From positions 4,208 to 68,207 of the forward strand of contig CAXIBI010000001.1 in the NCBI GenBank assembly GCA_964022305.1: a DNA stretch of 64,000 bases, read 5' to 3'. Position numbers and translations under genes: made by a program. Below the pieces are notes generated by a model. It had not been told where the DNA came from. It made no database searches and saw only the letters and a list, made by a program, of their open reading frames with translations. This DNA comes from an uncultured Hyphomicrobiales bacterium (GTDB lineage: Bacteria; Pseudomonadota; Alphaproteobacteria; Rhizobiales; HXMU1428-3). Shown here piece after piece: positions 1 to 64,000 of this stretch. Within the stretch, counting starts at the first letter, position 1; the number at the start of each line of letters is the position of its first letter.

Positions 1-177
1 TTGCGCCTAATCTACAACCAAATTGGCTCTTACCAAAAGTAGTTAATTTATGAGTCTACGACCTAAACCGTTTCTACTCTGTTTAATTGACAATCATATG
101 ACAAATCAATGGTTCAAAATGACTATTAAGTAGATTGGAAGAGAGTGGTGGTTAAGTTAAAAATTTAAATTCAGCAT

Positions 178-222
178 AAAAAAACACCATCTCCAAATGG
201 GGGCTTGGAGATGGTGTTTTTG
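178..222 (-). terminator. Rho-independent (bidirectional) terminator downstream of the PAS-MCP gene
   Basis: Perfect 12-bp stem caccatctccaa / ttggagatggtg (185-196 / 205-216), with an A-run before it and a T-run after it. Confidence 0.7.
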
Positions 223-260
223 TTGTCATTTTTAGAGGAACGTATTGTCCCTTATAAATT

Positions 261-1745
261 TTAGCCAAGTGCGGCTGAACTTTCTTGTACGCGTTGAGTA
301 GCGACATCAACCATTTCAGTTGCTTGCGCGATCTCATTCACACCGTTTGAAATTTCGTTCACACCATCAGCTGCTGTTTGCATGTTTGCTGACATGTTAC
401 CTGTTACTGCTGATTGCTCTTCAACAGCGGCTGAAATAATGGATGAAATCTCATTAATCTTGCCAATGGTTTCAGTGATCGTTTGAATGGCTGTTACAGC
501 CTCTTCAGTTGTTGATTGCACCATGGCGATCTGATTACTGATTTCTTCTGTCGCATTCGCTGTTTGGCCGGCTAGTGATTTAACTTCACTTGCCACAACT
601 GCGAAGCCTTTACCGGCTTCACCCGCTCTAGCTGATTCAATTGTCGCGTTAAGCGCTAGAAGGTTTGTTTGCTCAGCGATTTCTGAGATGAGGCTAACCA
701 CATCACCAATTTTCTGAGCTGCTGTTGCAAGCCCTGAGATAATTGTATTTGTATTGTCAGCTTGTGATACCGCTTGCATTGAAATTTCAAGAGCGTTGCT
801 CACTTGCTGGTTAATTTCTTGAACTGATGAAGCCAGCTCTTCTAGGCCACCGGCAACTGCTTGCACGTTTTGTGATGTTTGACCAGAGGCTGAGGCAGCT
901 TCAGTTGCTTGAGAGCTTGCGTTCATCACAGCATCTCTAATCTCAGTAATCCCTTGATTAATATCTGTTTGTGCTTCTTCACGGCGCATACGATCCGACA
1001 CAGCTTGTGTTCTATCTGTTGCAAATTTTACCACTTTATATGGTTTGCCGTTCATATCAAAAATTGGGTTATAGCTGGCTTCGATCCAGATTTCATTGCC
1101 GCCTTTACCATGGCGTTTATATTCACCAGCTTGGAATTCACCGCGTGCCAACGCATCCCAGAATTGTTGATAGCTGGCTGAATTTGCTTCAGCTGGATCC
1201 ACAAACATACGGTGGTGTTTGCCTTGGATCTCATCCAAGGAATACCCAACTGCACCTAGAAAGTTACTATTTGCTGTTTGAATGTTGCCGGCTAGATCAA
1301 ACTCGATAACCGCTTGAGAACGGCTTATTGCATTCACTTGGCCCAAAAAGTCAGCATATTCTAATTTTTGCGCTGTGATATCAGAAGCAAATTTGACGAC
1401 TTTATAAACTTTACCGTTTTTATCACAGATTGGGTTGTAAGAGGCTTGGATCCAAATTTCTTTGCCACCTTTAGCAACGCGTCTAAATTCTTGTGATTTA
1501 AACTCACCAGCAGCCAATTCTGACCAGAAAGTGCGGTATTCTGCGCCATTCGCTTCTTCTGGATCTACAAACATAGAGTGATGTTTGCCTTGAATTTCCT
1601 CTAAAGTATAGCCTATGGCTGCAAGGAAGTTCGCATTGGCGGTAATGATTGTACCATCTGTTTCAAACTCAATTACAGCCTGAGATTTATCTAAAGCGTC
1701 TAATTTAGCTTGAGCATCATTATTGGAGTTTGAAATAGAAAACAT
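261..1745 (-). CDS. Soluble methyl-accepting chemotaxis protein with two N-terminal PAS domains
   Basis: 494-aa ORF. Two tandem PAS-like modules (QAVIEF..G.I..AN.NFL.A.GY.L.EIQGKHH.MFVDP occurs twice). C-terminal MCP signalling hairpin [34 protein letters not shown]. No TM segment. Confidence 0.9.
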
Positions 1746-2087
1746 GATTTGAACCCTTAAATCATCAATGAAGATTTTATTTATATTGCTGAATATAAAT
1801 GGGCAAAGTTAATGAATATCTAATTATCGTGGGGAAGAAGATTAAAGGCCTTAAAAAATAATCTATTGATATTGTTGTGTTTTTTTACTTCTTCGTTTTT
1901 TTTTATTTACCTTTGATGACATTTTTCTATCAAAAACCCTAATTGATACGCAAATTGTTGCAAATCAATGTTCATTTCGCACTTGTCATCTGGGAGAAAT
2001 TTGCTTATTTCCTTGTCATTCGGGTTTTAAGCCAGCTAGCAGATATGTGTTTGGCCAATTTTTACTCACAATTTTCAGTCACAAATA

Positions 2088-2116
2088 CTTGTCGTACTTG
2101 GGCTAGCTACCTATAT
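2088..2116 (+). promoter_or_regulatory. Candidate RpoH (sigma-32)-type heat-shock promoter for dnaK
   Basis: CTTGTC-N16-CCTATAT fits the alphaproteobacterial CTTG-N16-18-CYTATNT pattern, about 240 nt upstream of dnaK. This is a sequence match only. Confidence 0.3.
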
Positions 2117-2352
2117 ACAAGCTATCGGACTAAGCTATTTTAAGCGCTTTGATGCTTGTGAAGCTTAATGATGCGGAATAGCAAATTTTAAGAAACCGCG
2201 TTTTGCAAGGACTAATCTTAAGCCTTCTCTTAAGCCCTTAAACACATTCAGTTTAAGGACCTCGAGGCTGATTATGTATCTTCACTCTGGTTAGTTAAGA
2301 AAAGACCAGTTTATAAAATGCGGTTTGTTTAAGGAATATGAAGGCAGAGGAA

Positions 2353-4287
2353 ATGTCGAAAGTTATCGGAATTGATTTAGGGACCACAAACAGCTGTGTA
2401 TCTGTTATGGATGGTTCTGCTCCAAAAGTAATTGAAAATGCTGAAGGCGTTCGCACTACGCCATCAATGGTCGCGTTTACCGATGATGATGAGCGTCTGG
2501 TTGGTTTGCCGGCAAAGCGTCAAGCTGTAACCAATCCAGAAAATACGTTATTTGCAATTAAACGTCTTATTGGTCGCCGTTTTGATGACCCTACTGTGAA
2601 AAAGGACCAAAAGCTGGTTCCTTACAATATCATCAAGGCAGATAATGGCGATGCCTGGGTTGAAGCACAGGGCAAACAATATTCACCGTCTCAAGTTTCT
2701 GCGTTTATCTTGCAAAAAATGAAAGAAACGGCTGAGAGTTATCTTGGTTCAGATGTGACACAAGCTGTGATTACTGTTCCAGCTTATTTTAATGATGCAC
2801 AACGTCAAGCAACAAAAGATGCGGGTAAAATTGCTGGTCTTGAAGTTCTGCGGATTATCAATGAGCCAACTGCAGCGGCTCTTGCTTATGGCCTTGATCG
2901 CAATGAAGGCGCAACCATCGCCGTTTATGACCTTGGTGGTGGTACATTTGACGTTTCTATCCTTGAAATTGGCGATGGCGTTTTTGAAGTAAAATCTACC
3001 AATGGTGATACATTCCTAGGTGGTGAAGACTTTGACATGCGTCTTGTTGATTATCTCGCTGATGAGTTCAAGAAAGAAAACTCAATTGACCTGCGTAGCG
3101 ATAAGCTTGCTCTTCAACGCCTGAAAGAAGCGGCTGAAAAAGCAAAGATTGAACTTTCTTCAGCTACTCAAACAGAGATTAACCTGCCATTTATCACTGC
3201 AGATCAATCTGGCCCAAAACACCTCACCATGAAACTAACACGCTCTAAACTTGAGAGCTTGGTTGATGATTTGGTGAAACGTACAATTGCTCCTATGGAA
3301 AATGCTCTGAAAGATGCTGGCCTGAAAGCTGGCGATGTTGATGAGATTGTTCTTGTTGGTGGTATGACACGGATGCCGAAGATCACAGAGACTGTGAAAT
3401 CATTCTTTGGTAAAGAGCCTAACAAAGGCGTAAACCCTGATGAAGTGGTGGCTATGGGTGCTGCTATTCAGGGCGGTGTTCTACAAGGTGATGTTAAAGA
3501 CGTTCTTCTTCTCGACGTAACGCCGCTATCTCTTGGTATTGAAACTAAGGGTGGTCGTTTCACGCGCTTGATTGATCGTAATACTACTATCCCTACTAAG
3601 AAGAGCCAAATTTTCTCAACTGCTGAAGATAACCAGGATGCTGTGACAATCCGGGTGTTCCAAGGTGAGCGTGAAATGGCTATGGATAATAAATTGCTTG
3701 GCCAATTTAACCTGGTTGGTATTCCACCTGCACCAAGTGGCATGCCTCAAATTGAAGTGACTTTTGATATTGATGCCAACGGCCTTGTAAATGTTGCCGC
3801 GCAAGATAAAGCAACAGGCAAAGAGCACTCAATTCGCATTCAAGCCTCTGGCGGACTTTCAGATGATGATATTGAGCAAATGGTGAAAGATGCTGAGTCT
3901 CATGCTGAAGAAGATCGCAAACGCGCTGAACTTGTTGACGCAAGAAACCAAGCTGAAGCTCGCATTCACTCAACTGAGAAGAGCTTAGAAGAGTTTGCTG
4001 ACAAAGTTGGTGAAGAAGATAAAGAAACCATCGGCATTGCTTTGGAAGAATTGAAAGCGGCTGTTGAGGGTGAAGATATTGATGCGATTAATGCAAAATC
4101 TGAAGCCTTAGCACAAGCTGCTATGAAGCTTGGTGAAGCTATGTATAAAGATGCAAACCCTGAAGAGGGTGAGGCGTCTGATGACAGCTATGATCCAAGT
4201 GCTGATCAGCCTCAAGATGATGATATCGTCGACGCTGATTTTGAAGAAGTAAAAGATGATGATAACGAAGATAAAAAATCTGCTTAA
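2353..4287 (+). CDS. dnaK: Molecular chaperone DnaK (Hsp70)
   Basis: [18 protein letters not shown] and [11 protein letters not shown] motifs, plus an acidic C-terminus. The start is placed at ATG 2353 (MSKVIG...), behind an AGAGGAA Shine-Dalgarno. The track ORF begins 15 nt earlier, at 2338. Confidence 0.97.
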
Positions 4288-4305
4288 GTGATTTTATTCT
4301 TTCTT

Positions 4306-4340
4306 GTTCCGCCGGAATTTTCCGGCGGAACTATTTTATT
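4306..4340 (+). terminator. Hairpin/attenuator between dnaK and dnaJ
   Basis: Stem gttccgccgga / tccggcggaac (4306-4316 / 4321-4331), followed by a T-rich tract tattttattt. Confidence 0.55.
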
Positions 4341-4476
4341 TCTTTATACATATTGTTTAAATAATAGAGACACTATCTCATCTCGACCTTTGGCTGCATT
4401 TCAGGTAAAACCTCACCGTCAAAATTAATAAAACCTGAGATGGACAGATAAAAAAATTTAGTAGAGGCAAAGCTAA

Positions 4477-5634
4477 ATGGCAAAGCGTGATTATTATGAA
4501 GTCTTAGGTGTTGACCGCGATGCCGATGAAAAGCAGTTAAAATCAGCTTTTAGAAAGCTTGCTAAAGAACTCCATCCTGACCGCAATCCAGGTGATGAAG
4601 AAGCTGAAATTAAATTTAAAGAAGTTAATGAAGCTTATGAAATCTTAAAAGACCCTCAAAAACGCGCTGCCTACAATCAACTTGGCCATGCAGCTTTTGA
4701 TGGTGGTGGCTATGGTCCCGGCGGTGGTGCCGGTTTTGACAGCGACTTTGGCGCCTCTATGTCTGATATTTTTGATGATTTATTTGGCGACTTTATGGGA
4801 GGTGCTGGCGGTGGCGCACGGCGCCAAAAAACACGCAGTGGTCAAGAGCGCGGTGCTGACTTGCGCTATAATATGGAAATTTCCCTCAAAGACGCTTTTA
4901 ATGGAAAAACTGCTGAAATTACTGTTCCAAGTTCTGTTACCTGTGAGACATGTGATGGCTCTGGTGCAAAAAAAGGAACAACACCGAGTGTATGTTCGTC
5001 TTGCGGAGGACTTGGTAAAGTTCGTGCAAGCCAAGGCTTTTTCACAATAGAGCGCACTTGTCCTGCTTGTCATGGCAGAGGGGAAATTATTGCTGACCCT
5101 TGCTCTGATTGCTCTGGTTCTGGTCGCATAACCAAAGAACGCATCTTAAGCGTGAATATCCCAGCTGGTGTTGAAGATGGCACACGCATTCGCCTTGCTG
5201 GCGAAGGTGAAGCCGGCCTTCGCGGCGGTCCCTCTGGAGATCTCTATATCTTCCTTACGATCGAGCCTCATGAAATCTTTAGCCGCGATGGGGCTGACAT
5301 TTTTTGCAAAGTACCGATTTCAATGATCACCGCAGCGCTTGGTGGACAGATTGATGTTCCAACCGTCAATGGTGAACGCACTCGTATGAAAATTCCTGAA
5401 GGTACTTCAACGGCTAAACAATTCCGCCTCAAAGGTAAGGGTATGCCGGTGCTTCGCTCAAAAGCGTCTGGGGATATGTATGTTCAGGTTGAGGTGGAAA
5501 CACCTAAAAATCTATCACGGCGCCAGAAAGACCTTTTAAAGGACTTTGAAAAAGCCTCAAGCGAAGATACGAACCCTGAATCAACCAGCTTCTTTGCTCA
5601 GGTTAAAGATTTTTTTGATAAATCTTCGGATTAA
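4477..5634 (+). CDS. dnaJ: Co-chaperone DnaJ
   Basis: J domain with an HPD motif (LHPDRNPG), a G/F-rich linker, and four CxxCxGxG zinc-finger repeats ([32 protein letters not shown]). Confidence 0.97.
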
Positions 5635-5644
5635 GAGTCTGTTT

Positions 5645-5755
5645 TCTCTCACGGCTATTCCTCGCTCCGCTCGGGCCTCCGAGAGGCGGCGCTAAGCGCC
5701 GGGCAGCTCGCGCTGCCATGTCCCATTGCCCGAAAAGGGCAATGCTCCTTCTTCA
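5645..5755 (+). repeat. Modular intergenic repeat, copy A (directly 3' of dnaJ)
   Basis: Left box TCTCTCACGGCTATT, central GGCGCTAAGCGCC hairpin, GCCATGTCC, hairpin cattgccc-gaaaa-gggcaatg, right box CTCCTTCTTC. The same layout recurs at 12419, 16311, 24350, 24606, 49345 and 54875. Confidence 0.85.
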
Positions 5756-5785
5756 TGCAGCAAGATTTTCACTTATATCTTTTTA

Positions 5786-5832
5786 TTTTCTCGTGGCTAT
5801 TCTTCTGTACGCGGTCCTTTAGGTTGCCCACC
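5786..5832 (+). repeat. Decayed second repeat copy (left box plus half palindromic unit)
   Basis: ttctcgtggctattc resembles the left box. aggttgcccacc is the left half of the GGTTGCCCAC-NN-GCAACC unit, and the right arm is missing. Confidence 0.4.
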
Positions 5833-6051
5833 TTCACGAGAATGAGAGATTTGGTCAAGCCTTTGCTCTCATTTGCGCGAGTGGTCTTCACGCCAGCGTG
5901 AGAACTGATCACGAAACACCTCTCTTTCCACCTCAATTATCAAACGATTTCACACGGCTGTGAGGTCCTCTTTTTTTCTTCTCCAACCTGCCTCATATTC
6001 TTTTCAACAGCCACACGGTGTGGTTCAAAAATTAAATTTGGAGAATACGTT

Positions 6052-6228
6052 ATGAAAAAACTTTTCGCTTTATCAGTTGTTTTACTTTCACTTGTTGGTG
6101 GTTCTGTTTCTGCTTTTGCAGATGAGCGCCCAGTATTTTACCCAGAGAGTTTCGATAATGTTCATGGCATTCAATATCCTGAAACTTTCGATAATGCTCA
6201 CGGCATTAGCTACCCTCAGCTTCCATAA
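6052..6228 (+). CDS. Small secreted peptide (58 aa) with an internal tandem repeat, not in the ORF track
   Basis: ATG 6052 is preceded by GGAGAA. Translation: MKKLFALSVVLLSLVGGSVSAFA / DERPVFYPESFDNVHGIQYPETFDNAHGISYPQLP. It has a typical Sec signal peptide with an AFA cleavage motif and a duplicated YPE(S/T)FDN(V/A)HGI(Q/S)YP unit. Confidence 0.45.
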   Translation: MKKLFALSVVLLSLVGGSVSAFADERPVFYPESFDNVHGIQYPETFDNAHGISYPQLP

Positions 6229-6278
6229 GCTTAAGGTACAAGAGCACTACTTTTAAAATATAGAATGGGCTGACTTTA

Positions 6279-6297
6279 CCCCTCCCTCCCCCTCCCC
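6279..6297 (-). other. Canonical G-quadruplex motif (G4-A-G5-A-G3-A-G4 on the minus strand)
   Basis: The plus strand reads cccctccctccccctcccc. That gives four G-runs of at least 3 separated by single-nt loops on the minus strand, in otherwise AT-rich non-coding DNA. Confidence 0.6.
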
Positions 6298-6383
6298 AAT
6301 TAAATTTGGCTCATTCTTTTTCGGCGTTCCTTATTCCCTAAAACCGGTATCCACTTTTAGGCGGAGCGCTGAATTCTCCAAAG

Positions 6384-6431
6384 CGCCAGATCATAATAAG
6401 CTTGTGTGCTAAAAATGGTCTGGCGTTTTTG
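6384..6431 (+). terminator. Possible intrinsic terminator (long-loop hairpin plus T5)
   Basis: Stem cgccagatcat / atggtctggcg (one G-U pair) with a ~20-nt loop, followed by ttttt. It could end the small-peptide transcript or an sRNA. Confidence 0.35.
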
Positions 6432-6557
6432 GTATTTGAGGTGAAAGAGACAGAAATTTTTATTCTTTCTGCACTTCAAAAACTTCCTCTTTGAATTTTC
6501 CACCCTAAGTGTTATGAAACAGCTGAGCTTAAGAAATTTAATAGCTGGGGGGCTGAT

Positions 6558-7145
6558 ATGTCAGTTAAACTCTTATTTTTTGCAGGTAGTAAACGACAAG
6601 CTTCTTTGAATAAAAGATTGGCCAAAGCTGCATCTAATATGGCAGCTGAATTCGGTGCCGAAGTTACATTTATTGACCTCAAAGATTTTGAGATGCCTCT
6701 TTATTGCGGTGACCTTGAAGCAGAGACAGGTGTTCCTGAAGCTGCCCAACGTTTAGCTGAACTTGTACAATCTCATGATGGTGTTTTCATCGCTTCACCT
6801 GAATATAATTCTTCTCTCAGCCCCTTATTAAAAAACACACTTGATTGGGTCTCACGTCTGCGTTCTGATGAGACACCACCACGTACGCCTTGGCACAAAG
6901 CTCAAGTTTTTGCTATCGGTGCTACCAGCATGGGGCCTATGGGGGGATTGCGCGGTATTCAGCTATTATCAGCCCTTTTGATCAATGGCTACCAAGTCAA
7001 TGTCATTCCTCAAACTGTGGCTGTTGGCAAAGGTCATGAAGTATTGGGTGAAGATGGCTCCCTCTCTAATCCTCAATCAGAAGCGATGCTTAGCGGTGCT
7101 ATGAAAGCCTTTGTTGAAACTGCTTCAAAATATAAGAACTTTTAA
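6558..7145 (+). CDS. NADPH-dependent FMN reductase family oxidoreductase
   Basis: LLFFAGSKRQASLNKRLAK (the GSxRxxSxN signature) and SPEYNSSLSPLLKNTLDWVSR are typical of the flavodoxin-like FMN reductase fold. Confidence 0.85.
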   Translation: MSVKLLFFAGSKRQASLNKRLAKAASNMAAEFGAEVTFIDLKDFEMPLYCGDLEAETGVPEAAQRLAELVQSHDGVFIASPEYNSSLSPLLKNTLDWVSRLRSDETPPRTPWHKAQVFAIGATSMGPMGGLRGIQLLSALLINGYQVNVIPQTVAVGKGHEVLGEDGSLSNPQSEAMLSGAMKAFVETASKYKNF

Positions 7146-7160
7146 GAGATCAGAGCACTC

Positions 7161-7847
7161 ATGAATAACCGTTTAATTGTTGCCCTTGACTTTCCGACTG
7201 TAGATGAGGCGCGCACTTGTGTGCAGGAGATTGGCCCTGCATGCCGGTTTTATAAAATTGGCTTAGAGCTATTATTTGCCGGTGGGCAACAGCTTGTTAC
7301 AGAGTTGCTGCATAAAGGGCATCAGGTTTTTGTCGATGCCAAACTCCTGGATATTGGCGCTACCGTTGAAAAATCAACGCGCAACATAGCCAAACTTGGC
7401 GCTGATTTTTTAACTCTGCATGTCACTGACAGTAAAACGCTCAAAGCTGCCATTAAAGGGCGCGGTGATAGTTCGCTTAAACTCCTTGGTGTCACTGTTC
7501 TGACTAATCTTGAACAGACTGATTTGACCGAACAAGGCATTGAAGGCCGCACGCCTAAAGAGCTTGTGCTACACCGGGCGAAACTTGCTTTTGATGCAGG
7601 GTTAGATGGTGTGATCGCTTCAGCTCAAGAGGCGGCTGATATTCGCGAACTTGTTGGGCCTGACTTTTTGATCGTTACTCCAGGCATTCGCCCAAGCGGT
7701 GCAGAAGTTGGTGACCAGGCAAGAGTAACCACGCCAAAAGATGCCATAGGTTTTGGGGCCGATTATATTGTGGTTGGACGCCCCATTACGCAATCAGATG
7801 AGCCAAGAGAAGCGGCTCAAGCCATTCAGGATGAGATTGCTGGGTAA
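7161..7847 (+). CDS. pyrF: Orotidine 5'-phosphate decarboxylase
   Basis: LIVALDFP, YKIGLELLF, VFVDAKLLDIGATV (DxKxxDI) and IVVGRPIT motifs. Confidence 0.95.
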   Translation: MNNRLIVALDFPTVDEARTCVQEIGPACRFYKIGLELLFAGGQQLVTELLHKGHQVFVDAKLLDIGATVEKSTRNIAKLGADFLTLHVTDSKTLKAAIKGRGDSSLKLLGVTVLTNLEQTDLTEQGIEGRTPKELVLHRAKLAFDAGLDGVIASAQEAADIRELVGPDFLIVTPGIRPSGAEVGDQARVTTPKDAIGFGADYIVVGRPITQSDEPREAAQAIQDEIAG

Positions 7848-8038
7848 GGTGATGGCAATGTTACTCAACTTGCAAGAGAACTAAAACCTTTCTTCGTTTG
7901 ATAGCTCAGCCTTGTGCCAAAATCAGTTATGTTGACTTCACATTTTAAAAAAGAGCATAATCAAATTATGCCTCATATAATGAGAGCAGGGTCTTGAGCG
8001 TATCTATCTACTAATCAATAGTTTAGAGAGAAGTAAAT

Positions 8039-8446
8039 ATGAACGAAGAAAGAAATTATAAATTAATTGGAAGCATAACAACGATCCTGGGCCTTGTCGT
8101 GTTTTTCACTAGCTTATGGATTCGCAGTGTAGCGGCAAGCTCTCTTAATATCAATCATACATCTACTCATTCAATATTGTTTATTTTCCTATGCCTCATC
8201 ATATCTATTATTTGCTTTTTTATTGGCAAAAAATATGGAGATGTAATTTACAACACTGTAGCTGGTGGAGCTATTGTTCTTGCAATTTTGTTAGTTATTG
8301 CAGTTCGTATGATGGAAGGTGGTTTATTAAGCTCTACTCCTGATCTGATAATAATTGGACTCATGTTCTGTGGGGTTGTTGCAGTGGCATCTGGTCTAGC
8401 TGCTTTTGGGATTGTTAGCCATCAAAACGCAAATAAAATTGACTAA
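8039..8446 (+). CDS. Small hypothetical membrane protein (about 4 TM)
   Basis: 135-aa ORF with four hydrophobic helices, AGAGAAG upstream, and an AT-rich context. No recognisable family. Confidence 0.5.
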   Translation: MNEERNYKLIGSITTILGLVVFFTSLWIRSVAASSLNINHTSTHSILFIFLCLIISIICFFIGKKYGDVIYNTVAGGAIVLAILLVIAVRMMEGGLLSSTPDLIIIGLMFCGVVAVASGLAAFGIVSHQNANKID

Positions 8447-8557
8447 TAATCAATGTAACAACATATAGTAATATTTAGCTAAATGCATCTCTGATGAAAA
8501 AGGTTTGTTGCGGATCACAAGCAGAACAATAGCTTATCAAAATTTATTTTCTGAAAA

Positions 8558-9538
8558 CTATCTCTTTCTATACCATGGCAGTGGGTAATAATATATGAGT
8601 ATAGCAAGAGCAGCCAAAAGGCCTGTTGTATTGGCAACAGGGCCTTCCCAGCCTGATAACGCAGTTGCCCGTCCGGCGAATGTTGTTGTGCCTTTATAAA
8701 CCAACGTCCCACCTGATGTCTGAAGACCTGCCCCACTTTCCGATATACTATAAATTATCAATGCGATGATACTGAGAGAGACAAGCTGATATATTCCAAA
8801 TGAATGTATATATTTCGCTGAACGCTTCCATATAAAATAATGGAACCCCACAAATATGGATGCCATAAATGCTCCAAGTGTCAGACCGCGAAAAAGAACA
8901 TGAAGAACGATCCATTCATAGAAATAATCCCTCCATGGCTTTCCAGACATGAACTCATCACCCATCATTTTCATCAGGTAAAGCCAAACAATAAAACAAA
9001 TTGCAATCGCAATAATCTGAAAAACGCTCTTTTGCGAAAGATCTGAACCAATGTAATGCTTATTCTCTGGTTGTTTATACCCAAGAGCTTTTAAACGTTT
9101 CACTGCGGATTTTTGTACGTCTGGTGTTATTTCTTCTATAGCAATTTGTTGAAGTACTTGCTCATCATCAATAGCTTTTATTGCTAGTTTTTGTACATCA
9201 GGATCAGAATCATACTGAGCGATTTTATTTAATTTCGCACTGTCCGCTTTAATCAGCTTTCTGCATTTTTTAATTCCTATCGACGCTGTCAATATAAGAA
9301 ACAGAACGGAAAGAATACTAAGGCCAATGAAAACAGCGTACTCGCCTTCTTTTCCGATGTCGAAAGGCTCGAAAAAAGAGGGCATGTCTTCCCCGTTCCA
9401 AAAGCTAATGGGAAGATAGATTATCCATGAAAGCCAGTAATTAATCGGTTGAAGGCTACTAATCCAATAGCATAGACCAAGGGTAACTAAAAAAACAATG
9501 GATGCTGTAAGCCTTCTTAATTCCGGATCTTCATCCAT
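8558..9538 (-). CDS. Hypothetical polytopic membrane protein with a short HEAT-like repeat loop
   Basis: 326-aa ORF with several TM helices. The central soluble loop has a repeated DPDVQKLAIKAI / TPDVQKSAVKRL motif (HEAT/PBS-lyase-like). Confidence 0.6.
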   Translation of the reverse strand: MDEDPELRRLTASIVFLVTLGLCYWISSLQPINYWLSWIIYLPISFWNGEDMPSFFEPFDIGKEGEYAVFIGLSILSVLFLILTASIGIKKCRKLIKADSAKLNKIAQYDSDPDVQKLAIKAIDDEQVLQQIAIEEITPDVQKSAVKRLKALGYKQPENKHYIGSDLSQKSVFQIIAIAICFIVWLYLMKMMGDEFMSGKPWRDYFYEWIVLHVLFRGLTLGAFMASIFVGFHYFIWKRSAKYIHSFGIYQLVSLSIIALIIYSISESGAGLQTSGGTLVYKGTTTFAGRATALSGWEGPVANTTGLLAALAILIYYYPLPWYRKR

Positions 9539-9621
9539 AGCTCCTCCGATATAGAATATATAACTTTCAAACTAATATAGTTTACAGCTCATATTAGACA
9601 AAACCATTCGCGTTTAGAATT

Positions 9622-9650
9622 GCGCTTCAGTTGCCCACGAAAAACCGCGC
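9622..9650 (+). repeat. Degenerate palindromic unit (PU)
   Basis: gcgcttcagttgcccacgaaaaaccgcgc is a diverged version of GCGCTTCAGGTTGCCCAC-NN-GCAACCGCGC. Confidence 0.5.
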
Positions 9651-9652
9651 AC

Positions 9653-12160
9653 TTACCCTTTATCAGTACCGTCTTTTTCTGAATTGTCGTTGGTTGTGTC
9701 TGCGATGATTTCTTTTAGGTTCTCGCTTACATCTTCAGTTTTGTTTTCGGCTAGGTCCTTGTGGGTTGTTTCTTCTTGCATAGCCTGCTCGTCAGATTGT
9801 GCAGGTACACTATTTTCATTTGCACCTTGCAAGCTCTGCTTGATTGTTTGCAGGCGTTGCCAGATAGAGTTTTTCTCTTCGCCGCCAGACTTTAATTGTT
9901 CATCACCACGGCCAACTAACGGGACTGAAGGTGTCGTGTCTTTATCATCTAAGCTTTGTTCTTGCTGATTATCTAATTCAGTGGTTTCAGTGGCATGCTT
10001 AAGATCCATGCCGAATGACTTCTTTTGTGGACCGCTTTTCATAAATGTCTTGCGGGCCTCACCTTTATTGATAATGGCGCCTTTTTGAGTTTGGCCAAAC
10101 TGGTTGAGATCAAAACCTTTTTGGATATTTTGTAATTTTTCTTCCGCATTGTTTTTCCGTGGGAGTGCTTTTGGTTTTTTAACAGCCGGTTTGTTAAACT
10201 GATCCCAAAGATAAACCTGGCGTGCCAGATTTTGATAGAAGGTTTCTTCAATATGATAGGCAGAAGGATTATGTCGATCGAGCTTGATGTTGTCGCCAGC
10301 AATGGTCAGCACTTTGTTCACATATTGCTTTTCTTCACTTCTTAGATTTTTCATATCGATGACAGCCAAATAGCCTTGTTCTGGCGAGGGGCCGCTGATG
10401 GATCTAAAGAATATTTTTTTCGTTCTTATATCTTCTGGTTCATGGCCATAAATCTCAGTTGACATACCCAGCCCATATTTCATGACATCTGCCTGGCTGC
10501 CTGTGTTTTCATAAGACGCTGTTTTCGCGCCAATTAAACCTGCAATAAAGACAAGACTATCAATGGCAATCGCAAGCCCTAAGGCGAGATAAGCTAACCA
10601 GTTGCCATCATCAAAAGCATTGAGTGTCACGACAAAGTTTTTGGCTTTATCATCGCGGTTCAGGTCAATGCGGCTTAAGATATTGCGAAATGAGTTTGCA
10701 TCTTTTTCTGGCAAGCCTGAGCCTTGAATACAGCGCTGGCCAAGTTTGAGCAGACTGTCGATTTTGGTTGAGCGACGGCCTTTGCCGATGGTGCATTTTT
10801 TAGCCTGAGATAATTGAGCGGCTTGCAGAGTGAAAATCCTCGCCGCAACAGTGGCTGTGGCAGCACCAGGCTCACAAGAGATAGATCTAATCTCAGTGGC
10901 GATTTTAGGCACCTCAGTTAGGGCGTTATGAAGATTGGTACAATTTTTTTGGATATTTAAAAAGGTTGCTTTGCTTGGCTCTTGCCCGAACTGATCCCTT
11001 GCCGCATCTAAACTATCTATGCTTGCAGTCGCCGATAAATCTTGTGTTATATTTTCTGACTGGCGTTTGGTTTGCGCTTCAATAAATTGTTTTGCGACAG
11101 AGGCTTTGCCTTCAATTTTAGCAACTTCACCGTTGATCAGCTCCAGCTCCTGGTTAAGCTTGGCGACTTTTTCATCTAACTGCTCGAGGCGCGTTGCGGC
11201 TAAATCTTTTTGTGTGTTGATCACATCGCGCTCTGCATTGATACGGCGCTCTTCTTTTTTTATCGCTCTGAATTTAGGGCCTTCGCCTTCTCTGCCAGTT
11301 GAGCCAATGCCTTTGGCTTCTTTAGCAGCTTCAGCTAGCTTTTGATCAAGCAAGCGTTGTTTTTCTCGTAATTGCTGACGCAATTGGTCAACTTCAGCGC
11401 TAAGGCCTGGTCGGTCTGCATTAAGGCGATTGATGCCTTGCTCAATTTTTAATTGCTGGGCTTTTAAGGCTGCCTTTTGTCCTTTGGCTTGAGCTAAAGT
11501 TTCTTGATGGCGCGCTATTTCAGCTTGTTCGCCGCGCAATTTATTTAACAGTTGTTGCTCAACCAACTCAGGCGCTGATCGTGCGATTTTACCCATTTTA
11601 TCGAGGCGGTCATTATAATCTTTCCACCCGGCTGAATTGAACAAACCATCAATTGCTTCAAATTTGCGTTGCTCTACTCGTTTTTTAAGGTCAGTTAAGA
11701 CACCGCTCACCTGATTTTGAGCTCTGATTTCACCAGCGCGTTGGCGTTCTTCTTCTGAGAAGATTGAACTGAACAAACTGTCAAAAGAAAAGAAAACTGA
11801 AATTGCCATCGCAAAAAAGAATATGGCCCAGATCATCCAGACTTTAAAAAATGAAAGCGGCCCCATTACAGCGTGAACAAGCAAGTTTCTTTGTTCACCG
11901 CCGTCTTTTTTATTTTTCGTCGGGACTAAAGTTTCACCTATCATCCATGCGCTAACAAGCATGATCCCTTGAACACCAAATGTGATGAGAAAACAAAGCA
12001 CAGGAGAGCGGGTGAAGTTTGTCATGCCTTCAAATGTCGTCCAGCCAGAGGCCAGTGAAAGCGCTAGGCTGGTTAGCCCCATGAGGAATAGCCGCTCATT
12101 CGTCAACGCTGTTCGCATCAAGCCACCAAAAACCATTGCTGGTGCGCGCAATAATGACAT
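9653..12160 (-). CDS. Orphan 835-aa polytopic membrane protein with a long coiled coil (third gene of the orphan trio)
   Basis: About 4 N-terminal TM helices (aa ~25-125). Heptad-rich, charged segment at aa ~135-385 (EIARHQETLAQAKGQKAALKAQQLKIEQ...). A further TM helix, WLAYLALGLAIAIDSLVFIAGLIGA (aa ~540). Acidic low-complexity tail. I spotted no Walker A or other catalytic motif. Confidence 0.75.
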   Translation of the reverse strand: MSLLRAPAMVFGGLMRTALTNERLFLMGLTSLALSLASGWTTFEGMTNFTRSPVLCFLITFGVQGIMLVSAWMIGETLVPTKNKKDGGEQRNLLVHAVMGPLSFFKVWMIWAIFFFAMAISVFFSFDSLFSSIFSEEERQRAGEIRAQNQVSGVLTDLKKRVEQRKFEAIDGLFNSAGWKDYNDRLDKMGKIARSAPELVEQQLLNKLRGEQAEIARHQETLAQAKGQKAALKAQQLKIEQGINRLNADRPGLSAEVDQLRQQLREKQRLLDQKLAEAAKEAKGIGSTGREGEGPKFRAIKKEERRINAERDVINTQKDLAATRLEQLDEKVAKLNQELELINGEVAKIEGKASVAKQFIEAQTKRQSENITQDLSATASIDSLDAARDQFGQEPSKATFLNIQKNCTNLHNALTEVPKIATEIRSISCEPGAATATVAARIFTLQAAQLSQAKKCTIGKGRRSTKIDSLLKLGQRCIQGSGLPEKDANSFRNILSRIDLNRDDKAKNFVVTLNAFDDGNWLAYLALGLAIAIDSLVFIAGLIGAKTASYENTGSQADVMKYGLGMSTEIYGHEPEDIRTKKIFFRSISGPSPEQGYLAVIDMKNLRSEEKQYVNKVLTIAGDNIKLDRHNPSAYHIEETFYQNLARQVYLWDQFNKPAVKKPKALPRKNNAEEKLQNIQKGFDLNQFGQTQKGAIINKGEARKTFMKSGPQKKSFGMDLKHATETTELDNQQEQSLDDKDTTPSVPLVGRGDEQLKSGGEEKNSIWQRLQTIKQSLQGANENSVPAQSDEQAMQEETTHKDLAENKTEDVSENLKEIIADTTNDNSEKDGTDKG

Positions 12161-12381
12161 TTAGATTAAACCCCCGCTTGGTACTAAAAATTTTGCAACT
12201 TACAATAATTTCACGATAAAAATCGTTTCACAATCACATCCATTTTTAAGCTCGGATGACTATAGCAGCTTTCATGGGCCTATTGAAATGAAAGCTCATC
12301 TTATCTAGCAGAAAATGAGGGCATTATCTTTACAGAAAAGGCAAGGGTATGACGTGAATGAAGATTATTCACTCTTTTTTA

Positions 12382-12534
12382 GTGCTCCTTCAGTTGCCCA
12401 CCAGCAACCGTCGCTTTATCTCTCACGGCTATTCTGCCGCTGAAGCGGCAGGCCTGCGAGGCGCGGCGCTAAGCGCCGGGCAGCTGGCGCTGCCATGTCC
12501 TACTGCCCTGAAAAAGGGCAGTACTCCTTCTTCG
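12382..12534 (+). repeat. PU plus modular intergenic repeat, copy B (between trio genes, antisense to them)
   Basis: gtgctccttcagttgcccaccagcaaccg is followed by TCTCTCACGGCTATT, hairpin ctgccgc-tgaa-gcggcag, GGCGCTAAGCGCC, GCCATGTCC, hairpin tactgccct-gaaaa-agggcagta and CTCCTTCTTCG. Confidence 0.85.
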
Positions 12535-12579
12535 TCTAGTCAGAATTTAAATCTATTCTCACCAACTATTTGAACTTAA

Positions 12580-15500
12580 CTAGAAAGTTGAACGTTTTAG
12601 GCCCGTGCTGACGCGGAAGGTTTTTTGGCCGATTGAGAGTTCAGTTTCTTCTGCTTTTAAGGTCTTGAGTGACCACTTTTGTTGCTCGGGCCCACTATCA
12701 CTGCCTTCATTTGCTTGCTGGCCCGGATGATCGTCAACTGGTAAATTAATCAGTGTTTGATAACAAAGATCGAGATAAGATTGCCATTCAGCCCCTGCTA
12801 TGGCCCATTGCTCGGTTGAAGCTCTGTCCAAATCATCTAGATAAGTTTGGCAATAAACGGCTCTTGGATCTTCGTTCAGTAAGCTTCCAAATCCAGGTAA
12901 AGTTTCAATGAGTTGAACTGATGAGCTTTGTCGTGGCAACAGGCCATTTGAGTTGGCTTGTTCAACGACGATAAGCTTGCCTTTTTCAGCTACTGAGATC
13001 ATGTCAGTTTCACCCTCTAGACTATCTGACAAGGGCACCAATATCAGGTTTGATGTTTGCTTGGTGTGTGGAGCTGTATCTTGATAGTGAAATAATTCAA
13101 GCGCGCCTAAAGAGGTTGCTGATTTGGCGGCTTTGTAATTTTTAGGCAGTGGTAATAAACGAAACTCCAAAGTTTTCGCCGTGCTTTCAAGTAATTTTTT
13201 CAAAGGACCAAAAAGACATGTCCCACCAGAAGCTGATAGCACTCTCTCAAATTTCTCATTTGTTTTTGGAAAGGCCTGCTCGATAGAGCGGGGCAGGAGC
13301 TCAGCAACAAAAGCTAAGTAAGTTGAGAGCGGTCCAACTTTTTGTGCCAACAGCTCACTATTTACTCTTAATTCGATGTGCCAGGTTTTTCCCTCATTAG
13401 AGCTGATACAAACCAGTTGCTCACCGCGCAATCCATGCCACAAACTTATAGGCTCGTCAGCTGGCTCAATTGAAGAAGGTAGGGTGAGAGGATAATCATC
13501 CTCTCTTTCAGACCTTCCTAAAACGATGTGCAAGTCGTTGCCTGCTTGGTCTTTTGCCGTCTCGGCTGCGTAAAGGGCGCGGCGTAAGTCATTTAAAAAT
13601 TGGTTTTGTCTATAGGCTGTTTCTGTCTCTTGGCTTTCAGCGTCTTTAATTTCTTCAGTTGAAGTTGGAAACTCTGACTGTTTGATAATCTGCGCCCCAG
13701 CGCTCAAGGCTGTTTCGATTGTCTGAGCTATTTCTTTTGACAATGCGAGCTCTAAAGCTCTCCCCCCGAAGGGTAGTTCAATTAAACCATGAACTTGCTC
13801 AAGAAGAGCATTGGTTTCCCCAACCCAGCCCGTTTGAGCGCAATATGCTGCATGGCTCGCGCCAATATCTATATGTATTTGCTGTACTTTTCTGGCTCTT
13901 GCAGGTTGATCCTGAATGGCCATGGTTTTTAGTGCATGATAACTCGACGCTAAGATTTCGTCGACCAAGAGCACATTATCTTTCGCTTGATCTGGCCCTT
14001 TAAGCCCGAGGAGTTCGGCCATGGGGCCCATTTCTAGAAAAGACCCTTGCTCAAATTTCGTGAGTGTATTGGCACCTGCTAATTGATAGCGCCTTTTAGC
14101 TGCTTGGCTTAGATTGCTTGAATGTGTGAGGGCTAGAACTGACCCTCTATTCACCTGGCTTGATTTTTGTTTTTGCTCACCTTCCGCAAGGGATGGTGTC
14201 AGGCTCAATTTGCTACCGAAATAATTATAGAGCTCATCTAAAACATCAGACATCAACCGCTCTGAATTTAAAGAGGCGGTTAAACCAGTTTTAAAATGCT
14301 CTGTCTCTAAAGGAGCTGTTTCTCCTTTTTGTGCAATCTCATTTGTTTTCACACGGGCCGCTGTTAGATATGTGGGCGGCGCTTTTTTTATTTCTTTTAA
14401 ATCTTTGGAATACAAGCCGTGAGACGCTGGTTCTTCTATATTATTTGTTTGTGAGAAAATTCGTTTTAAATTCTTCTTTTCTCCAGCTTGTTTTTTTCCT
14501 TTAGGTGGCAGGGCAATGTCATAGGTTCGCTGCATCGCTGTTAAACGTTCATCTAACGAGGATGTCTTCCAAGATGATTTACTGAATGAAACTTTTAAAG
14601 GGTTTGTTTTAAGAGGCCAATAGTCATCATCGAGTTCTGTTTCTTTTGGTTCAGTATCTAGGCGCCCAGAGAGAGACAATTTTGAAGGTATAAAGGCTTT
14701 ATCCAAATAGTGGTCAGGTGATATTTCTCCTAATGCAATATTTTGAAATTCTTTTTTCTCTTCAGTATTTTGTGTTTCCTTTGATTGGAAAGCGGCCATT
14801 GCCAGGGACTTGGAGCCGATATCAATTGAGATAAACTGAGAGTAAGTTTTCTCGACTTGTTTAATCGAGATTTTAAAATTTTCAGTTTTTTGTTTATCTG
14901 GCGAGAAACATTTGAGTTTAAACTCACCTTTTTGAGCTTTTTGTTTTTTATTGAGTGCGATCTGGTTGAGTAATATCAACTGATGCTGCTGAGAGCTTAA
15001 TTCTGTGACTTCTGGTTTTACATTATAAAATTCTGCATCTTTTGATGACGGCGTGATGGCAACGTTTACCGGTCCATCTGATAAACCAAGCCCATAATAT
15101 TGCAGTGAGAGAAACTGACTGGCAGGACATTCAATTTCTGGCCCCGTTACTAAAAGTTCACCAAAGATGTTGTCATCTGATTGCTCTGTTGTGTCTCTGT
15201 TTACAGGCAGACATAGTGGAGCTGACATTCCCGCGCCGTCTTGGAGTATCAACCAGTCATTCTCATCAAATTGAATTGAGAACTGACATTCAACCGAAAT
15301 ATTGCCGCCTGGTTCAGGAATGATGAGTTCTAACAGTGCATGCAATGGTTGGTTATTATTAGCGGCTCTGATTGAGGCCATCTCTAGCCATAAAGGATCA
15401 TTTATCGGCGCAGCAATGCTTAGGGTCCAAGGGCCTCGTTTTTCTTTCGGTGCAGATGGTAATAAGGGACCAAATGCTTTTGCTCCTTTAGGGAAATTTT

Positions 15501-16230
15501 TATTTTGCGCATGAGGGAACGCTTTATAAATTTCTTCATAAGCGTGTTCATCTTCAATGAATTCGCCAGGGAGTTCTGTTGAGCCCTCATAAATTCGCAA
15601 TTTTTCAATCAGGCTATTTCGCAATGGTTGCCAGGTATCTGATAGTTTGATTGTAGAGAGCAGCAAGCGTTTATCTGAGCGCGGATCTAAGGGCCCTAAA
15701 TTTGATTTGACCATTGCGCTTGCTATATCAATACGTCCTTGCGCCCCACATGCAATTGGGTAGAGTAAGTGCTGTTCTTTTGAAGGTTGGACAGGCTCGA
15801 GCCCTAGTAAACATTTTGCTTTGGGGCCATAATAAAGCTTTACCTCTAAATTCATCACTCCTTGATCTTCTCTGATGCAACTTTCATCGTTTTCATCAAG
15901 TTCAGTGATTTCAACTTCCAAGTAGAAAGTCTCTTTTAGAGAAAAGGTTTCTATTTGCTCTCTTAATAGCGCTTGGTTGGTATAAAGGCTTGCTTCATTT
16001 GCCTGGTTGTTATCATCTCTTGTGATTTCGCGCCCTGCAGCTGCATGCTGCGTGAACCAGGTCAGCAAATTTAAAGGGACTTTATATGGCTTTTCATTGC
16101 GAGCTGGACGCAATCTGATTTCTTGGATGCGCAAGGCTACGCTTCTTGCATGTTCAAAAGAAACAGAGGCCAGAAATTCATGCTCGCCAGGACTGGCTAG
16201 ATTAATATGCGCTGATCGTTTTTTTACCAT
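12580..16230 (-). CDS. Orphan 1216-aa protein with actin/Hsp70/FtsA-PilM-fold ATPase signatures (middle gene of the trio)
   Basis: Three motifs occur in the canonical order. Phosphate-1-like FISIDIGSKSLAMAAF (aa 465-481, nt 14806-14832). Phosphate-2-like IHIDIGASHAAY (aa 785-796, nt 13843-13878), followed by ELPFGGRALELAL. Adenosine-like VLSASGGTCLFGPL (aa 997-1010, nt 13201-13242). The ~460-aa N-terminal region has no recognisable motif. Confidence 0.75.
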   Translation of the reverse strand: MVKKRSAHINLASPGEHEFLASVSFEHARSVALRIQEIRLRPARNEKPYKVPLNLLTWFTQHAAAGREITRDDNNQANEASLYTNQALLREQIETFSLKETFYLEVEITELDENDESCIREDQGVMNLEVKLYYGPKAKCLLGLEPVQPSKEQHLLYPIACGAQGRIDIASAMVKSNLGPLDPRSDKRLLLSTIKLSDTWQPLRNSLIEKLRIYEGSTELPGEFIEDEHAYEEIYKAFPHAQNKNFPKGAKAFGPLLPSAPKEKRGPWTLSIAAPINDPLWLEMASIRAANNNQPLHALLELIIPEPGGNISVECQFSIQFDENDWLILQDGAGMSAPLCLPVNRDTTEQSDDNIFGELLVTGPEIECPASQFLSLQYYGLGLSDGPVNVAITPSSKDAEFYNVKPEVTELSSQQHQLILLNQIALNKKQKAQKGEFKLKCFSPDKQKTENFKISIKQVEKTYSQFISIDIGSKSLAMAAFQSKETQNTEEKKEFQNIALGEISPDHYLDKAFIPSKLSLSGRLDTEPKETELDDDYWPLKTNPLKVSFSKSSWKTSSLDERLTAMQRTYDIALPPKGKKQAGEKKNLKRIFSQTNNIEEPASHGLYSKDLKEIKKAPPTYLTAARVKTNEIAQKGETAPLETEHFKTGLTASLNSERLMSDVLDELYNYFGSKLSLTPSLAEGEQKQKSSQVNRGSVLALTHSSNLSQAAKRRYQLAGANTLTKFEQGSFLEMGPMAELLGLKGPDQAKDNVLLVDEILASSYHALKTMAIQDQPARARKVQQIHIDIGASHAAYCAQTGWVGETNALLEQVHGLIELPFGGRALELALSKEIAQTIETALSAGAQIIKQSEFPTSTEEIKDAESQETETAYRQNQFLNDLRRALYAAETAKDQAGNDLHIVLGRSEREDDYPLTLPSSIEPADEPISLWHGLRGEQLVCISSNEGKTWHIELRVNSELLAQKVGPLSTYLAFVAELLPRSIEQAFPKTNEKFERVLSASGGTCLFGPLKKLLESTAKTLEFRLLPLPKNYKAAKSATSLGALELFHYQDTAPHTKQTSNLILVPLSDSLEGETDMISVAEKGKLIVVEQANSNGLLPRQSSSVQLIETLPGFGSLLNEDPRAVYCQTYLDDLDRASTEQWAIAGAEWQSYLDLCYQTLINLPVDDHPGQQANEGSDSGPEQQKWSLKTLKAEETELSIGQKTFRVSTGLKRSTF

Positions 16231-16310
16231 AAGCCCTCAAATAATCGATATTTGAGGCAATATACAGACTTAAATTATGTTTATGGAAAGTTTTTTGTTG
16301 GGTTTTGTTT

Positions 16311-16430
16311 TCTCTCACGGCTATTTCTAGCGCTGAAGCGCTAGAGCCTACGAGGTGCGGCGTAACACGCCGGGCTACGCTAACGCTTCGCCATGTCCCT
16401 CAGTCCGAAGTGGACTGAGCTCCTTCTTCG
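16311..16430 (+). repeat. Modular intergenic repeat, copy C (between trio genes, antisense to them)
   Basis: TCTCTCACGGCTATT, hairpin ctagcgc-tgaa-gcgctag, ggcgt-aac-acgcc, GCCATGTCC, hairpin ctcagtcc-gaag-tggactgag, CTCCTTCTTCG. Confidence 0.85.
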
Positions 16431-16473
16431 TATTTCAATGTCAGTGTTAAGGGTGGTTATTTATTTCTTGGCC

Positions 16474-18423
16474 TTATCTTGAAAGAATCAGTCGGGCGTG
16501 TTGGGCGGAGGCGTGGAAGCGTTCTGCTGCATCCGAAAGAATCGTCATCATGCGAAGGCGGAGCATCATTTCATCTGTTAATGGCGCTTTCGCAGACTCT
16601 AATTCAAAATTAGCTTCTTCTTGAGAGGGAAGCGTTTTACCTAACCGTGTGACATGCTCTAGTACGACTTCTTTACGGCCTGTTCTTGCCAGATGATCTG
16701 TCATTGATTGAAGGATGGTAATCACTTGCTCTGCTGGTAAAAGTGAAGGATCTAATATGATCGCTTCAAAACTTTCAGCCAAAGCGCGGCTGTTAATAAG
16801 CGCATGGATCCATTGGTGAGAAACCACTGATGGCGGCAAAAGACGACGCGCCAAAGCTGCTGCATCCTGGATATATCCCTCTCCAGAAAGAGCAAAAATT
16901 GTAAAGCTGATATTTAAGCGCTGTGTAAAGGCCCAATCACCCGTCTCTAAAATACAAGCCACCATGTCAGAGACTTGCTCATACTCAGACAATGCTACGA
17001 GTTGCTCTGGTGTGAGATAAGAAAGATTTGAAACATATTGACGCAAACCATCAGCGGCACCTTCGATAATTCTTGAACGATATTCAAGGAATGGCTCTGA
17101 TGTTGGTAAGCGGCCTGCCAAACAAAGCAAATCTTCCATTTGGCTTAAGAACTGAATATCCCCGCTATCGAACTGCTCATCTCTAATGGCGCAGCCAAGG
17201 CTTAATGAGAGGTCAAAAATTTCTGATTTGAAATTTTCTTTAACTGTCTCTAGCAATTGCTCATAAATATGAGGGGCGCTGTCAAAATCTGAAAAGAGGG
17301 TGTAGAGCCCAGCTATATGAGGCGTTGTGTCATCACCTCGTAGCAATGCCTCAAGAGCTAAAAGACGTGGTTGATCTGTTGCGCTTTCTGGTAGAAGGGA
17401 TGAGGCTTCAACTCTCATATTGATGCCAATTTCGTTTAGAACCTGACCTAGAGAGGCGCTGGTTTCCCGCGCCAGACCACTTAATTCTTCAAACAGGCTA
17501 TCTTCTTCGAATAGTTCATCATTATCTTCAAAATCATCATATTCTGAGAGTTCGAGCTCTGGCGCGTAGATGTTTTTCAAACGACCTGCAAGCAATCCTC
17601 TTACTTCCTGGCAAGTGCTCTCTAAAGTCGCCCCTAATGGTAGGGCTGCCACAGGCTTGGTAAATGCTCCTTGTGAGATTTCACGATCATCAAAATATTG
17701 TAGTGTGCAAATTGGTTGGCGATGCTGAAAACCATATGAAAAAGAAACAGTGTGACGAAGAGCTGATGGAAGTAATTTAAATACGTAGGCAAGTGAAGCT
17801 AGAAATTCTTGCGTTGAGCTAAAGCTTTCTTTGCCGAATTGACCTGGATAACCAGAGGCAAGAGCCCCTAAAATTAGCCCCACACCTAACGGCAATTCAG
17901 CTAAGCTTAGATCTTCAGTCTGGTTTGGCTCTAACTTGGCTGTGTTTACAACTTTGCAACCACTTAAACCTGGCTCAAGATATTTTTCAGTTTCAAAAGG
18001 GGCTTTTGAGAGATTTAAAATTAGCTCAGGAGCATGGCGCTCCCAAAGACGCGCATTAATGACAAAACTTGAGGCGAACAAGTTCTCTTGCTTAATTTTC
18101 GCGGATGTATCACCAATGATTTTTACTTGGCTTGCTGCGACCCAGTTATGATTTGGATTAGCATTTGGCTCATAAAAGGGACGAGTGGCTCTTACGCATA
18201 AACCACCGTTTTCTCTCGCATTTTTTGATAATAGTGAGCCTACATCATGCGCTCCGACCATGCCATCAAGTTCACAAAGTGGACGTGCATCATCTGGAAA
18301 ACCATTACTTACATTTTGGCAAGCCATTGTTTGATCTGGGTGTGGGTTCTTTGTTTCTTGGCAAAGAAGGGTCCCAATTGAGAAAACATGAGCGTCGACA
18401 CTTGTTGGAAATTGAAGCAGCAT
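16474..18423 (-). CDS. Orphan 649-aa soluble protein (first gene of the trio)
   Basis: Long uninterrupted ORF on the same strand as its neighbours. Acidic linker ELELSEYDDFEDNDELFEEDSLFEEL around aa 290-320, and a helical-looking C-terminal half. No TM segment, P-loop or family motif recognised. Confidence 0.7.
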   Translation of the reverse strand: MLLQFPTSVDAHVFSIGTLLCQETKNPHPDQTMACQNVSNGFPDDARPLCELDGMVGAHDVGSLLSKNARENGGLCVRATRPFYEPNANPNHNWVAASQVKIIGDTSAKIKQENLFASSFVINARLWERHAPELILNLSKAPFETEKYLEPGLSGCKVVNTAKLEPNQTEDLSLAELPLGVGLILGALASGYPGQFGKESFSSTQEFLASLAYVFKLLPSALRHTVSFSYGFQHRQPICTLQYFDDREISQGAFTKPVAALPLGATLESTCQEVRGLLAGRLKNIYAPELELSEYDDFEDNDELFEEDSLFEELSGLARETSASLGQVLNEIGINMRVEASSLLPESATDQPRLLALEALLRGDDTTPHIAGLYTLFSDFDSAPHIYEQLLETVKENFKSEIFDLSLSLGCAIRDEQFDSGDIQFLSQMEDLLCLAGRLPTSEPFLEYRSRIIEGAADGLRQYVSNLSYLTPEQLVALSEYEQVSDMVACILETGDWAFTQRLNISFTIFALSGEGYIQDAAALARRLLPPSVVSHQWIHALINSRALAESFEAIILDPSLLPAEQVITILQSMTDHLARTGRKEVVLEHVTRLGKTLPSQEEANFELESAKAPLTDEMMLRLRMMTILSDAAERFHASAQHARLILSR

Positions 18424-18562
18424 AATACTATCCGAAACTATATAAAACCAATCTCAACATTGCCTGCCCGATGTTAATATGGAGTTACCAAGTTTGTAAG
18501 ATAGCTAAAATTATTCAAAAATTTTGTTTTATATTTCGTCTTATTTTAAAGGTTTTTTAAGC

Positions 18563-19990
18563 CTATGTTTTTGCCAACTGTTTCGCGCTTATGGTTTTTG
18601 GCTTGAATAATTTCTTTTCGATGTAACCAATAATCTCTTGGGCTAAATCTTTTTCATTAACTTGTTGTATACCTTTAAGACCAGGTGAAGAATTCACCTC
18701 TAATAACAAAGGCCCTTTGTTTGAGCGCAAGATATCAACGCCAGCAAGGCTAAGACCAAAAGCTTTGGCGGCTTTCACGGCCATCTGGCGCTCTTCTTTG
18801 GTGATTTTCACTTTTTCAGCAGAACCCCCTTGATGAATATTGGCACGAAACTCACCAGGCTCAGCTGAGCGCTGCATTGTTGCAATCACTTTAGACCCCA
18901 GAACCAAGCATCTGATGTCAGACCCTTCAGATTCGCCAATAAATTCTTGGACGAGAAAATCCGCATCAATTCCTCTAAAGGCATCAATCACCGACTCAGC
19001 TGCTTTTTTTGTCTCGGCTAAAACCACACCCTTGCCTTGTGAGCTTTTTAATAATTTCACCACCAAAGGCGCACCATTGACCAGTTTGATTAAATCTTCT
19101 GTGTTTTTAGGTGAGCTTGCAAAAGCTGTGATTGGCATTGGCAAACCATGGCGCGCCATAACCTGATGCGCTAATAACTTATCTCGTGATCGATAAATGG
19201 AATCAGCTGAATTTAAACAAAGAGCACCTGTCATATCAAATTGGCGTACGATTGAGGTACCATAGGATGTGATTGGAGCGCCAATTCTTGGAATGATGGC
19301 GTCAAACCTTGGCAATTGCTTGCCATTATAATGAAGCCCAGCTGTGAGCGAGTTAATGTTCATGTAGCACGATGTGGTCTCAATTGGCTCTATGACATGG
19401 TCATTTTTTTCAGCCGCCTCAATGATTTGCTTATTTGAATAATTGCCAGGATCCATTGTGAGGAGACCGATGCGCAATGACCGTGCAACAGGACTTTGTG
19501 ATTTTACCTTTTTATATATAGAGAATGAAAGCTCATCTAATAAATATTCAGCGCTTGGCTCAACAACCAGTTGTGCAGTGTCCATAGCTTCACGGCCTAT
19601 GAGCATGCGATGCTGCAAATTTTCTCTGTTTGTTAGTGAAACTTCAATCGGCCAACTATTATCACCGATTGCCAGATCCGTTTTGATTATGGTTCTGAAT
19701 TCACTTTCACCATTTGAGCTTGTGATATAACGGCGATCAATAATGGGGGCCGTGCAGTAGATGATGAGCTCTTCATTGCCATCTATGGGTTTAACGCCAA
19801 AACGTACTTTGGGTCTCTCTATTGGCCCAAATGTTTCAATATCTATAGCATGTAATGCAGATGTTTTAGCCCCTGTATCTATTTTGGCATGTATGGCTTC
19901 TAAGCCTAATTTGGGTAATCTTACCCATTCGCGCCAACCAACAGAAATAGATGATAGGGGGGAAAGATCTGGTGTATTTTCCATATCCAT
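18563..19990 (-). CDS. rimK: Fusion of a retropepsin-like (RimB/DUF785-type) domain and a RimK-family ATP-grasp alpha-L-glutamate ligase
   Basis: N-terminus: WREWVRLPKLGL..IHAKIDTGAKTSALHA (a DTGA aspartic-protease-like motif). C-terminus matches the RimK core: FRANIHQGGSAEKV...AGVDILRSNKGPLLLEVNSSPGLKGI. Confidence 0.85.
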   Translation of the reverse strand: MDMENTPDLSPLSSISVGWREWVRLPKLGLEAIHAKIDTGAKTSALHAIDIETFGPIERPKVRFGVKPIDGNEELIIYCTAPIIDRRYITSSNGESEFRTIIKTDLAIGDNSWPIEVSLTNRENLQHRMLIGREAMDTAQLVVEPSAEYLLDELSFSIYKKVKSQSPVARSLRIGLLTMDPGNYSNKQIIEAAEKNDHVIEPIETTSCYMNINSLTAGLHYNGKQLPRFDAIIPRIGAPITSYGTSIVRQFDMTGALCLNSADSIYRSRDKLLAHQVMARHGLPMPITAFASSPKNTEDLIKLVNGAPLVVKLLKSSQGKGVVLAETKKAAESVIDAFRGIDADFLVQEFIGESEGSDIRCLVLGSKVIATMQRSAEPGEFRANIHQGGSAEKVKITKEERQMAVKAAKAFGLSLAGVDILRSNKGPLLLEVNSSPGLKGIQQVNEKDLAQEIIGYIEKKLFKPKTISAKQLAKT

Positions 19991-20026
19991 CTAGAGCCTA
20001 TAAATGAAAAAATTATGTATCAGGAA

Positions 20027-20554
20027 TTAATCGCTTTTACTTGTGCATCTATCAAATGCAGATTCATATTCCCATACTTCATTTTCTGTTTTGCAGGCAA
20101 GTATAACTGTTTTGAAGTCAGGGTCACTTTCAAGATAGTGCAAAATTTCTTGCATGGCGATAAAAGCGGCTCTTTGCGGGGGAAATCCTTTTTCGCCTGT
20201 TGAAATCGTTGGGAAGGCAATGTTTGAAATTTTGAATGTTTTGCCGATTTCAAAGCAATTTTTATAACAATGCCTTAGGTAGATATCTTCATCAGCCTCA
20301 CCGCCGCCCCAGGCTGGACCAGCTGTATGGATGACAAAATTGGCCGCTAAATCATAGCCTCTTGTTATGCGGGCTTCACCAACTGGACAGGGAGCAACGT
20401 GTTTGCACTCTTCAGCTAATTTTGGCCCTGCGAGTGCATGGAGAGTTTCTTCCTCAGTGGTTGCGGCTAAGAGGGAGGGATGCGCGCTATTGACAATCGC
20501 ATCACACTTCAGGCTTGTGATGTCGATTTCTCTTATTTCTATTCTAGATGGCAT
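20027..20554 (-). CDS. Macro domain protein (YmdB/MacroD-like) with a degenerate catalytic loop 1
   Basis: CDAIVNSAHPSLL, IHTAGPAWGGG and IAFPTISTGEKGFP match the macro fold. The usual NAAN...GGGGVDGAIH is replaced by NSAH...AATTEEETLH. Confidence 0.8.
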   Translation of the reverse strand: MPSRIEIREIDITSLKCDAIVNSAHPSLLAATTEEETLHALAGPKLAEECKHVAPCPVGEARITRGYDLAANFVIHTAGPAWGGGEADEDIYLRHCYKNCFEIGKTFKISNIAFPTISTGEKGFPPQRAAFIAMQEILHYLESDPDFKTVILACKTENEVWEYESAFDRCTSKSD

Positions 20555-20712
20555 ATGCCCCTCATTAAAACCGCCTAAGACATTTCATTCACTAAGACAT
20601 ATATGATTCGAGCTCTAATCTCCATTCATAGGAAATCGTCTTACCGCATTCTTTTTCAAGGTTTCAAACTATAGCTTTTCATCATCTGACCCTTGGCTTG
20701 TCATGCCAGACC

Positions 20713-20734
20713 TGTTATATGGAATAATGTAACA
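20713..20734. promoter_or_regulatory. Candidate Zur box in the zur / macro-rimK divergent region
   Basis: Inverted repeat TGTTATAT-ggaata-ATGTAACA (7 of 8 arm positions pair), ending 18 bp upstream of the zur start. The arms resemble the TGTTAT/ATAACA Zur half-sites, but the spacing differs from the E. coli box. Confidence 0.35.
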
Positions 20735-20751
20735 AAAGTTGGTAAGACGAT

Positions 20752-21306
20752 ATGAAACAATCTCTTTTTCCTCAGCATGACCATGATCATAGCGATTGTA
20801 CGGCCAATTTAATGAAATTTGCTGATCGCTATTGTCAACAAACTGGTTTAAGGCTGACGAAATTGCGACGTATGGTCTTAGAGCAAGTGGCAGCAAGCCA
20901 TAAAGCGATTGGTGCTTATCAGATTCTTGATAATTTGCAAGCTGAGGGGCACAAATTAGCGCCAATTTCAGTTTATCGGAGTTTGGACTTTCTGCAGGAA
21001 GCTGGGCTTATACATCGTTTAGAAAGTACGAATTCTTATTTCGCCTGCCAAAGGAATTTTGATGAAGACTTAGATGGTAAGAATAAAAGTCTCTTGAGTA
21101 GATGCTCGAAAGTTGATCCCCTTGTGTTCCTGATTTGTGAAGATTGTGGGACGATTGGTGAAGTTGAGGAAAGCTCACTTGTTAATCTTATTAATAGTGT
21201 TGCTAGCGCCAATCATTTTGATGTAGAGCGTAGTCAATTAGAGATTAAGGGAACTTGTACCAGTTGCCAAAATCCGTCTATCAAAAAATCAAAGGCAAGT
21301 TCATAA
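20752..21306 (+). CDS. zur: Zinc uptake regulator, Fur family
   Basis: N-terminal HDHDHSDC. Winged-helix LRLTKLRRMVLEQV...VYRSLDFLQEAGLIHRLE. CxxC pairs (CEDCG, CTSC). Sits directly upstream of znuCB. Confidence 0.85.
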   Translation: MKQSLFPQHDHDHSDCTANLMKFADRYCQQTGLRLTKLRRMVLEQVAASHKAIGAYQILDNLQAEGHKLAPISVYRSLDFLQEAGLIHRLESTNSYFACQRNFDEDLDGKNKSLLSRCSKVDPLVFLICEDCGTIGEVEESSLVNLINSVASANHFDVERSQLEIKGTCTSCQNPSIKKSKASS

Positions 21307-21327
21307 ACTGCGCAACTGTTATTTGTT

Positions 21328-22236
21328 TTGAGTGAGAAAAACCTTATGGCTGAGATGCCCGTTCATTCCAAAGAAGAAGATTTACCGCCCTCAAAAGAGA
21401 GTGCAAATTCTCTAGAAGGATCACAGCAAGAAATTCCTCTTATTGAAGCGCATTCAATTGGTTTTCTGCGCGATGGACGATGGATTTTAAAGGATATTGA
21501 TTTTACAATTCATAAGGGTGAAATCGTAACATTAATCGGCCCTAATGGTGGTGGTAAAACAACCTTTGCCAGAATTTGCCTTGGTATTCTACAAGCCGAA
21601 GAAGGAAAATTGGTTAGGCAAGATGATCTTACAATCGGTTATGTTCCCCAGCGCTTAAAACTTGATCGAACTTTGCCTTTAACGGTGCGCCGGTTTTTAA
21701 CGGTACGTCACAAAGTCTCTTCCAAGGATCTCTTGTCCGCCCTCATTGAAGTCGGTTCTTCTCACCTTATTGATACTCAGATGTCATCTCTCTCAGGCGG
21801 AGAGATGCAACGTGTTTTGCTTGCGCGAGCGCTTGTTAACAAACCTGATCTCCTCGTTCTAGACGAGCCTGCACAAGGGGTAGACTTTGCTGGTGAAGCC
21901 GCACTTTATGATCTTATCTCTAAAATTCGAGATCGGTTCGGTTGTGCTATTTTACTGATCTCACATGATCTCCATATCGTGATGGGTTCAAGTGACCGCG
22001 TGTTATGCCTTAATGGTCATGTGTGTTGTGCTGGTGTGCCAGAGCAGATTAGCCTTCATCCTGAATATGAAAGATTATTCGGACCTAACCGTGGGCAGAC
22101 TTATGGTATTTATGCTCACAGTCATGATCATAGTCACGCACTTTCTGGTGAAGAGCTTGACCCTTGTTGTTCTCATGAACACCCCTCACCTGAAACACCA
22201 GAAACCGACCCAGAAGACAGCAAGGATAAACCTTAA
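21328..22236 (+). CDS. znuC: Zinc ABC transporter ATP-binding protein with a His/Cys-rich tail
   Basis: Walker A GPNGGGKTT, signature LSGGEMQRV, Walker B LLVLDEP. C-terminus HSHDHSHALSGEELDPCCSHEH. The start could instead be ATG 21346. Confidence 0.9.
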   Translation: MSEKNLMAEMPVHSKEEDLPPSKESANSLEGSQQEIPLIEAHSIGFLRDGRWILKDIDFTIHKGEIVTLIGPNGGGKTTFARICLGILQAEEGKLVRQDDLTIGYVPQRLKLDRTLPLTVRRFLTVRHKVSSKDLLSALIEVGSSHLIDTQMSSLSGGEMQRVLLARALVNKPDLLVLDEPAQGVDFAGEAALYDLISKIRDRFGCAILLISHDLHIVMGSSDRVLCLNGHVCCAGVPEQISLHPEYERLFGPNRGQTYGIYAHSHDHSHALSGEELDPCCSHEHPSPETPETDPEDSKDKP

Positions 22237-22240
22237 GAAT

Positions 22241-23020
22241 ATGGATGACTTTATAATACGTGCAGGGCTTGGGGGCATCGGGATGGCGCTCATAGCAGCT
22301 CCTCTTGGTTGTTATGTTGTGTGGCAGCGCATGGCTTATTTTGGGGAAACCATTGCTCATTCTGGTTTACTTGGTGTTGCTTTTGGGCTTCTAACTTCGA
22401 TCAATTTGACACTCGGTGTTTTCTTGGCGGCTGTGATGGTCACTTTTGGTCTCAGAGCTGTTGAGCGAAAAACATATTTAGCGAAAGATACAGCTCTTGG
22501 CCTTATCGCTCATGTGGTGCTCGCGCTTGGTCTCATTGTCACTAGCCAGTTTCAATCTCTGCAAGTTGACATGATGGGATTGTTATTTGGTGATATTTTA
22601 GCGATTTCCAAACTTGATCTCATCCTTGTTCTTGGAGGGCTCATTGCCATTTGGGGGCTGATTGCTTGGCTTTGGCAAGATATGATGGCTCTTAGCATTG
22701 ACCGCGAGCTTGCACTTGCTGAAGGCGTCCGGGTTAACAAAGTTGAATTTCTACTCTCAATGGCAATCGCGGCAACGGTTGCTCTTTCTATGAAGCTTGT
22801 TGGCTTATTACTTGTAACCGCTATGCTTATCATCCCGGCAGCTGGTGCCATGGGGCTAGCTAGAACGCCTGAGCAAATGGTACTTTATACAGCGTTTATT
22901 TCCTGTCTTTCTGTTTTATGCGGGCTGTTTGCATCGTTCTATGTTGATATTCCTACCGGGCCAGCGATTGTTGTGGCGATGGCGTTCTTCTTCTTGTTAA
23001 CCAGTTTGGTGAAACGTTAG
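22241..23020 (+). CDS. znuB: Zinc ABC transporter permease (ABC-3 family)
   Basis: MDDFIIRAGLGGIG... begins 5 nt after the znuC stop, and the protein is polytopic and hydrophobic. The track ORF (21992) extends 83 codons upstream, overlapping znuC, and I treat that extension as spurious. Confidence 0.9.
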   Translation: MDDFIIRAGLGGIGMALIAAPLGCYVVWQRMAYFGETIAHSGLLGVAFGLLTSINLTLGVFLAAVMVTFGLRAVERKTYLAKDTALGLIAHVVLALGLIVTSQFQSLQVDMMGLLFGDILAISKLDLILVLGGLIAIWGLIAWLWQDMMALSIDRELALAEGVRVNKVEFLLSMAIAATVALSMKLVGLLLVTAMLIIPAAGAMGLARTPEQMVLYTAFISCLSVLCGLFASFYVDIPTGPAIVVAMAFFFLLTSLVKR

Positions 23021-23098
23021 GTCTAGGCCCCTTACTTTTTGACCTCTATAAGCTATGTTCAAGCGCTTTGAAAACTGGTATGTAACGGCAGAAATTAA

Positions 23099-24340
23099 GT
23101 GAAAGGTTCGCCCCTCGTGACGCTTCTTCCCAGACATAAAACAACACCGGTGACCGTTGGCACTGTTACCGTTGGCGGAGATGCGCCAATTGTTGTGCAA
23201 TCCATGACCAATACGGACACGGCTGATATAGACAAAACCACAGAGCAAGTGGCTGCCCTAGCTCGCGCTGGATCAGAGGTGGTGCGCATTACGGTTGACC
23301 GTGAAGAAGCTGCTAAAGCTGTCCCGTACATTCGGGACAATCTGGCTAAGATGAATATTGAAGTTCCGCTTGTCGGAGATTTTCACTATATCGGCCATAC
23401 GCTTCTTAATGATCATCCAGCGATGGCTGAAGCTTTGGCGAAATATCGGATTAACCCTGGTAATGTTGGTTTTAAGAAAAAGCGCGATACGCAATTTTCG
23501 CAAATGATTGAAACGGCTTTAAAATTTGATAAACCGGTTCGCATTGGTGTGAATTGGGGCTCGCTTGATCAAGAACTTCTTACCGGCTTAATGGATGAAA
23601 ACGCTAAACTCGAGACCCCCAAAGACGCACGCGCTGTGATGCATGAGGCGATTGTGCAATCGGCTCTCCTTAGCACTGAGCGAGCTAACGAACTTGGCAT
23701 GAGCAATGATAAAATCATCTTGTCTGCGAAAGTGAGCGCGGTACAAGACCTGATTGCGGTTTATCGTTTACTTGCCAGCCGCTCAAATAATGCGTTGCAT
23801 TTAGGCCTAACGGAAGCGGGCATGGGCTCGAAAGGTATTGTGGCGTCTACTGCTGGGCTTGCTATTCTCTTACAAGAAGGGCTTGGTGATACCATCCGTA
23901 TTTCTCTCACGCCAGAGCCTGGCGGCGACCGCACAAAAGAAGTGCAAGTGGGGCAAGAGATTTTACAATCGATGGGCCTTAGAGCTTTCATGCCTGTGGT
24001 TACTGCTTGCCCGGGGTGTGGACGCACAACCAGCACGGTTTTCCAAGAATTGGCGCAAGATATTCAAAACCATATCAATGCAAGTATGCCAAGTTGGCGA
24101 ACGAAATATCCCGGTGTTGAATCTCTCAACCTTGCGGTTATGGGCTGCATCGTGAATGGTCCTGGCGAATCCAAACATGCTGATATTGGCATTAGCCTAC
24201 CTGGCACTGGCGAGACGCCTGCGGCTCCTGTATTCATCGATGGGAAAAAAGCCATGACGTTACGCGGGGAGCGGATAGCTGAGGAGTTCCAGGCTATCGT
24301 TCAAGATTATATCGAAACCCGATATGGTGGAGAGGCGTAA
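23099..24340 (+). CDS. ispG: 4-hydroxy-3-methylbut-2-en-1-yl diphosphate synthase
   Basis: [34 protein letters not shown], and [19 protein letters not shown] motifs. Confidence 0.95.
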
Positions 24341-24349
24341 CGGTTTTTA

Positions 24350-24465
24350 TCTCTCACGGCTATTCCATGAGCTGAAGCACATGGGCCTCCGAGGGGCGGC
24401 GCAACGCGCCGGGCTTCACTCTCGTTTCGCCATGTCCTGACGCCGAAATGGCGTCACTCCTTCTA
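24350..24465 (+). repeat. Modular intergenic repeat, copy D (directly 3' of ispG)
   Basis: TCTCTCACGGCTATT, hairpin ccatgagc-tgaa-gcacatgg, ggcgc-aac-gcgcc, GCCATGTCC, hairpin tgacgcc-gaaa-tggcgtca, CTCCTTCT. Confidence 0.85.
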
Positions 24466-24501
24466 CAGTATTCATGTAATGTATATAGTCAATTGTACTA
24501 A

Positions 24502-24597
24502 GCTCAGGCTGATCTGGTACGCGGGAAAAAGATAGCTGAAGAGTTTCAGGTTATCGTTCAGGATTATATCGAGACAAGATACGGTGGAGAGGCGTAA
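24502..24597 (+). pseudogene. Diverged duplicate of the last ~30 codons of ispG
   Basis: 24518-24597 aligns without gaps to 24261-24340, with 12 mismatches in 80 nt. It translates to ..[26 protein letters not shown], versus [26 protein letters not shown] in ispG. It is followed by its own repeat copy. Confidence 0.8.
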
Positions 24598-24605
24598 GGT
24601 TTTTA

Positions 24606-24783
24606 TCTCTCACGGCTATTTCAAACGCTATCGCGTTTGAGCCTGCGAGGGCGCGGTGCTAAGCACCGGACGCCATTGGCGTCATGTCCTTCAGCCCAAA
24701 GAAGGGCTGAACTCCTTCTTCATACAGTTCCTTTTGCGTTACTCCATGTCCTACTGCTTGAGAGAAGCAGTGCTCCTTCTTCG
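24606..24783 (+). repeat. Modular intergenic repeat, copy E (with a duplicated 3' module)
   Basis: TCTCTCACGGCTATT, hairpin caaacgc-tatc-gcgtttg, ggtgc-taa-gcacc, CATGTCC, hairpin ttcagccc-aaagaa-gggctgaa, CTCCTTCTTC. A second CCATGTCC, hairpin (tactgcttgagagaagcagtg) and CTCCTTCTTCG follow. Confidence 0.85.
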
Positions 24784-24838
24784 ATAAGCAAGTATGTAAA
24801 GTAAAGAGTAATCCGCTTAGAATGATCTTGCATACGAC

Positions 24839-24880
24839 AAAAAAATAGCCGCGCTTATCTTAAAAATAAGCGCGGCTATT
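24839..24880 (-). terminator. Rho-independent terminator of the vWA operon (bidirectional hairpin)
   Basis: 15-bp stem aatagccgcgcttat / ataagcgcggctatt, with an A-run on the plus strand (a T-run for the minus-strand transcript). Confidence 0.8.
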
Positions 24881-24900
24881 TGAGTTTTATGGTGTAGGTT

Positions 24901-26553
24901 TTACATTTCTGCTTTGATAAACTGACCTTCTTTGATCACCACTTCTGGTGCAATGGTTTGTCGTTTACTTCCTTTGATTTTCATATCGAAGCGATAGCGA
25001 CCTGCGCCAAGTGGCATAGGGCCCCATTTTTTATAGAGGCTTGTTTCTTGCTTGGTGTCCAGGTTCATGGCGTAAACCGTAAACTCACCTTTCACTTGGG
25101 TTTTAAATGTAATGCCAGAGGTGAGTTTTGGATCTACAAACCCTTCTTCCGTTACTTTTATTTCGCCAAATGGGGCGGCTTTCCAGCCATGTTCTTTTAG
25201 ACGGAAGCTCACTTTATAAGTGCCTTTAGGTAAAATGGTCAGGCCTTGTTTGCGCATGCGAAGTTTGCCGCCCTTTTGATCTTCGAGCTGCACGTAATAA
25301 ATGCGGTCTCCCCACTCTTTGCGCCATGTGAGGTTCATGCCTTGATCAAGCGGGTATTGCAGTAGCTCCCCTTCTTTTAAAGTTACTTTGCCTAAGTTCA
25401 CTTCTGTATAGCCATGCTCACCCTGGCGATAAATTAAAGTGTAATCTCCAGCTGGTACAGGCACTGGGTCATAAACTGAATACCAGGCCGCGGCTTCGCG
25501 TTTGTGGTAGAACTTATGGATTTTTGAACCGTGTGGAATTAATTGCCAGTAGTAAGGGCGCTTCATTCCCTTAGGGGCGACAAGTTGGATGCCTGTTTTA
25601 ATTTCAGCAATGCTCACTTCACCAGATTTTACGTCGATCACTTGTGGTAGGTTCACCTCATGTGCGCCATGCTCCAGATGGCGCCAGGCAATTTGATAAG
25701 AGCCGGGCATGACAACCATTTCATCTTTGGAGGTTTTTGCAATTACCTCTCCAGTTTCAGGGTCTAGAACTTTCCAATATTTTGGCTTCTTGGTCCATGA
25801 GGCCAGTTTTAATCGAATGGTGCCTGGGCCTTTGATTTTCAAGGTTGTGGTTTCAGCTTTTTCAACAACAGGTTCCACTACAGCTTCAACAGGTGGTGCC
25901 ATTTCTATCGGCTCTTCAGTTTTGATGCTTTCTGTCACTTTATTGAGCGCTGTTGAAAGACCGTTATAATCATCGGCGGTGAAATACGCGCCGCGTCCTT
26001 TTTCTGCGATACATTGCAGCTGCTTGGCAGCAACGCCATCTACCGCATAACCAACAACATGAATTTTCAGATTTGAATGTGATTTTGCTAAAGCATCTGC
26101 AACGGCACAGGGGTCGCCTTTACAGGTTTCAAGGCCATCGCTGACCAGTACAATCGTTGTTGGGTCTTCAATGCCAGTTAAGGCTTTGCCGGCCATGGTA
26201 AGTGCGTTAGAAATAGGTGTTTTGCCGCGCGGCATTAATTGCCCGATTTGGTTGGCAATTTTTTGACCGCCCCCAGCTTGCGCTTTTTGGACCATTTCAA
26301 TGTCGCTGCAATCACCTTTGCGGCGGTGGCCATAAGCGATTAAACCGGCTGACACGGATGAGGGTAATTGACCAACCACATCTTTAAGTACAGATTTGGC
26401 GGCTTTAATTTTGGTTTGTTTATCTGGCAACTGGCCCCACATGGACCCTGAAGCATCCAGAATAAAGAGTGACGTTTTATCAGCAAAGGCCGGGCTGATG
26501 AACAGCCCTGAAACCATCACCAATATTGATGTCAACAAACTCAACTTTTTCAT
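24901..26553 (-). CDS. Secreted von Willebrand factor A domain protein with four C-terminal beta-rich repeats
   Basis: Signal peptide MKKLSLLTSILVMVSGLFISPAFA. MIDAS motif LFILDASGSMWG. Four repeats of G.Y.(I/V)..R..EHG...(V)..G.(V/I).(V/L)KEGE. Start moved to the second ATG (26553), behind AAAGGA; the track start is 26562. Confidence 0.85.
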   Translation of the reverse strand: MKKLSLLTSILVMVSGLFISPAFADKTSLFILDASGSMWGQLPDKQTKIKAAKSVLKDVVGQLPSSVSAGLIAYGHRRKGDCSDIEMVQKAQAGGGQKIANQIGQLMPRGKTPISNALTMAGKALTGIEDPTTIVLVSDGLETCKGDPCAVADALAKSHSNLKIHVVGYAVDGVAAKQLQCIAEKGRGAYFTADDYNGLSTALNKVTESIKTEEPIEMAPPVEAVVEPVVEKAETTTLKIKGPGTIRLKLASWTKKPKYWKVLDPETGEVIAKTSKDEMVVMPGSYQIAWRHLEHGAHEVNLPQVIDVKSGEVSIAEIKTGIQLVAPKGMKRPYYWQLIPHGSKIHKFYHKREAAAWYSVYDPVPVPAGDYTLIYRQGEHGYTEVNLGKVTLKEGELLQYPLDQGMNLTWRKEWGDRIYYVQLEDQKGGKLRMRKQGLTILPKGTYKVSFRLKEHGWKAAPFGEIKVTEEGFVDPKLTSGITFKTQVKGEFTVYAMNLDTKQETSLYKKWGPMPLGAGRYRFDMKIKGSKRQTIAPEVVIKEGQFIKAEM

Positions 26554-26629
26554 TACACACATCCTTTGATCAGTTTATTGGTTTGAAATTTTTCGTTAAA
26601 TCGCATTAAAATTCTTTGAGAGAACGCCT

Positions 26630-27667
26630 TTAATTTTGTGGTCGTGTTAAATCCAATAAATGGACGGACGAGCCCTTATCTGTACTGCCTGCGCTCTCTG
26701 TTCCAAGACCTGACATCACACTGTTCACTTGCTCAGCTATGTCCATTTCATGAAACCGTGAGGGGGGCTGGTAGCCATTTTCTTTATAGTCTTCTATGGC
26801 TTTCAACTCTTCATCAGAGAGAGGGCGTTGCTTGGGAGATTTGTCTTCATGGACATAATAGATCCGGGGATCTGTTGCTTTGGGTAAGTGTTTTGGGTCA
26901 TGTAATGTGAAAAAAGCTGTGCCGTTTCCGCTTACTGGCGTGCCACCCTGATAGTTTCCACTAAATATATATTGGTTCTGCTTTTGCAGGTCAGCGCCGG
27001 CGATGAGCGCTACATCAGTGGGGATGGGGACAATTTCAAATTCTTTTTCCAGCAAGTTGGACACAAGCAAGCCAAGTTCTGCTGCGCCTGTTGTTCTTTT
27101 TTCTACATTCATATTACTAAAGCCCCAAAGAGACAGAGACTCGCCGGTTTTTGCTTTAAGAGATAATTTGAGGCGTAATTTGGAAGGAGCATAGCCGAGG
27201 CGTGTTGTGCTGCGCAGATCAGCATAAGTAAAGAGCATGTCTTTGAATTTGTTTTCATCATCGTGGCGATGAACGCGCTCAACCACTGAGCCTTCAATGG
27301 AAAAACGACCATCTTGAAGGTGATCAATACGGCAATAGGGGGCAGAGCCATTGCCGGGGTGGGGGGGCTGCCATTCGCACGGGCGAATGGTTTCATAGCG
27401 GATAACGCCTTCCCCTTTGACTGTGCCATCAGCGTAGATTTTTAAAGGGGCCCAAAGACCGAGATGCATTTGAGAAGCGGCATTTTCAGCTGCTGTGACT
27501 TTAAGAAGTGCGCCGAAACTATAGGTGAGTTGGGGGGTGTCTTTGGCTTCCCCGTTTTCTTTAACCTCATCTGCAATGACTGCGAGAGAAGGGAAGACCA
27601 GTGTTAAAAAACCGCATATACAAATCAATAAACCTAAATGAAATCGCCGCACAAAAGAACTCCACAC
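26630..27667 (-). CDS. Hypothetical secreted protein co-oriented with the vWA gene
   Basis: 345-aa ORF with an N-terminal signal-like segment RRFHLGLLICICGFLTLVFPSLAVIA. The likely start is GTG 27652, behind GGAG. No family recognised. Confidence 0.6.
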   Translation of the reverse strand: MWSSFVRRFHLGLLICICGFLTLVFPSLAVIADEVKENGEAKDTPQLTYSFGALLKVTAAENAASQMHLGLWAPLKIYADGTVKGEGVIRYETIRPCEWQPPHPGNGSAPYCRIDHLQDGRFSIEGSVVERVHRHDDENKFKDMLFTYADLRSTTRLGYAPSKLRLKLSLKAKTGESLSLWGFSNMNVEKRTTGAAELGLLVSNLLEKEFEIVPIPTDVALIAGADLQKQNQYIFSGNYQGGTPVSGNGTAFFTLHDPKHLPKATDPRIYYVHEDKSPKQRPLSDEELKAIEDYKENGYQPPSRFHEMDIAEQVNSVMSGLGTESAGSTDKGSSVHLLDLTRPQN

Positions 27668-28167
27668 TCAACTGATTGCTTCAAATGGGAATAGATTTAT
27701 CAGAATCAGAAAAAAGAAGATTTAAAAGGATTGGTAAAATTTTACCTAAACCAGATCAGGAGACACTCAATCGAATTCATGGTTAATGGTGAATGAAAAT
27801 GTGCCTTGAACGCAGGCATCAAAAACTGATTTTTGATTGATAAAACATTGTTTAGAAGGGCTAAATTTTTCTTTGCGCGCTTTTTTCATATCATTTGCGG
27901 TAAATAATTTCACCGGCTTTTCAAGTATGTAATCTTACTCATTTCCTTTTTATTTGCTCTAAACTCTGTTCGGTCCAATAAACCTTTCACACAATATTTG
28001 GTTTCATTTTAAGAGCTGAAGTAAAGCTCTAGATAGAGTGATGGGTAATCTAAATTCTGTATGAAGTCATAACCCGTTAGCTTGCCCAATCTTCCTTCAC
28101 TCCACATTAAAAATATGCATTTCTTAAAAGAAGATTTAATTGAAGAAGAGCAATAGGGCGATTAAAT

Positions 28168-29394
28168 TTGTATAAATTCCTAAATTCATTTCGTGTCATA
28201 GAAGGGTCGTCATTCGTGGCTGGGCCGAGCGCAGGGCTTTATTTATCGCAAATGGGAGCGGAGGTTATTCGCTTTGATCACATTGCTGGTGGCCCCGATT
28301 TTAAGCGCTGGCCTCTCGCAAAATCAGGTAGAAGTCTCTATTGGGAAGGTTTGAATAAGGGTAAAAAATCGATTGCTATTAACCTTTCTGATCCGGAAGG
28401 GCGTGAAATTGCCAAGGCACTGATTTGTGCGCCCGGTGAGGAAGGAGGCATGTTTCTGACGAACTATCCTGTTTCTGGTTTTCTCTCACATGAAAAATTG
28501 AAAGCTGAGCGCAGTGATTTAATCACCGTTCGCGTAATGGGAAAAGCTGATGGGGCCAGTGCGCTTGATTATACGGTGAATGCAGAAGTGGGCATGCCGC
28601 TCGTCACTGGGCCCGCAAGATTAGGGGATGAACCAGTTAATCATGTGCTTCCGGCCTGGGATTTGCTGGCTGGTTCTTATGCGACTTTTGCTCTTCTTGC
28701 GGCTGAACGCTCGCGGCGAGAAACATCTCTTGGCCGTGAGGTTTGTATCCCTTTGATGGATTTGGCAACATCAACTTTATCCAATTTGGGAATGATTGCT
28801 GAGGTTATTGAGGCTGGGGATGATCGTCCGCGTTATGGGAATGATGTCTATGGGTTTTTAGGGCGTGATTTTTTAACGGCTGATAATAAACGCGCGATCA
28901 TTATGGCGCTTACCCCGCGCCATTGGGCCGGGCTTGTTAAATCTCTTAACATTGAAGAGGGGGTGCGCAAGATCGAACAGGAGAATGATGTTTCTTTTGA
29001 TAAAGATGAGGGGCTTCGTTTTATTCACCGCAAGGCGATTAATGAGTTAATTAAAGCTGCGGTCTCTCAGCGCCAAAGCGCAGAATTATTTGCCACATTT
29101 AATGAAAATAAAGTATGCTGGGGACCTTATAAAACAGTCTATGAAGTCTCTCAGGATCCTGATTTGGTAACAGATAATCCTGTTTTTACAGAGCTATCTC
29201 ATAAAAGCGGGTTGACTTACCCGACAGCGGGCTCAGCTGCTCTTCTGCCAGATGAAGAGAGGCAGAGCCCTGTTCGTGCGCCTTATCTTGGCGAACATAC
29301 TGATGAAGTGTTGCTCGAGGTTTTAAAACTAAGTTCAAGTGAGGTTGGCCGCTTGCATGATAAAAATATTGTGGCCGATAAGAAAATTCAATGA
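28168..29394 (+). CDS. Family III (CaiB/BaiF) acyl-CoA transferase
   Basis: N-terminal FRVIEGSSFVAGPSAGLYLSQMGAEVIRFD is typical of family III CoA-transferases. About 400 aa, TTG start. Confidence 0.85.
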   Translation: MYKFLNSFRVIEGSSFVAGPSAGLYLSQMGAEVIRFDHIAGGPDFKRWPLAKSGRSLYWEGLNKGKKSIAINLSDPEGREIAKALICAPGEEGGMFLTNYPVSGFLSHEKLKAERSDLITVRVMGKADGASALDYTVNAEVGMPLVTGPARLGDEPVNHVLPAWDLLAGSYATFALLAAERSRRETSLGREVCIPLMDLATSTLSNLGMIAEVIEAGDDRPRYGNDVYGFLGRDFLTADNKRAIIMALTPRHWAGLVKSLNIEEGVRKIEQENDVSFDKDEGLRFIHRKAINELIKAAVSQRQSAELFATFNENKVCWGPYKTVYEVSQDPDLVTDNPVFTELSHKSGLTYPTAGSAALLPDEERQSPVRAPYLGEHTDEVLLEVLKLSSSEVGRLHDKNIVADKKIQ

Positions 29395-29408
29395 CGGAAA
29401 CTTAAGGA

Positions 29409-30254
29409 ATGAAGCTACGTTCTCTCCTCTTTGTCCCAGGTGACAGGCCTGACCGAATGGAAAAAGCCCTTACGCTTGGTGCAGACGCGCTCATCCTTGA
29501 CCTTGAAGATGCTGTTTCGCTTGAGAATAAAGACGCTGCCCGCGAGCATGTTGCCAAGTTTTTAAATGCCTCACGTGAGCATGGGGTTCATTTACTTGTT
29601 CGTATCAACCCGCTTGATAGTGGTTTTAGCCAAATTGACCTAAGTGCTGTTTTAGGCGCCTCTCCTGATGCGATTATGTTGCCCAAAGCGGATGGCGCCG
29701 AGGCGGTTCGTCAAACTCTCTCTCTTATGGAAGAAGTCGGCCACAGTGTTCCCATCCTGCCATTGACGGTAGAGACACCAGACGCTCTTTTCACCTTAAA
29801 CGAATATCAAACTGTGCCAGAAAATCTATCTGGTTTGACCTGGGGGGCTGAAGACCTCTCTGCGTCTCTTGGCACAAAAGGTAGCCGGGATCATGAGGGG
29901 CAATTACGAGAGCCCTTAAAATTAGCGCGCTCTCTGATTGTCTTTGCAGCGGGTGCTGCTGGTATTCCGGCCATTGAAACAGTTTTTGCTGATTTTAAAA
30001 ATGAAGAGGGGTTGAAGCTTGCAGCTAACCAGGCGGCACTTGATGGGTTTTCTGGCATGATGGCCATCCACCCAGCGCAAGTTCCTATTATCAATGACGC
30101 TTTTACGCCAACAGCGGAAGAGATTGCGCACGCCAGACTGGTTATTGAGGCTTTTGAAAAGAACCCAGGGCAGGGGGCTCAGCAAATCAAAGGTAAAATG
30201 ATTGATGCCGCTCACTTAAAGTTGGCTCAATCTTTAATTGAGAGATCATCATGA
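29409..30254 (+). CDS. HpcH/HpaI aldolase / CitE-like acyl-CoA lyase (citramalyl/malyl-CoA lyase type)
   Basis: LRSLLFVPGDRPDRMEKALTLGADALILDLEDAV and MLPKA are hallmarks of the citrate-lyase-beta-like family. Confidence 0.85.
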   Translation: MKLRSLLFVPGDRPDRMEKALTLGADALILDLEDAVSLENKDAAREHVAKFLNASREHGVHLLVRINPLDSGFSQIDLSAVLGASPDAIMLPKADGAEAVRQTLSLMEEVGHSVPILPLTVETPDALFTLNEYQTVPENLSGLTWGAEDLSASLGTKGSRDHEGQLREPLKLARSLIVFAAGAAGIPAIETVFADFKNEEGLKLAANQAALDGFSGMMAIHPAQVPIINDAFTPTAEEIAHARLVIEAFEKNPGQGAQQIKGKMIDAAHLKLAQSLIERSS

Positions 30255-31102
30255 GTGAATATTCAAAATGGTTAGGACGCAGTGAGATTAAAAAAGATGT
30301 GATTTCTAAAGCTGGCGTCACGCGGTTTCAGGCAACATTAAGCGCATCGCAAGATGAAGTTGTGCCACAAGGGTTTCACTGGTGTACTTGTTTGCCAGAA
30401 ACGCCAACAGATGAATTGGGCGTGGATGGCCACCCGCCAAAGGGTGGGTTTTTGCCGCCTATTGAGTTGCCGCGCCGTATGTGGGCGGCAAGTGATGTTG
30501 AGTTTATGCAGCCCATTGAAATGAACTCTGATATTGAGCGCCATTCAAAGATAAGCAACATTACAGAAAAATCAGGCAAAACCGGTGCTCTTATTTTTGT
30601 TGAGGTTGATCATCTGATTAAAGCGAATGACAAGGAAGTGATCCGCGAGCAACAAACGATTGTTTATAGAGAAGCCACAACAACCAAAGCCCCCTTGCCG
30701 GCCTCTAGACCAGAGAGTGGAGAGACCGTTGATTTATCTGACTGGGAGTGGACAAGGACAGTCACACCCAACACATCACTGCTTTTTAGATATTCGGCTT
30801 TGACGTTTAATTCGCACCGCATTCACTATGACCGGACTTATGCTGAAAATGAAGAGCTTTACCCAGGCCTTGTTGTGCATGGGCCTTTGATGGCAACGCT
30901 TTTGCTTGACCATTGTGCAAGACAATTTGGTCCGAATGCACTCTCGCACTTTTCATATAAGGGGCTGTCTCCGGCTTTCGTTGACCAACCTCTTCATATT
31001 GTTGGCCGGGGGGAAAAAGACCTTGAGTTAAGAGTAATCGGCGCTGATGGCCGCACTGTTGTAAAAGCAAGTGCGGTTAGAAGCAGTGACGACTTTTCAT
31101 AA
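30251..31102 (+). CDS. MaoC-like double hot-dog (itaconyl/mesaconyl-CoA hydratase type) dehydratase
   Basis: FRYSALTFNSHRIHYDRTYAENEELYPGLVVHGPL is the MaoC dehydratase signature. The start overlaps the lyase stop by 4 nt. Confidence 0.8.
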   Translation: MSEYSKWLGRSEIKKDVISKAGVTRFQATLSASQDEVVPQGFHWCTCLPETPTDELGVDGHPPKGGFLPPIELPRRMWAASDVEFMQPIEMNSDIERHSKISNITEKSGKTGALIFVEVDHLIKANDKEVIREQQTIVYREATTTKAPLPASRPESGETVDLSDWEWTRTVTPNTSLLFRYSALTFNSHRIHYDRTYAENEELYPGLVVHGPLMATLLLDHCARQFGPNALSHFSYKGLSPAFVDQPLHIVGRGEKDLELRVIGADGRTVVKASAVRSSDDFS

Positions 31103-31108
31103 AACACT

Positions 31109-31711
31109 CTAGACGAGTGCGCCATTATTCGTGACAGTGCGGTGCGCTGCCTGGTAAGCTGCGCGCCTTAGTTCTCGCGAAAATTCTTCATTTTCGACGG
31201 TGCGGGATAGGACCATTCCCCCAACACAAAGAGATGACAATACAAGTGCTGTTTGTCTTCTATCACTACTCTTTAAACAATTATTCTCGAACAAAGACAC
31301 CATAGCTCTCAAGAGTTGTTCATAAGCTTCACGAACTTTTGGCCCGGCGCGGGCGGCGTCAGAGGGAAGAGCAATCATCGGACATTGGCCCTCAAGGTCA
31401 CCAAGATGCTCATCTGATAGATAACTTTTTAACATAGCTAGAACAGAAGAAATGTCATCTTCACTGGTGGGATCAACACCTGCTTCGTCCCGCCACTTTT
31501 TACCTCGACCGTTGAGAAAACCAATAACAGCTTCAGCATAGAGTTCATCTTTGTTTTTGAAGTGGCTGTAAAAACCGCCGCGAGTTAAACCAGCTTTTTC
31601 CATAATCTCATCAATTGAGACTTCGTGTAGACCTTTCAAATTGAACAGAATTCTGGCGCACTCAACGATTTTCTTTCTGCTCTTAGCCTTGTGTTCTTTG
31701 CTTAGCGGCAT
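31109..31711 (-). CDS. TetR family transcriptional regulator
   Basis: N-terminal HTH: IVECARILFNLKGLHEVSIDEIMEKAGLTRGGFYSHFKNKDELY. Confidence 0.9.
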   Translation of the reverse strand: MPLSKEHKAKSRKKIVECARILFNLKGLHEVSIDEIMEKAGLTRGGFYSHFKNKDELYAEAVIGFLNGRGKKWRDEAGVDPTSEDDISSVLAMLKSYLSDEHLGDLEGQCPMIALPSDAARAGPKVREAYEQLLRAMVSLFENNCLKSSDRRQTALVLSSLCVGGMVLSRTVENEEFSRELRRAAYQAAHRTVTNNGALV

Positions 31712-31836
31712 TTGCTTCCTCCGTTCTTAGCTGATCACCATAAAAGAAATTTATATATGTTGTTGAACATATCAAAGTTTTTTTTAAGCTGCCTTCTTAG
31801 ATGACTAACTGAATGGACAACAGTGAAAGGAAAATA

Positions 31837-32454
31837 ATGAAACTTTACAATGGAATGGCACCTAATGGATTGCGTGTAACGGTTTTTCTCGCAGAAAAAG
31901 GGATTGAGATCCCAACGGAAATCACAAACCCACTAGATGGAGCGACGCGCACTGATGCTTTCTTGAAAATCAACCCACTAGGAGAAATCCCAGCGCTGCA
32001 ACTTGATAGTGGTGAGGTCATTACAGAAAGTATTGCCATCTGTAGATACCTTGAAGAGTTGCACCCAGATAAGCCGTTGTTTGGTGCAAATAAGCTAGAA
32101 CGTGCACGGATTGAGATGTGGAACCGCCGCATGGAACTTCGCTTATTCAGAGCGATCGGAGATGTGGGTCTGCATGAGTTTGAATTTTTTAAAGATAAGA
32201 TAGAACAAATGCCCGATTATGCTGAAACGCAAAAGCGTGCGTTTTTAAAAGAGCTAAGTTGGCTCGATGAAAGTCTTTCTGATGGGCGGAGCTTTATTGC
32301 TGGTGAAACATTTAGTGTTGCGGACATTACCGGCGCTGCTGCACTGATGGTCGCACAATTTGTACAGCTCACTATTCCTGATGAATTGAGCCATGTTAAA
32401 AAATGGACTGGTGAGATCATGTCACGTCCTAATTTTCCAAAACCGTCTGCTTAA
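31837..32454 (+). CDS. Glutathione S-transferase
   Basis: MKLYNG...NPLGEIPALQLDSGEVITESIAICRYLEE is a thioredoxin-like GST N-domain. Start at ATG 31837, behind AAAGGA; the track start is 31813. Confidence 0.85.
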   Translation: MKLYNGMAPNGLRVTVFLAEKGIEIPTEITNPLDGATRTDAFLKINPLGEIPALQLDSGEVITESIAICRYLEELHPDKPLFGANKLERARIEMWNRRMELRLFRAIGDVGLHEFEFFKDKIEQMPDYAETQKRAFLKELSWLDESLSDGRSFIAGETFSVADITGAAALMVAQFVQLTIPDELSHVKKWTGEIMSRPNFPKPSA

Positions 32455-32467
32455 GGGAGATCACTCT

Positions 32468-32854
32468 ATGGACACGATATATCTACCCGTCACTTTCACT
32501 TTTATCAGCCTTTATGCGATTTCTCTGCCAATTTTATCTGGGTGGGTTGGCCTTTATCGAGGCAAGGTCAATATTTTGCGCAGTCACGGCAATGATCCCA
32601 TTTTATTCAAACGAATTCGGATTTATGGAAACCTGATAGAAGTTGCACCTGCATTTGCTCTGATGTTGGCTGTCTCGGAATTTTTGGGATTAACACATAA
32701 CTGGTTATGGGCAGCTGTTGGTACTTTTCTTGTTGGCAGATTTTTACATTACTGCCTCTTTGATAGTAAAGCACGTGGTGCTGCTATGGGATTGACTTTA
32801 TTCCCTGCTGCCCTTCTAGGCATCTGGTCGCTTTTGAAAATCTGGATGTTCTGA
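32468..32854 (+). CDS. MAPEG-family membrane protein
   Basis: About 128 aa with 4 TM helices. VGLYRGKVNILRSHGND...RIYGNLIEVAP...GRFLHY matches the MAPEG pattern. Start ATG 32468, behind AAGGGAGA. Adjacent to the GST gene. Confidence 0.65.
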   Translation: MDTIYLPVTFTFISLYAISLPILSGWVGLYRGKVNILRSHGNDPILFKRIRIYGNLIEVAPAFALMLAVSEFLGLTHNWLWAAVGTFLVGRFLHYCLFDSKARGAAMGLTLFPAALLGIWSLLKIWMF

Positions 32855-32903
32855 CAATCGATATGGAGCGAAAAGCTGCTAAATAAATTTTAAGGAGACA
32901 AGG

Positions 32904-33245
32904 ATGGCCATAGATAAAGAACTGACAACACGCTTTCGAACGATGCTTGAAGGGCAAGCTGGTCTCTCTGAAAAGAATATGATGGGAGGGACCTGTTTTT
33001 TCATAAATGGTAATATGGTTGGCGGAGCCGATTGCTCGAAAACTGGAGAGCGGCGATTTATGTTTCGCGTTGGCAAACCAAATGTGGATGAGGCCGAACA
33101 ATTGCAAGGGGGCGAAGCAATGCACCAAGGTGGAAAACGCATGACCGGATTTTATTTTGTCAATTCTGACGAACAGCCCGAAGTTGTAATCCAGCAATGG
33201 TTTGAACTGGCGGTTAGGCACGCAGCAGGATTACCAGCCAAATGA
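32904..33245 (+). CDS. TfoX N-terminal domain-like protein
   Basis: LSEKNMMGGTCFFINGNMVGG resembles the TfoX_N core (KxMFGGxxxxxNGNM). Confidence 0.5.
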   Translation: MAIDKELTTRFRTMLEGQAGLSEKNMMGGTCFFINGNMVGGADCSKTGERRFMFRVGKPNVDEAEQLQGGEAMHQGGKRMTGFYFVNSDEQPEVVIQQWFELAVRHAAGLPAK

Positions 33246-33907
33246 CAGGATTTAATGATCAAACTTTTTCGTTTTTAAAAGATTTACATAGTAATAATAA
33301 TCGTGACTGGTTTGAGAACAATCGTCAAATCTATCTCACTCATGTTAAGCAAGCGACGCAACAATTTGTTAGTGGCCTTGCAGACTTACTTGAAGTTGAA
33401 ACCGGCCACTCTATTCAGCACAAAATTTATCGCATCAACCGGGACTTGAGGTTCTCAAAGGACAAAACACCTTATAACACTCATATTCACATGTCGCTCT
33501 GGTCTGCTGATGGTGGTGCAAACACCCCGTGTTGGATGATTGGGTTGGAGCCTGGGAAGCTGACATTTGGGGCTGGCCTTATGAGCTTTTCTCCCAAACA
33601 ACTTGAGAGTTGGCGCCAGCTGATTCCATCTCCCAAAGGAGAAGTGTTAACTCAGCTATTAACCGATTTAACATCTCACAACTGTCGCCTTCCTGAGCCA
33701 ACGCTTAAGCGTATTCCTAAACCATTTGAGCAAGATCATCCGCAAGGTGAGTTGCTGCGCAGAAAAGGCCTGACTGTTTGGCGCGATACATCTAAAACGC
33801 AGCTCTGTTTCGGAGAAAAGGGAGCGCAAAACTGTCTTGCAGAATTGCTTTCATTCCGCCTGTTAATGACATGGTTAGAGGACAATCTGGGAACGGTTGA
33901 TCAATAA
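33242..33907 (+). CDS. DUF2461 (TIGR02453-type) family protein
   Basis: FSFLKDLHSNNNRDWFENNRQIY and YRINRDLRFSKDKTPY are typical of this family. Confidence 0.6.
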   Translation: MTGFNDQTFSFLKDLHSNNNRDWFENNRQIYLTHVKQATQQFVSGLADLLEVETGHSIQHKIYRINRDLRFSKDKTPYNTHIHMSLWSADGGANTPCWMIGLEPGKLTFGAGLMSFSPKQLESWRQLIPSPKGEVLTQLLTDLTSHNCRLPEPTLKRIPKPFEQDHPQGELLRRKGLTVWRDTSKTQLCFGEKGAQNCLAELLSFRLLMTWLEDNLGTVDQ

Positions 33908-33939
33908 TAATGAAATTGGCCCTACATTCACTATAACGA

Positions 33940-34923
33940 CTAAGTTACAGGATTAATTTTGTGCACTTCCACTGTTGTGTGAGCAACAGTGTTAAGTTGA
34001 TTTAGTAGGGCTTTGTATTCCGATGAGCTTTTAGGTGCTGTCGAGGCAATTGACACTATCACTGAATGGTGTCCTGGTCCAACCTGCCAAACATGAAGAT
34101 CAGCAATGGTATCGTTTTCGTTTTCAAGTGCTTCGCGTACTTTGCCTTCCAAGTTTCCATCACGGGGCACACGATCTAGCAAAATGCCTCCTGTATCTCG
34201 GATCAAACCCCAAGACCAACGTGAGATTACAATCGCGCCCACTATCCCCATAAGAGGGTCTGCCCAAGACCAACCGTAAGCCCGACCCAACAGGAGAGCG
34301 ACAATCGCAAGTACAGAGGTCAATGCATCAGCTAAAACATGTAAGTAAGCTGCCCGCAGATTGTTGTCCTGCCCATGACTATGTTCATGGTGATCATCGT
34401 GATTATGTCCATGATGATGATGTGAGTGGCCATGGTGGTGATGGTCATCTTTCAATAACCATGCACTGAGTAAGTTCACCACAAGGCCAACAACAGCAAC
34501 CATGATGGCCTGTTCGAAACTGATTGGAACGGGCTCAACCAATCTCAAGAAACTTTCCCAGCCAATAAGCACTGCGATCAGCACCAAGGCTATCGCGCTT
34601 GCAAAACCAGCCAGATCACCGACTTTGCCTGTACCAAAACTGAAATTGGGATTGGCCGCGTTTTGCCTTGCATAGCGATAAGCCAAAACCGCGATTAGCA
34701 TGGCTCCTGCATGGGTCGACATGTGCCAGCCATCTGCAATTAGGGCCATTGAACCAAACCAATGGCCTGCAGCGATTTCAACAATCATCATCAGGGTGGT
34801 CAGCGCGATGACAAGCCAGACCTTTCGCTCGTTGCGAGCTTGATTTGCTCCGAGGAAAAAATGCTCATGCTTGAGAGCTGATAAATCTTGGTTACTCATC
34901 ACACACCCTTTGGTTTCAGCCAT
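33940..34923 (-). CDS. dmeF: Cation diffusion facilitator (DmeF/CzcD-like Co/Ni/Zn efflux) transporter
   Basis: 6-TM CDF core (ALIADGWHMSTHAGA; HVLADALTSV). His-rich loop DHHHHGHSHHHHGHNHDDHHEHSHG. Confidence 0.9.
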   Translation of the reverse strand: MAETKGCVMSNQDLSALKHEHFFLGANQARNERKVWLVIALTTLMMIVEIAAGHWFGSMALIADGWHMSTHAGAMLIAVLAYRYARQNAANPNFSFGTGKVGDLAGFASAIALVLIAVLIGWESFLRLVEPVPISFEQAIMVAVVGLVVNLLSAWLLKDDHHHHGHSHHHHGHNHDDHHEHSHGQDNNLRAAYLHVLADALTSVLAIVALLLGRAYGWSWADPLMGIVGAIVISRWSWGLIRDTGGILLDRVPRDGNLEGKVREALENENDTIADLHVWQVGPGHHSVIVSIASTAPKSSSEYKALLNQLNTVAHTTVEVHKINPVT

Positions 34924-35196
34924 TTATTTAATATAAGACTTTAGAATTTGGATTACTTCTGCAGCACTTTTCTCGCGCTCTGATGCAGTTGGAGCATCGA
35001 TCACATGACTGCGTATATGTTCTTCAAGCACTTCGTTTGTAAGGCCCGTGATTGCGCCTCGTATCGAGGCGATTTGCCTTAGTACCTCACCGCAGTCGGC
35101 TTCGGCATCTAAAGCACGCTCAACACCTTCAACTTGACCTTTGATCCGACGAAGTCGGGAAATCAGTTTTGATTTATCTCGGTTAAGGTGAGACAT
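34924..35196 (-). CDS. dmeR: RcnR/FrmR/CsoR-family metal-sensing repressor
   Basis: MSHLNRDKSKLISRLRRIKGQVEGVERALDAEADCGEVLRQIASIRGA. Start at ATG 35196. The upstream 41 codons of the track ORF cross the operator and promoter and are rejected. Confidence 0.85.
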   Translation of the reverse strand: MSHLNRDKSKLISRLRRIKGQVEGVERALDAEADCGEVLRQIASIRGAITGLTNEVLEEHIRSHVIDAPTASEREKSAAEVIQILKSYIK

Positions 35197-35210
35197 AGCT
35201 AGCTCCAATA

Positions 35211-35230
35211 TAGTATAGGGGGTTATACTA
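35211..35230. promoter_or_regulatory. RcnR-type operator (inverted repeat flanking a G tract)
   Basis: TAGTATA-GGGGG-T-TATACTA lies 15 bp upstream of the repressor start. This is the TACT-G/C tract-AGTA style described for RcnR/DmeR operators. Confidence 0.6.
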
Positions 35231-35321
35231 TTTTTACTCGAAAAGAGCAATCTAAATATCATATTGGCGCATATCAGTGTATCATCTGCATATCTCATTT
35301 TATGTTGGGGGATCGGCATTC

Positions 35322-35711
35322 ATGGCTAGAAAAAGCAAAACGCGGCAAACACTGGAAGAGATTCTGCAATCGACATCAGAAACATTATTTCCTGACAAGA
35401 TGGGTCAGGAGAAAATTTCTGTCGATACGAAAGATTGCTGCAATGATACACCCCTTCATATTCTCACACATCGAGGCAATGATTATGGATGCCAATTGAT
35501 TATTGAAGCTGGCGCTGATGTTAATGCGGTTGGCGATTTGGGGTATACTCCGCTTCATTATGCAGTCATGACAGATAATGTTAAAATGATTGGATTGCTT
35601 TTGAAATATGGAGCGAACCCGGCAATCGCCTGCGAGTTTGGAGAAACGCCGATTGATATTGCTAAGCGCCAATCTCCGGAGACACTTAAGGCTCTGCGTA
35701 AAACGGATTGA
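35322..35711 (+). CDS. Ankyrin-repeat protein
   Basis: DTPLHILTHRGNDYGCQLIIEAGADVNAVGDLGYTPLHYAVMTDNVKMIGLLLKYGANP gives at least two canonical ANK repeats. Start at ATG 35322. Confidence 0.8.
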   Translation: MARKSKTRQTLEEILQSTSETLFPDKMGQEKISVDTKDCCNDTPLHILTHRGNDYGCQLIIEAGADVNAVGDLGYTPLHYAVMTDNVKMIGLLLKYGANPAIACEFGETPIDIAKRQSPETLKALRKTD

Positions 35712-35765
35712 GGACGTTTTTGCTAACTCTTTTGTTAGTCCTTAAAGAGAGACAGAGGTATAGCT

Positions 35766-36218
35766 ATGACTTTGACAAACCAAATAAGTTTCATCAGCCG
35801 ATTGCTCTTTTTAATTGGTTTATGTCTCTTTCTATCACCGTATGTCTTTGCCACACAGCTGCTTGCTGAAGATGGCCGCACAGTTTATGAAGCCACTTGC
35901 AAACGATGCCATGGACCGCTGGAAGAACAAAGCTCCTCACTAACTGCGCCTGTTATTCCGGTTGTAATGCTTCCGTTAGGGCCTGACCTCAAAGGCGTGT
36001 TTGGACGTCCTGCTGCTATTGTTAAAGGGTTTCAATATTCAAAAGGCATGGAGACCTTTGCTCAAACTGGGGCCGTTTGGGATCGGGCAACACTTGATCT
36101 CTACCTTACAGATTCAAGAAAACTGGTGCCTGGTACTTTTATGTTTATAAAAGTACCGACTAGCCAACGTACAAAGATAATTGACTATCTTGAAAAAGTT
36201 GCACCTTACCGGCCGTAA
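35766..36218 (+). CDS. Periplasmic class I c-type cytochrome
   Basis: Signal peptide, a single CKRCHG haem-binding site, and a distal PGTFMF Met-ligand region. Confidence 0.8.
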   Translation: MTLTNQISFISRLLFLIGLCLFLSPYVFATQLLAEDGRTVYEATCKRCHGPLEEQSSSLTAPVIPVVMLPLGPDLKGVFGRPAAIVKGFQYSKGMETFAQTGAVWDRATLDLYLTDSRKLVPGTFMFIKVPTSQRTKIIDYLEKVAPYRP

Positions 36219-36228
36219 TAGTGAGCAA

Positions 36229-36259
36229 AAGTCTCTTCTTTATAAAAAAGAAGAGACTT
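36229..36259. terminator. Bidirectional terminator between the cytochrome c and amidohydrolase genes
   Basis: 12-bp stem aagtctcttctt / aagaagagactt with an AT loop, flanked by A/T runs, between convergent genes. Confidence 0.7.
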
Positions 36260-36294
36260 GAGGTTTAGTAAGTGAATTCCGAATATTTTTACAA

Positions 36295-37818
36295 TCACGC
36301 TGGCATAGCCGCGTAACCGTACGCATTGTTCGACCGCATTGTGCCGGTTTTGCGATATTCAGCTTTCGCGAGGGCTAAGTTATCGGTCTCATACTTATCG
36401 ATCTGGCCGAAATCCATTTTCCATTTGTAGATTTGCGATGAATTCAAACCGAATATTTTACGCTTAACCTCACCATTGGCTTCGCCAAGCGGAGTATTCC
36501 AACCCATCTTTTTCATCATGTCTTCAGGGATTTCCATACGGCGCATCGCTTCAATTTGCCATTGTGGTGAACCGTACCATACTGAATCAGTGCCCCAAAC
36601 AACCCGGTCTGGTCCCATTTCGTTGACGAGTTGTCCAATGAAGGCTGCACAAAAACGCGGATTGGTCACGCAGCTTGAAGCGAAGCTCGTGCCGATCTCA
36701 GCCCAGACATTATTGACATCGTATTTTTCAGGGATCCGTGCGAGGTCAGTTGACCAACGTATGTAACCTGATTTTTCAAACTCGGCCATTTCTGCTTCTG
36801 GCGAGTGCATGAGATAAGGCCGCAGCGCCGAGTGATAAATCACAAAGTTCAGTCCCGGCCAATCTTTGGCAGCTTGGCCAAGGTCATTCACGGTTGCGCT
36901 TTCCCACGTGCCTTTAAATTTCTTTTCATAGTCGAGTGGCATCAATCCTTTGTGCACACAGATCGTGTTGATACCTGCCTTTAGTGCTTTTTCATAGAAG
37001 GGATAAACCAACTTTTCATCATCCAACCGCCAGGAATATTGTGATGGTCCAAACGGATCACCGATGGTGTAGGTTTTCCATGACACAGGTTTGAGCACTT
37101 CGATTGCCCGGTCGACCTCATCCATCCAGCCTTCCTTGGATGGTTCAATAACAGAGTGCCCCATCAAACGTGTGGTGCCGGCAAATTTGTTGACCGCTTT
37201 ACATGCATCTTGGATGGAATCGTTGCCAAGTAAATTCCAGGTTGGATCATCAAATACCGCACCTGAGATAATGGCAGCTTTGGTATCAGAGTCGAAAAAC
37301 ATCTCTTTTACATAATTATCAAATTTATATTTTATGAGTTGTGCCCCGTCCTCACCTAACGCTTTGTTGACACCCATATCAATCGCCCATTGGCGCAGTC
37401 CTGACAGGCCTTCTTGTTTAAAATCATCACGAACAAAATGAGTTTGTGCATCAAAAATAAATTGGCCTTCTAATTCTTTTGCCCGCTCTTCTGCGGCATC
37501 GATATCAGTGGTGTGGGCTTTCGCCACATCGAACACATCACCATAAACAGCGTTCATCGCTGCAAAGGAAACGGCCATGCCTGATGCTGTGGCGAGAAAA
37601 TTACGCCGAGACATGTTTAAACGTTTTGAATGTTCGTCGGCCATTTCCTTAACCATCGCCTCAACCCGTTTTTGGTCGATTGTCTGGGCAAGTGGATTAT
37701 ATTCACCGTTAGATACTATCTGAGTTGGCACGGGAGACGGGAAAAGCTCTTCAGCCGGGCGCAGTTGCTCCAGCTCCTCGTCTGTTATGTGCACACCAGC
37801 ATGTCTTTCTTCAGTCAT
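36295..37818 (-). CDS. Amidohydrolase-family (TIM-barrel metal hydrolase) protein with an internal twin-arginine motif
   Basis: About 430-aa amidohydrolase-like body. A canonical Tat motif, MSRRNFLATASGMAVSFAAMNA, occurs at aa 69-90. A strong GGGGAG Shine-Dalgarno sits 8 nt upstream of ATG 37818, and there is no SD before the internal ATG 37614. Confidence 0.7.
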   Translation of the reverse strand: MTEERHAGVHITDEELEQLRPAEELFPSPVPTQIVSNGEYNPLAQTIDQKRVEAMVKEMADEHSKRLNMSRRNFLATASGMAVSFAAMNAVYGDVFDVAKAHTTDIDAAEERAKELEGQFIFDAQTHFVRDDFKQEGLSGLRQWAIDMGVNKALGEDGAQLIKYKFDNYVKEMFFDSDTKAAIISGAVFDDPTWNLLGNDSIQDACKAVNKFAGTTRLMGHSVIEPSKEGWMDEVDRAIEVLKPVSWKTYTIGDPFGPSQYSWRLDDEKLVYPFYEKALKAGINTICVHKGLMPLDYEKKFKGTWESATVNDLGQAAKDWPGLNFVIYHSALRPYLMHSPEAEMAEFEKSGYIRWSTDLARIPEKYDVNNVWAEIGTSFASSCVTNPRFCAAFIGQLVNEMGPDRVVWGTDSVWYGSPQWQIEAMRRMEIPEDMMKKMGWNTPLGEANGEVKRKIFGLNSSQIYKWKMDFGQIDKYETDNLALAKAEYRKTGTMRSNNAYGYAAMPA

Positions 37819-38141
37819 TTCTTTAACTCCCCTTTTTTTTATCTCAGAAGATATGTGGCAGTTATTATTATTTTTGATGCCTGATTAAGTCTGTCTCCGA
37901 TTGTTTGGATCTTACTGATAAAAGTTTAGTACCAAGCTCACTGCATTGCAAAAAGCTTCTACTTTTGATCTAGGAATTACTAAGCGGCTAGCACCCTGTT
38001 TATGTGGGAATTTTATCATAAATTTTAGGCGTTTAAGCTTTCAGCTAGGACAGCTTCAAAAGCAGACTTCGTCCTTTAGTATAGCGTCACGAATACCCGG
38101 AAAATAACGAGGGAAATGGCTGAATAAAAAATCAAAACCGG

Positions 38142-40262
38142 CTAGTTAATTGATAGTGCCAAGCGCAGGCCGCCCCAATGTTGGCCAGCCACCAAGATCG
38201 GCATTGAGATGTCTTTCATGAAAACACTTTTACCACCGCCTAAATCGCGCAAATAAGTTTGTACCAGATGTTCTTTTTGGTTCCTGCCAGCTTTCAAACC
38301 AGTTGGATCATCGAATATGCGTTTGTTTCTGCAATGAGATGCATTCCAAACCGGGTCATCTCCTTGGGGCTCTGAATATTCTTTATTGTGAACGGGCAGA
38401 TAACCATTTCTGTCAACGGCGGCGCAGAAAATAATGCTCCCATCCATTTGCTTCACAGGATCAATAATTTGCGGCAAGATACTCTCTAGGAAGGGGAGAG
38501 CTCTTGTTGTGACTTGCTCTGGGTTTGAGCCTGGGATGGGTAGATAGGCTTGATCGAATAAATCTTCTTTTGTAATTTTGTCATCTCTTAATCCACCTTC
38601 GAATTCTCTCACAATCATGTCTCTGCTGGACCTTAAAATATCCAGGTACTGCTGCTCTTTCTTCTCTGCTTGTTCAATGTAGGCTTCAAGAGCACCTTGC
38701 ACATCGGGTCCAACTTCAACGAAGCGGAACCTGGTACCAAGTGGTTGAAACCCTTGAACATTGGCGAACACTTTTCCTATGTTTTCAAAGTGGATCTCAA
38801 CTGCAGAGCCAATGGTTAGAACTCCCTCTTTCAAATCGATGAGAGATCCTTCAACCGAGATATCTCTTGCTGTTGCATGATGGGTTGTTCCATTTGATGT
38901 TAAGGTGAGGGGGATGCCACACGGCAGCCTTGGATGGGCACGGCTATCAATATCGGCAATGCTATTTGCTGTCACTGCGAGGCGATGACCTAATTTATCA
39001 AAGGTAAGATTAATAACACCAACTTTACTGCCCAAAACATCAGAGACACGCCTTAAATCTGAAACGGTTTTCGTAAATGTATTGATCGGATTGCGTTGTT
39101 CAATTGCGCCATTTGCAGCTGCTTGTGCGTTTGCGCTCAGCTCATTCAGCGCGTTTACCTGACTTGAGACATTTCCAGAGACTGAGTTAGCGGCCAAATT
39201 CATTTGGTCAATGATGTTTGTGATTTCACTCATATTGACAACCGTCGTGCTTACGGCATCTTCAACACGCGTGATGTTCTCACTGATTTGTCTAGCAGCG
39301 TTAGCGGTTTGCTCTGAAAGCGCCTTTACCTCACCTGCTACAACTGAAAAACCTTTACCTGCTTCACCCGCTCTTGCAGCTTCAATTGTGGCGTTTAATG
39401 CGAGCAAGTTTGTTTGGCGAGAGATGGTATCAATTAAAGCCGTGATATCTGAAATGCGCAGTGCAGTTTCTTTTAACTGCTCGATCGTGGTACCTGCAAC
39501 ATCGGTTTTTTCAACAGCATCACCAACAAGTTTTGACATGTTCTCAGCTTGTTGACCAACCTCTAAACTATTTGATTGAATTTCTTCAGCCCGGGCGGCA
39601 ACTGATTGTATTGCATCGCCGGTAACCTCTGAACTGCGGTCAACGATTTCAACGCCTTCACTCATATCTTCAATAGAATGGGAGAGATCATCACTGGCAC
39701 CATTTAAATCATCACAAAGGCTGATAAGCACATCTTTTGACTGCTCTAATTCTTCAGAAATTGCTGTTGAAAATTGTAAAGCTTCTTGGCGTTTTACTTC
39801 ATCTTTTTCTAGCTCGAAATAAGCAGAGAGCGCGATGTTCATATCTATAAAGACAGCGCGGACCAGACTGGAAATTTGTGAACAGAGTTTATCGTCATTT
39901 TTAATCAGCTGAGGGACAAATGCCTCCAACAAATAGGAATAGGCCGCGATGTAATCTTTAGGATTAAGGCCAATGCGCATGTGAGCAGCACCAACACGAT
40001 AGGACCGATCACGTAACTCATCTGTGATTTCCCCTGTTAGCAGAGACTGCCAGTGGTCCATTTGATCTTGTTTGAATTTGGTTTCATCAGGCCCTTTTTC
40101 TAATAGATCTTTCAGCTCTGGTGTTGCATTTGTTGCTTCGTAAAAAGCATCTAGAATTTGGGGAAATTCTTTTGCAAGGAATGTACTTAGTTCAGGCAGG
40201 ACTGAGAGTTGATCGCTATTAAATTGATCTAGCCGGCTGGATAAGTTTTGCTCAACTGGCAT
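38142..40262 (-). CDS. Globin-coupled sensor / MCP signalling / PilZ multidomain chemoreceptor
   Basis: N-terminal protoglobin-like sensor ([20 protein letters not shown]). MCP hairpin [34 protein letters not shown]. PilZ motifs RAHPR...DISVEGSLI. An unassigned ~190-aa C-terminal domain ([19 protein letters not shown]...[10 protein letters not shown]). Confidence 0.85.
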
Positions 40263-40489
40263 GTTGGCCTCTTTAAATCATAGCAAACACGCCCCTTTAA
40301 ATTTAAGGGCCGAATTGCAACGTCACAATGATTGATATTTATTTAAAGAGGTTAGTTAGTAAGGCATTAAATAGAGATAAATTACGATCGGTGTGCTGAG
40401 TAAAAAAATTGATGATTACTCGCTATCTTTCTATCATGAAGTTATTGACCTCTCACCTTTCATGAGACTGATCTTAAAAATTTTGTGAG

Positions 40490-41383
40490 TTAAATTTCTT
40501 TCGTAAACTTATCTTTTTTTAATTTTTTAGGCGGTGGTTTGCGCCATAATTTTTTCAGGTGCAGATTTTTAGAAAGCTTCCTTTTCTTTATATCAATTTC
40601 TACCTGTTCTGGGGTTGATAAGAATTTGTTTTGATCTTTGTCGTAAAATGAGATGATTTGGTCAATTATTTTTAAATATTCTCCCTTTTCAATGATACCG
40701 TTATTATTGGTGTCAAATGAGAAGGGGATCTGCTTGTTAATGACAAGGCTGTAACGGTTATAACGATTGTTGAAGCTCTTTTCATTCACGTTTTTTTCGA
40801 CATGATTTTTCATTTCATTGAAAGAAATTATCTCGTCACCATTTTTGTCCATGACCAAATCAGCTAAGATCATATCATTCAAAGCTTGTTCAAATTGTTC
40901 TCTGGTTTTGCGGATAAATGTGCGGCCTGAGCGCAGAGATCTGCTTGCTCGTTTATGATAGAAGATTTTAAGCTCTTTTTTTGTGACTTTAAAATCTCTG
41001 TCCAAATCTTTCATCAACCAAGATTGAATTTTAAACGCATAGGTTCTTTGTTTTTTTTGACGCTCTACAATTTCGAAATCTTCAGCTGAAATGCCATCTC
41101 CTTCAAAATCTGATTGATCGAAGGTTTCTAAGAATTTATCACGAAGGGAACCGATTGAGACAATATAGTCACGACCGATACGTTTACGAACTAGGTTTTT
41201 ATATTCAGATAATCTTAGTAAGGTCCAATCTTCAGCTGGAAGGCCAAGCTCATTTGCTTTAAGTGAAGACATGGGAAGTGCTAGTGAAAGTATGAGTGAG
41301 ATAAGCGCACCTAAAATTGCAAATGATAATTGACGCTTAAAGCTGGATGAATTGATCTGTAGCACTGAACACTCCCTCAACAT
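40490..41383 (-). CDS. Secreted EF-hand calcium-binding repeat protein
   Basis: Signal or anchor helix FAILGALISLILSLALP. EF-hand loops DLDRDFKVTKKE, DKNGDEIISFNE, DTNNNGIIEKGE and DKDQNKFLSTPE. Lys-rich tail. AT-rich gene. Confidence 0.65.
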   Translation of the reverse strand: MLRECSVLQINSSSFKRQLSFAILGALISLILSLALPMSSLKANELGLPAEDWTLLRLSEYKNLVRKRIGRDYIVSIGSLRDKFLETFDQSDFEGDGISAEDFEIVERQKKQRTYAFKIQSWLMKDLDRDFKVTKKELKIFYHKRASRSLRSGRTFIRKTREQFEQALNDMILADLVMDKNGDEIISFNEMKNHVEKNVNEKSFNNRYNRYSLVINKQIPFSFDTNNNGIIEKGEYLKIIDQIISFYDKDQNKFLSTPEQVEIDIKKRKLSKNLHLKKLWRKPPPKKLKKDKFTKEI

Positions 41384-41445
41384 TTTAAATACCTTATATT
41401 TCTCATAGATTTACGATAAAAAAAGGACAGTTTAAAGGCATAAAT

Positions 41446-42354
41446 TTAGTTCTGTCGATCGCACACAAAATATGTCGCTTCTCTTAAACCTTCTGCCTTA
41501 TCTCCAAAAGGCTCCAAAGCATAAAGGGCTCCCTCTTTTAAATTAGAGAGAAACGTGATCGCTTTGTCTTGTCCTAAAATTGAGACCAAGGTGGCTTTGC
41601 CCTGAGCTTCATCTTTGCCAGCGGTTTTGCCTAAGTCATTTGTTGAACCCTCAATGTCTAACAGGTCATCTTTGAGCTGGAAGGCAAGACCTATTTTTTG
41701 ACCAAAAAGTTTGATGGCTTCTCTTGAATGATGATCTGCACCGCCAATGATTGCGCCAGCTTCAGCTGCAAACGAAATGAGCGCGCCGGTTTTTTGTGAA
41801 TGGATCATCAGGATATCTGCAAAGTTCACATCATCAGAATTTTCAGCGGCCATATCTCTAACTTGTCCGCCAACCATGCCAGCTTTTCCTGCAGCTTTGG
41901 CAAGCCCATTCACTAGCTGAGATTTAATATAGGCATTGGTTGGGGTTGTTTGAGTGGTTAAAATTTCAAAGGCTAGAGTTTGCAGACTATCGCCCGCTAA
42001 AATGGCGGTTGCTTCACCCTTTTCTTTCCAAAGTGTTGGGCGGCCACGGCGCAGTTCATCATTATCCATGGATGGTAAATCATCATGAATGAGTGAGTAA
42101 CAATGAATACATTCGATCGCTAATGCTGCCTCATTGACCAATTGCGGATCTGACTTAAACATTGATGCCGTCTCTGTCACGAGAAAGGGGCGCAGACGTT
42201 TACCGCCATCCAAGCTTGAGTAACGCATGGCCTCAAGTAAGCTTTCAGGCGTTTCATCATCTGAAGCTAAATGCGCTTTTAATCCGTTTTCGACTTTCGT
42301 TACGGCTTTTTCTAATTTGGTTTTAAAATTTTCTGTTGTCATTAATTTGTACAA
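41446..42354 (-). CDS. ispA: Polyprenyl (farnesyl/geranylgeranyl) diphosphate synthase
   Basis: First Asp-rich motif LIHDDLPSMDNDELRRG and second Asp-rich motif FQLKDDLLD. Confidence 0.9.
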   Translation of the reverse strand: MYKLMTTENFKTKLEKAVTKVENGLKAHLASDDETPESLLEAMRYSSLDGGKRLRPFLVTETASMFKSDPQLVNEAALAIECIHCYSLIHDDLPSMDNDELRRGRPTLWKEKGEATAILAGDSLQTLAFEILTTQTTPTNAYIKSQLVNGLAKAAGKAGMVGGQVRDMAAENSDDVNFADILMIHSQKTGALISFAAEAGAIIGGADHHSREAIKLFGQKIGLAFQLKDDLLDIEGSTNDLGKTAGKDEAQGKATLVSILGQDKAITFLSNLKEGALYALEPFGDKAEGLREATYFVCDRQN

Positions 42355-42522
42355 TCACTGATCTTAGTTTATGGCTTAGCTCTTGCATTCATTTATGCAG
42401 TGGTCTCAATTTTTTTCTTTAGGTTGTAGACTAATAAATTAACCTAAGTTTGCATTCTCTCTCTAATACGTGTTTAAAGACCATATAATTTTTTAAAGCT
42501 TACCTTTGTGACTTAGAGTGTT

Positions 42523-43272
42523 ATGGCTGTGTTTGGCAAGAGTAATAAATTATTTAATCTCCCGTTCTCTCAAGTGCGGATCTTTCAAAAATCACCGCTT
42601 GGATTGCTTTGGTATGTCTTTTCTCGCATTGTGATTGGGGCCTTCGCCGCTGCAGTACTTCTTATCTTTACCCTAAGATATATCAATCCACCCACATCTA
42701 CGGAAATGCTCCGACACTCCTTGCTTGGCGGTAAGGTGAGCCATGAATGGGTTGATATTGAGAAGATTTCTCCCCACCTCATCCGTGCAGTGATCATGTC
42801 TGAAGATGGGCAATATTGTCGGCATAATGGCATTGATTGGCGCCAAGTTGAAAAAGCTTGGCAAGAAGCTTTAGAGGGAGCTAAAAAACCCCGCGGGGCC
42901 AGCACGATTACCATGCAGACCGCGAAAAACTTATTTTTATGGGCAGATCGCTCTTATATCCGCAAAGGTCTGGAGCTTCCTATGGCCTATATGATGAACT
43001 TAATGTGGTCTAAACGGCGGCAAATAGAGATTTATCTCAACATCGTTGAATGGGCGCCAGGTGTTTATGGGGCTAGAGCTGCCGCACGCCATCATTTTAA
43101 ACGGAAGCCTCATCAATTAACCGCCACTCAAGCCGCGCGATTAGCTGCTGCCTTACCAAACCCAATTGTGCGCCGGGCTGGGCGCCCTGGGCCTTATACG
43201 CGAAAGATTGCTAGTATCATTAAAAAAAGAATGGCGAATGCTAGTCCATGGGTTAAGTGCGTTATTAACTAG
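42523..43272 (+). CDS. mtgA: Monofunctional biosynthetic peptidoglycan transglycosylase
   Basis: N-terminal TM helix. GT51 motifs SEDGQYCRHNGIDW, GASTITMQTAKNLFL and RKGLE. Confidence 0.9.
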   Translation: MAVFGKSNKLFNLPFSQVRIFQKSPLGLLWYVFSRIVIGAFAAAVLLIFTLRYINPPTSTEMLRHSLLGGKVSHEWVDIEKISPHLIRAVIMSEDGQYCRHNGIDWRQVEKAWQEALEGAKKPRGASTITMQTAKNLFLWADRSYIRKGLELPMAYMMNLMWSKRRQIEIYLNIVEWAPGVYGARAAARHHFKRKPHQLTATQAARLAAALPNPIVRRAGRPGPYTRKIASIIKKRMANASPWVKCVIN

Positions 43273-43543
43273 GCCGTAAACACCTGATTTACAATTCGTT
43301 TTATGATTTTTATCGATATTAATGCATTAAATGCTAGCCAAAATATCAAAAGACATGTATATCAACGAGCTTAATCCCTGGCTTTATGGCTCTTAGGGTG
43401 TTTTTCGCATGAAATTTTTACAGCTTTCGTCTGATCTTACATTATTTTCAGACGGCGACGTCTTTGTTTAGGGGACACCCTGATTTATCAAAGTTTGAGC
43501 GCTAAATGGCTGTTTTAACTAGATATTTGAGGTAGAGGCTGTT

Positions 43544-43729
43544 ATGGCAGTTCCAAAAAGTAAGATCACGCGCATGAAGCGCGGCCACCGTCGTTCAGCT
43601 GATGCGCTGAAAAACCCGACATATATTGAAGATAAAGAGTCTGGCGAATTGCGCCGTCCGCACCACATTGACCTAAAAACAGGCATGTATCGTGGTCGTC
43701 AAATTCTTGAAGCCAAAGAAGAATTTTAG
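43544..43729 (+). CDS. rpmF: 50S ribosomal protein L32
   Basis: [23 protein letters not shown], 61 aa. Confidence 0.95.
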
Positions 43730-43747
43730 ACACTAGTGTCTTTTTTA
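43728..43747 (+). terminator. Short terminator after rpmF
   Basis: agacac-ta-gtgtct hairpin followed by tttttt. Confidence 0.55.
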
Positions 43748-43828
43748 TAAGTGAATTCCAAAACGCTGCTCTGAATTGTCTCGGTTAAGAGATTATTTGG
43801 GTGGCGTTTTTTACGTTTCAATTATTTT

Positions 43829-44020
43829 TCTCTCACCGCTATTAGTTTTAGGTGCGCTCCAAATTGCCCAGTAGCAACCGACTTTTTTAGCTATGGCTTC
43901 AGGTTGCCCACTTTCTTGATGCGGCTTCAGTTTCCCACCAGAAACCGCCGCTAACAACCGCCTTTTTAGCTATGGCTTCAGGTTGCCCACCAGCAACCGC
44001 CATTGACCTTTTCTTTCTTC
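43829..44020 (+). repeat. Composite repeat: degenerate left box plus four palindromic units, with an internal ~80-bp tandem duplication
   Basis: TCTCTCACCGCTATT is followed by aaattgcccagtagcaaccg, cttcaggttgcccac, cttcagtttcccaccagaaaccg and cttcaggttgcccaccagcaaccg. The string ttttagctatggcttcaggttgcccac occurs twice. It ends in ttctttcttc. Confidence 0.75.
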
Positions 44021-44100
44021 AAATTTATGGTTAATATTCTGATTTAAAAAACTGATATTGTTTGATTATCATCTTTGCATACATGAAATGGAGCTGATTT

Positions 44101-44517
44101 ATGTTGCTGAACCTGCCTTGGACGATTGTTTCTCTGATTTTATATAACATCATCGCTTTTACTGGCAGTGCGGACGAAACAGGCGATCATGCCTCAACTT
44201 TTGGAACACAGCTCTTTTCTATGGGGCTTATTTCTGGTGGGACATGGACCTTTACCATTGGTGACCTTGTTTTATTAGTCGCTTTTCTAGCTTTGTTTGT
44301 AGAAATTATTAAATCTGCCCGCACATCAGACATTACATTAATTGACCATGCGCTTTCAGTCATTGTATTCATTATCTGCTTAATCGAATTTATTATGGTG
44401 CCTTTTGCAGCAACATCACTGTTTTTCTTTATTATGATAACAGCCTTGATTGATGTAATTGCTGGCTTTTCCGTTAGTCTTACGGCTGCACGTAGAGATA
44501 TGGGTATTGGTGGGTAG
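44101..44517 (+). CDS. Conserved-looking small membrane protein, paralog 1
   Basis: 138 aa, 4 TM helices. Clearly homologous over its full length to the next ORF (LPW..VS.I.YNII.F...GGTW.FT.G.L......L.F.EI.K..RT.....DHALS...F..CLIEF........TS.FF.IM...LIDVIAGFSV...AARRD). Confidence 0.65.
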   Translation: MLLNLPWTIVSLILYNIIAFTGSADETGDHASTFGTQLFSMGLISGGTWTFTIGDLVLLVAFLALFVEIIKSARTSDITLIDHALSVIVFIICLIEFIMVPFAATSLFFFIMITALIDVIAGFSVSLTAARRDMGIGG

Positions 44518-44660
44518 TTAAAATTACTAAAATGACCAGTCTTTTAGCTATTATTGCACATTGGTCATATTAATTACTTTTATTTAGCTTTATATGTAAA
44601 ACAGATTTTAATTGAGAAATTCGCATGTGATGCGATCGGTGATTTTGAGGAGTGGCCCTT

Positions 44661-45107
44661 ATGATTTTGAGTTTACCTTGGTTGTTAGTTTCGGTGATTG
44701 TTTATAATATCATCGTCTTTCTTTTTGGCCCTGATCAAGCTGATGCTTCAGGTGTATTTGACCCATCAGTTGTTTTTAATGAAGTGCTCTTTCAAGTTCC
44801 AATGCTTTCTGGTGCGACTTGGAGCTTTACGCTTGGCAATCTCCTTGTGATTTTATCACTAGGACTACTCTTTCTTGAAATTCTTAAAGCGACACGAACA
44901 GGTGGTAACAGCCTTGTTGATCACGCCCTCTCAACTTTGGTATTCGTTATCTGTTTGATCGAATTCCTCGTTGTAAAAGAAGCTGCTACATCAGTCTTCT
45001 TTATCATTATGATTATTTGCTTGATTGATGTAATCGCTGGCTTCTCAGTGACGATCCGTGCTGCACGGCGTGACCTTAATGTTGGTGCCGGTTTACCAAC
45101 TCACTAA
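44661..45107 (+). CDS. Small membrane protein, paralog 2 (tandem duplicate)
   Basis: Start set at ATG 44661 (MILSLPWLLVS), by alignment with paralog 1 (MLLNLPWTIVS) and a GAGGAG 8 nt upstream. Confidence 0.65.
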   Translation: MILSLPWLLVSVIVYNIIVFLFGPDQADASGVFDPSVVFNEVLFQVPMLSGATWSFTLGNLLVILSLGLLFLEILKATRTGGNSLVDHALSTLVFVICLIEFLVVKEAATSVFFIIMIICLIDVIAGFSVTIRAARRDLNVGAGLPTH

Positions 45108-45131
45108 ACAAAGATTTTTATTTAAACAATC

Positions 45132-45162
45132 AAGGGCACTCAATTTGAGTGCCCTTTTTTAT
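45132..45162 (+). terminator. Rho-independent terminator after the paralog pair
   Basis: Stem agggcactcaa / ttgagtgccct followed by ttttttatt. Confidence 0.8.
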
Positions 45163-45191
45163 TCAGTAACTAGACTTAATACTTATAAATA

Positions 45192-45557
45192 CTAAATCTT
45201 TTTCAATTCAACATGTGATGGAAACTGCCAATTTGCATGATATTGGGTGGTTTTTTGGTAAGCTTCCGTCGTTTCTTTTGGGTTTGCCCATTCTTCTTTC
45301 AACGGTTTTTTTTGGTCTTTTACGTACTGATTATAAAAAATCACTTTCGCACCAAAAGGTAATATTTTCTGCGACTTAGTGCCTTTTCTTCGATCACCTT
45401 TACGTCTCTCAATAAACTCCGGTTTTGGGCTTGCGCGTTTTTTCGATAGATTTTGTTTTATTTGGGTGTACCCTAAATCTATCGTTTGATTAGAGAGAGT
45501 ACCGATTACTTGGTTTTTAACGCGCATGATTAATAACTCTGTCCCAGATTGAACCAT
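45192..45557 (-). CDS. Hypothetical basic protein
   Basis: 121-aa ORF, Lys/Arg-rich (ERRKGDRRKGTK), with no recognisable domain. Coding status is uncertain. Confidence 0.3.
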   Translation of the reverse strand: MVQSGTELLIMRVKNQVIGTLSNQTIDLGYTQIKQNLSKKRASPKPEFIERRKGDRRKGTKSQKILPFGAKVIFYNQYVKDQKKPLKEEWANPKETTEAYQKTTQYHANWQFPSHVELKKI

Positions 45558-45745
45558 TTGTTTTTAAAAATTTGTTTTTTTTAAACAAATGAAGTGCTGA
45601 TTTCATTTTTAATATGAAAAGAGCAACTTTTGAGCCAAACCTTCGCGAAATTAACCAAGAAACAACACTAATATGCAATTGTTACTGAAACGCTGTTTTT
45701 CCCAAACTGGAAAGCCAACTTACAAGTTCAGGTTAGGACAATTTC

Positions 45746-47290
45746 GTGTCAGACATAAAGAAACAAAATCAAGTTGTTTTTCAAACTCCTGCGCCAGATT
45801 CAAAAGATAAGGTGATTGAGGCAACGGTAGATAATTCTGCAACGCTCGAAGAAATCAACCGCATTCTGGGCGATGATACACCGCCGGCTTTAAGCAATGT
45901 CCATCTGACAGCTGACCAATTGGACACTATTGATACTGTCCTTGAACATGAAGATGATTGTATTGAAACTGTTCGCCTCAGATATTTAAGTGAACATGAC
46001 GAATTAACCGGCCAGAAGAATAGAATTAAATTGCATGAAGCGCTTGAAGACCAGATTACCTGGGCGCGCAAAAATAATTTATTTGGCTCTTTTGTTATTG
46101 CCGCTATTGATAATCTTTCAATTATTAATGACACATTTGGTTATCAGCTTGGTGATGAGGTTATTGCTGCAGTGGCTTATGAGCTTGCAAAAGCCTTGCG
46201 CAAGCATGATGTAATCGGTCGCTATTCAGCTAATAAGTTTGGTTTAATATTACCTCGTTGCGGTCCTGATGCCCTTCATAGCACAGCTAATCGCCTATTA
46301 AGTGCCATATCAGATGAACCTATTCGGACCTCAAAGGGCATTATCCCGGTGACAATTTCTATTGGCGGCGTGGTTGTTCCGCAATATGCCAATACAGCTC
46401 AAGAAGCCGTTTCTCGCTCACTTGAAGCCTTGGACAATACCAAACGTAAATCTGCAAATAGTTATGTTGTTTACGAACACTCTTCAGAACGCGAAGCTCA
46501 TAGGCAGCGCAATTTACAAATCGCTGATGAAATTATCTCCGCGCTCAATGACAAACGTATGCATTTATCACTACAACCCATTGTTGATGCTGGTACACGT
46601 GAGGCTAAGCACCATGAATGTTTACTTGTTATGGAATGTAATGACGGTGAAATGATCTCTGCAGGTGAGTTCTTGCCAATTGCTGAAAAGCTTGGTCTCT
46701 GCCGCCTTATTGATTATCGCACATTAGAACTCGCGATTGATTTATTGAAACAAGATGAGAACCTTCATCTTGCTTTAAATGTTTCAAGCCTAACAACCAA
46801 TGATCCAAACTGGTTGATCGTGATGCGCGCCAAAGCTGGCCGGGATCGTGCCGTTATTAAACGCTTGATGGTAGAAATTACAGAGACCGTTTCAATCAAT
46901 GACTTGGAAGAAACAGCAAGCTTTGTCGCGAGCCTTCGTAACCTTGGTTGCTCAGTTGCGATTGATGATTTTGGGGCTGGTTATTCTTCTTATAAAAATT
47001 TACGAGCCCTTGATGTTGATGTCGTTAAAATCGACGGTGACTACGTCAAAGACATATTAAACTGCAAAGAAGACCAAATTTTTGTGAGCTCACTGGTGGC
47101 TCTTGCAAAATCATTTAATATGAAAACCGTTGCTGAATGGGTTGATGATGAAGAAACAGCTCAATACCTTCATTCTATCGGCATTGATTATTTACAAGGC
47201 TTTGGTATTGGGAAACCACAGGTTGTTCAGATCAAATACAATCAAGACCCAGAAGATGATGCTTCTGATAATGTCGCAGCCCAAGCTTAA
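45746..47290 (+). CDS. GGDEF-EAL protein with a degenerate GGDEF site and an intact-looking EAL domain
   Basis: GGDEF-fold (DELTGQKNR, DNLSIINDTFGYQLGDEV), but the signature reads RYSANKF. EAL motifs: LQPIV...HHECLL, EITE, DDFGAGYSS, VKIDG, EWVDDEE, QGFGIGKP. GTG start. Confidence 0.9.
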   Translation: MSDIKKQNQVVFQTPAPDSKDKVIEATVDNSATLEEINRILGDDTPPALSNVHLTADQLDTIDTVLEHEDDCIETVRLRYLSEHDELTGQKNRIKLHEALEDQITWARKNNLFGSFVIAAIDNLSIINDTFGYQLGDEVIAAVAYELAKALRKHDVIGRYSANKFGLILPRCGPDALHSTANRLLSAISDEPIRTSKGIIPVTISIGGVVVPQYANTAQEAVSRSLEALDNTKRKSANSYVVYEHSSEREAHRQRNLQIADEIISALNDKRMHLSLQPIVDAGTREAKHHECLLVMECNDGEMISAGEFLPIAEKLGLCRLIDYRTLELAIDLLKQDENLHLALNVSSLTTNDPNWLIVMRAKAGRDRAVIKRLMVEITETVSINDLEETASFVASLRNLGCSVAIDDFGAGYSSYKNLRALDVDVVKIDGDYVKDILNCKEDQIFVSSLVALAKSFNMKTVAEWVDDEETAQYLHSIGIDYLQGFGIGKPQVVQIKYNQDPEDDASDNVAAQA

Positions 47291-47306
47291 ACTTATCTAA
47301 TATAAT

Positions 47307-47338
47307 AAAAGCGGAGCATTTCTTCTTGCTTCGCTTTT
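47307..47338. terminator. Bidirectional terminator between the GGDEF-EAL and DUF962-like genes
   Basis: aaaagcggagca / tgcttcgctttt stem (one G-U pair) flanked by A and T runs. Confidence 0.6.
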
Positions 47339-47351
47339 ATTCAAAATCTTT

Positions 47352-47705
47352 TTAGAAATTAAGCCTGTTCTTTCGCTCTAACTGCAACTTCAAATTCAGC
47401 ATCCACTTCTCCTTTGAGACAAAGCCAAAGCATTTTGAAATTATACAGAAAAGATAAAATCGGTTTCTTAAAAGCAGCGGGTTGATTTTTTCTATTGTAA
47501 AATGATCAAACCAGGCCAATCCATAAGCCGTTAACAAGCCTATAAGAGCCAATAATGGTTCTTGAGCAATAATGGCAGAAAAAATGATGCCAATTCCCAG
47601 TAACGTGCCTGCATAATGGAGATTACGCGTTCTCTCATCTAAATGAGCTCGTAAATAGGCGTACCAAATATCGTTATTTTTTGCGTGCTTGTTACTCTTA
47701 ACCAA
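47352..47705 (-). pseudogene. DUF962 (Mpo1-like) membrane protein gene, frameshifted in a homopolymer
   Basis: The upstream part, ..RTRNLHYAGTLLGIGIIF..AYGLAWFDHFTIEK, matches DUF962. After the T6 run at 47486-47491 (A6 in sense), the family-like sequence NQPAAFKKPILSFLYNFKMLWLCLKGEVDAEF.. continues in the -1 frame and ends at 47359. Confidence 0.6.
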
Positions 47706-47871
47706 TCCATTTGATGATCATATCTACTTCTGCCGTTAGGCACCTTTTACCTCTAAGCCATTCATTTTTCTAAAGAATTTTTGTAAAAATGCCTTCGTTT
47801 TTAAAATTTTAAATAAAAATGGAGAGGAGTTACACACCGTTTTGTAAAGTTTATCATGTAGTCTTATTCTC

Positions 47872-48165
47872 ATGAGATATACAAAGTTCATTAGTTTTTT
47901 TATTATATTACAAATGCTTATTGGTTTTGGCCTTGTGCCAATCGTTGCGCTCAAGTCACTATTGGGCCCGCTTGCTGTGCTGATTTATACTCTTACTTCC
48001 TTTTCCATACTTTCTGTCTTTGCTTTGTTAATTTGGTTTCAAAGTGCCAACAGTGTCAGGTCTCCATCAGAAGACACCAGTTCGGTTAATGCTCTTGGTT
48101 TTGGGATGATATTTGCTTTTATTATGGCTGAGATTGTCGCTGTTGTTGTTGTTGCTAAAATGTAA
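47872..48165 (+). CDS. Hypothetical small membrane protein (3 TM)
   Basis: 97-aa hydrophobic ORF. No family recognised. Confidence 0.4.
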   Translation: MRYTKFISFFIILQMLIGFGLVPIVALKSLLGPLAVLIYTLTSFSILSVFALLIWFQSANSVRSPSEDTSSVNALGFGMIFAFIMAEIVAVVVVAKM

Positions 48166-48316
48166 AGCGGCGCTCTCATTCATTTAAAAGTGCACCCTCT
48201 TCACTTGAATTTGTATCGAAAAGCATATGGACAATTCGTCTTTAAAGCATTAGATAATCGTTTGAAATTTATGTAATGCGATTTATCGCTTCCTCTTTTA
48301 AAGAATGAGACTTTTT

Positions 48317-49342
48317 ATGGGCTATAATGTTGCCATCGTCGGTGCCACAGGAAATGTGGGCCAGGAAATGCTGACCATCTTAGAAGAACGCCACTTTCCA
48401 GTAGATAAAGTATTTGCAATTGCCTCTCGTCGCTCGCTTGGACGTGAGGTGAGTTTTGGCGACCAAACGCTAAAATGTGAAGATCTCGAACAATTTGATT
48501 TCTCACAATGTGACTTTGCCTTGCTTTCAGCTGGTGGCACGATTTCTAAAGAGTGGGCCCCTAAAATCGCGGCTACTGGTTGTGTTGTGATCGATAATTC
48601 CTCAGCGTGGCGCTATGACATTGATGTGCCTCTTGTTGTGCCTGAAGTGAACGCAGAAGATCTAGATGGCTTTGCAAAGAAAAACATTATTGCCAACCCG
48701 AATTGCTCAACAGCACAACTGGTCGTGGCCCTTAAACCTCTTCATGATGTTGCCAAAATTAAACGCGTTGTTATATCAACATATCAATCTGTTTCTGGCG
48801 GCGGTAAAGAAGCTATGGATGAACTTTGGCTCCAGACCAAAGGCATTTTTGTAAATGATGAGCCAACCCCAACCAAATTCACAAAGCAAATTGCTTTTAA
48901 TGTTATTCCTCATATTGATGTGTTCATGGAAGATGGATACACCAAAGAAGAATGGAAATTGATGGTTGAGACCAAGAAAATTCTTGATCCGAAAATTAAG
49001 CTTTCAGCAACAGCTGTTCGTGTCCCTGTTTTTGTTGGCCATTCTGAAGCTGTGAATATTGAATTTGAAGAGCAGATCACGCCGGATGAAGCGCGTGACA
49101 TCTTAAGAGAAGCGCCAGGCATTATGGTTATCGATAAAAGAGAAGATGGCGGCTATATCTCACCTGTTGAATGTGTTGGTGATTTTGCAACCTTTGTTTC
49201 TCGTATTCGTGAGGATGCCACGGTTGAAAATGGTCTTTCACTTTGGGTGGTTTCTGACAACCTTCGTAAAGGTGCTGCTCTAAATACCGTGCAAATTGCT
49301 GAGTCAATGATTAACCGCAAGTTAGTTACTAAAGCGGCTTAA
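48317..49342 (+). CDS. asd: Aspartate-semialdehyde dehydrogenase
   Basis: MGYNVAIVGATGNVGQEML, NPNCSTAQLV (active-site Cys) and SGGGKEAMDEL. Start at ATG 48317; the track start is 48305. Confidence 0.95.
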   Translation: MGYNVAIVGATGNVGQEMLTILEERHFPVDKVFAIASRRSLGREVSFGDQTLKCEDLEQFDFSQCDFALLSAGGTISKEWAPKIAATGCVVIDNSSAWRYDIDVPLVVPEVNAEDLDGFAKKNIIANPNCSTAQLVVALKPLHDVAKIKRVVISTYQSVSGGGKEAMDELWLQTKGIFVNDEPTPTKFTKQIAFNVIPHIDVFMEDGYTKEEWKLMVETKKILDPKIKLSATAVRVPVFVGHSEAVNIEFEEQITPDEARDILREAPGIMVIDKREDGGYISPVECVGDFATFVSRIREDATVENGLSLWVVSDNLRKGAALNTVQIAESMINRKLVTKAA

Positions 49343-49344
49343 TA

Positions 49345-49534
49345 TCTCTCACGGCTATTCGATGAGCTGAAGCTCATCGGCCTGCGAGGGCGCGGCGCTA
49401 AGCGCCGGGCTTCATTTCTTTTGCGCTTCAGGTTGCCCACCTGCAACCACGCTGGCGTTTCGCCATGTCCTACTGCCCTAATCCGGTTGCTTGTGGGCAA
49501 CTGAAGGACAAAAAAGGGCTGAGCTCCTTCTTCG
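49345..49534 (+). repeat. Modular intergenic repeat, copy F, with two nested inverted palindromic units
   Basis: It begins 3 nt after the asd stop. TCTCTCACGGCTATT, hairpin cgatgagc-tgaa-gctcatcg, GGCGCTAAGCGCC, inserted gcgcttcaggttgcccacctgcaacc, GCCATGTCC, an inverted PU ggttgcttgtgggcaactgaagg inside the last hairpin, then CTCCTTCTTCG. Confidence 0.85.
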
Positions 49535-49574
49535 TACCGTACGTCCTAAGTTTTTTCCTTTTACAATTCCAATG

Positions 49575-49616
49575 AAAAAACGGGCCCCTTGGGGGAAAGG
49601 GCCCGTTTAGTTTTTG
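49575..49616. terminator. Bidirectional terminator between asd and the flagellin gene
   Basis: aaacgggccc / gggcccgttt stem, with A6 upstream and T5 downstream. Confidence 0.75.
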
Positions 49617-49658
49617 GAGATTTATTATTATTAAATCTCAATGTTCCTTCTAAATTAT

Positions 49659-51116
49659 TTAGAAGAGACGTAGAACGTTTTGGTCAGCTTGTGACGCTAG
49701 AGATAGCGAAGTTGATGACAATTGCTGGCGAGTTTGTAGAGCCAGTAGGTTTGCACCTTCTTCGTTTGTATCTGCTAGTGTTAGGTTCGCTGCACCAGTT
49801 TCAAGCACGTTGATCAAGCTCTTTGTAAAGTCTTGACGTGTTTCAACAACTGACAAGTTAGAACCAAACTTAGATGATTGCGCACGCAATGTGCTTGTTG
49901 CAGATGATAGATCTGCCAAAGCTGCATTGATATCGCTATCTTTTTGGAATGTGTCTGTTGAACTATCAATTCCAAGACCAGCACTGTTGAAGTTCACACC
50001 AGTTACTGTCAAAGAAGATGAGCTATCTTCGTTAAATGTAACTGTTAGGCTATCACCAGCTAGCAGGTTGTTGCCGTTAAAGCTGGCATCTGCTGCGAGT
50101 TGGTTGATTTGTGTGCGAAGTTCATCAAACTGAGCCGCAAAAGCTGTACGATCTGTATTTTCAGATGCTGCTGTTGTGCCAGCTGTGATACCAAGATCAC
50201 TCAATGGAGTTCCTGTACCTTCTGCAAGTACAAGGTCTTCACCATTTGTTGCTTCAATGCTGATTGTGCCATCGTCACCGACAGACGCTGATACATTTGA
50301 AATCGCGTTCAATGCAGATACGATTTCACTTGTTGAATCAACTTCACCTGTGCCATTGCCGAAAGTCACGGTTGTTGCAGCAGCTGTTCCAACTTGAACA
50401 GTAAAGCTATCACCATAGGCTGTGCCTGCTGTGTTGGTTGTTTCTGCAAGTGTTGTAGAAAGACCAAGTGCAGCGGCTGGAGTGTTTGTGCCTTCTGTGA
50501 CCAGAATTGATTCACCGCCAGCTGTTAATGAGAGATAACCATCGCTATCTAGGCTAGCTGTTAGGCCTGTTACAGCGTTTAGGTCAGCTAGAAGTTCAGT
50601 TGTGCCGTCACCATCTGCGATAGTGATGGTTACTGCTGATGCACCGCCCACAGAAACTGTGAAGCTGTCGCCATCTGCGATACCTGCAACGTTTGCACCG
50701 ATGTCTGTTTCACCTGTAAGATCAAGGTTACCTGTGATAGTTGCATCTGTGAAATCGTCAACAGTTCCAGCAGTTGTGTCAACTGTACCTGTTGCTGTTG
50801 CTGTGTTACCAGCTGAGTTCAATGCTTGACGAGCTGTCGCTTCAGCACTTTCAACCAATTTTGTAATCGCTTGAATGCCTTCATCAGCAGCTTTCAATGT
50901 TTGAACTGAGTTGCCTACGAAATCTTGTAGACGTGACAAGTCATTTGCGCGGCTGTTTAATGAAGACGCTGTAAAGAATGCTGTTGGATCATCCAACGCA
51001 CTGTTTACTTTAAGACCTGTTGCTAGTTTTTCTTGAGTTTTTGCTAGTGCATTCGCTGTCGATTGAAGTGACAATAGATTTGTGCGAACAGCACTTGATA
51101 GTGTAGTTTCAGCCAT
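49659..51116 (-). CDS. Flagellin
   Basis: Conserved N-terminus MAETTLSSAVRTNLLSLQSTANALAKTQEKLATGLKVNSALDDPTAFF. Conserved C-terminus ANLLALQTRQQLSSTSLSLASQADQNVLRLF. T/G/A/D-rich variable centre. Start at ATG 51116; the track start, 51194, adds 26 unlikely residues. Confidence 0.9.
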   Translation of the reverse strand: MAETTLSSAVRTNLLSLQSTANALAKTQEKLATGLKVNSALDDPTAFFTASSLNSRANDLSRLQDFVGNSVQTLKAADEGIQAITKLVESAEATARQALNSAGNTATATGTVDTTAGTVDDFTDATITGNLDLTGETDIGANVAGIADGDSFTVSVGGASAVTITIADGDGTTELLADLNAVTGLTASLDSDGYLSLTAGGESILVTEGTNTPAAALGLSTTLAETTNTAGTAYGDSFTVQVGTAAATTVTFGNGTGEVDSTSEIVSALNAISNVSASVGDDGTISIEATNGEDLVLAEGTGTPLSDLGITAGTTAASENTDRTAFAAQFDELRTQINQLAADASFNGNNLLAGDSLTVTFNEDSSSSLTVTGVNFNSAGLGIDSSTDTFQKDSDINAALADLSSATSTLRAQSSKFGSNLSVVETRQDFTKSLINVLETGAANLTLADTNEEGANLLALQTRQQLSSTSLSLASQADQNVLRLF

Positions 51117-51305
51117 TTTTACGCATACCTTTTCTAGGTTGTTGTTACTCGTCTCCCTGCGAGACGGACGCACATGTTTCGGGTGCGACATCAACGGTTA
51201 TATGAAAAGGAAGGAAAAAATTTCTTAACAAGCTGGCTTGTTTAAAGTTAGGGTTAATAAAAGGTTACACTTAATTTCATAACAAAACGTATTGCTCTTT
51301 TTTTA

Positions 51306-51341
51306 ATGAAAAACAGGCCTTTAGAGCTAAAAGGCCTGTTT
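51306..51341 (-). terminator. Terminator of the flgI operon
   Basis: aaacaggcctt / aaggcctgttt stem, with a T-run on the minus strand. Confidence 0.7.
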
Positions 51342-51410
51342 AATATTGGTTGAACCCAACTATAAATTTTGAGTGCACAAGATTATTTAGTGTTGGCGAT
51401 CTATTAATGT

Positions 51411-51890
51411 TTAAAGGTTTGTATCGATGTTAATAGCCGCACTTCGCTGGACCCCAGCATTACCAACATGACCACCAGCATTATAAACTTCTGGTCCGTT
51501 TTGTTTTTTAGCGGCTTTGCTCGCGACCGTTTGCAATATACGTTCAGACACTGCTTGCATAGCTGTGAGAGCCGCGTGATTGGCCTCAATAGAGCGCTGA
51601 AACTCTTTCTTTTGATTTTGGAGATTTTTAAGCTCGTCAGGAGCGAGCTGTCTCATCTGGTCGGCATTATTTTGGAACCGAGCCATGTGATGGGATAGCG
51701 TTGCTGTAAGCGCGCCCTTTCTTACGTGAAAGGGGGTGATCTCTTGTGTTTTTGCTTTACGCAATAAATCCGTTTCTTGATCAAGCAACGAGATAAGTTC
51801 ATGGGTGGTGTTATAGAGCTGCTCACAAAGATGCTGTGCATCCTGCTTCGTTAGGTTCTCAACACTGGGTACTTCTTGTGCCGTATTCAT
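51411..51890 (-). CDS. Flagellar operon protein, possibly an FlgN-like chaperone
   Basis: About 159-aa helical protein immediately downstream of flgI and the rod-binding gene. Start at ATG 51890, 1 nt after the upstream stop. The family assignment is weak. Confidence 0.4.
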   Translation of the reverse strand: MNTAQEVPSVENLTKQDAQHLCEQLYNTTHELISLLDQETDLLRKAKTQEITPFHVRKGALTATLSHHMARFQNNADQMRQLAPDELKNLQNQKKEFQRSIEANHAALTAMQAVSERILQTVASKAAKKQNGPEVYNAGGHVGNAGVQRSAAINIDTNL

Positions 51891-51891
51891 T

Positions 51892-52266
51892 TTAACTTTT
51901 TCCTTCTTGTGCACTCAAAATTTCGCGGTATACGTGATCTGCAATGCCAATGCCGCCAGCAGCTGAAATTGATTTTGCATATTCACCCACCACCATGGAT
52001 CGATAAACTTTTTCTGCGTGACCGCCGCCAAAGGGAGCTTCTGCTTCAATGCCAGTCCACATTTGCTCCAACATTGCTGTTAGAAAACTTGATTCAAATT
52101 CTTTGGCCGCCTTTAAAACGGCTGGGTTTTTGCCTTTATCTGCAGCGGACCCTTCTTCTAATTTAAAAACTTCGGCTTTGGCTTTCACCTGATTGGCCAG
52201 AGATTTAATGGTTTGCTTTGGCGCGCTGTAAGCTTGAAAAGCTGAAATACCTAATTGATCAGTCAT
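51892..52266 (-). CDS. Flagellar rod-binding protein (FlgJ N-terminal domain / CheL-like)
   Basis: AAKEFESSFLTAMLEQMW is the rod-binding domain signature. Located directly after flgI. Confidence 0.75.
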   Translation of the reverse strand: MTDQLGISAFQAYSAPKQTIKSLANQVKAKAEVFKLEEGSAADKGKNPAVLKAAKEFESSFLTAMLEQMWTGIEAEAPFGGGHAEKVYRSMVVGEYAKSISAAGGIGIADHVYREILSAQEGKS

Positions 52267-53426
52267 TAGAGCACCTCAATTTCTGCTTGTAGGGCACCGG
52301 CTGATTTAATCGCTTGCAGAATAGCAATCATATCTCTTGGCCCAATACCCAGCGCGTTTAAGCCATCAACTAAATCTCTTAATGTGACACCTGATCGAAG
52401 AATGGCGAGTTTCTTTTCTTTATCATCCGTGACACCAACAGCTGTTCTTGGCACCACGACTGTCTCTGCGTTTTCAGGTGCGAGCTCACCTGGTTGGCTC
52501 ACCACGGGTGTTTCTGCGATGGTCACAGTTAAATTTCCCTGAGCGATGGCAACGGTCGATATTTTCACATCTTTTCCCATCACGATGATGCCGGTGTTTT
52601 CATCTATAATCACTTTGGCTTGCTGATCAGGTTTGATGCGCAATTGCTCAATGTCTGTTAAAAGACCGATGATGTCACCGCGATAAGAATAAGGTACATC
52701 GAGGCGCACGGTTGCCGGGTCAATGGCATGAGCGGTTTTTTCACTGGTGTATGTATTGATAGCAGCAGCGATGCGTTTCGCCGTTGTTAAATCTGCATTG
52801 CGCAGAGCCAAACGCATGGTTCGGCGATCTTTTAATGCGTATTTTACTTCACGCTCAATAATCGCTCCATTTGAAATGCGGCCAACAGTTGGCACGCCTC
52901 TGGTGATGCTGGCTGCGTCTCCTTCAGCTTTGAAACCTGCAACAGCTACGGGGCCTTGACCAACTGCATAGGTGTTGCCATCTGCGGCTAGTAATGGCGT
53001 TACGAGTAAAGTTCCACCTTGTAAGCTTTTCGCGTCACCAATAGCTGAGACCGTGATGTCCATTCTTGTGCCTTGGGTTGCAAAGGGGGGCAGATTACCG
53101 GTGACCATAACTGCGGCCACATTAGCGGTTCTTAAATCAGATTCTCGTGTATTCACGCCCAAACGCTCAAGTAAGGCCTGGAGTGATTGTTTGGTAAAGG
53201 GTGAGTTGTTTAAACTATCGCCTGTGCCATTGAGACCAACAACCAGACCATAACCGACCAGTTGGTTTTCGCGAATACCTTCAAAATCCACCAAATCTTT
53301 AATTCTCGATGAGGCAAAGGCTGGTGCAATTGAGAAAGAAAGTAACTGACCACAGACAAGCAATAAAACTAGCGCTTTTTGCCTTAGGTTCTTTAACATG
53401 TCTTTTGTTTTAACTTTGTTCATCAT
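52266..53426 (-). CDS. flgI: Flagellar P-ring protein
   Basis: Signal peptide, then RIKDLVDFEGIRENQLVGYGLVVGLNGTGD, GGTLLVTPL and ALQAEIEVL. Confidence 0.95.
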   Translation of the reverse strand: MMNKVKTKDMLKNLRQKALVLLLVCGQLLSFSIAPAFASSRIKDLVDFEGIRENQLVGYGLVVGLNGTGDSLNNSPFTKQSLQALLERLGVNTRESDLRTANVAAVMVTGNLPPFATQGTRMDITVSAIGDAKSLQGGTLLVTPLLAADGNTYAVGQGPVAVAGFKAEGDAASITRGVPTVGRISNGAIIEREVKYALKDRRTMRLALRNADLTTAKRIAAAINTYTSEKTAHAIDPATVRLDVPYSYRGDIIGLLTDIEQLRIKPDQQAKVIIDENTGIIVMGKDVKISTVAIAQGNLTVTIAETPVVSQPGELAPENAETVVVPRTAVGVTDDKEKKLAILRSGVTLRDLVDGLNALGIGPRDMIAILQAIKSAGALQAEIEVL

Positions 53427-53452
53427 CTGGGTCGAATTTTCTCTTTTTGGGC

Positions 53453-53481
53453 CCCTTCAGGTTGCCCACAAGCAACCGGGG
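53453..53481 (+). repeat. Palindromic unit in the flgI/fliX divergent region
   Basis: ccttcaggttgcccacaagcaaccgggg. Confidence 0.7.
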
Positions 53482-53821
53482 CAGATCCGCAAAACAACCA
53501 ATACGTTGAATTCGTCTCTTAATTAGCGAGAAGTGTGCCAGAACTGACGAAATTATCTAAGTTGTTGTTTTTTATATATTTTCTATTTTTCCTAGATTGA
53601 AGATGATGTCTTTTTCACCTTGAGAGGGTAATTATTGCCGGTTGATTTCTTCTCTTTTTTGCTCTTCTCGGCAAATTTGACCTAGTTGTTAAGGATTTCT
53701 CAGTGAGTTCAGATATAAGGTTTTAAAAGTGACGTACATGTGGGTATTGAAAGGCTTTCAAGCCCTAAGTTTTTGAAATTATGTTAGAGTTTGATTCATT
53801 TTTTAAAAAAGGTGACTTTCA

Positions 53822-54247
53822 ATGCGGATTGAAAAACCCAAAGATCTAGCGAATATTAAGAAAAAATCATCGACAGGGCAGGCAAACTCGTCTCATGCGG
53901 CCTTTTCACTTGGAACACCAGAGCCTGCTGCAACCTTAACAGGGGCGCAAGCGAGCGCGAATATTAATAATATTGGGGCTCTTTTAAGCGCTCAAGAGGT
54001 TGATAACGCTCAAACCCAAACCGAAGTCGCGGTTAAACGTGGTACTGATATGCTGGATATGCTTGATAAACTCAAAGTTGGTTTGCTTAGCGGGCGTGTC
54101 GCGCCGTCTACCTTAAATAAATTGAGAACATTAGCCTCAAACCCGCATAATTTTGAAGGGTCTGAAAATTTGAAAAAAGTCATTAGCTCAATTGAATTAC
54201 GAGCAGAAGTGGAATTGGCTAAATTAGCACAACAAAAAACACGGTAA
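53822..54247 (+). CDS. fliX: Flagellar assembly regulator FliX
   Basis: Divergent from flgI, as in Caulobacter. ALLSAQEV..., MLDMLDKLKVGLLSGRV and IELRAEVELAKL match my recollection of the FliX family pattern. Confidence 0.7.
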   Translation: MRIEKPKDLANIKKKSSTGQANSSHAAFSLGTPEPAATLTGAQASANINNIGALLSAQEVDNAQTQTEVAVKRGTDMLDMLDKLKVGLLSGRVAPSTLNKLRTLASNPHNFEGSENLKKVISSIELRAEVELAKLAQQKTR

Positions 54248-54412
54248 TTATATTACTTTGTCACTCAATTGTCGTATTTAGCTTATTTTACTCTTTAGAT
54301 TAATCAGAAATCTTAGTTTCACTTGACTTCCACACCGATCACTTTAAATACCATTCACACTCATTAATAAATTCGACGGAAGATCGGCGTGTGAGTTAAG
54401 GAGAGGGAAGAA

Positions 54413-54871
54413 ATGGCAACAAAGAAAAATTCTAAGCCTTTAAAAACAGAGGATGGCCGCGTTATTCTACCTGAAGGTTATTTTCCTTCTGATGATGAGC
54501 CGTTTATGAATGAAATGCAGCTTGAGTATTTTCGACAAAAATTGCTCAGCTGGAAAAATGAAATTTTAGAAGCCACTAAAGAAACCATTCAACATTTACA
54601 AGACGATAGTGAAAAACATCCTGATATTGCTGATCGGGCAACATCAGAGACGGATCGATCTTTAGAGCTACGCACCAGAGACAGACAAAGAAAGCTCATT
54701 TCAAAAATTGATGAAGCGCTCATGCGCATTGATCAAGGTGAGTATGGTTATTGCGAAGAAAGTGGTGAGCCGATTGGTGTTGGCCGCTTGAATGCTCGCC
54801 CGATAGCAACACTTTCATTAGAAGCGCAAGAGCGCCACGAAAAACGCGAACGGGTTTATAAAGATTCTTAA
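54413..54871 (+). CDS. dksA: RNA polymerase-binding transcription factor DksA
   Basis: Coiled-coil tip DIADRATSETD and a C-terminal zinc-finger region YGYCEESGEPIGVGRLNARP. Confidence 0.9.
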   Translation: MATKKNSKPLKTEDGRVILPEGYFPSDDEPFMNEMQLEYFRQKLLSWKNEILEATKETIQHLQDDSEKHPDIADRATSETDRSLELRTRDRQRKLISKIDEALMRIDQGEYGYCEESGEPIGVGRLNARPIATLSLEAQERHEKRERVYKDS

Positions 54872-54874
54872 TTT

Positions 54875-55028
54875 GGCTCACGGGCTATTGCTTTTTTAGT
54901 GGCGCTTCAGGTTGCCCACAAGCAACCGCGCTGCGAAGCAGCGGGCCCTCCGTTGGGCGGTGCTAGGCACCGGGCTGCGCTGGTGCTTCGCCATGTCCTG
55001 ACGCCGAAGTGGCGTCACTCCTTCTTCG
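54875..55028 (+). repeat. Modular intergenic repeat, copy G (directly 3' of dksA), with a nested PU
   Basis: Degenerate left box GGCTCACGGGCTATT, PU gcgcttcaggttgcccacaagcaaccgcgc, ggtgc-tag-gcacc, GCCATGTCC, hairpin tgacgcc-gaag-tggcgtca, CTCCTTCTTCG. Confidence 0.85.
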
Positions 55029-55262
55029 TATATAAACTTCCATATATATTTCTACAAGTAACCGTACTTCCGCTTTGCCAAATAGCTCACCCCCTAGGTT
55101 AAACTGAGTTCCTTCACCATATGATCGTTTTTGTTTTAACTGCCAACAAAAGACTAATGTTTTAAAGTGTCATCTTTTAAAAAATATAGGTGACCCACTT
55201 TGTCCATTTTAGTATTACAAAAAGAGTGATCACTTTGCATAAGAAAAAAGAGGGACCTTTTC

Positions 55263-56693
55263 ATGCAAAAGCAATTGATACCTTTGCTCGCGGGGCCTTT
55301 GGTTGCGCTCATCATCTATTTCACTCCTGCGCCAACTGGACTGCCTCCTCTTGCCTGGTTGATGTTGGGCTTGACTTTATGGATGGTGATCTGGTGGATC
55401 AGTGAAGTAGTTCCTATTGCTGCTACTGCTTTATTGCCCATCCCAATGCTTCCCCTCTTAGAGATACTCCCTTTATCAAAAGTTACAGCGTCTTATGGTC
55501 ATAAATTTATCTTTCTTTTTCTTGGCGGCTTTCTAATCGCCGGTGCGATGCAGCGATGGGGGTTGCATAAAAGAACCGCCCTCACTGTCATCACTAAATT
55601 TGGAACAAGCCCTCAGGCTATTATTGCTGGCTTTATGGTGGCCACCGCATTTCTTTCAATGTGGATTTCGAACACAGCCAGTACCATCATGATGTTTGCT
55701 GTTGCTGTGTCTCTCATTGAGTTTTTAGGTGAACAAACAACAGATAAAAAGAACATGCGCCGCTTTGCCATAAGCCTGTTACTTGGCATTGCTTACTCGG
55801 CCTCCATTGGCGGCGTGGGCACTTTAATTGGCACAGCACCTAATGCGTTTATTGCCGGCTATTTATCAGACATACACAAAACCGAAATCAGTTTCTTAAC
55901 CTGGATGCAAATCGGTGTACCTGTCATCATTCTGATGCTGCCATGTGCTTGGCTCTTGCTTACAAAAATCTTGTTTCCTGTGTCTGAACTTAAACTTAAA
56001 AATGCCGATCAGGTTATCTCTGGCGAGCTGCAGAAATTAGGGCCAATGAATTATGGTGAACGTGTTGTGCTCACTGTATTTACAGCAACAGCTTTTTTCT
56101 GGATTTTTGGCAAGCAAATCAGTCAGTTCAGTGGGCTCACCATTACCGACACTGGTGTTGCCATTGCTGCAAGCATCGTTCTTTTTGCCTGGCCGGTTTC
56201 TTTGACTAAGAAAGACTTTATTTTAACAGCCAAAGAACTTCAAAATGTCCCCTGGGGTATTCTTATCTTACTTGGCGGGGGCATTGCTCTTGCGGCTGGC
56301 CTCAAGCAATCTGGTTTAGCTGAATGGATTGGAACAACCGTGAGCACATTTGGTGTTACCCAATGGGGCCTTGTTGCTCTTGGATGCATCATGATTGTTT
56401 ATTTAACAGAGCTCACATCAAACACGGCTTCGACCGCTACCTTTGTTCCTGTGTTTGGTGCTGTGGCTGTTGGCGCAGGGCTTGACCCGGTTCTTTCTAC
56501 CATTCCGATTGCCATCGGTGCCTCAATGGCCTTTATGATGCCTGTCGCAACACCGCCCAATGCCATTGTCTTTGCTTACCCTGATCTCACCATACGTGAC
56601 ATGATCCGAACTGGTTTTTGGTTGAACATCATAGCCGTTCTCGTGTGCTTCTCGGTGATATTTTTACTTGCTGAGCTTGTGCTTGGGAAATGA
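55263..56693 (+). CDS. DASS (SLC13) family sodium-coupled anion symporter
   Basis: Polytopic 476-aa protein with the two SNT hairpin-tip motifs (WISNTASTIMM and ELTSNTASTATFVP). Confidence 0.85.
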   Translation: MQKQLIPLLAGPLVALIIYFTPAPTGLPPLAWLMLGLTLWMVIWWISEVVPIAATALLPIPMLPLLEILPLSKVTASYGHKFIFLFLGGFLIAGAMQRWGLHKRTALTVITKFGTSPQAIIAGFMVATAFLSMWISNTASTIMMFAVAVSLIEFLGEQTTDKKNMRRFAISLLLGIAYSASIGGVGTLIGTAPNAFIAGYLSDIHKTEISFLTWMQIGVPVIILMLPCAWLLLTKILFPVSELKLKNADQVISGELQKLGPMNYGERVVLTVFTATAFFWIFGKQISQFSGLTITDTGVAIAASIVLFAWPVSLTKKDFILTAKELQNVPWGILILLGGGIALAAGLKQSGLAEWIGTTVSTFGVTQWGLVALGCIMIVYLTELTSNTASTATFVPVFGAVAVGAGLDPVLSTIPIAIGASMAFMMPVATPPNAIVFAYPDLTIRDMIRTGFWLNIIAVLVCFSVIFLLAELVLGK

Positions 56694-56774
56694 TTTAATG
56701 AACGAAATGGCGACTATTTCAGTCGTGAAAAAATATTTATCTTGTCATTTCGTGGAACCTACACTACGTTACGG

Positions 56775-56976
56775 GCACTTGGTGTCTTGATCCTGATGGA
56801 TCAGGCTTAATAGGGAACCCGGTGCGCTATTGCTGTTTTTCAGCAAGATTTTTTCAGCAAAACCGGGGCTGTCCTCGCAACTGTAAACGGTTGGCACGCT
56901 CGATTATACCACTGGCTTTTTTTAAGCTGGGAAGGTGAGTAAGTTGCCCATAACCGTAAGCCAGAAAACCTGCCAA
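56775..56976 (+). promoter_or_regulatory. Cobalamin (B12) riboswitch
   Basis: Core AATAGGGAACCCGGTGCG...AACCGGGGCTGTCCTCGCAACTGTAA, then TACCACTGG, GCTGGGAAGG and the B12-box-like AGCCAGAAAACCTGCC. A short hairpin aagggg-cgggcga-cccctt follows, next to an AAAGGAG Shine-Dalgarno. Confidence 0.85.
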
Positions 56977-57030
56977 GCTTTATATTAATTCCATAAGAAG
57001 GGGCGGGCGACCCCTTAAAGGAGTGTACAC

Positions 57031-57150
57031 ATGTCTATGAAGATATTCTCTTACCAAAGCCCGTTTAGATACGGTGATTTTATCACATTTAAGCTGCGAA
57101 AAAGCTTGTTCCTAGCCGGCCTACTCATCAAGACAATCTATAAGCACTAA
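57031..57150 (+). CDS. Possible 39-aa leader or small protein directly controlled by the riboswitch
   Basis: ATG 57031 lies 7 nt after AAAGGAG. Translation: MSMKIFSYQSPFRYGDFITFKLRKSLFLAGLLIKTIYKH. No family recognised, and it could be non-functional. Confidence 0.25.
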   Translation: MSMKIFSYQSPFRYGDFITFKLRKSLFLAGLLIKTIYKH

Positions 57151-57257
57151 TTTTTTATGATTTGTTTAGCGACGCTGGTGTTGGTCTTCCTCCATCGCTT
57201 TTGATCATGAACAACTCAGTGCTTAAAACACAGATCAAAAAATTTCTAGGATAAGTT

Positions 57258-58040
57258 ATGCTACTCAAAGCTTCGCAGCTCGCACTTGGTTATGCTGGTG
57301 TGCCGCTCATTAACTCCATTTCTTTTCAGATTGAACCTGGCGAGGTTCTTGCCGTGGTGGGCCAAAACGGTGCTGGCAAATCAACGCTTGTAAAAACACT
57401 CTTAGATGTCATCCCCCCACTTCATGGAACACTTGAGTGGCCGGAAGGAAAGCCGCAATCGATCGCTTATCTCGGACAGCGGACTGAATTTGATAGACGC
57501 TTTCCTATTCGGGTCCGTGATTTGGCGGCCATGGGTGCTTGGCAGAGGTTAGGCCCCTTTGGATGGCTGAAAGCCGATGATCAAGAGATGGTCGAAGCTG
57601 CCTTGCAACGAACGAACATCGCTGATATTGCTGACGAACCGCTGCATGTTTTATCTGCAGGCCAGTTACAACGTGCTTTATTCTCTCGTGCCATTGTACA
57701 GGATGCCCCTTTAATTTTACTTGATGAGCCTTTTACTGCCATCGACCAAACAACAGAGTCTTATCTTTTAGGGTTGATAGACGATTGGGCTAAACAAGGC
57801 CGCGCCATCATCCTTGTTTTACACGACCTTTCGACTGTCCTTCAACATTGCACAAAGGCACTCCTGCTTGGCAATAACGAGGCGTTATTTGGTTTGCCGC
57901 ACGAAGTTCTCTCACCCTCTAATCTTGTTGAATACGGATATCTCTCTGAAGCTCAAGTTGGCTGGATAGAGACCATGTATACCAAAAGAGAAGTAGCAAA
58001 CCAAAAAGATATGAAATTAGAAGGAGGTGCACATGTTTGA
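57258..58040 (+). CDS. Metal (Mn/Zn/Co-type) ABC transporter ATP-binding protein
   Basis: Walker A GQNGAGKST, signature LSAGQLQRAL, Walker B ILLDEPFTAID. Confidence 0.9.
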   Translation: MLLKASQLALGYAGVPLINSISFQIEPGEVLAVVGQNGAGKSTLVKTLLDVIPPLHGTLEWPEGKPQSIAYLGQRTEFDRRFPIRVRDLAAMGAWQRLGPFGWLKADDQEMVEAALQRTNIADIADEPLHVLSAGQLQRALFSRAIVQDAPLILLDEPFTAIDQTTESYLLGLIDDWAKQGRAIILVLHDLSTVLQHCTKALLLGNNEALFGLPHEVLSPSNLVEYGYLSEAQVGWIETMYTKREVANQKDMKLEGGAHV

Positions 58041-58950
58041 GTGGCTGGACTATGCATTCATGAACCGAGCACTACTGGCGACCTCTATTCTTAGTCTCTC
58101 GGTTGCACCTGTTGGGGCTTTTCTTGTATTACGCCGATTATCTTTGGCAGGTGAAGCCATGGCGCATGCGATTGTGCCCGGTATTGTGATTGCCTTTGTG
58201 GTTGCTGGGTTGTCAGTCTATTCTATGATCGTGGGTGGGTTAATAGCTGGTGTGAGCGTTGCGCTGTTTTCGGTGCTTTTAGCAAACAAGACAATTATCA
58301 GGGAGGATGCGAGCTTGGCCTCGATGTACTTGCTTGCTCTTGCACTTGGTATCTTTATCTTATCCGCTGCTGGCTCAGCCGTGCCTTTAAAGAGTTTTTT
58401 ATTTGGCTCAATTCTTGGTATCGGCGATGACACTTTGATGCTTATTGGGGCAACAGCGATCATCACTCTGATTTCATTTGCCTTTATACTTCGTCCATTG
58501 ATTGTTTCAACAATCGATCCGGTTTTCTATGAAAGCCAATTACGCCGCCCTTGGATCGTTGGGCATTTGTTTATGTTTTTGGTGGTGTTAAATCTCTTAG
58601 GCGCCTTCAAGGCACTTGGTACACTCATGGCCGTTGGCCTTATGATCCTGCCTGCTACGGCCGCGCGATATTGGGTCTCTACCATCACATCTTATCTTAT
58701 TCTTACATTTGCTTTCGCTCTTATGAGTTCATGGGCGGGGCTAATTATCTCGTTTTATGTGCCCAAGGTTCCGTCAGGCCCTGCGATCGTACTCGTGGCA
58801 GGTGGACTATTCATTCTCAGTCTCTTATTCGGTCCGCAGGGGTTCAGGCTGACATCACAAATTCGAGGCTCATCAAAAAGATCTACTGATAAAAATCCAG
58901 AGACTGCAAATGCGGCCCTCATCAACCAGAAAAGGACTAAAGCCTTATGA
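58027..58950 (+). CDS. Metal ABC transporter permease (ABC-3 family)
   Basis: Polytopic. Overlaps the ATPase gene by 14 nt. Similar in layout to ZnuB, the product of 22241-23020. Confidence 0.9.
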   Translation: MHMFEWLDYAFMNRALLATSILSLSVAPVGAFLVLRRLSLAGEAMAHAIVPGIVIAFVVAGLSVYSMIVGGLIAGVSVALFSVLLANKTIIREDASLASMYLLALALGIFILSAAGSAVPLKSFLFGSILGIGDDTLMLIGATAIITLISFAFILRPLIVSTIDPVFYESQLRRPWIVGHLFMFLVVLNLLGAFKALGTLMAVGLMILPATAARYWVSTITSYLILTFAFALMSSWAGLIISFYVPKVPSGPAIVLVAGGLFILSLLFGPQGFRLTSQIRGSSKRSTDKNPETANAALINQKRTKAL

Positions 58951-59831
58951 AACGTCTCCTCTCCTATTTGGCAGTTTACGCCCTATCACTTGCCCTCTTT
59001 TTAGCACCAGCACATGCTGAAAAGTTAAAAGTTGTTGCTAGCTTCTCGATCCTTGGCGATATGGTACAGCAGGTGACAGGTGACTTAGCTGATGTCACAA
59101 CGATCGTTGGCCCTGATGCTGATGCCCATGTTTACACGCCTAATGTCGATGATGCTCGTGCGGTCACAAATGCCAACGTCATTTTCGTGAATGGCCTTGG
59201 GTTTGAGACCTGGTCTAAAACACTGATTGAAACATCTGGCACAAAAGCTAAAGTTTTTGTTGCCACACAAGGCATCACATCGCTTAAGGTCGATGGGGAA
59301 ATCGACCCACATGCTTGGAATGCGCTGACAAATGGCGTTATTTATGTGCGCAATATCGCCAAGGCTATGGCTGAGGCTGACCCCAAAAATGCGAAAGCCT
59401 ATGAAGCCAATGCTTCAGCCTATATCGCTAAACTAGAAAAGCTGCATAAGCGCACCGTCGCGGAATTAAATGCACTTCCTAAAGATAACCGGACTGTGGT
59501 GACTGCGCATGATGCATTTGGCTATCTTGCAAATGCCTACAAACTAAAATTCTTAGCGCCTCAGGGTATCGATACAGAAGCTGAACCATCAGCTAAAGAA
59601 CTTGCTAAGTTAATCGATCAACTTAAGCGTGAGAAAGTTGCTGCGCTTTTTGTTGAGAACATTACAAGCCCTGCACTTGTTGAACAAATTTCAAAAGAAA
59701 CTGGTCTTAAAATTGGTGGTCGCCTCTTCTCTGACGCGCTTTCAGTGAAGGGCGGACCGGCGACGAGTTACCTAGCTATGTTCGAACATAATCTGGGTGT
59801 GATCTTGAAAGCTCTCACAGTTCATAGCTAA
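58947..59831 (+). CDS. TroA/ZnuA-type (cluster 9) periplasmic metal-binding protein
   Basis: Signal peptide. VVASFSILGDMV, GPDADAHVY, DPHAW and TAHDAFGY are metal-ligand motifs. There is no His-rich ZnuA loop. Confidence 0.9.
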   Translation: MKRLLSYLAVYALSLALFLAPAHAEKLKVVASFSILGDMVQQVTGDLADVTTIVGPDADAHVYTPNVDDARAVTNANVIFVNGLGFETWSKTLIETSGTKAKVFVATQGITSLKVDGEIDPHAWNALTNGVIYVRNIAKAMAEADPKNAKAYEANASAYIAKLEKLHKRTVAELNALPKDNRTVVTAHDAFGYLANAYKLKFLAPQGIDTEAEPSAKELAKLIDQLKREKVAALFVENITSPALVEQISKETGLKIGGRLFSDALSVKGGPATSYLAMFEHNLGVILKALTVHS

Positions 59832-59858
59832 TTTCTTATTAAATTTTGCACCCTCAAT

Positions 59859-59906
59859 TGCCTGCAAAAAGCTTTTCTTTTGAGAAAATATAGCTTTTTG
59901 CAGGCA
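59859..59906. terminator. Long hairpin between the convergent SBP and aqpZ genes
   Basis: 15-bp stem tgcctgcaaaaagct / agctttttgcaggca with an ~18-nt loop. Confidence 0.5.
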
Positions 59907-59931
59907 GTTATGAATTTACGGCCTAACAACT

Positions 59932-60624
59932 TTACCCGTCTTGAGGATCACTAAGGTAGCGGTAAATCATTGCGCCGATAATAGCGCCAATGACCGGAGC
60001 AACCCAGAATAGCCAAAGTTGACTAATCGCCCAATCACCAGCAAATAAAGCAACGCCGGTACTTCTTGCAGGATTAACTGAGGTGTTGGTAACTGGTATG
60101 CTGATCAGGTGGATTAATGTTAAACATAAACCAATCGCAATTGGTGCCATTGCAGCAGGTGCTTTTTTATCTGTCGCACCCATAATCACAAAAAGAAAGA
60201 AAGCTGTCATCACAATCTCTGTGATCAAAGCTGCTAACAGTGAATAGCCTCCTGGTGAATGAGCACCGTATCCATTCGATGCAAAACCAGCTCCTGCATC
60301 AAAACCAACCTTACCGCTTGCAATTAAATACAACGTGGCAGCTCCTAAAATAGCTCCCAGAACTTGAGCGCCGATATAAGGAAATAACTGACCACTTTCA
60401 AAACGACCGCCTGCCCAAAGGCCAATAGAAACAGCTGGATTTAAATGACATCCTGAAATATGACCAATAGCATATGCCATTGTCATGACGGTTAAACCAA
60501 AGGCAAGTGAAACCCCCAAAAGGCCAATCCCTACATCTGGAAATGCAGCAGCTAATACCGCACTGCCACAGCCTCCAAGAACCAGCCAAAAAGTACCTAT
60601 CATCTCAGCAATATATTTTTTCAT
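59932..60624 (-). CDS. aqpZ: Aquaporin Z
   Basis: Two NPA boxes (HLNPAVS, VNPARS) and a 6-TM MIP layout. Confidence 0.95.
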
Positions 60625-60749
60625 TATATCTTCTCCATGTTTTTAGATACCAGGATTGATAATGCCTTGTATCCCCTCTCCAGTGAGAAATACCTCTCCT
60701 ATGCATTCGCAATTATTGGTTTCTCAGATCTAATCACCAATAGCTTTGT

Positions 60750-60932
60750 TTAATATTGAGGGTCAACACCCGTTGGTACTTTCCATTTTTCGTTGCTGAT
60801 CGTTTTATTTGTGTCTTGTTTAGCATTTTCTTTTTCAGCCTGATCATCTTTGCCTAAACAAGCAGTTAGACTTAAGATCAACGCAAACAATAAAGAAAGT
60901 ACCGATAAACGTCGGCAATAAAATTTTGTCAT
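60750..60932 (-). CDS. Small lipoprotein
   Basis: Signal peptide with lipobox LSLTAC, 60 aa. Confidence 0.5.
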   Translation of the reverse strand: MTKFYCRRLSVLSLLFALILSLTACLGKDDQAEKENAKQDTNKTISNEKWKVPTGVDPQY

Positions 60933-61231
60933 AGCTCAGCTCCCTAAAAATAAATTTATCAAACTAAGCCAATATCCTAACACTTCAGGCCAAATAAACA
61001 AAAAAGGCCTTTAATGAATGATCTGGATAGAGAACTCTCTAGCTAATTCATCACCGTTTGATCATCAGGCAAGCACCGATACCTTCCAAGTTTTCAGTAT
61101 CGGACTAACGTGTACAAAAGAAATGACGCCGCGTCTTAGTTTGGTTGGTTGCGGGTGAGGCTGAGTATGCATATAATATTACCTTTGTTTCTAATGCTGT
61201 CGTTCGGCAGCCAATAAACCCATGGAATGAT

Positions 61232-62266
61232 ATGGATCCACTAACGCAAGGTGTACTTGGTGCCGCATTACCCCAATCAATATGTACTAAATCGAAAAAC
61301 TGTTCTTCTCAGCGTAAATCCTTGGTTGTTATTGCTGGTTTGTTGGGAATGGTTGGTGGACTAGCTGCTGACCTCGATGTCCTGATTTATTCAAAGACCG
61401 ATCCGCTCCTGTTTCTTACATATCATCGACAATTTACACATTCTCTCATTTTTGTACCGATTGGTGGTCTCATAATAGCGTTGTTCGTGCACGGAATTTT
61501 GGGACGTCGATGGCAACTGCGATTTTGGCAAACCGTCCTTTTTTGTTCCCTTGGCTACGCAACTCATCCATTGTTAGATACAGCGACTTCATACGGAACG
61601 ATGCTGCTTTGGCCAGTTGATGAAACGCGCTTTTCTTGGCGAATAATTTCCATTATAGATCCACTTTTTACATTACCATTAGGTTTCTGTGTTCTGATGG
61701 CTATGGTGCGTAACAATGCAGTATGGGCGCACTTTGGCCTAGCTTGGGCACTGATTTATTTAGGGGCGGGCTGGTGGCAACATCAGAGTGCACGTGAAAT
61801 TGCTCAGGAATTGGCACTGCAACGAGGACATGCTCCACTTAGGCTCGAAGTAAAACCCAGTTTTGGAAACATCCTTGTTTGGAAAAGCGTTTATGAAACT
61901 AAGGATGAGTTTTTTATTGATGCCATGCGCGTTGGTATCGCGCCAAGAATATATGAAGGGACATCCATATCAAAGTTAAACGTTGATGAGGATTTTCCCT
62001 GGCTAGAAAATGATACTCAACAGGCAAAAGACGTCACACGATTTACTCATTTTAGTGATGGCTTTGCTGCCCTTGATCCGAACAATTCAAATCGCATTAT
62101 TGATGTACGCTATTCCTTTGTTCCAAATGAACTCAGTGCATTATTTTCAATTGAATTGAACCCCGAAGCTGGACCAGATGATCATGTTAGTTATCAAACT
62201 CATCGTGAACAGGCGCGTGAAAAATTTAGTCGGCTTTGGCAAATGCTTATCAAACTTTCGCCTTAA
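61232..62266 (+). CDS. YdjM/DUF457-like membrane-bound metal-dependent hydrolase
   Basis: MDPLTQGVLGAAL start typical of the family, and several TM helices with conserved His/Asp (FTHSLIF, THPLLD). Start at ATG 61232; the track start is 61145. Confidence 0.65.
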   Translation: MDPLTQGVLGAALPQSICTKSKNCSSQRKSLVVIAGLLGMVGGLAADLDVLIYSKTDPLLFLTYHRQFTHSLIFVPIGGLIIALFVHGILGRRWQLRFWQTVLFCSLGYATHPLLDTATSYGTMLLWPVDETRFSWRIISIIDPLFTLPLGFCVLMAMVRNNAVWAHFGLAWALIYLGAGWWQHQSAREIAQELALQRGHAPLRLEVKPSFGNILVWKSVYETKDEFFIDAMRVGIAPRIYEGTSISKLNVDEDFPWLENDTQQAKDVTRFTHFSDGFAALDPNNSNRIIDVRYSFVPNELSALFSIELNPEAGPDDHVSYQTHREQAREKFSRLWQMLIKLSP

Positions 62267-62298
62267 CAATAAGCTCTGCCTTAGAGAAAGCTTAGGTG

Positions 62299-62754
62299 CT
62301 ACTCACCAATTTTATTTATTCCATCGCGAGCTAATTCATCGGCGCGTTCGTTTTCTGGGTGGCCGGCGTGGCCTTTGACCCAGCGCCAGGTGACGTTATG
62401 TTTTCCTTCTGCCTCATCCAAGGCTTGCCAAAGGTCGGCGTTTTTAACAGGCTTTTTCGCAGCTGTTTTCCAGCCATTTTTCTTCCAATTATGGATCCAG
62501 TTAGTGATACCCCCTTTGACGTAATTTGAGTCTGTATACAGAACCACGTCAGAGGGTGTCGCTTTCAAAGCGTTGAGCGCTTCAATTGCTGCCATCAGTT
62601 CCATACGGTTGTTGGTTGTCTCTGCTTCGCCGCCGTTGATTTCCTTGCGGTGCGCGTCTTTAATGAGCACCGCGCCCCAACCACCGGGCCCGGGATTACC
62701 TGAACAGGCTCCATCGGTATAGATGAGAATGGCGTCTTCTTCTTCACTTGGCAT
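62299..62754 (-). CDS. rnhA: Ribonuclease HI
   Basis: [31 protein letters not shown] and [17 protein letters not shown]. Confidence 0.95.
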
Positions 62755-62783
62755 GATACTGGTATCTCTATAGTCAGGGATGT

Positions 62784-63749
62784 TTAGGCCGAAAACCCGT
62801 ATGACCCTGGATTGGTAATTGATTGATGGAACTTTAGTTTGCGAACATATTCCATCGGATCTTTTTTGGCCACCAGGGCGCCTTCATTTATCACCAACCA
62901 ATCATTGGTTCTGGTCAATAAAAACCTTAAGGCTGCGGCGCGGGCTATGATTGGCAGTGCCTCCACTTCCTCCGAAGTGATGGGGCGGGTTTTACTATAG
63001 TTCGAGAGAAGCCTACTTGCTTTTGTCACATTATAACTGGCGTCTTTTTCAAAACACCAGGCGTTTAATGTGATCGCGATATCAAGAATTAAAAAGTCGG
63101 TGCAGGCGAAATAAAAATCAATGAGGCCAGAAACTTTATCGTTTAAAAAGAAGACATTGTCTGGAAACAAGTCAGCATGGATGATGCCTTTGGGCAAATC
63201 TGTTGGCCAATTTTGTTTGAGGAACTTCAATTCACCTTCTATCATCTCAACCAGATTTGGATCAATTGAATTAATGTCACCTTCTATGGCTTTATAAAAC
63301 TCTTGCATGCCTTCTATTGAAAAACTGTTGGCTCGCTGCCCCTTATAGTTCAAACCACTTAGGTGAAACTCACCCATGGCTTTGCCAAGCTCTGCACAAT
63401 GGTGCGCCGTTGGCCAACGCACTGACATACCATCTAAAAATGTAAAGAGAGCTGCTGGCCGGCCGGCGCATGTCAGCAAACTATTCCCATCTTTATCACG
63501 TAAGGGGGTAGGGCAGATGATACCGCTCTGAGCTAGATGCTCTATCAGATCGAGAAAAAAGGGCAGGTCATTTTTGTTTACCCGTTTTTCATAAAGGGTA
63601 AGAATGTATCTCCCTTTTTCCGTTTCTAAGAGAAAGTTGGTATTCTCAACCCCTTCTGCGATGCCTTTAAAAGACTTTGGGGCTCCCAGATCGAACGTGC
63701 TTAGAAATGCACTTAATTGTTGATCTGAAACATTTGTATAAACTGCCAT
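62784..63749 (-). CDS. thrB: Homoserine kinase (ThrB type II, APH-fold)
   Basis: [22 protein letters not shown]...[13 protein letters not shown] and [13 protein letters not shown]. Confidence 0.9.
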
Positions 63750-63772
63750 TGCTTTGCCTTTAATTCTTCTTT

Positions 63773-64000
63773 TTATGCATCTTCTCGCAATTGGCGAGGG
63801 AGTTTGAATGCGACATTTTCCGTGGCTGTTGTAATGGTTGATACGTTGGCCTCGAAACGTTCTTTAAAAGATGAAATAATTTCGTCAACCAAAATTTCGG
63901 GGGCTGAGGCGCCTGCTGTTATACCAAAACTTTTGAAACCTTTAATTTGCTCCCATGGAATCTCACTAGCATTTTGCACCAGAAAGGCGAGTTTTGCTCC
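63773..64000 (-). CDS. ispH: 4-hydroxy-3-methylbut-2-enyl diphosphate reductase, C-terminal part (gene runs off the window)
   Basis: ..FGITAGASAPEILVDEIISSF.. is the IspH C-terminus. The frame stays open to position 64000. ispH-thrB-rnhA synteny supports the call. Confidence 0.85.
   Translation of the reverse strand, partial: GAKLAFLVQNASEIPWEQIKGFKSFGITAGASAPEILVDEIISSFKERFEANVSTITTATENVAFKLPRQLREDA

Follow-up and report, generated by a model that had tools for sequence, protein, structure and literature searches.

Canonical Hsp70s are regulated by ARM-repeat exchange factors. SrfB, of the SrfABC operons of Salmonella and Xenorhabdus, has an actin-like fold. SrfA is made of a kinase-like domain, a transmembrane (TM) segment and a lipocalin-like domain (bioRxiv 10.64898/2026.09.18.752743). 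In Type III CoCoNuT, the CnuD or Cnu(C)D proteins carry an Hsp70-like nucleotide-binding domain (NBD) and substrate-binding domain (SBD) together with HEAT-like repeats (PMC11090510). The DUF4407 family (Pfam PF14362) is without known function, and the literature names it only in passing. We describe here three adjacent genes, called A, B and C, from a small group of marine Hyphomicrobiales, that are previously undescribed.

The three genes were read from the ORF listing of the window, i.e. the whole stretch of 64,000 nucleotides that was analysed. All are on the minus strand and start with ATG: gene A at 16474..18423 (649 aa), gene B at 12580..16230 (1216 aa) and gene C at 9653..12160 (835 aa), exactly as a sequence-only reading of this DNA had placed them. 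Full-length homologues of each are found in other genomes, which means that all three are real genes. The same reading had set them in a 12.9-kb block between pyrF (7161-7847) and zur (from 20752), which is correct. This block also contains a Macro-domain gene (20027-20554, minus strand), a RimB-RimK fusion gene (18563-19990, minus strand), both recognised by Pfam/NCBIfam matches, and a non-conserved TM ORF, none of which it had named. The Macro and RimB-RimK genes (18563..20554), on the same strand and directly upstream of A, were collinear with A-B-C in every related genome, and are absent at the zur-C junction of Hyphomicrobium; we treat them as context, outside the module. The dnaK-dnaJ genes of the window are separate housekeeping genes, and no dedicated J-protein or GrpE gene adjoins B. 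The gaps are 243 bp (A-B) and 419 bp (B-C) long, and each holds a copy of a four-hairpin intergenic repeat of ~125 nt, oriented like the genes (16306..16435, 139 bits, and 12414..12539, 130 bits, both minus strand, covariance model R1). Compensatory changes are present in the alignment of this repeat. One or two copies were found in the B-C gap of the related genomes L004, L007, L008 and L011; in genomes L007 and L018 the A-B gap is just 64-66 bp, with no full copy.

Searches of Pfam, NCBIfam, PADLOC, PHROGs and PDB sequences gave no significant match for A or B, and for C only a sub-threshold match to DUF4407, in support of the proposal that all three are orphans. A and B are very rare, with about 20 clusters each among 5.8 billion proteins. 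As had been noticed from the sequence, none of the three proteins contains a Walker A motif.

For protein B, an Hsp70/actin-superfamily ATPase domain had been proposed behind an N-terminal region of ~460 aa, and AF2, Foldseek and hhalign support this. The AF2 model was built on a 60%-identical orthologue (P0007), with a pTM of 0.78. Residues 1-~460 (14851..16230, minus strand) are modelled as tandem Ig-like beta-sandwiches: in P0007 this part is all-beta, with pLDDT mostly 70-90, and Foldseek matched it to a pilin fusion (CfaB), ciliary Ig-like proteins and phage Ig/BACON/PKD proteins. No signal peptide was found in this N-terminal part, of which residues 1-100 are the best-conserved segment of B (68-74% identity). 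The C-terminal part, aa ~461-1216 (12580..14850, minus strand), comprises an Hsp70-type NBD, in which aa ~500-690 are a long insert of poor order, then a beta-rich C-terminal domain. Judging from the model and its Foldseek matches to Hsp110, BiP and DnaK, these ~750 residues are a divergent Hsp70-type nucleotide-binding domain with its catalytic residues kept. Against the PDB, Sse1/Hsp110, BiP, DnaK and Hsc70 were matched at E 4.6e-12 to 1e-9, with a TM-score of about 0.6 against NBD-only chains, and in BFVD viral Hsp70s ranked first.

The actin/Hsp70 signatures reported for B were confirmed at the level of motifs. Across 18 B homologues, D470-x-G472-S473, K589, E758, D788-x-G790 and G1002-G1003 show no or almost no variation. 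When B was compared by hhalign with the window's own DnaK, NLKR aligned with AIKR (K589 being K70), LTHxxxLS with ITVPAYF, L(I/V)xExxAAxY with a 12-residue DnaK segment (E758 being E171), HIDIGASH with a 10-residue segment (D788 being D194), and LPxGG with FLGGED. Distant B homologues have the canonical DIGAGTFD and LVPESLAAA motifs. From sequence and model, B is predicted to be an active ATPase; its catalytic rate is uncertain, as the phosphate-2 loop reads DIGASH and not DxGGGT.

Protein A is soluble, with no TM segment found in its hydropathy profile. It consists of an N-terminal domain (aa ~1-265), which is novel, an acidic linker (aa 288-316) and an alpha-solenoid half (aa ~340-649). The linker (14 D/E, 0 K/R) and the helical C-terminal half had both been noted from the sequence and were both recovered, the latter with confidence in the AF2 model, whose N-terminal half was unusable. 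Foldseek returned generic TPR/ARM-like matches only (E>0.04). Homologues of A form only 21 clusters, 54-98% identical and nearly all 649-650 aa long. The protein is very conserved, with alignment columns averaging 78% identity and reaching 85-96% over aa 451-600 in the C-terminal half.

Protein C is predicted to be a divergent inner-membrane coiled-coil protein of the DUF4407 type. It would have a polar TM bundle at the N-terminus (aa ~24-134), followed by a coiled coil of ~250 aa, a four-Cys domain, another TM helix (525-543), a domain that is conserved (~546-650) and a tail that is acidic and variable. Hydrophobic stretches cover about 24-40, 54-72, 98-133 (a single long helix or two short ones) and 525-543, the charged helical stretch of ~250 aa is over 136-385, and the tail, 650-835, is net acidic and poorly conserved. 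The outline given by the sequence-only reading (long coiled coil, a later TM helix, acidic tail) is confirmed, and its N-terminal TM count of about four becomes three or four. A GxTGxxGxGP motif is central in the coiled coil, and SGWTT, TFGxQG, SVFFSFDSLF and the cysteines C407, C429, C456 and C477 are invariant. The DUF4407 model matches the coiled-coil region at E 9e-5, with 22.3 bits against a cut-off of 31.3 bits; several orthologues of C carry the Pfam assignment.

Besides the present genome, 12 GTDB species representatives proved to carry A, and the 25-kb neighbourhood was compared across them. In all 12, ispG-znuBC-zur, Macro-RimK-A-B-C and pyrF-dnaJ-dnaK are collinear. GC and GC3 of A-B-C match those of the neighbour genes. 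An island origin of the A-B-C block was considered, and rejected on this collinearity (12/12) and native base composition. We conclude that the three genes are native to the chromosome of one marine Hyphomicrobiales clade and are passed on vertically. Against the three relatives L004/L001/L003, in that order, identities were 88/75/- for A, 65/49/36% for B, 84/66/65 for C, 86/77/65 for pyrF and 89/74/- for RimK. A and C thus evolve at housekeeping rates, and B evolves faster.

B directly follows A at 12/12 GTDB loci wherever the contig extends far enough. The co-occurrence and order of the three genes, which had been put forward as a test of the module, were indeed kept in these 12 genomes; such conservation says little by itself, because unrelated neighbours are equally syntenic. 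More weight comes from four distant, GC-rich alphaproteobacterial loci (L020, L021/22, L024, and L025 from Neomegalonema sp.), where a gene coding for 626-750 aa lies 10-124 bp upstream of a B-like gene. The product of this upstream gene shares homology with A over its N-terminal 260 aa (hhalign 96.5%, E 9e-10). Since the A-like/B-like pair recurs in distant lineages, A and B are taken as the firm core, and C as a probable partner of it. C is tied to B through one distant cassette only, L023, where an integrase flanks six genes, one of them B-like and another truly homologous to C (hhalign 98.9%, E 4e-17), the latter assigned to DUF4407 at 33.3 bits, above the cut-off. In the L029 cassette the last gene codes for a different TM protein.

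Our preferred reading, to which we give a probability of about 0.5, is that A, B and C form an Hsp70-like machine with a lineage-specific housekeeping role. B, a cytoplasmic giant with an ATPase domain and a rod of Ig-like beta-sandwiches, would be the engine, cycling between ATP and ADP states in the Hsp70 manner. A would contact B as its dedicated partner, either an adaptor or, by analogy, a nucleotide-exchange-type regulator, and C, in contact with B, would be its probable membrane platform or client. The complex would work at the inner membrane, acting either on C or by way of C to remodel or assemble a protein or an envelope structure; if the coiled coil of C is periplasmic, only its loops and C-terminal part could contact A and B. 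The likely function is remodelling or assembly by an Hsp70-like machine that is ATP-driven and membrane-associated, and the membrane-anchored, ATP-driven assembly proposed from the sequence remains the most plausible reading. The role of the complex would be housekeeping and not phage defence or toxin delivery: the three genes look like a stable chromosomal machine, and not like a mobile defence or toxin system.

Less probable, but quite possible, is that only A and B are a functional unit, and that C is an unrelated, older membrane protein of the Hyphomicrobiaceae, normally beside zur, next to which A-B (with Macro-RimK) merely came to lie. C has more than 300 homologue clusters, A and B about 20 apiece. 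In two Hyphomicrobium loci (L005 and L006) a C orthologue stands beside zur without A or B, and C is indeed an older gene. No C-like gene was found in the sequence around the four distant A-B pairs, which is short at several loci. The B-C gap is 227-616 bp in every genome, so that C may be transcribed separately, against an A-B gap of down to 64 bp; terminator and promoter evidence points neither to joint nor to separate A-B and C units. However, the unrelated L023 unites a B-like gene with a genuine homologue of C, and chance is an unlikely cause of this given how rare both families are; the unbroken A-B-C order in the 12 related genomes adds a little, weak as it is given the overall collinearity.

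We consider it unlikely that A-B-C serves in conflict or phage defence and has become fixed in the core genome, with the Hsp70-like ATPase as sensor and the DUF4407 protein as effector, e.g. disrupting membranes in abortive infection. CoCoNuT restriction systems do include Hsp70-like domains (PMC11090510), and B evolves far faster than its neighbours. Some distant loci have surroundings of a mobile or defence-like kind: L023 is adjoined by an integrase, and L021 has TIR_2, BrnT and DUF433/DUF5615 toxin-antitoxin genes nearby. Their B-like proteins weakly match the PADLOC candidate PDC-M61B, at E 5.7e-5 around the phosphate-2 motif (L023) and at E 3e-3 around the phosphate-1 motif (L021), so that PDC-M61B is probably also Hsp70-like. 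However, the match spans about 80 aa only, the B of the window has none, and the other PDC-M61 components were not found. Against a defence role, the chromosomal position is fixed, inheritance is vertical and composition native across the 12 related genomes, and presence/absence variation was never seen within the clade. A and C show housekeeping-like conservation, parts of A even above the level of DnaJ. No nuclease, protease, TIR or other effector domain turned up, nor did defence genes in the neighbourhood; PADLOC gave no significant match for the window proteins (only C to LmuB, E 0.064), PHROGs no match, and no plasmid matches were found.

The remote SrfABC-type toxin or virulence operon suggested by the sequence-only reading shares the gross layout only, a row of three large genes of which the middle one is the biggest (~1000 aa), and is highly improbable. 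No Pfam/NCBIfam match to SrfA, SrfB or SrfC was obtained for A, B, C or the distant B-likes (E up to 5 over the 18 B homologues), A has no kinase-like domain, TM segment or lipocalin-like domain, C combines TM segments with a coiled coil and lacks a P-loop, and ecology and inheritance differ, the hosts being free-living marine Alphaproteobacteria and the genes core, not horizontally acquired. Equally far-fetched is an actin-like, filament-forming cytoskeletal B (ParM/MamK/FtsA type) anchored through C: B is an ASKHA superfamily member with a membrane coiled-coil partner, and relatives of these organisms are budding or prosthecate, with unusual cell biology, but its top Foldseek matches are all Hsp70/Hsp110 and not actin, ParM, MreB or FtsA, it has Hsp70-specific motifs (the K70-equivalent lysine, a NEPTAAA-like connect motif), and its distant homologues give marginal Pfam matches to HSP70, not to actin or MreB.

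Among known families, DUF4407 shares with C the TM - coiled coil - TM layout, whereas C is about twice the usual size, with an extra Cys4 domain, C-terminal domain and acidic tail. CoCoNuT CnuD resembles the present system by description: each stands apart from the classical chaperones and joins an Hsp70-like ATPase of divergent type to helical repeats, Ig-like beta-sandwiches and extensive coiled coils (PMC11090510). In contrast, A-B-C is core and not in a defence island, its helical repeats are on the separate A and its coiled coil on the membrane protein C, and McrB-like GTPase, McrC/DUF2357, HEPN and cold-shock domains were not found in or near it (Pfam/NCBIfam). From Hsp70 itself B differs by an identity of about 10% without a Pfam HSP70 match, by the ~460-aa Ig-like array and the ~190-aa disordered lobe I insert, which have no counterpart there, by its phosphate-2 loop, and by having the novel A as putative partner and not an adjoining J-protein or GrpE gene. 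Yet the fold of its C-terminal ~750 aa is that of Hsp70/Hsp110 (DnaK, BiP, Sse1; best Foldseek E 4.6e-12), equivalents of D8, K70, E171 and D194 of DnaK and the adenosine GG are kept, and the beta-rich domain after the NBD stands at the place of the Hsp70 substrate-binding domain.

The three adjacent minus-strand ORFs of the window, gene A (16474-18423, 649 aa), gene B (12580-16230, 1216 aa) and gene C (9653-12160, 835 aa), have in the ORF listing the positions and sizes described in the sequence-only reading. Since full-length homologues of each were found elsewhere, they are genes and not chance ORFs. The flanks were also as described, with a 12.9-kb block separating pyrF (followed by FMN reductase, dnaJ and dnaK) from zur-znuCB-ispG. 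Immediately upstream of A and on the same strand, this block also holds a Macro-domain gene, O-acetyl-ADP-ribose deacetylase-like (20027-20554, minus), and directly downstream of it a RimB-RimK fusion gene (18563-19990, minus), both recognised by Pfam/NCBIfam matches; the fusion combines RimK, the ribosomal protein S6 glutamate ligase, with an N-terminal RimB-like retropepsin domain. Between C and pyrF lie two multi-TM ORFs of 326 aa (8558-9538, minus) and 135 aa (8039-8446, plus). They gave no significant family match (for the 135-aa ORF, only a chance-level NCBIfam match, E 0.006) and no counterpart was found in related loci; this interval is the sole variable spot of an otherwise collinear region.

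A and B are rare, with 21 and 19 clusters respectively among 5.8 billion protein clusters, and an exhaustive search of 1.84 billion representatives with the B profile yielded 50 matches. No match to B was found by tblastn among 72,556 plasmids. Twelve further GTDB species-representative genomes carry A, all of them MAGs labelled Hyphomicrobiales, Methyloligella, Rhodomicrobium or Hyphomicrobiaceae. In all 12, where the contig allows, B and then C directly follow A, and the segments ispG-znuB-znuC-zur, Macro-RimK-A-B-C and pyrF-FMN reductase-dnaJ-dnaK are collinear. The module is therefore a vertically inherited core feature of this marine clade and not an island; its GC content (0.43-0.44) and GC3 (0.34-0.41) are in line with those of its neighbours and of the window (0.432). 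The test of gene order across genomes that had been proposed was answered in part: the order is kept in the clade, but, as neighbours with no relation to the module share the same synteny, this does not count as evidence that the three genes are functionally coupled. One related locus (L018, MAG CALNZE010000079) has A and C each as two overlapping ORFs (10001-11948 and 15807-18309), due either to frameshift assembly errors or to pseudogenisation of the module in that lineage. An orthologue is also carried by 4NK60-0047b, a named strain record (locus-tag prefix NBRC116602), and experiments may thus be feasible.

The pace of divergence was estimated from the identity of the window proteins to three relatives of rising distance (L004, L001 and L003). 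Identities were 88 and 75% for A and 89 and 74% for RimK (L003 not available for either), 84, 66 and 65% for C, 86, 77 and 65% for PyrF, 96, 83 and 83% for DnaJ, and 65, 49 and 36% for B. A and C change at the pace of housekeeping genes; B is markedly faster, and its divergence is concentrated in an insert at aa 450-700.

B has an Hsp70-type fold and Hsp70-type motifs. The AF2 model of its orthologue P0007 (60% identical to B), obtained with an 18-sequence alignment, was confident (pTM 0.78). In this model residues 1-~460 are all-beta, and Foldseek matched them solely to tandem Ig-like, pilin, BACON or PKD-type arrays. Residues ~461-1216 matched Hsp110 Sse1, BiP, DnaK and Hsc70 in the PDB (E 4.6e-12 to 1e-9), the ATPase region reaching a TM-score of about 0.6 against chains made of the nucleotide-binding domain only, and viral Hsp70s were matched in BFVD. 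B has a two-lobed, actin-like ATPase fold of the ASKHA superfamily, closest to Hsp70 nucleotide-binding domains, and a possible substrate-binding-domain-like region follows at its C-terminus. The phosphate-1, connect-1, phosphate-2 and adenosine motifs occur in order, with the catalytic Asp, Lys, Glu and Asp. All 18 homologues share D470, G472, S473, G790, G1002 and G1003, and at least 90% of them keep K589, E758 and D788. The hhalign score of B against the window's own DnaK was weak (E 0.015), so that support for the Hsp70 motifs rests on their order and on the fold, yet the signature blocks align in order and K589, E758 and D788 are paired with DnaK K70, E171 and D194. By motif order, D470 in the phosphate-1 block DIGS is the counterpart of DnaK D8. 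Distant members of the B family carry the near-canonical DIGAGTFD and LVPESLAAA. From the fold matches and the conserved motifs, B is a divergent and probably catalytically competent Hsp70-superfamily ATPase.

No match to Pfam HSP70 (PF00012) was obtained in any of the 18 B homologues, even at E values up to 5, which places B outside the Hsp70 family proper; distant homologues reached E 0.009 at best, short of the cut-off. A relaxed Pfam scan of the same 18 proteins returned scattered noise, with no HSP70, SrfB, actin, MreB or FtsA match. Pfam and NCBIfam returned nothing significant for any of A, B and C, the PDB sequence and profile searches gave no more than chance-level matches for the three, and a motif search bore out the earlier remark that none of the three has a Walker A.

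A has no relatives in the profile libraries (Pfam, NCBIfam) or in the PDB. Its C-terminal half (~340-649) was modelled by AF2 as a confident helical repeat, with generic TPR/ARM-like (alpha-solenoid) similarity in Foldseek; the N-terminal ~170 aa were not modelled and the region up to ~340 was mostly of low confidence, and for these reasons no fold is assigned to A. The protein is extremely conserved, with a mean column identity of 78%, rising to 85-96% at aa 451-600. It has a single hydrophobic peak (aa 172-190, KD 1.73), which falls on a conserved segment rich in Gly and which we do not take as a TM helix. A and B both define undescribed families, B within the Hsp70 superfamily at the level of fold.

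C starts with a polar, highly conserved membrane bundle (motifs SGWTT, TFGxQG and SVFFSFDSLF), followed by a coiled coil of ~250 aa with an invariant GxTGxxGxGP at its centre and then by a domain in which four cysteines are invariant (C407, C429, C456 and C477). After another TM helix come a C-terminal domain conserved in the clade and an acidic tail that varies. Hydropathy peaks are found at 54-72, 98-133 and 525-543; residues 136-385 make up a helical stretch rich in charges. This layout is that of DUF4407 (PF14362), with N-terminal TM helices, a long coiled coil and a further TM helix. C scores 22.3 bits against the family, for a gathering score of 31.3 bits, and a precomputed PF14362 assignment exists for several of its orthologues; C is best seen as a divergent relative of DUF4407. 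Judged by the positive-inside rule and by its spaced cysteines, C may have its coiled coil in the periplasm and its C-terminus in the cytoplasm. DUF4407 has no known function, and nothing mechanistic on it was found in the literature.

The A-B and B-C gaps measure 243 and 419 bp in the window, and each contains, in the orientation of the genes, a copy of a GC-rich intergenic repeat of ~125 nt, predicted to form four hairpins. Seven full copies were found with a covariance model (5640-5760, 12414-12539, 16306-16435, 24345-24472, 24601-24727, 49340-49539 and 54909-55033), all on the minus strand, regardless of the direction of neighbouring genes. With just five copies, 15 of the 36 base pairs showed compensatory double changes; conservation also covers three single-stranded segments, GAAGAAGGAG, GGACATGGC and AATAGCCGTGAGAGA. 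Another 22 matches were detected in related loci (L003, L004, L007, L008, L011 and L014), many lying in an A-B or B-C gap, where several of the related genomes have one or two copies; none was seen in more distant clade members or in Hyphomicrobium. The repeat, which has no Rfam entry, may belong to the REP/RIME-like elements or represent a multicopy RNA not described before. Scanned against Rfam, the window gave a single match at gathering threshold, a cobalamin riboswitch (RF00174, 96 bits, 56763-56991, plus). As the gaps are inflated by a proliferating repeat, their length alone is no argument against co-transcription. No intrinsic terminator was found on the minus strand in either gap, a promoter/terminator scan of the module did not rise above shuffled expectation, and the regulatory gaps yielded no inverted repeats when searched. 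An imperfect palindrome, TGTTATATGGAATAATGTAACA (20713-20734), lies ~20 bp upstream of the zur start, in the 197 bp that separate zur from the divergent Macro-RimK-A-B-C strand. If this is a Zur box, as it may be, the co-oriented genes might be zinc-regulated.

Outside the clade, B has weak matches (E 1e-19 to 1e-3) over its ATPase region to proteins 1100-1300 aa long, whose genes occur in two types of context. In the first (L020, L021/L022, L024 and L025, the last from Neomegalonema sp.), a gene for a 626-750-aa protein lies 10-124 bp upstream of the B-like gene on the same strand. A profile of the four upstream proteins matched the N-terminal 260 aa of A (hhalign 96.5%, E 9e-10), meaning that A-B is a conserved gene pair across distant Alphaproteobacteria. 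The second context (L019, L023, L028, L029 and the contig of P0181) consists of a six-gene cassette, not described before, that begins with the B-like Hsp70-type giant, continues with proteins of 260-400 aa, ~500 aa, ~965 aa (with a PBP transpeptidase-like C-terminal domain) and 1100-1300 aa (469 aa in L019), and ends with a membrane protein. Beyond the transpeptidase and DUF4407 domains, its components had no Pfam assignment. Genes 2-5 were rejected as hidden A or C homologues (hhalign probability at most 1.1%), as was the last TM gene of L029 as a C homologue, no homology being detectable. In L023 (10001-23437), where the cassette adjoins an integrase, the last gene is a genuine C homologue (hhalign 98.9%, E 4e-17); the alignment spans the TM motifs, the coiled coil and GxTGxxGxGP, and the protein scores above the DUF4407 threshold (33.3 bits).

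This last observation, one independent co-occurrence of B and C, bears on the possibility that C is unrelated to A-B. Several points speak against a B-C link. The C family is far larger, with more than 300 clusters, mostly of ~1100 aa, in Hyphomicrobium, Filomicrobium and Methyloligellaceae. At the Hyphomicrobium zur-C junction there is no A, B, Macro or RimK: a ~1100-aa C orthologue is directly adjacent to zur in L006 (9093-13312), and a thiolase gene separates the two in L005 (7707-13381). In the window's clade, Macro-RimK-A-B occupies this junction, and every related genome keeps the Macro and RimB-RimK genes collinear with A-B-C. No genome has a B-C gap shorter than 227 bp, whereas the A-B gap can fall to 64-66 bp. 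Given the L023 cassette, where a B-like gene and a verified C homologue stand together, we hold an unrelated C to be somewhat unlikely. A-B is the firm core, and C an older gene that is a probable partner; a link of C to zinc homeostasis is conceivable.

The module can be described as a specialised Hsp70-superfamily ATPase with dedicated partners. B would cycle ATP in the manner of Hsp70, and A, through its alpha-solenoid, would act as an adaptor or exchange-factor-like regulator of B, on the model of eukaryotic Hsp70s and their ARM-repeat exchange factors. The A-B pair would act with C at the inner membrane, in a lineage-specific housekeeping role concerned with the envelope or with protein assembly. 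We give this mechanism as a whole a probability of about 0.5; the structural statements are much firmer. Hsp70-type ATPases belong to the molecular machines that are understood best, and nearly all those known from bacteria (DnaK, HscA, HscC) work with J-proteins. The B family keeps the Hsp70 catalytic core, adds a ~460-aa rod of Ig-like domains, is encoded beside a novel helical-repeat protein and, in two gene arrangements independent of each other, is linked to a membrane coiled-coil protein of the DUF4407 type. Tentatively, A and B, with C as membrane partner, might represent an undescribed, membrane-coupled class of Hsp70-superfamily machine, confined to Alphaproteobacteria, in which an obligate alpha-solenoid cofactor replaces J-protein and GrpE. 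It would exist, on this same tentative footing, in two forms, a core cell-biological apparatus in one marine Hyphomicrobiales clade and, elsewhere, a component of a mobile six-gene cassette that includes a PBP-like protein. The ATPase cycle of an Hsp70-type protein would then be coupled to the inner membrane or envelope in a new way; if A, B and C act together, they would provide the first functional handle on DUF4407 and a new example of re-use of the Hsp70 engine.

A domesticated conflict system is an unlikely reading of the module. The fast evolution of B, the weak PDC-M61B matches of distant B-like proteins and the mobile or toxin-antitoxin-rich contexts of distant relatives speak for it, but the position of A-B-C is fixed, A and C are conserved like housekeeping genes, and neither an effector domain nor a significant PADLOC match was found. 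In PADLOC-DB 2.0, A and B had no match and C matched only LmuB (E 0.064), through its coiled coil; a PHROGs scan of the three proteins gave nothing significant. The island-like, variable context of anti-phage systems was not seen, the locus being fixed, collinear in all 12 genomes and of native GC. Core inheritance and housekeeping rates make the module likely to be important for the cell biology of the marine clade, and not for phage conflict.

That B forms actin-like filaments is very improbable in view of its Hsp70-specific fold and motif matches, with no actin, ParM, MreB or FtsA among the top Foldseek matches. The loose analogy drawn earlier with SrfABC operons is hardly credible either, being refuted by profile searches and domain layouts: no match to the Pfam SrfB profile, which we take to be PF07520, was found in B, in 18 orthologues or in 8 distant homologues, nor to SrfB in NCBIfam for B. 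C has no SrfC match and lacks the Walker A/P-loop that the sequence-only reading expected of SrfC, and nothing mechanistic was found in the literature on SrfB or SrfC with Hsp70. SrfA has a kinase-like N-domain, a TM helix and a lipocalin-like C-domain (bioRxiv 10.64898/2026.09.18.752743), unlike A, with no such layout, no NCBIfam/Pfam match and no TM helix assigned. B does not reach the profile match at the curated threshold that, together with a substrate-binding domain with lid and J-protein and GrpE cochaperones, defines Hsp70 proper (PF00012). Type III CoCoNuT systems have CnuB (a McrB-like NxD GTPase), CnuC (McrC/DUF2357) and usually a HEPN RNase, all absent from the genes scanned here (6558-20554 and related loci). 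By composition, the nearest described analogue of the module is CnuD, a CoCoNuT protein built of Hsp70-like, HEAT-like, Ig-like and coiled-coil modules (PMC11090510).

Follow-up and report, generated by a model that had tools for sequence, protein, structure and literature searches.

The 1216-aa protein encoded at positions 12580 to 16230 of the analysed window, a stretch of 64,000 nucleotides from an uncultured Hyphomicrobiales bacterium, is probably a non-canonical, cytoplasmic member of the Hsp70 superfamily that is built, and acts together with the products of its two flanking genes, as proposed below. The three genes, here named A, B and C, are located as follows:

9653 to 12160, minus strand: gene C, a DUF4407-like membrane protein of 835 aa, downstream of B (hydropathy and synteny)
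12580 to 16230, minus strand: gene B, the giant Hsp70-like protein, an ORF of 1216 aa with an ATG start
16474 to 18423, minus strand: gene A, a partner protein of 649 aa, directly upstream of B (synteny in 12 genomes)

Fold and domain architecture of protein B

Structure prediction, structural searches and profile alignments divide the protein into three regions:

14845 to 16230, minus strand: residues 1-462, about four tandem Ig-like beta-sandwich domains (AlphaFold2 and Foldseek)
13075 to 14844, minus strand: residues 463-1052, Hsp70-type nucleotide-binding domain (NBD; Foldseek, hhalign and a BLAST chain)
12583 to 13074, minus strand: residues 1053-1216, linker-like segment and alpha/beta C-terminal domain (secondary structure of the model)

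An RNase-H-like or actin-like fold had been predicted for the core of the protein (residues 460-1050, approximately). This fold was found in the AlphaFold2 model of residues 440-1216 (pTM 0.76), where it takes the form of an Hsp70-type NBD. The top 50 PDB matches of this model in Foldseek were exclusively Hsp70, Hsp110 and DnaK structures (E 2e-11 to 2.5e-8), with a probability of 1.00 for the Hsp70 targets and a TM-score of about 0.6 relative to NBD-only chains. With a viral structure library, ranks 1 to 17 were all occupied by Hsp70 homologues (best E 9e-11).

At the sequence level, no Pfam, NCBIfam, PADLOC or PDB match could be obtained for B. The relationship was followed with an alignment of 39 superfamily sequences, which has a mean column identity of 20%. 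Using hhalign, the superfamily core was aligned to the NBD of the DnaK encoded in the same window (95.5%, E 1.4e-8, 377 columns), covering DnaK residues 1-390 and including a NEPTAAA-type element. A BLAST chain connects the two proteins as well, as B matches its relative in locus L004 with 1.5e-6 and this relative matches the window DnaK with 3.8e-5. Sub-threshold matches to the Pfam HSP70 family were found for 19 of the 39 members; the best E-value for PF00012 is 0.0017, the score is 14.7 bits at a cut-off of 20.6 in the scan that printed scores, these relatives all stay below the gathering threshold and the window protein itself gives no match to this model. The identity between B and Hsp70 proteins is about 10%, which is under every curated family threshold. 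These data support the assignment of B to the Hsp70 type specifically, beyond a generic actin fold.

The two-lobed fold is common to B and the NBDs of Hsp70 and Hsp110 proteins (DnaK, Hsc70, BiP, Sse1), and the Hsp70 elements are found in B in collinear order: phosphate-1, Lys70, "VITVP..DAG", Glu171 with "NEPTAAA", phosphate-2, "LGGEDFD", the adenosine "GG" and "AxGAA". In contrast to Hsp70, however, the NBD of B comprises about 590 aa instead of the approximately 385 aa of DnaK. The large subdomain insertions that had been deduced from the motif distances are confirmed by the profile alignment: most of the additional 200 residues or so belong to the IB region (501-694) and to the IIB region (844-994). 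Residues 486-694 in the IB region were modelled with low confidence.

The N-terminal part of about 460 aa, which had been left unassigned and has no counterpart in Hsp70, can now be described as the Ig-like array. Its AlphaFold2 model (pLDDT 82.3) is nearly all beta, and Foldseek returned proteins with tandem Ig-like or ASH-type domains, pilins, integrin legs and cadherins with E-values down to 4e-13. The first Ig-like domain (residues 1-135) is the best-conserved part and carries the invariant motif LLTW-T..AGRE..R.

The C-terminal 170 aa or so had likewise remained without assignment and form an alpha/beta domain. It is conserved and is preceded by the hydrophobic, linker-like segment SNLILVPLS (residues 1060-1068). 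In Hsp70, the linker and the substrate-binding domain (SBD) stand at the corresponding place behind the NBD. Foldseek targets consisting of NBD and SBD gave about 180 more aligned columns and better scores than NBD-only targets. By hhalign against DnaK, no sequence-level support for the C-terminal domain was obtained, and the domain is mixed alpha/beta in the model, in place of a clear SBD-beta with helical lid as in Hsp70. No transmembrane segment was found in B, and no hydrophobic N-terminal leader was seen by eye.

Conserved motifs and predicted catalytic residues

The reading frame and the four motifs named in the original prediction were re-verified at their coordinates. In the protein, they correspond to FISIDIGSKSLAMAAF (residues 466-481, containing D470), IHIDIGASHAAY (785-796, containing D788), ELPFGGRALELAL (818-830) and VLSASGGTCLFGPL (997-1010). 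Together with two further predicted catalytic positions, they were assigned as follows:

14800 to 14829, minus strand: phosphate-1 loop SIDIGSKSLA, aligned to DnaK IDLGTTNS; D470 corresponds to D8 of E. coli DnaK
14464 to 14466, minus strand: K589 in NLKRIF, corresponding to the catalytic Lys70 of DnaK (AIKRLIG) by hhalign
13957 to 13959, minus strand: E758 in LLVDEILASSY, corresponding to the catalytic Glu171 of DnaK by profile alignments, including the same hhalign comparison
13843 to 13878, minus strand: phosphate-2 loop IHIDIGASHAAY; D788 corresponds to DnaK D194
13741 to 13779, minus strand: ELPFGGRALELAL, equivalent of the Hsp70 LGGEDFD segment by profile alignments
13201 to 13242, minus strand: adenosine motif VLSASGGTCLFGPL, Hsp70 equivalent by profile alignment

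The spacings between these motifs, given before as about 320 and 210 residues, were measured as 318 (D470 to D788) and 214 (D788 to G1002). For DnaK, values of about 190 and 145 had been stated, and the window DnaK yields 185 and 143. The dnaK gene is usable as an internal motif reference, but its proposed start at 2353 is an internal Met and the ORF extends from 2338 to 4287.

Conservation of the motif residues was checked in 19 full-length homologues of B (identity 35-98%) and in the alignment of 39 superfamily sequences, and in both sets the motif residues are the conserved positions. D470, G472, S473, G790, G822, S999, G1002 and G1003 are present in all 19 homologues and D788 in 18 of them. 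Five columns are invariant in the superfamily alignment, D470 and G472 among them, while D788, G790, G822, G823 and G1002 as well as K589 and E758 are each conserved in at least 90% of the sequences. Within the B family, G1042 and A1043 of the terminal AxGAA helix are also invariant. Since the motif residues are conserved across divergent homologues, the motif match in B is, as judged from these alignments, more than a chance resemblance.

In the window clade, the phosphate-2 loop has the sequence DIGASHAAY. It retains D788 and G790, but the equivalents of DnaK Thr199 and Asp201 are replaced by His793 and Ala795 and are absent from the whole close B family, whereas the canonical DIGAGT(F/Y)D is retained in distant relatives. 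In one member of the B family (P0021), D788, G790 and the GG motif are all lost. Due to these losses, ATPase activity of B should not be taken for granted, and from the missing Thr199 and Asp201 equivalents hydrolysis is probably slow or partner-stimulated.

The same substitutions, DIGASH in place of DxGGGTxD and the motif losses in P0021, would also fit an inactive pseudo-ATPase in which the Hsp70 fold is kept purely as a scaffold or nucleotide sensor, and the Hsp70-like domains of CnuD in CoCoNuT systems are likewise predicted to be poor hydrolysers (PMC11090510). This seems unlikely in view of the strong constraint on D470, K589, E758, D788 and the adenosine GG among proteins whose overall identity is otherwise no more than 35%.

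Partner genes and synteny

The order A-B-C is conserved across 12 genomes wherever the locus is long enough to show it. The genes occupy one chromosomal location between a rimK-like gene and pyrF/dnaJ/dnaK without mobile-element genes. B evolves fastest by far in this neighbourhood, with identities of 36-67% compared to 62-88% for A and C. The intergenic gaps are long (243 bp between A and B, 419 bp between B and C) and contain a repeat element. With such gaps, co-transcription of the three genes should not be assumed.

For gene A, no Pfam or PDB match was found; the genes that precede the distant relatives of B resemble it weakly, though in a collinear manner. The product of gene C consists of N-terminal TM helices, a long coiled coil, one further TM helix and an acidic tail. 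Its score against DUF4407 (PF14362) is 22.3 bits and thereby below the cut-off of 31.3, while its homologue in locus L018 (E 1.3e-16 to C) reaches 33.3 bits and exceeds this cut-off.

The partners of B thus differ from the J-domain protein and GrpE of Hsp70. No DnaJ or GrpE family match was detected in A, C or the neighbouring 326-aa protein, and the dnaJ gene, at a distance of some 4 kb, belongs to dnaK as its housekeeping partner.

Distribution of the family

The protein family defined by B is rare and has no name. Pfam, NCBIfam and PADLOC do not contain it, and sources that name its members at all call them "hypothetical". Of about 185,000 species genomes, 12 carry it; all of these are from Hyphomicrobiales and labelled Methyloligella, Rhodomicrobium or Hyphomicrobiaceae. 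Although few ATPase folds have been studied as well as Hsp70, this family of about 1200 residues has remained uncatalogued. It demonstrates that the Hsp70 nucleotide-binding core tolerates about 200 inserted residues and a new context, with Ig-like domains at the N-terminus and constant partners that are not chaperones, among them a DUF4407 membrane protein.

Among 1.8 billion representatives, about 35 distant relatives or clusters were found in which the same partner types are kept, with an A-like gene upstream and a DUF4407-type last gene homologous to C. In extended clusters, A and B are followed by two unknown proteins, a protein carrying a bona fide PBP transpeptidase domain (62.9 bits), a protein of about 1075 aa and then DUF4407. 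The immediate impact of the family is a specialist one due to this rarity.

Proposed mechanism and cellular role

Most likely, B is a nucleotide-driven switch within a membrane-associated three-protein module. The analysis shows the fold, the homology, the conserved residues, the architecture and the joint inheritance of A, B and C; ATP binding and hydrolysis, allostery, physical contacts with A and C and the cellular role are inferred. ATP would sit in the two-lobe cleft between phosphate-1 (D470-I-G-S), phosphate-2 (D788-I-G) and the adenosine loop (S999..G1002-G1003), with K589 and E758 taking the places of the Hsp70 catalytic Lys70 and Glu171. By analogy with Hsp70 and Hsp110, B may function as a nucleotide-controlled switch or clamp in which lobe closure of the NBD is transmitted to the linker and the C-terminal domain, while the Ig-like array would bind partners or targets. 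B would work with the fixed partners A and C, and because C is a DUF4407-like membrane coiled-coil protein, the machine would be situated on the inner side of the cytoplasmic membrane.

For the biological purpose of such a module, two readings were weighed. In the first, A-B-C and the extended relatives would represent an undescribed, membrane-acting conflict or immunity system of the anti-phage or abortive-infection type around a giant Hsp70-like ATPase. B would be its sensor or switch: the Ig-like array or the C-terminal domain, with the fast-evolving Ig-like and insertion regions as sensor, would recognise a component of the invader, the Hsp70-like core would respond by changing its conformation and C would be the effector, and the window clade would hold a minimal three-gene version fixed in the Hyphomicrobiales core genome. 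The rapid evolution of B agrees with this, as do the contigs of some distant relatives, where a phage-type integrase (L018), a CHAT protease (L004) or TIR_2, toxin-antitoxin genes and an STK-WD40 protein (L019) adjoin the B relative. Furthermore, the PADLOC candidate-defence model PDC-M61B is weakly matched by 13 of the 39 superfamily members near phosphate-2 (best E 1.8e-5) and not by the canonical DnaK of the window, and Hsp70-like NBD/SBD units are already known from CoCoNuT defence (PMC11090510). However, the contexts are a handful only and all metagenomic singletons, no relatives were found on viral contigs, inheritance in the window clade is strictly vertical at one site, and the window proteins A, B and C match no known defence protein. 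PDC-M61B does not match the window protein B either, and with 588 positions it is much shorter than the approximately 1200 aa of B. The conflict system is thus a tentative reading of low probability.

In the second, which we consider similarly doubtful, the module would serve lineage-specific cell biology of Hyphomicrobiales, e.g., envelope or membrane organisation in budding or prostheca growth, with B as a membrane-recruited Hsp70-like remodelling factor. The restriction to 12 Hyphomicrobiales genomes, the fixed core-genome location, the good conservation of A and C and the PBP transpeptidase domain in extended clusters elsewhere are consistent with such a role. On the other hand, neither experiment nor annotation ties the module to morphology, some distant relatives come from other taxa (e.g., Neomegalonema sp.) and from island-like contexts, and a housekeeping factor would not usually diverge as fast as B does. 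Should one of the two readings, defence or lineage-specific envelope machinery, prove right, the module would provide the first functional handle on DUF4407 and add to the few known Hsp70-like switches outside protein folding.

Comparison with known systems

SrfABC-type toxin operons have a similar layout, since SrfB (PF07520) is the middle component of about 1000 aa in a three-gene operon (SrfA 51 kDa, SrfB 114 kDa, SrfC 102 kDa; PMC6950479) and gene order and sizes resemble those of A, B and C (649, 1216 and 835 aa). A diverged SrfABC operon is nevertheless highly improbable: one of the 39 relatives matches Pfam SrfB at E 0.22, which is not significant, the dominant weak match of the relatives is HSP70, the partner genes are unrelated in the searches, and the window A, B and C have no match to a Srf-named Pfam or NCBIfam family at E-values up to 1.

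It is equally improbable that B is a filament-forming actin-like protein such as MreB, ParM, FtsA or PilM: the motifs are common to the whole actin/Hsp70 group and four of the 39 relatives weakly match FtsA and one MreB, but there are no actin-like chains within the top 50 PDB matches, the first actin-related protein in the viral library follows at rank 20 (E 0.04), and the Hsp70-specific Lys70 and IB/IIB elements align in B.

The CoCoNuT type IV restriction systems with their CnuD/Hsp70-like NBD/SBD units were compared to B by description only. Families of McrB/McrC (CnuB/CnuC), HEPN and cold-shock domains were not detected in A, B and C with Pfam, NCBIfam and PADLOC, and neither McrB-like GTPase nor McrC (DUF2357) was found in the 326-aa neighbour or among the Pfam labels of related loci. 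The Ig-like array sets the architecture of B apart from CnuD, whereas both are highly diverged, non-chaperone Hsp70-like units that belong to multi-gene systems, have coiled-coil partners and show degenerate catalytic motifs (PMC11090510).

Gene B and its motifs

The 1216-aa giant Hsp70-like protein, referred to as B, had been described in the original prediction as carrying three actin/Hsp70-fold motifs separated by large insertions. All four sequence stretches named there were located exactly at their predicted positions.

Gene B and the positions of its motifs
12580..16230, minus strand: gene B, ATG start, 1216 aa
B residues 466-481: FISIDIGSKSLAMAAF, contains D470
B residues 785-796: IHIDIGASHAAY, contains D788
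B residues 818-830: ELPFGGRALELAL
B residues 997-1010: VLSASGGTCLFGPL

The motif spacings amount to 318 and 214 residues, compared with 185 and 143 in the DnaK of the window (ORF 2338-4287). Transmembrane segments were not predicted in B and direct reading of the sequence revealed no hydrophobic leader at the N-terminus (MVKKRSAHINLASPGEHEF...), for which reason the protein was taken as cytoplasmic.

Hsp70-type nucleotide-binding domain

The model of B residues 440-1216 was calculated with AlphaFold2 on an alignment of 18 sequences and reached a pTM of 0.76, with high confidence from about residue 700 on and low confidence in 486-694. In the Foldseek search against the PDB, the top 50 matches were Hsp70-family chains only (Sse1/Hsp110, DnaK, Hsc70, BiP, Ssb, Ssz1), with E-values from 2e-11 to 2.5e-8 and TM-scores of about 0.6 relative to isolated nucleotide-binding domains (NBDs). 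Among predicted viral structures, the top 17 were all Hsp70 homologues and the first actin-related protein followed at an E-value of 0.04.

With hhalign, the core profile of the superfamily (39 sequences including distant relatives) covered residues 1-390 of the window DnaK with 95.5% probability (E-value 1.4e-8). The profile of the close family, i.e., B and its near homologues, gave 1.4% probability against the single DnaK though the alignment was collinear, and significance was reached only with the 39-sequence profile. A BLAST chain leads from B to L004_B, its relative in the related locus L004 (1.5e-6), and from there to DnaK (3.8e-5). Foldseek and profile alignment thus agree on the proposed fold with large insertions, and specify it as Hsp70-type.

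Residue equivalences from the profile alignment (E. coli DnaK numbering)
B D470: DnaK D8
B K589 (NLKR): DnaK K70
B LALTHSSNLSQAAKRRYQLAG: DnaK 20-residue segment
B E758: DnaK E171
B D788: DnaK D194
B LPFGG: DnaK FLGGEDFD
B SASGG: DnaK LVGGMTR
B AKSATSLGALE: DnaK 11-residue segment

About 200 extra residues of B are located mainly in the IB region (501-694), which is the least conserved part (32% mean pairwise identity), and in the IIB region (844-994); another approximately 25 residues are inserted ahead of the strand equivalent to that of Glu171. The phosphate-2 loop of the close family reads DIGASH and lacks the equivalents of Thr199 and Asp201; in the distant relatives it is the canonical DIGAGT(F/Y)D.

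Family size and conserved residues

B, its 649-aa upstream partner A and the 835-aa downstream membrane coiled-coil protein C were searched against Pfam, NCBIfam, PADLOC and PHROGs without a significant match; B did not reach the threshold of Pfam HSP70. A PDB sequence search, carried out with B as a single sequence and as a profile, revealed no match. B is homologous to Hsp70 NBDs and belongs to no curated family. Membership in SrfB, considered for operon size and order, is unlikely, as no SrfB match was obtained.

In a search of 5.8 billion proteins, 19 homologues were found, of which 18 are full-length (35-98% identity); where named by the source, they are listed as 'hypothetical protein' from Hyphomicrobiales. 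When 1.84 billion representatives were searched exhaustively with a profile, only about eight clusters were assigned to the close family, and approximately 35 distant relatives of 1100-1300 aa were matched in the core at equivalent positions. Word-indexed homologue searches with the superfamily alignment and the distant member P0035 as queries added no new proteins, and the scan of viral contigs revealed no relatives. Two true relatives were found in the metagenome scan, the remaining matches being ordinary actinobacterial Hsp70-family proteins that share the phosphate-2 motif only.

D470, G472, S473, G790, G822, S999, G1002 and G1003 are invariant in the alignment of B homologues, and D788 is substituted only once (by Glu). 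In the 39-sequence alignment, with a mean column identity of 20%, five columns are invariant, including D470 and G472; K589, E758, D788, G790, G822, G823 and G1002 are conserved in at least 90%. The motif residues of the original prediction are therefore constrained positions of the family. In the full-length member P0021 (1248 aa), D788, G790 and the GG adenosine motif are lost (LALAEE, ATLADRL), suggesting an inactivated paralogue or orthologue. Nucleotide binding by B is therefore considered likely, but efficient hydrolysis uncertain in view of the altered phosphate-2 loop.

N- and C-terminal regions

Both ends of B had been left unassigned. The model of residues 1-465 (pLDDT 82) is nearly all beta and comprises about four beta-sandwich domains. 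Its Foldseek matches are tandem Ig-like/ASH-type proteins, namely ciliary central-apparatus proteins, CfaB and Saf pilins, integrin legs and cadherins. The first Ig-like domain (residues 1-135; window 15826-16230) is the most conserved part of B, with 64% mean pairwise identity versus 50% in the NBD core. Its residues 55-71 form the invariant motif LLTW-T..AGRE..R, which may be an interaction or active surface.

The last NBD helix is followed by SNLILVPLS (family consensus PNLILVPLS), which resembles the Hsp70 interdomain linker, and by a conserved alpha/beta domain extending to residue 1216. With NBD-only targets, the Foldseek alignments end at the NBD end (about 590 columns); with targets having a C-terminal domain, closterovirus Hsp70h included, they reach the query end (about 780 columns) with better E-values. 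Since hhalign against DnaK gave no signal of a substrate-binding domain (SBD) here, equivalence of the modeled C-terminal domain to an SBD is only a possibility.

Genomic setting and partner genes

One genome per species was scanned for 185,579 species, and the B family was found in 12 of them, all Hyphomicrobiales MAGs labeled Methyloligella, Rhodomicrobium, Hyphomicrobiaceae or just Hyphomicrobiales. On all contigs of sufficient length, the gene order is constant: macro-domain gene, rimK-like gene, A (649 aa), B, C (about 835 aa), pyrF, flavodoxin-like gene, dnaJ and dnaK. From this constancy it follows that the A-B-C module is inherited vertically at a core-genome site. The housekeeping dnaK-dnaJ genes (window 2338-5634) lie within approximately 4-8 kb of the module (9653-18423), and this proximity was also observed in every related locus reaching that far.

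Among the genes of the neighborhood, B has consistently diverged most, with 36-67% identity in the related loci L001-L017 versus 68-88% for A, 62-85% for C and about 90% for DnaK. In L011 the values are 82% (RimK), 69% (A), 39% (B), 68% (C), 83% (DnaJ) and 91% (DnaK), and in L010 86% (A), 67% (B) and 83% (C). Within B, divergence is highest in the IB insertion and the fourth Ig-like domain and lowest in the first.

For A, no family or solved relative was detected, and its profile matched no PDB sequence. A strongly acidic, Phe-rich stretch (ELSEYDDFEDNDELFEEDSLFEELSG, residues ~278-315, window 17478-17591), kept in the family consensus, separates the better-conserved N-terminal part from a helical-looking C-terminal half. 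C consists of N-terminal transmembrane helices, a long coiled coil (~190-360), another transmembrane helix (520-548) and an acidic tail. It scored below threshold for DUF4407, a family for which a literature search by term count revealed passing mentions only.

A 326-aa multi-pass membrane protein is encoded between C and pyrF (window 8558-9538, minus strand). With tblastn, none of the related loci yielded a counterpart; C directly abuts pyrF in L001 and L003, and the gene looks like a lineage-specific insertion.

Distant relatives and their clusters

In the distant relatives, a conserved cluster of six or seven genes begins with the B gene. A-like genes are located directly upstream in the loci L004, L005 and L019, with mutual E-values from 1e-5 to 8e-26 and weak but collinear similarity to the window A; on the JGI contig encoding the superfamily protein P0040, a gene of matching size, compared by size alone, occupies the A position. 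In L004 and L018, B is followed by genes for proteins of ~340-400, ~505-517, ~965 and ~1065-1085 aa and by a DUF4407-type gene coding for a membrane coiled-coil protein, and these sizes were matched on the P0040 contig. L020 and L021, shorter or cut contigs, contain the first part, L021 as far as the ~1075-aa gene.

Spans of the extended cluster
L004: 10001-23543
L018: 10001-23438
L021: 1-11482
L020: first part of the cluster

In the ~965-aa protein, a PBP transpeptidase domain was recognized as genuine (62.9 bits). In L018, the DUF4407-type gene lies above the Pfam threshold and matches the window C (E-value 1.3e-16). A phage-type integrase is located immediately upstream of the L018 cluster, the L004 cluster adjoins a CHAT protease, and that of L019 adjoins TIR_2, toxin-antitoxin and STK-WD40 genes. 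None of the extended-cluster genes was matched by PADLOC. Its candidate-defense model PDC-M61B matched 13 of the 39 superfamily members weakly and the window DnaK not at all. The name PDC-M61 turns up in one phage host-range paper.

Proposed function

B represents a new, rare family of the Hsp70 kind. Its NBD keeps the positions for nucleotide contact and catalysis, its domain architecture is novel, its set of partners is conserved, and the three genes are co-inherited. B has neither a demonstrated SBD nor a J-domain or GrpE partner. Hsp110 and Ssz1 are non-chaperone Hsp70-like units and poor hydrolysers. Such units and CnuD of CoCoNuT (PMC11090510) are the closest functional precedents; unlike CnuD, B has no McrBC partners.

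ATP would be bound between the two lobes of B, and hydrolysis may be slow or partner-stimulated on account of the altered phosphate-2 loop. By analogy with Hsp70/Hsp110, lobe closure could be passed to the linker-like segment and the C-terminal domain. The Ig-like array, domain 1 above all, might bind A, C or a target, and the assembly would work at the cytoplasmic membrane face via C.

The island contexts in which distant relatives occur, the rapid evolution of B and the similarity to PDC-M61B suggest a role of A-B-C in conflict or defense, possibly as a new membrane-acting immunity system; this is rather unlikely, the inheritance here being strictly vertical in the core genome. A lineage-specific envelope or cell-biology function would fit a phyletically restricted family at a fixed locus, and the partner with a PBP domain in other clusters; it is doubtful as well, since B diverges fast and distant relatives occur in island contexts. 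B may also be a pseudo-ATPase scaffold; a filament-forming actin-like protein is unlikely, as Foldseek favors Hsp70 in the PDB and viral sets.

Intergenic repeat

The window contains a repeat of about 115 nt that is dispersed over intergenic sites, every copy in minus-strand orientation.

Copies of the repeat, minus strand
5645-5756
12419-12535
16311-16431
24606-24723
about 49345-49535
Further end-motif matches: 24350, 43829, 55018

No match to Rfam, by the repeat or otherwise, was obtained in window 8000-20500. The repeat starts with ACGAAGAAGGAG, continues with three or four GC-rich hairpins and ends with ATAGCCGTGAGAGA; each end motif occurs 8-9 times versus 0.25 expected. The hairpin stems vary between copies by compensatory changes, and copies occur between A and B as well as between B and C.
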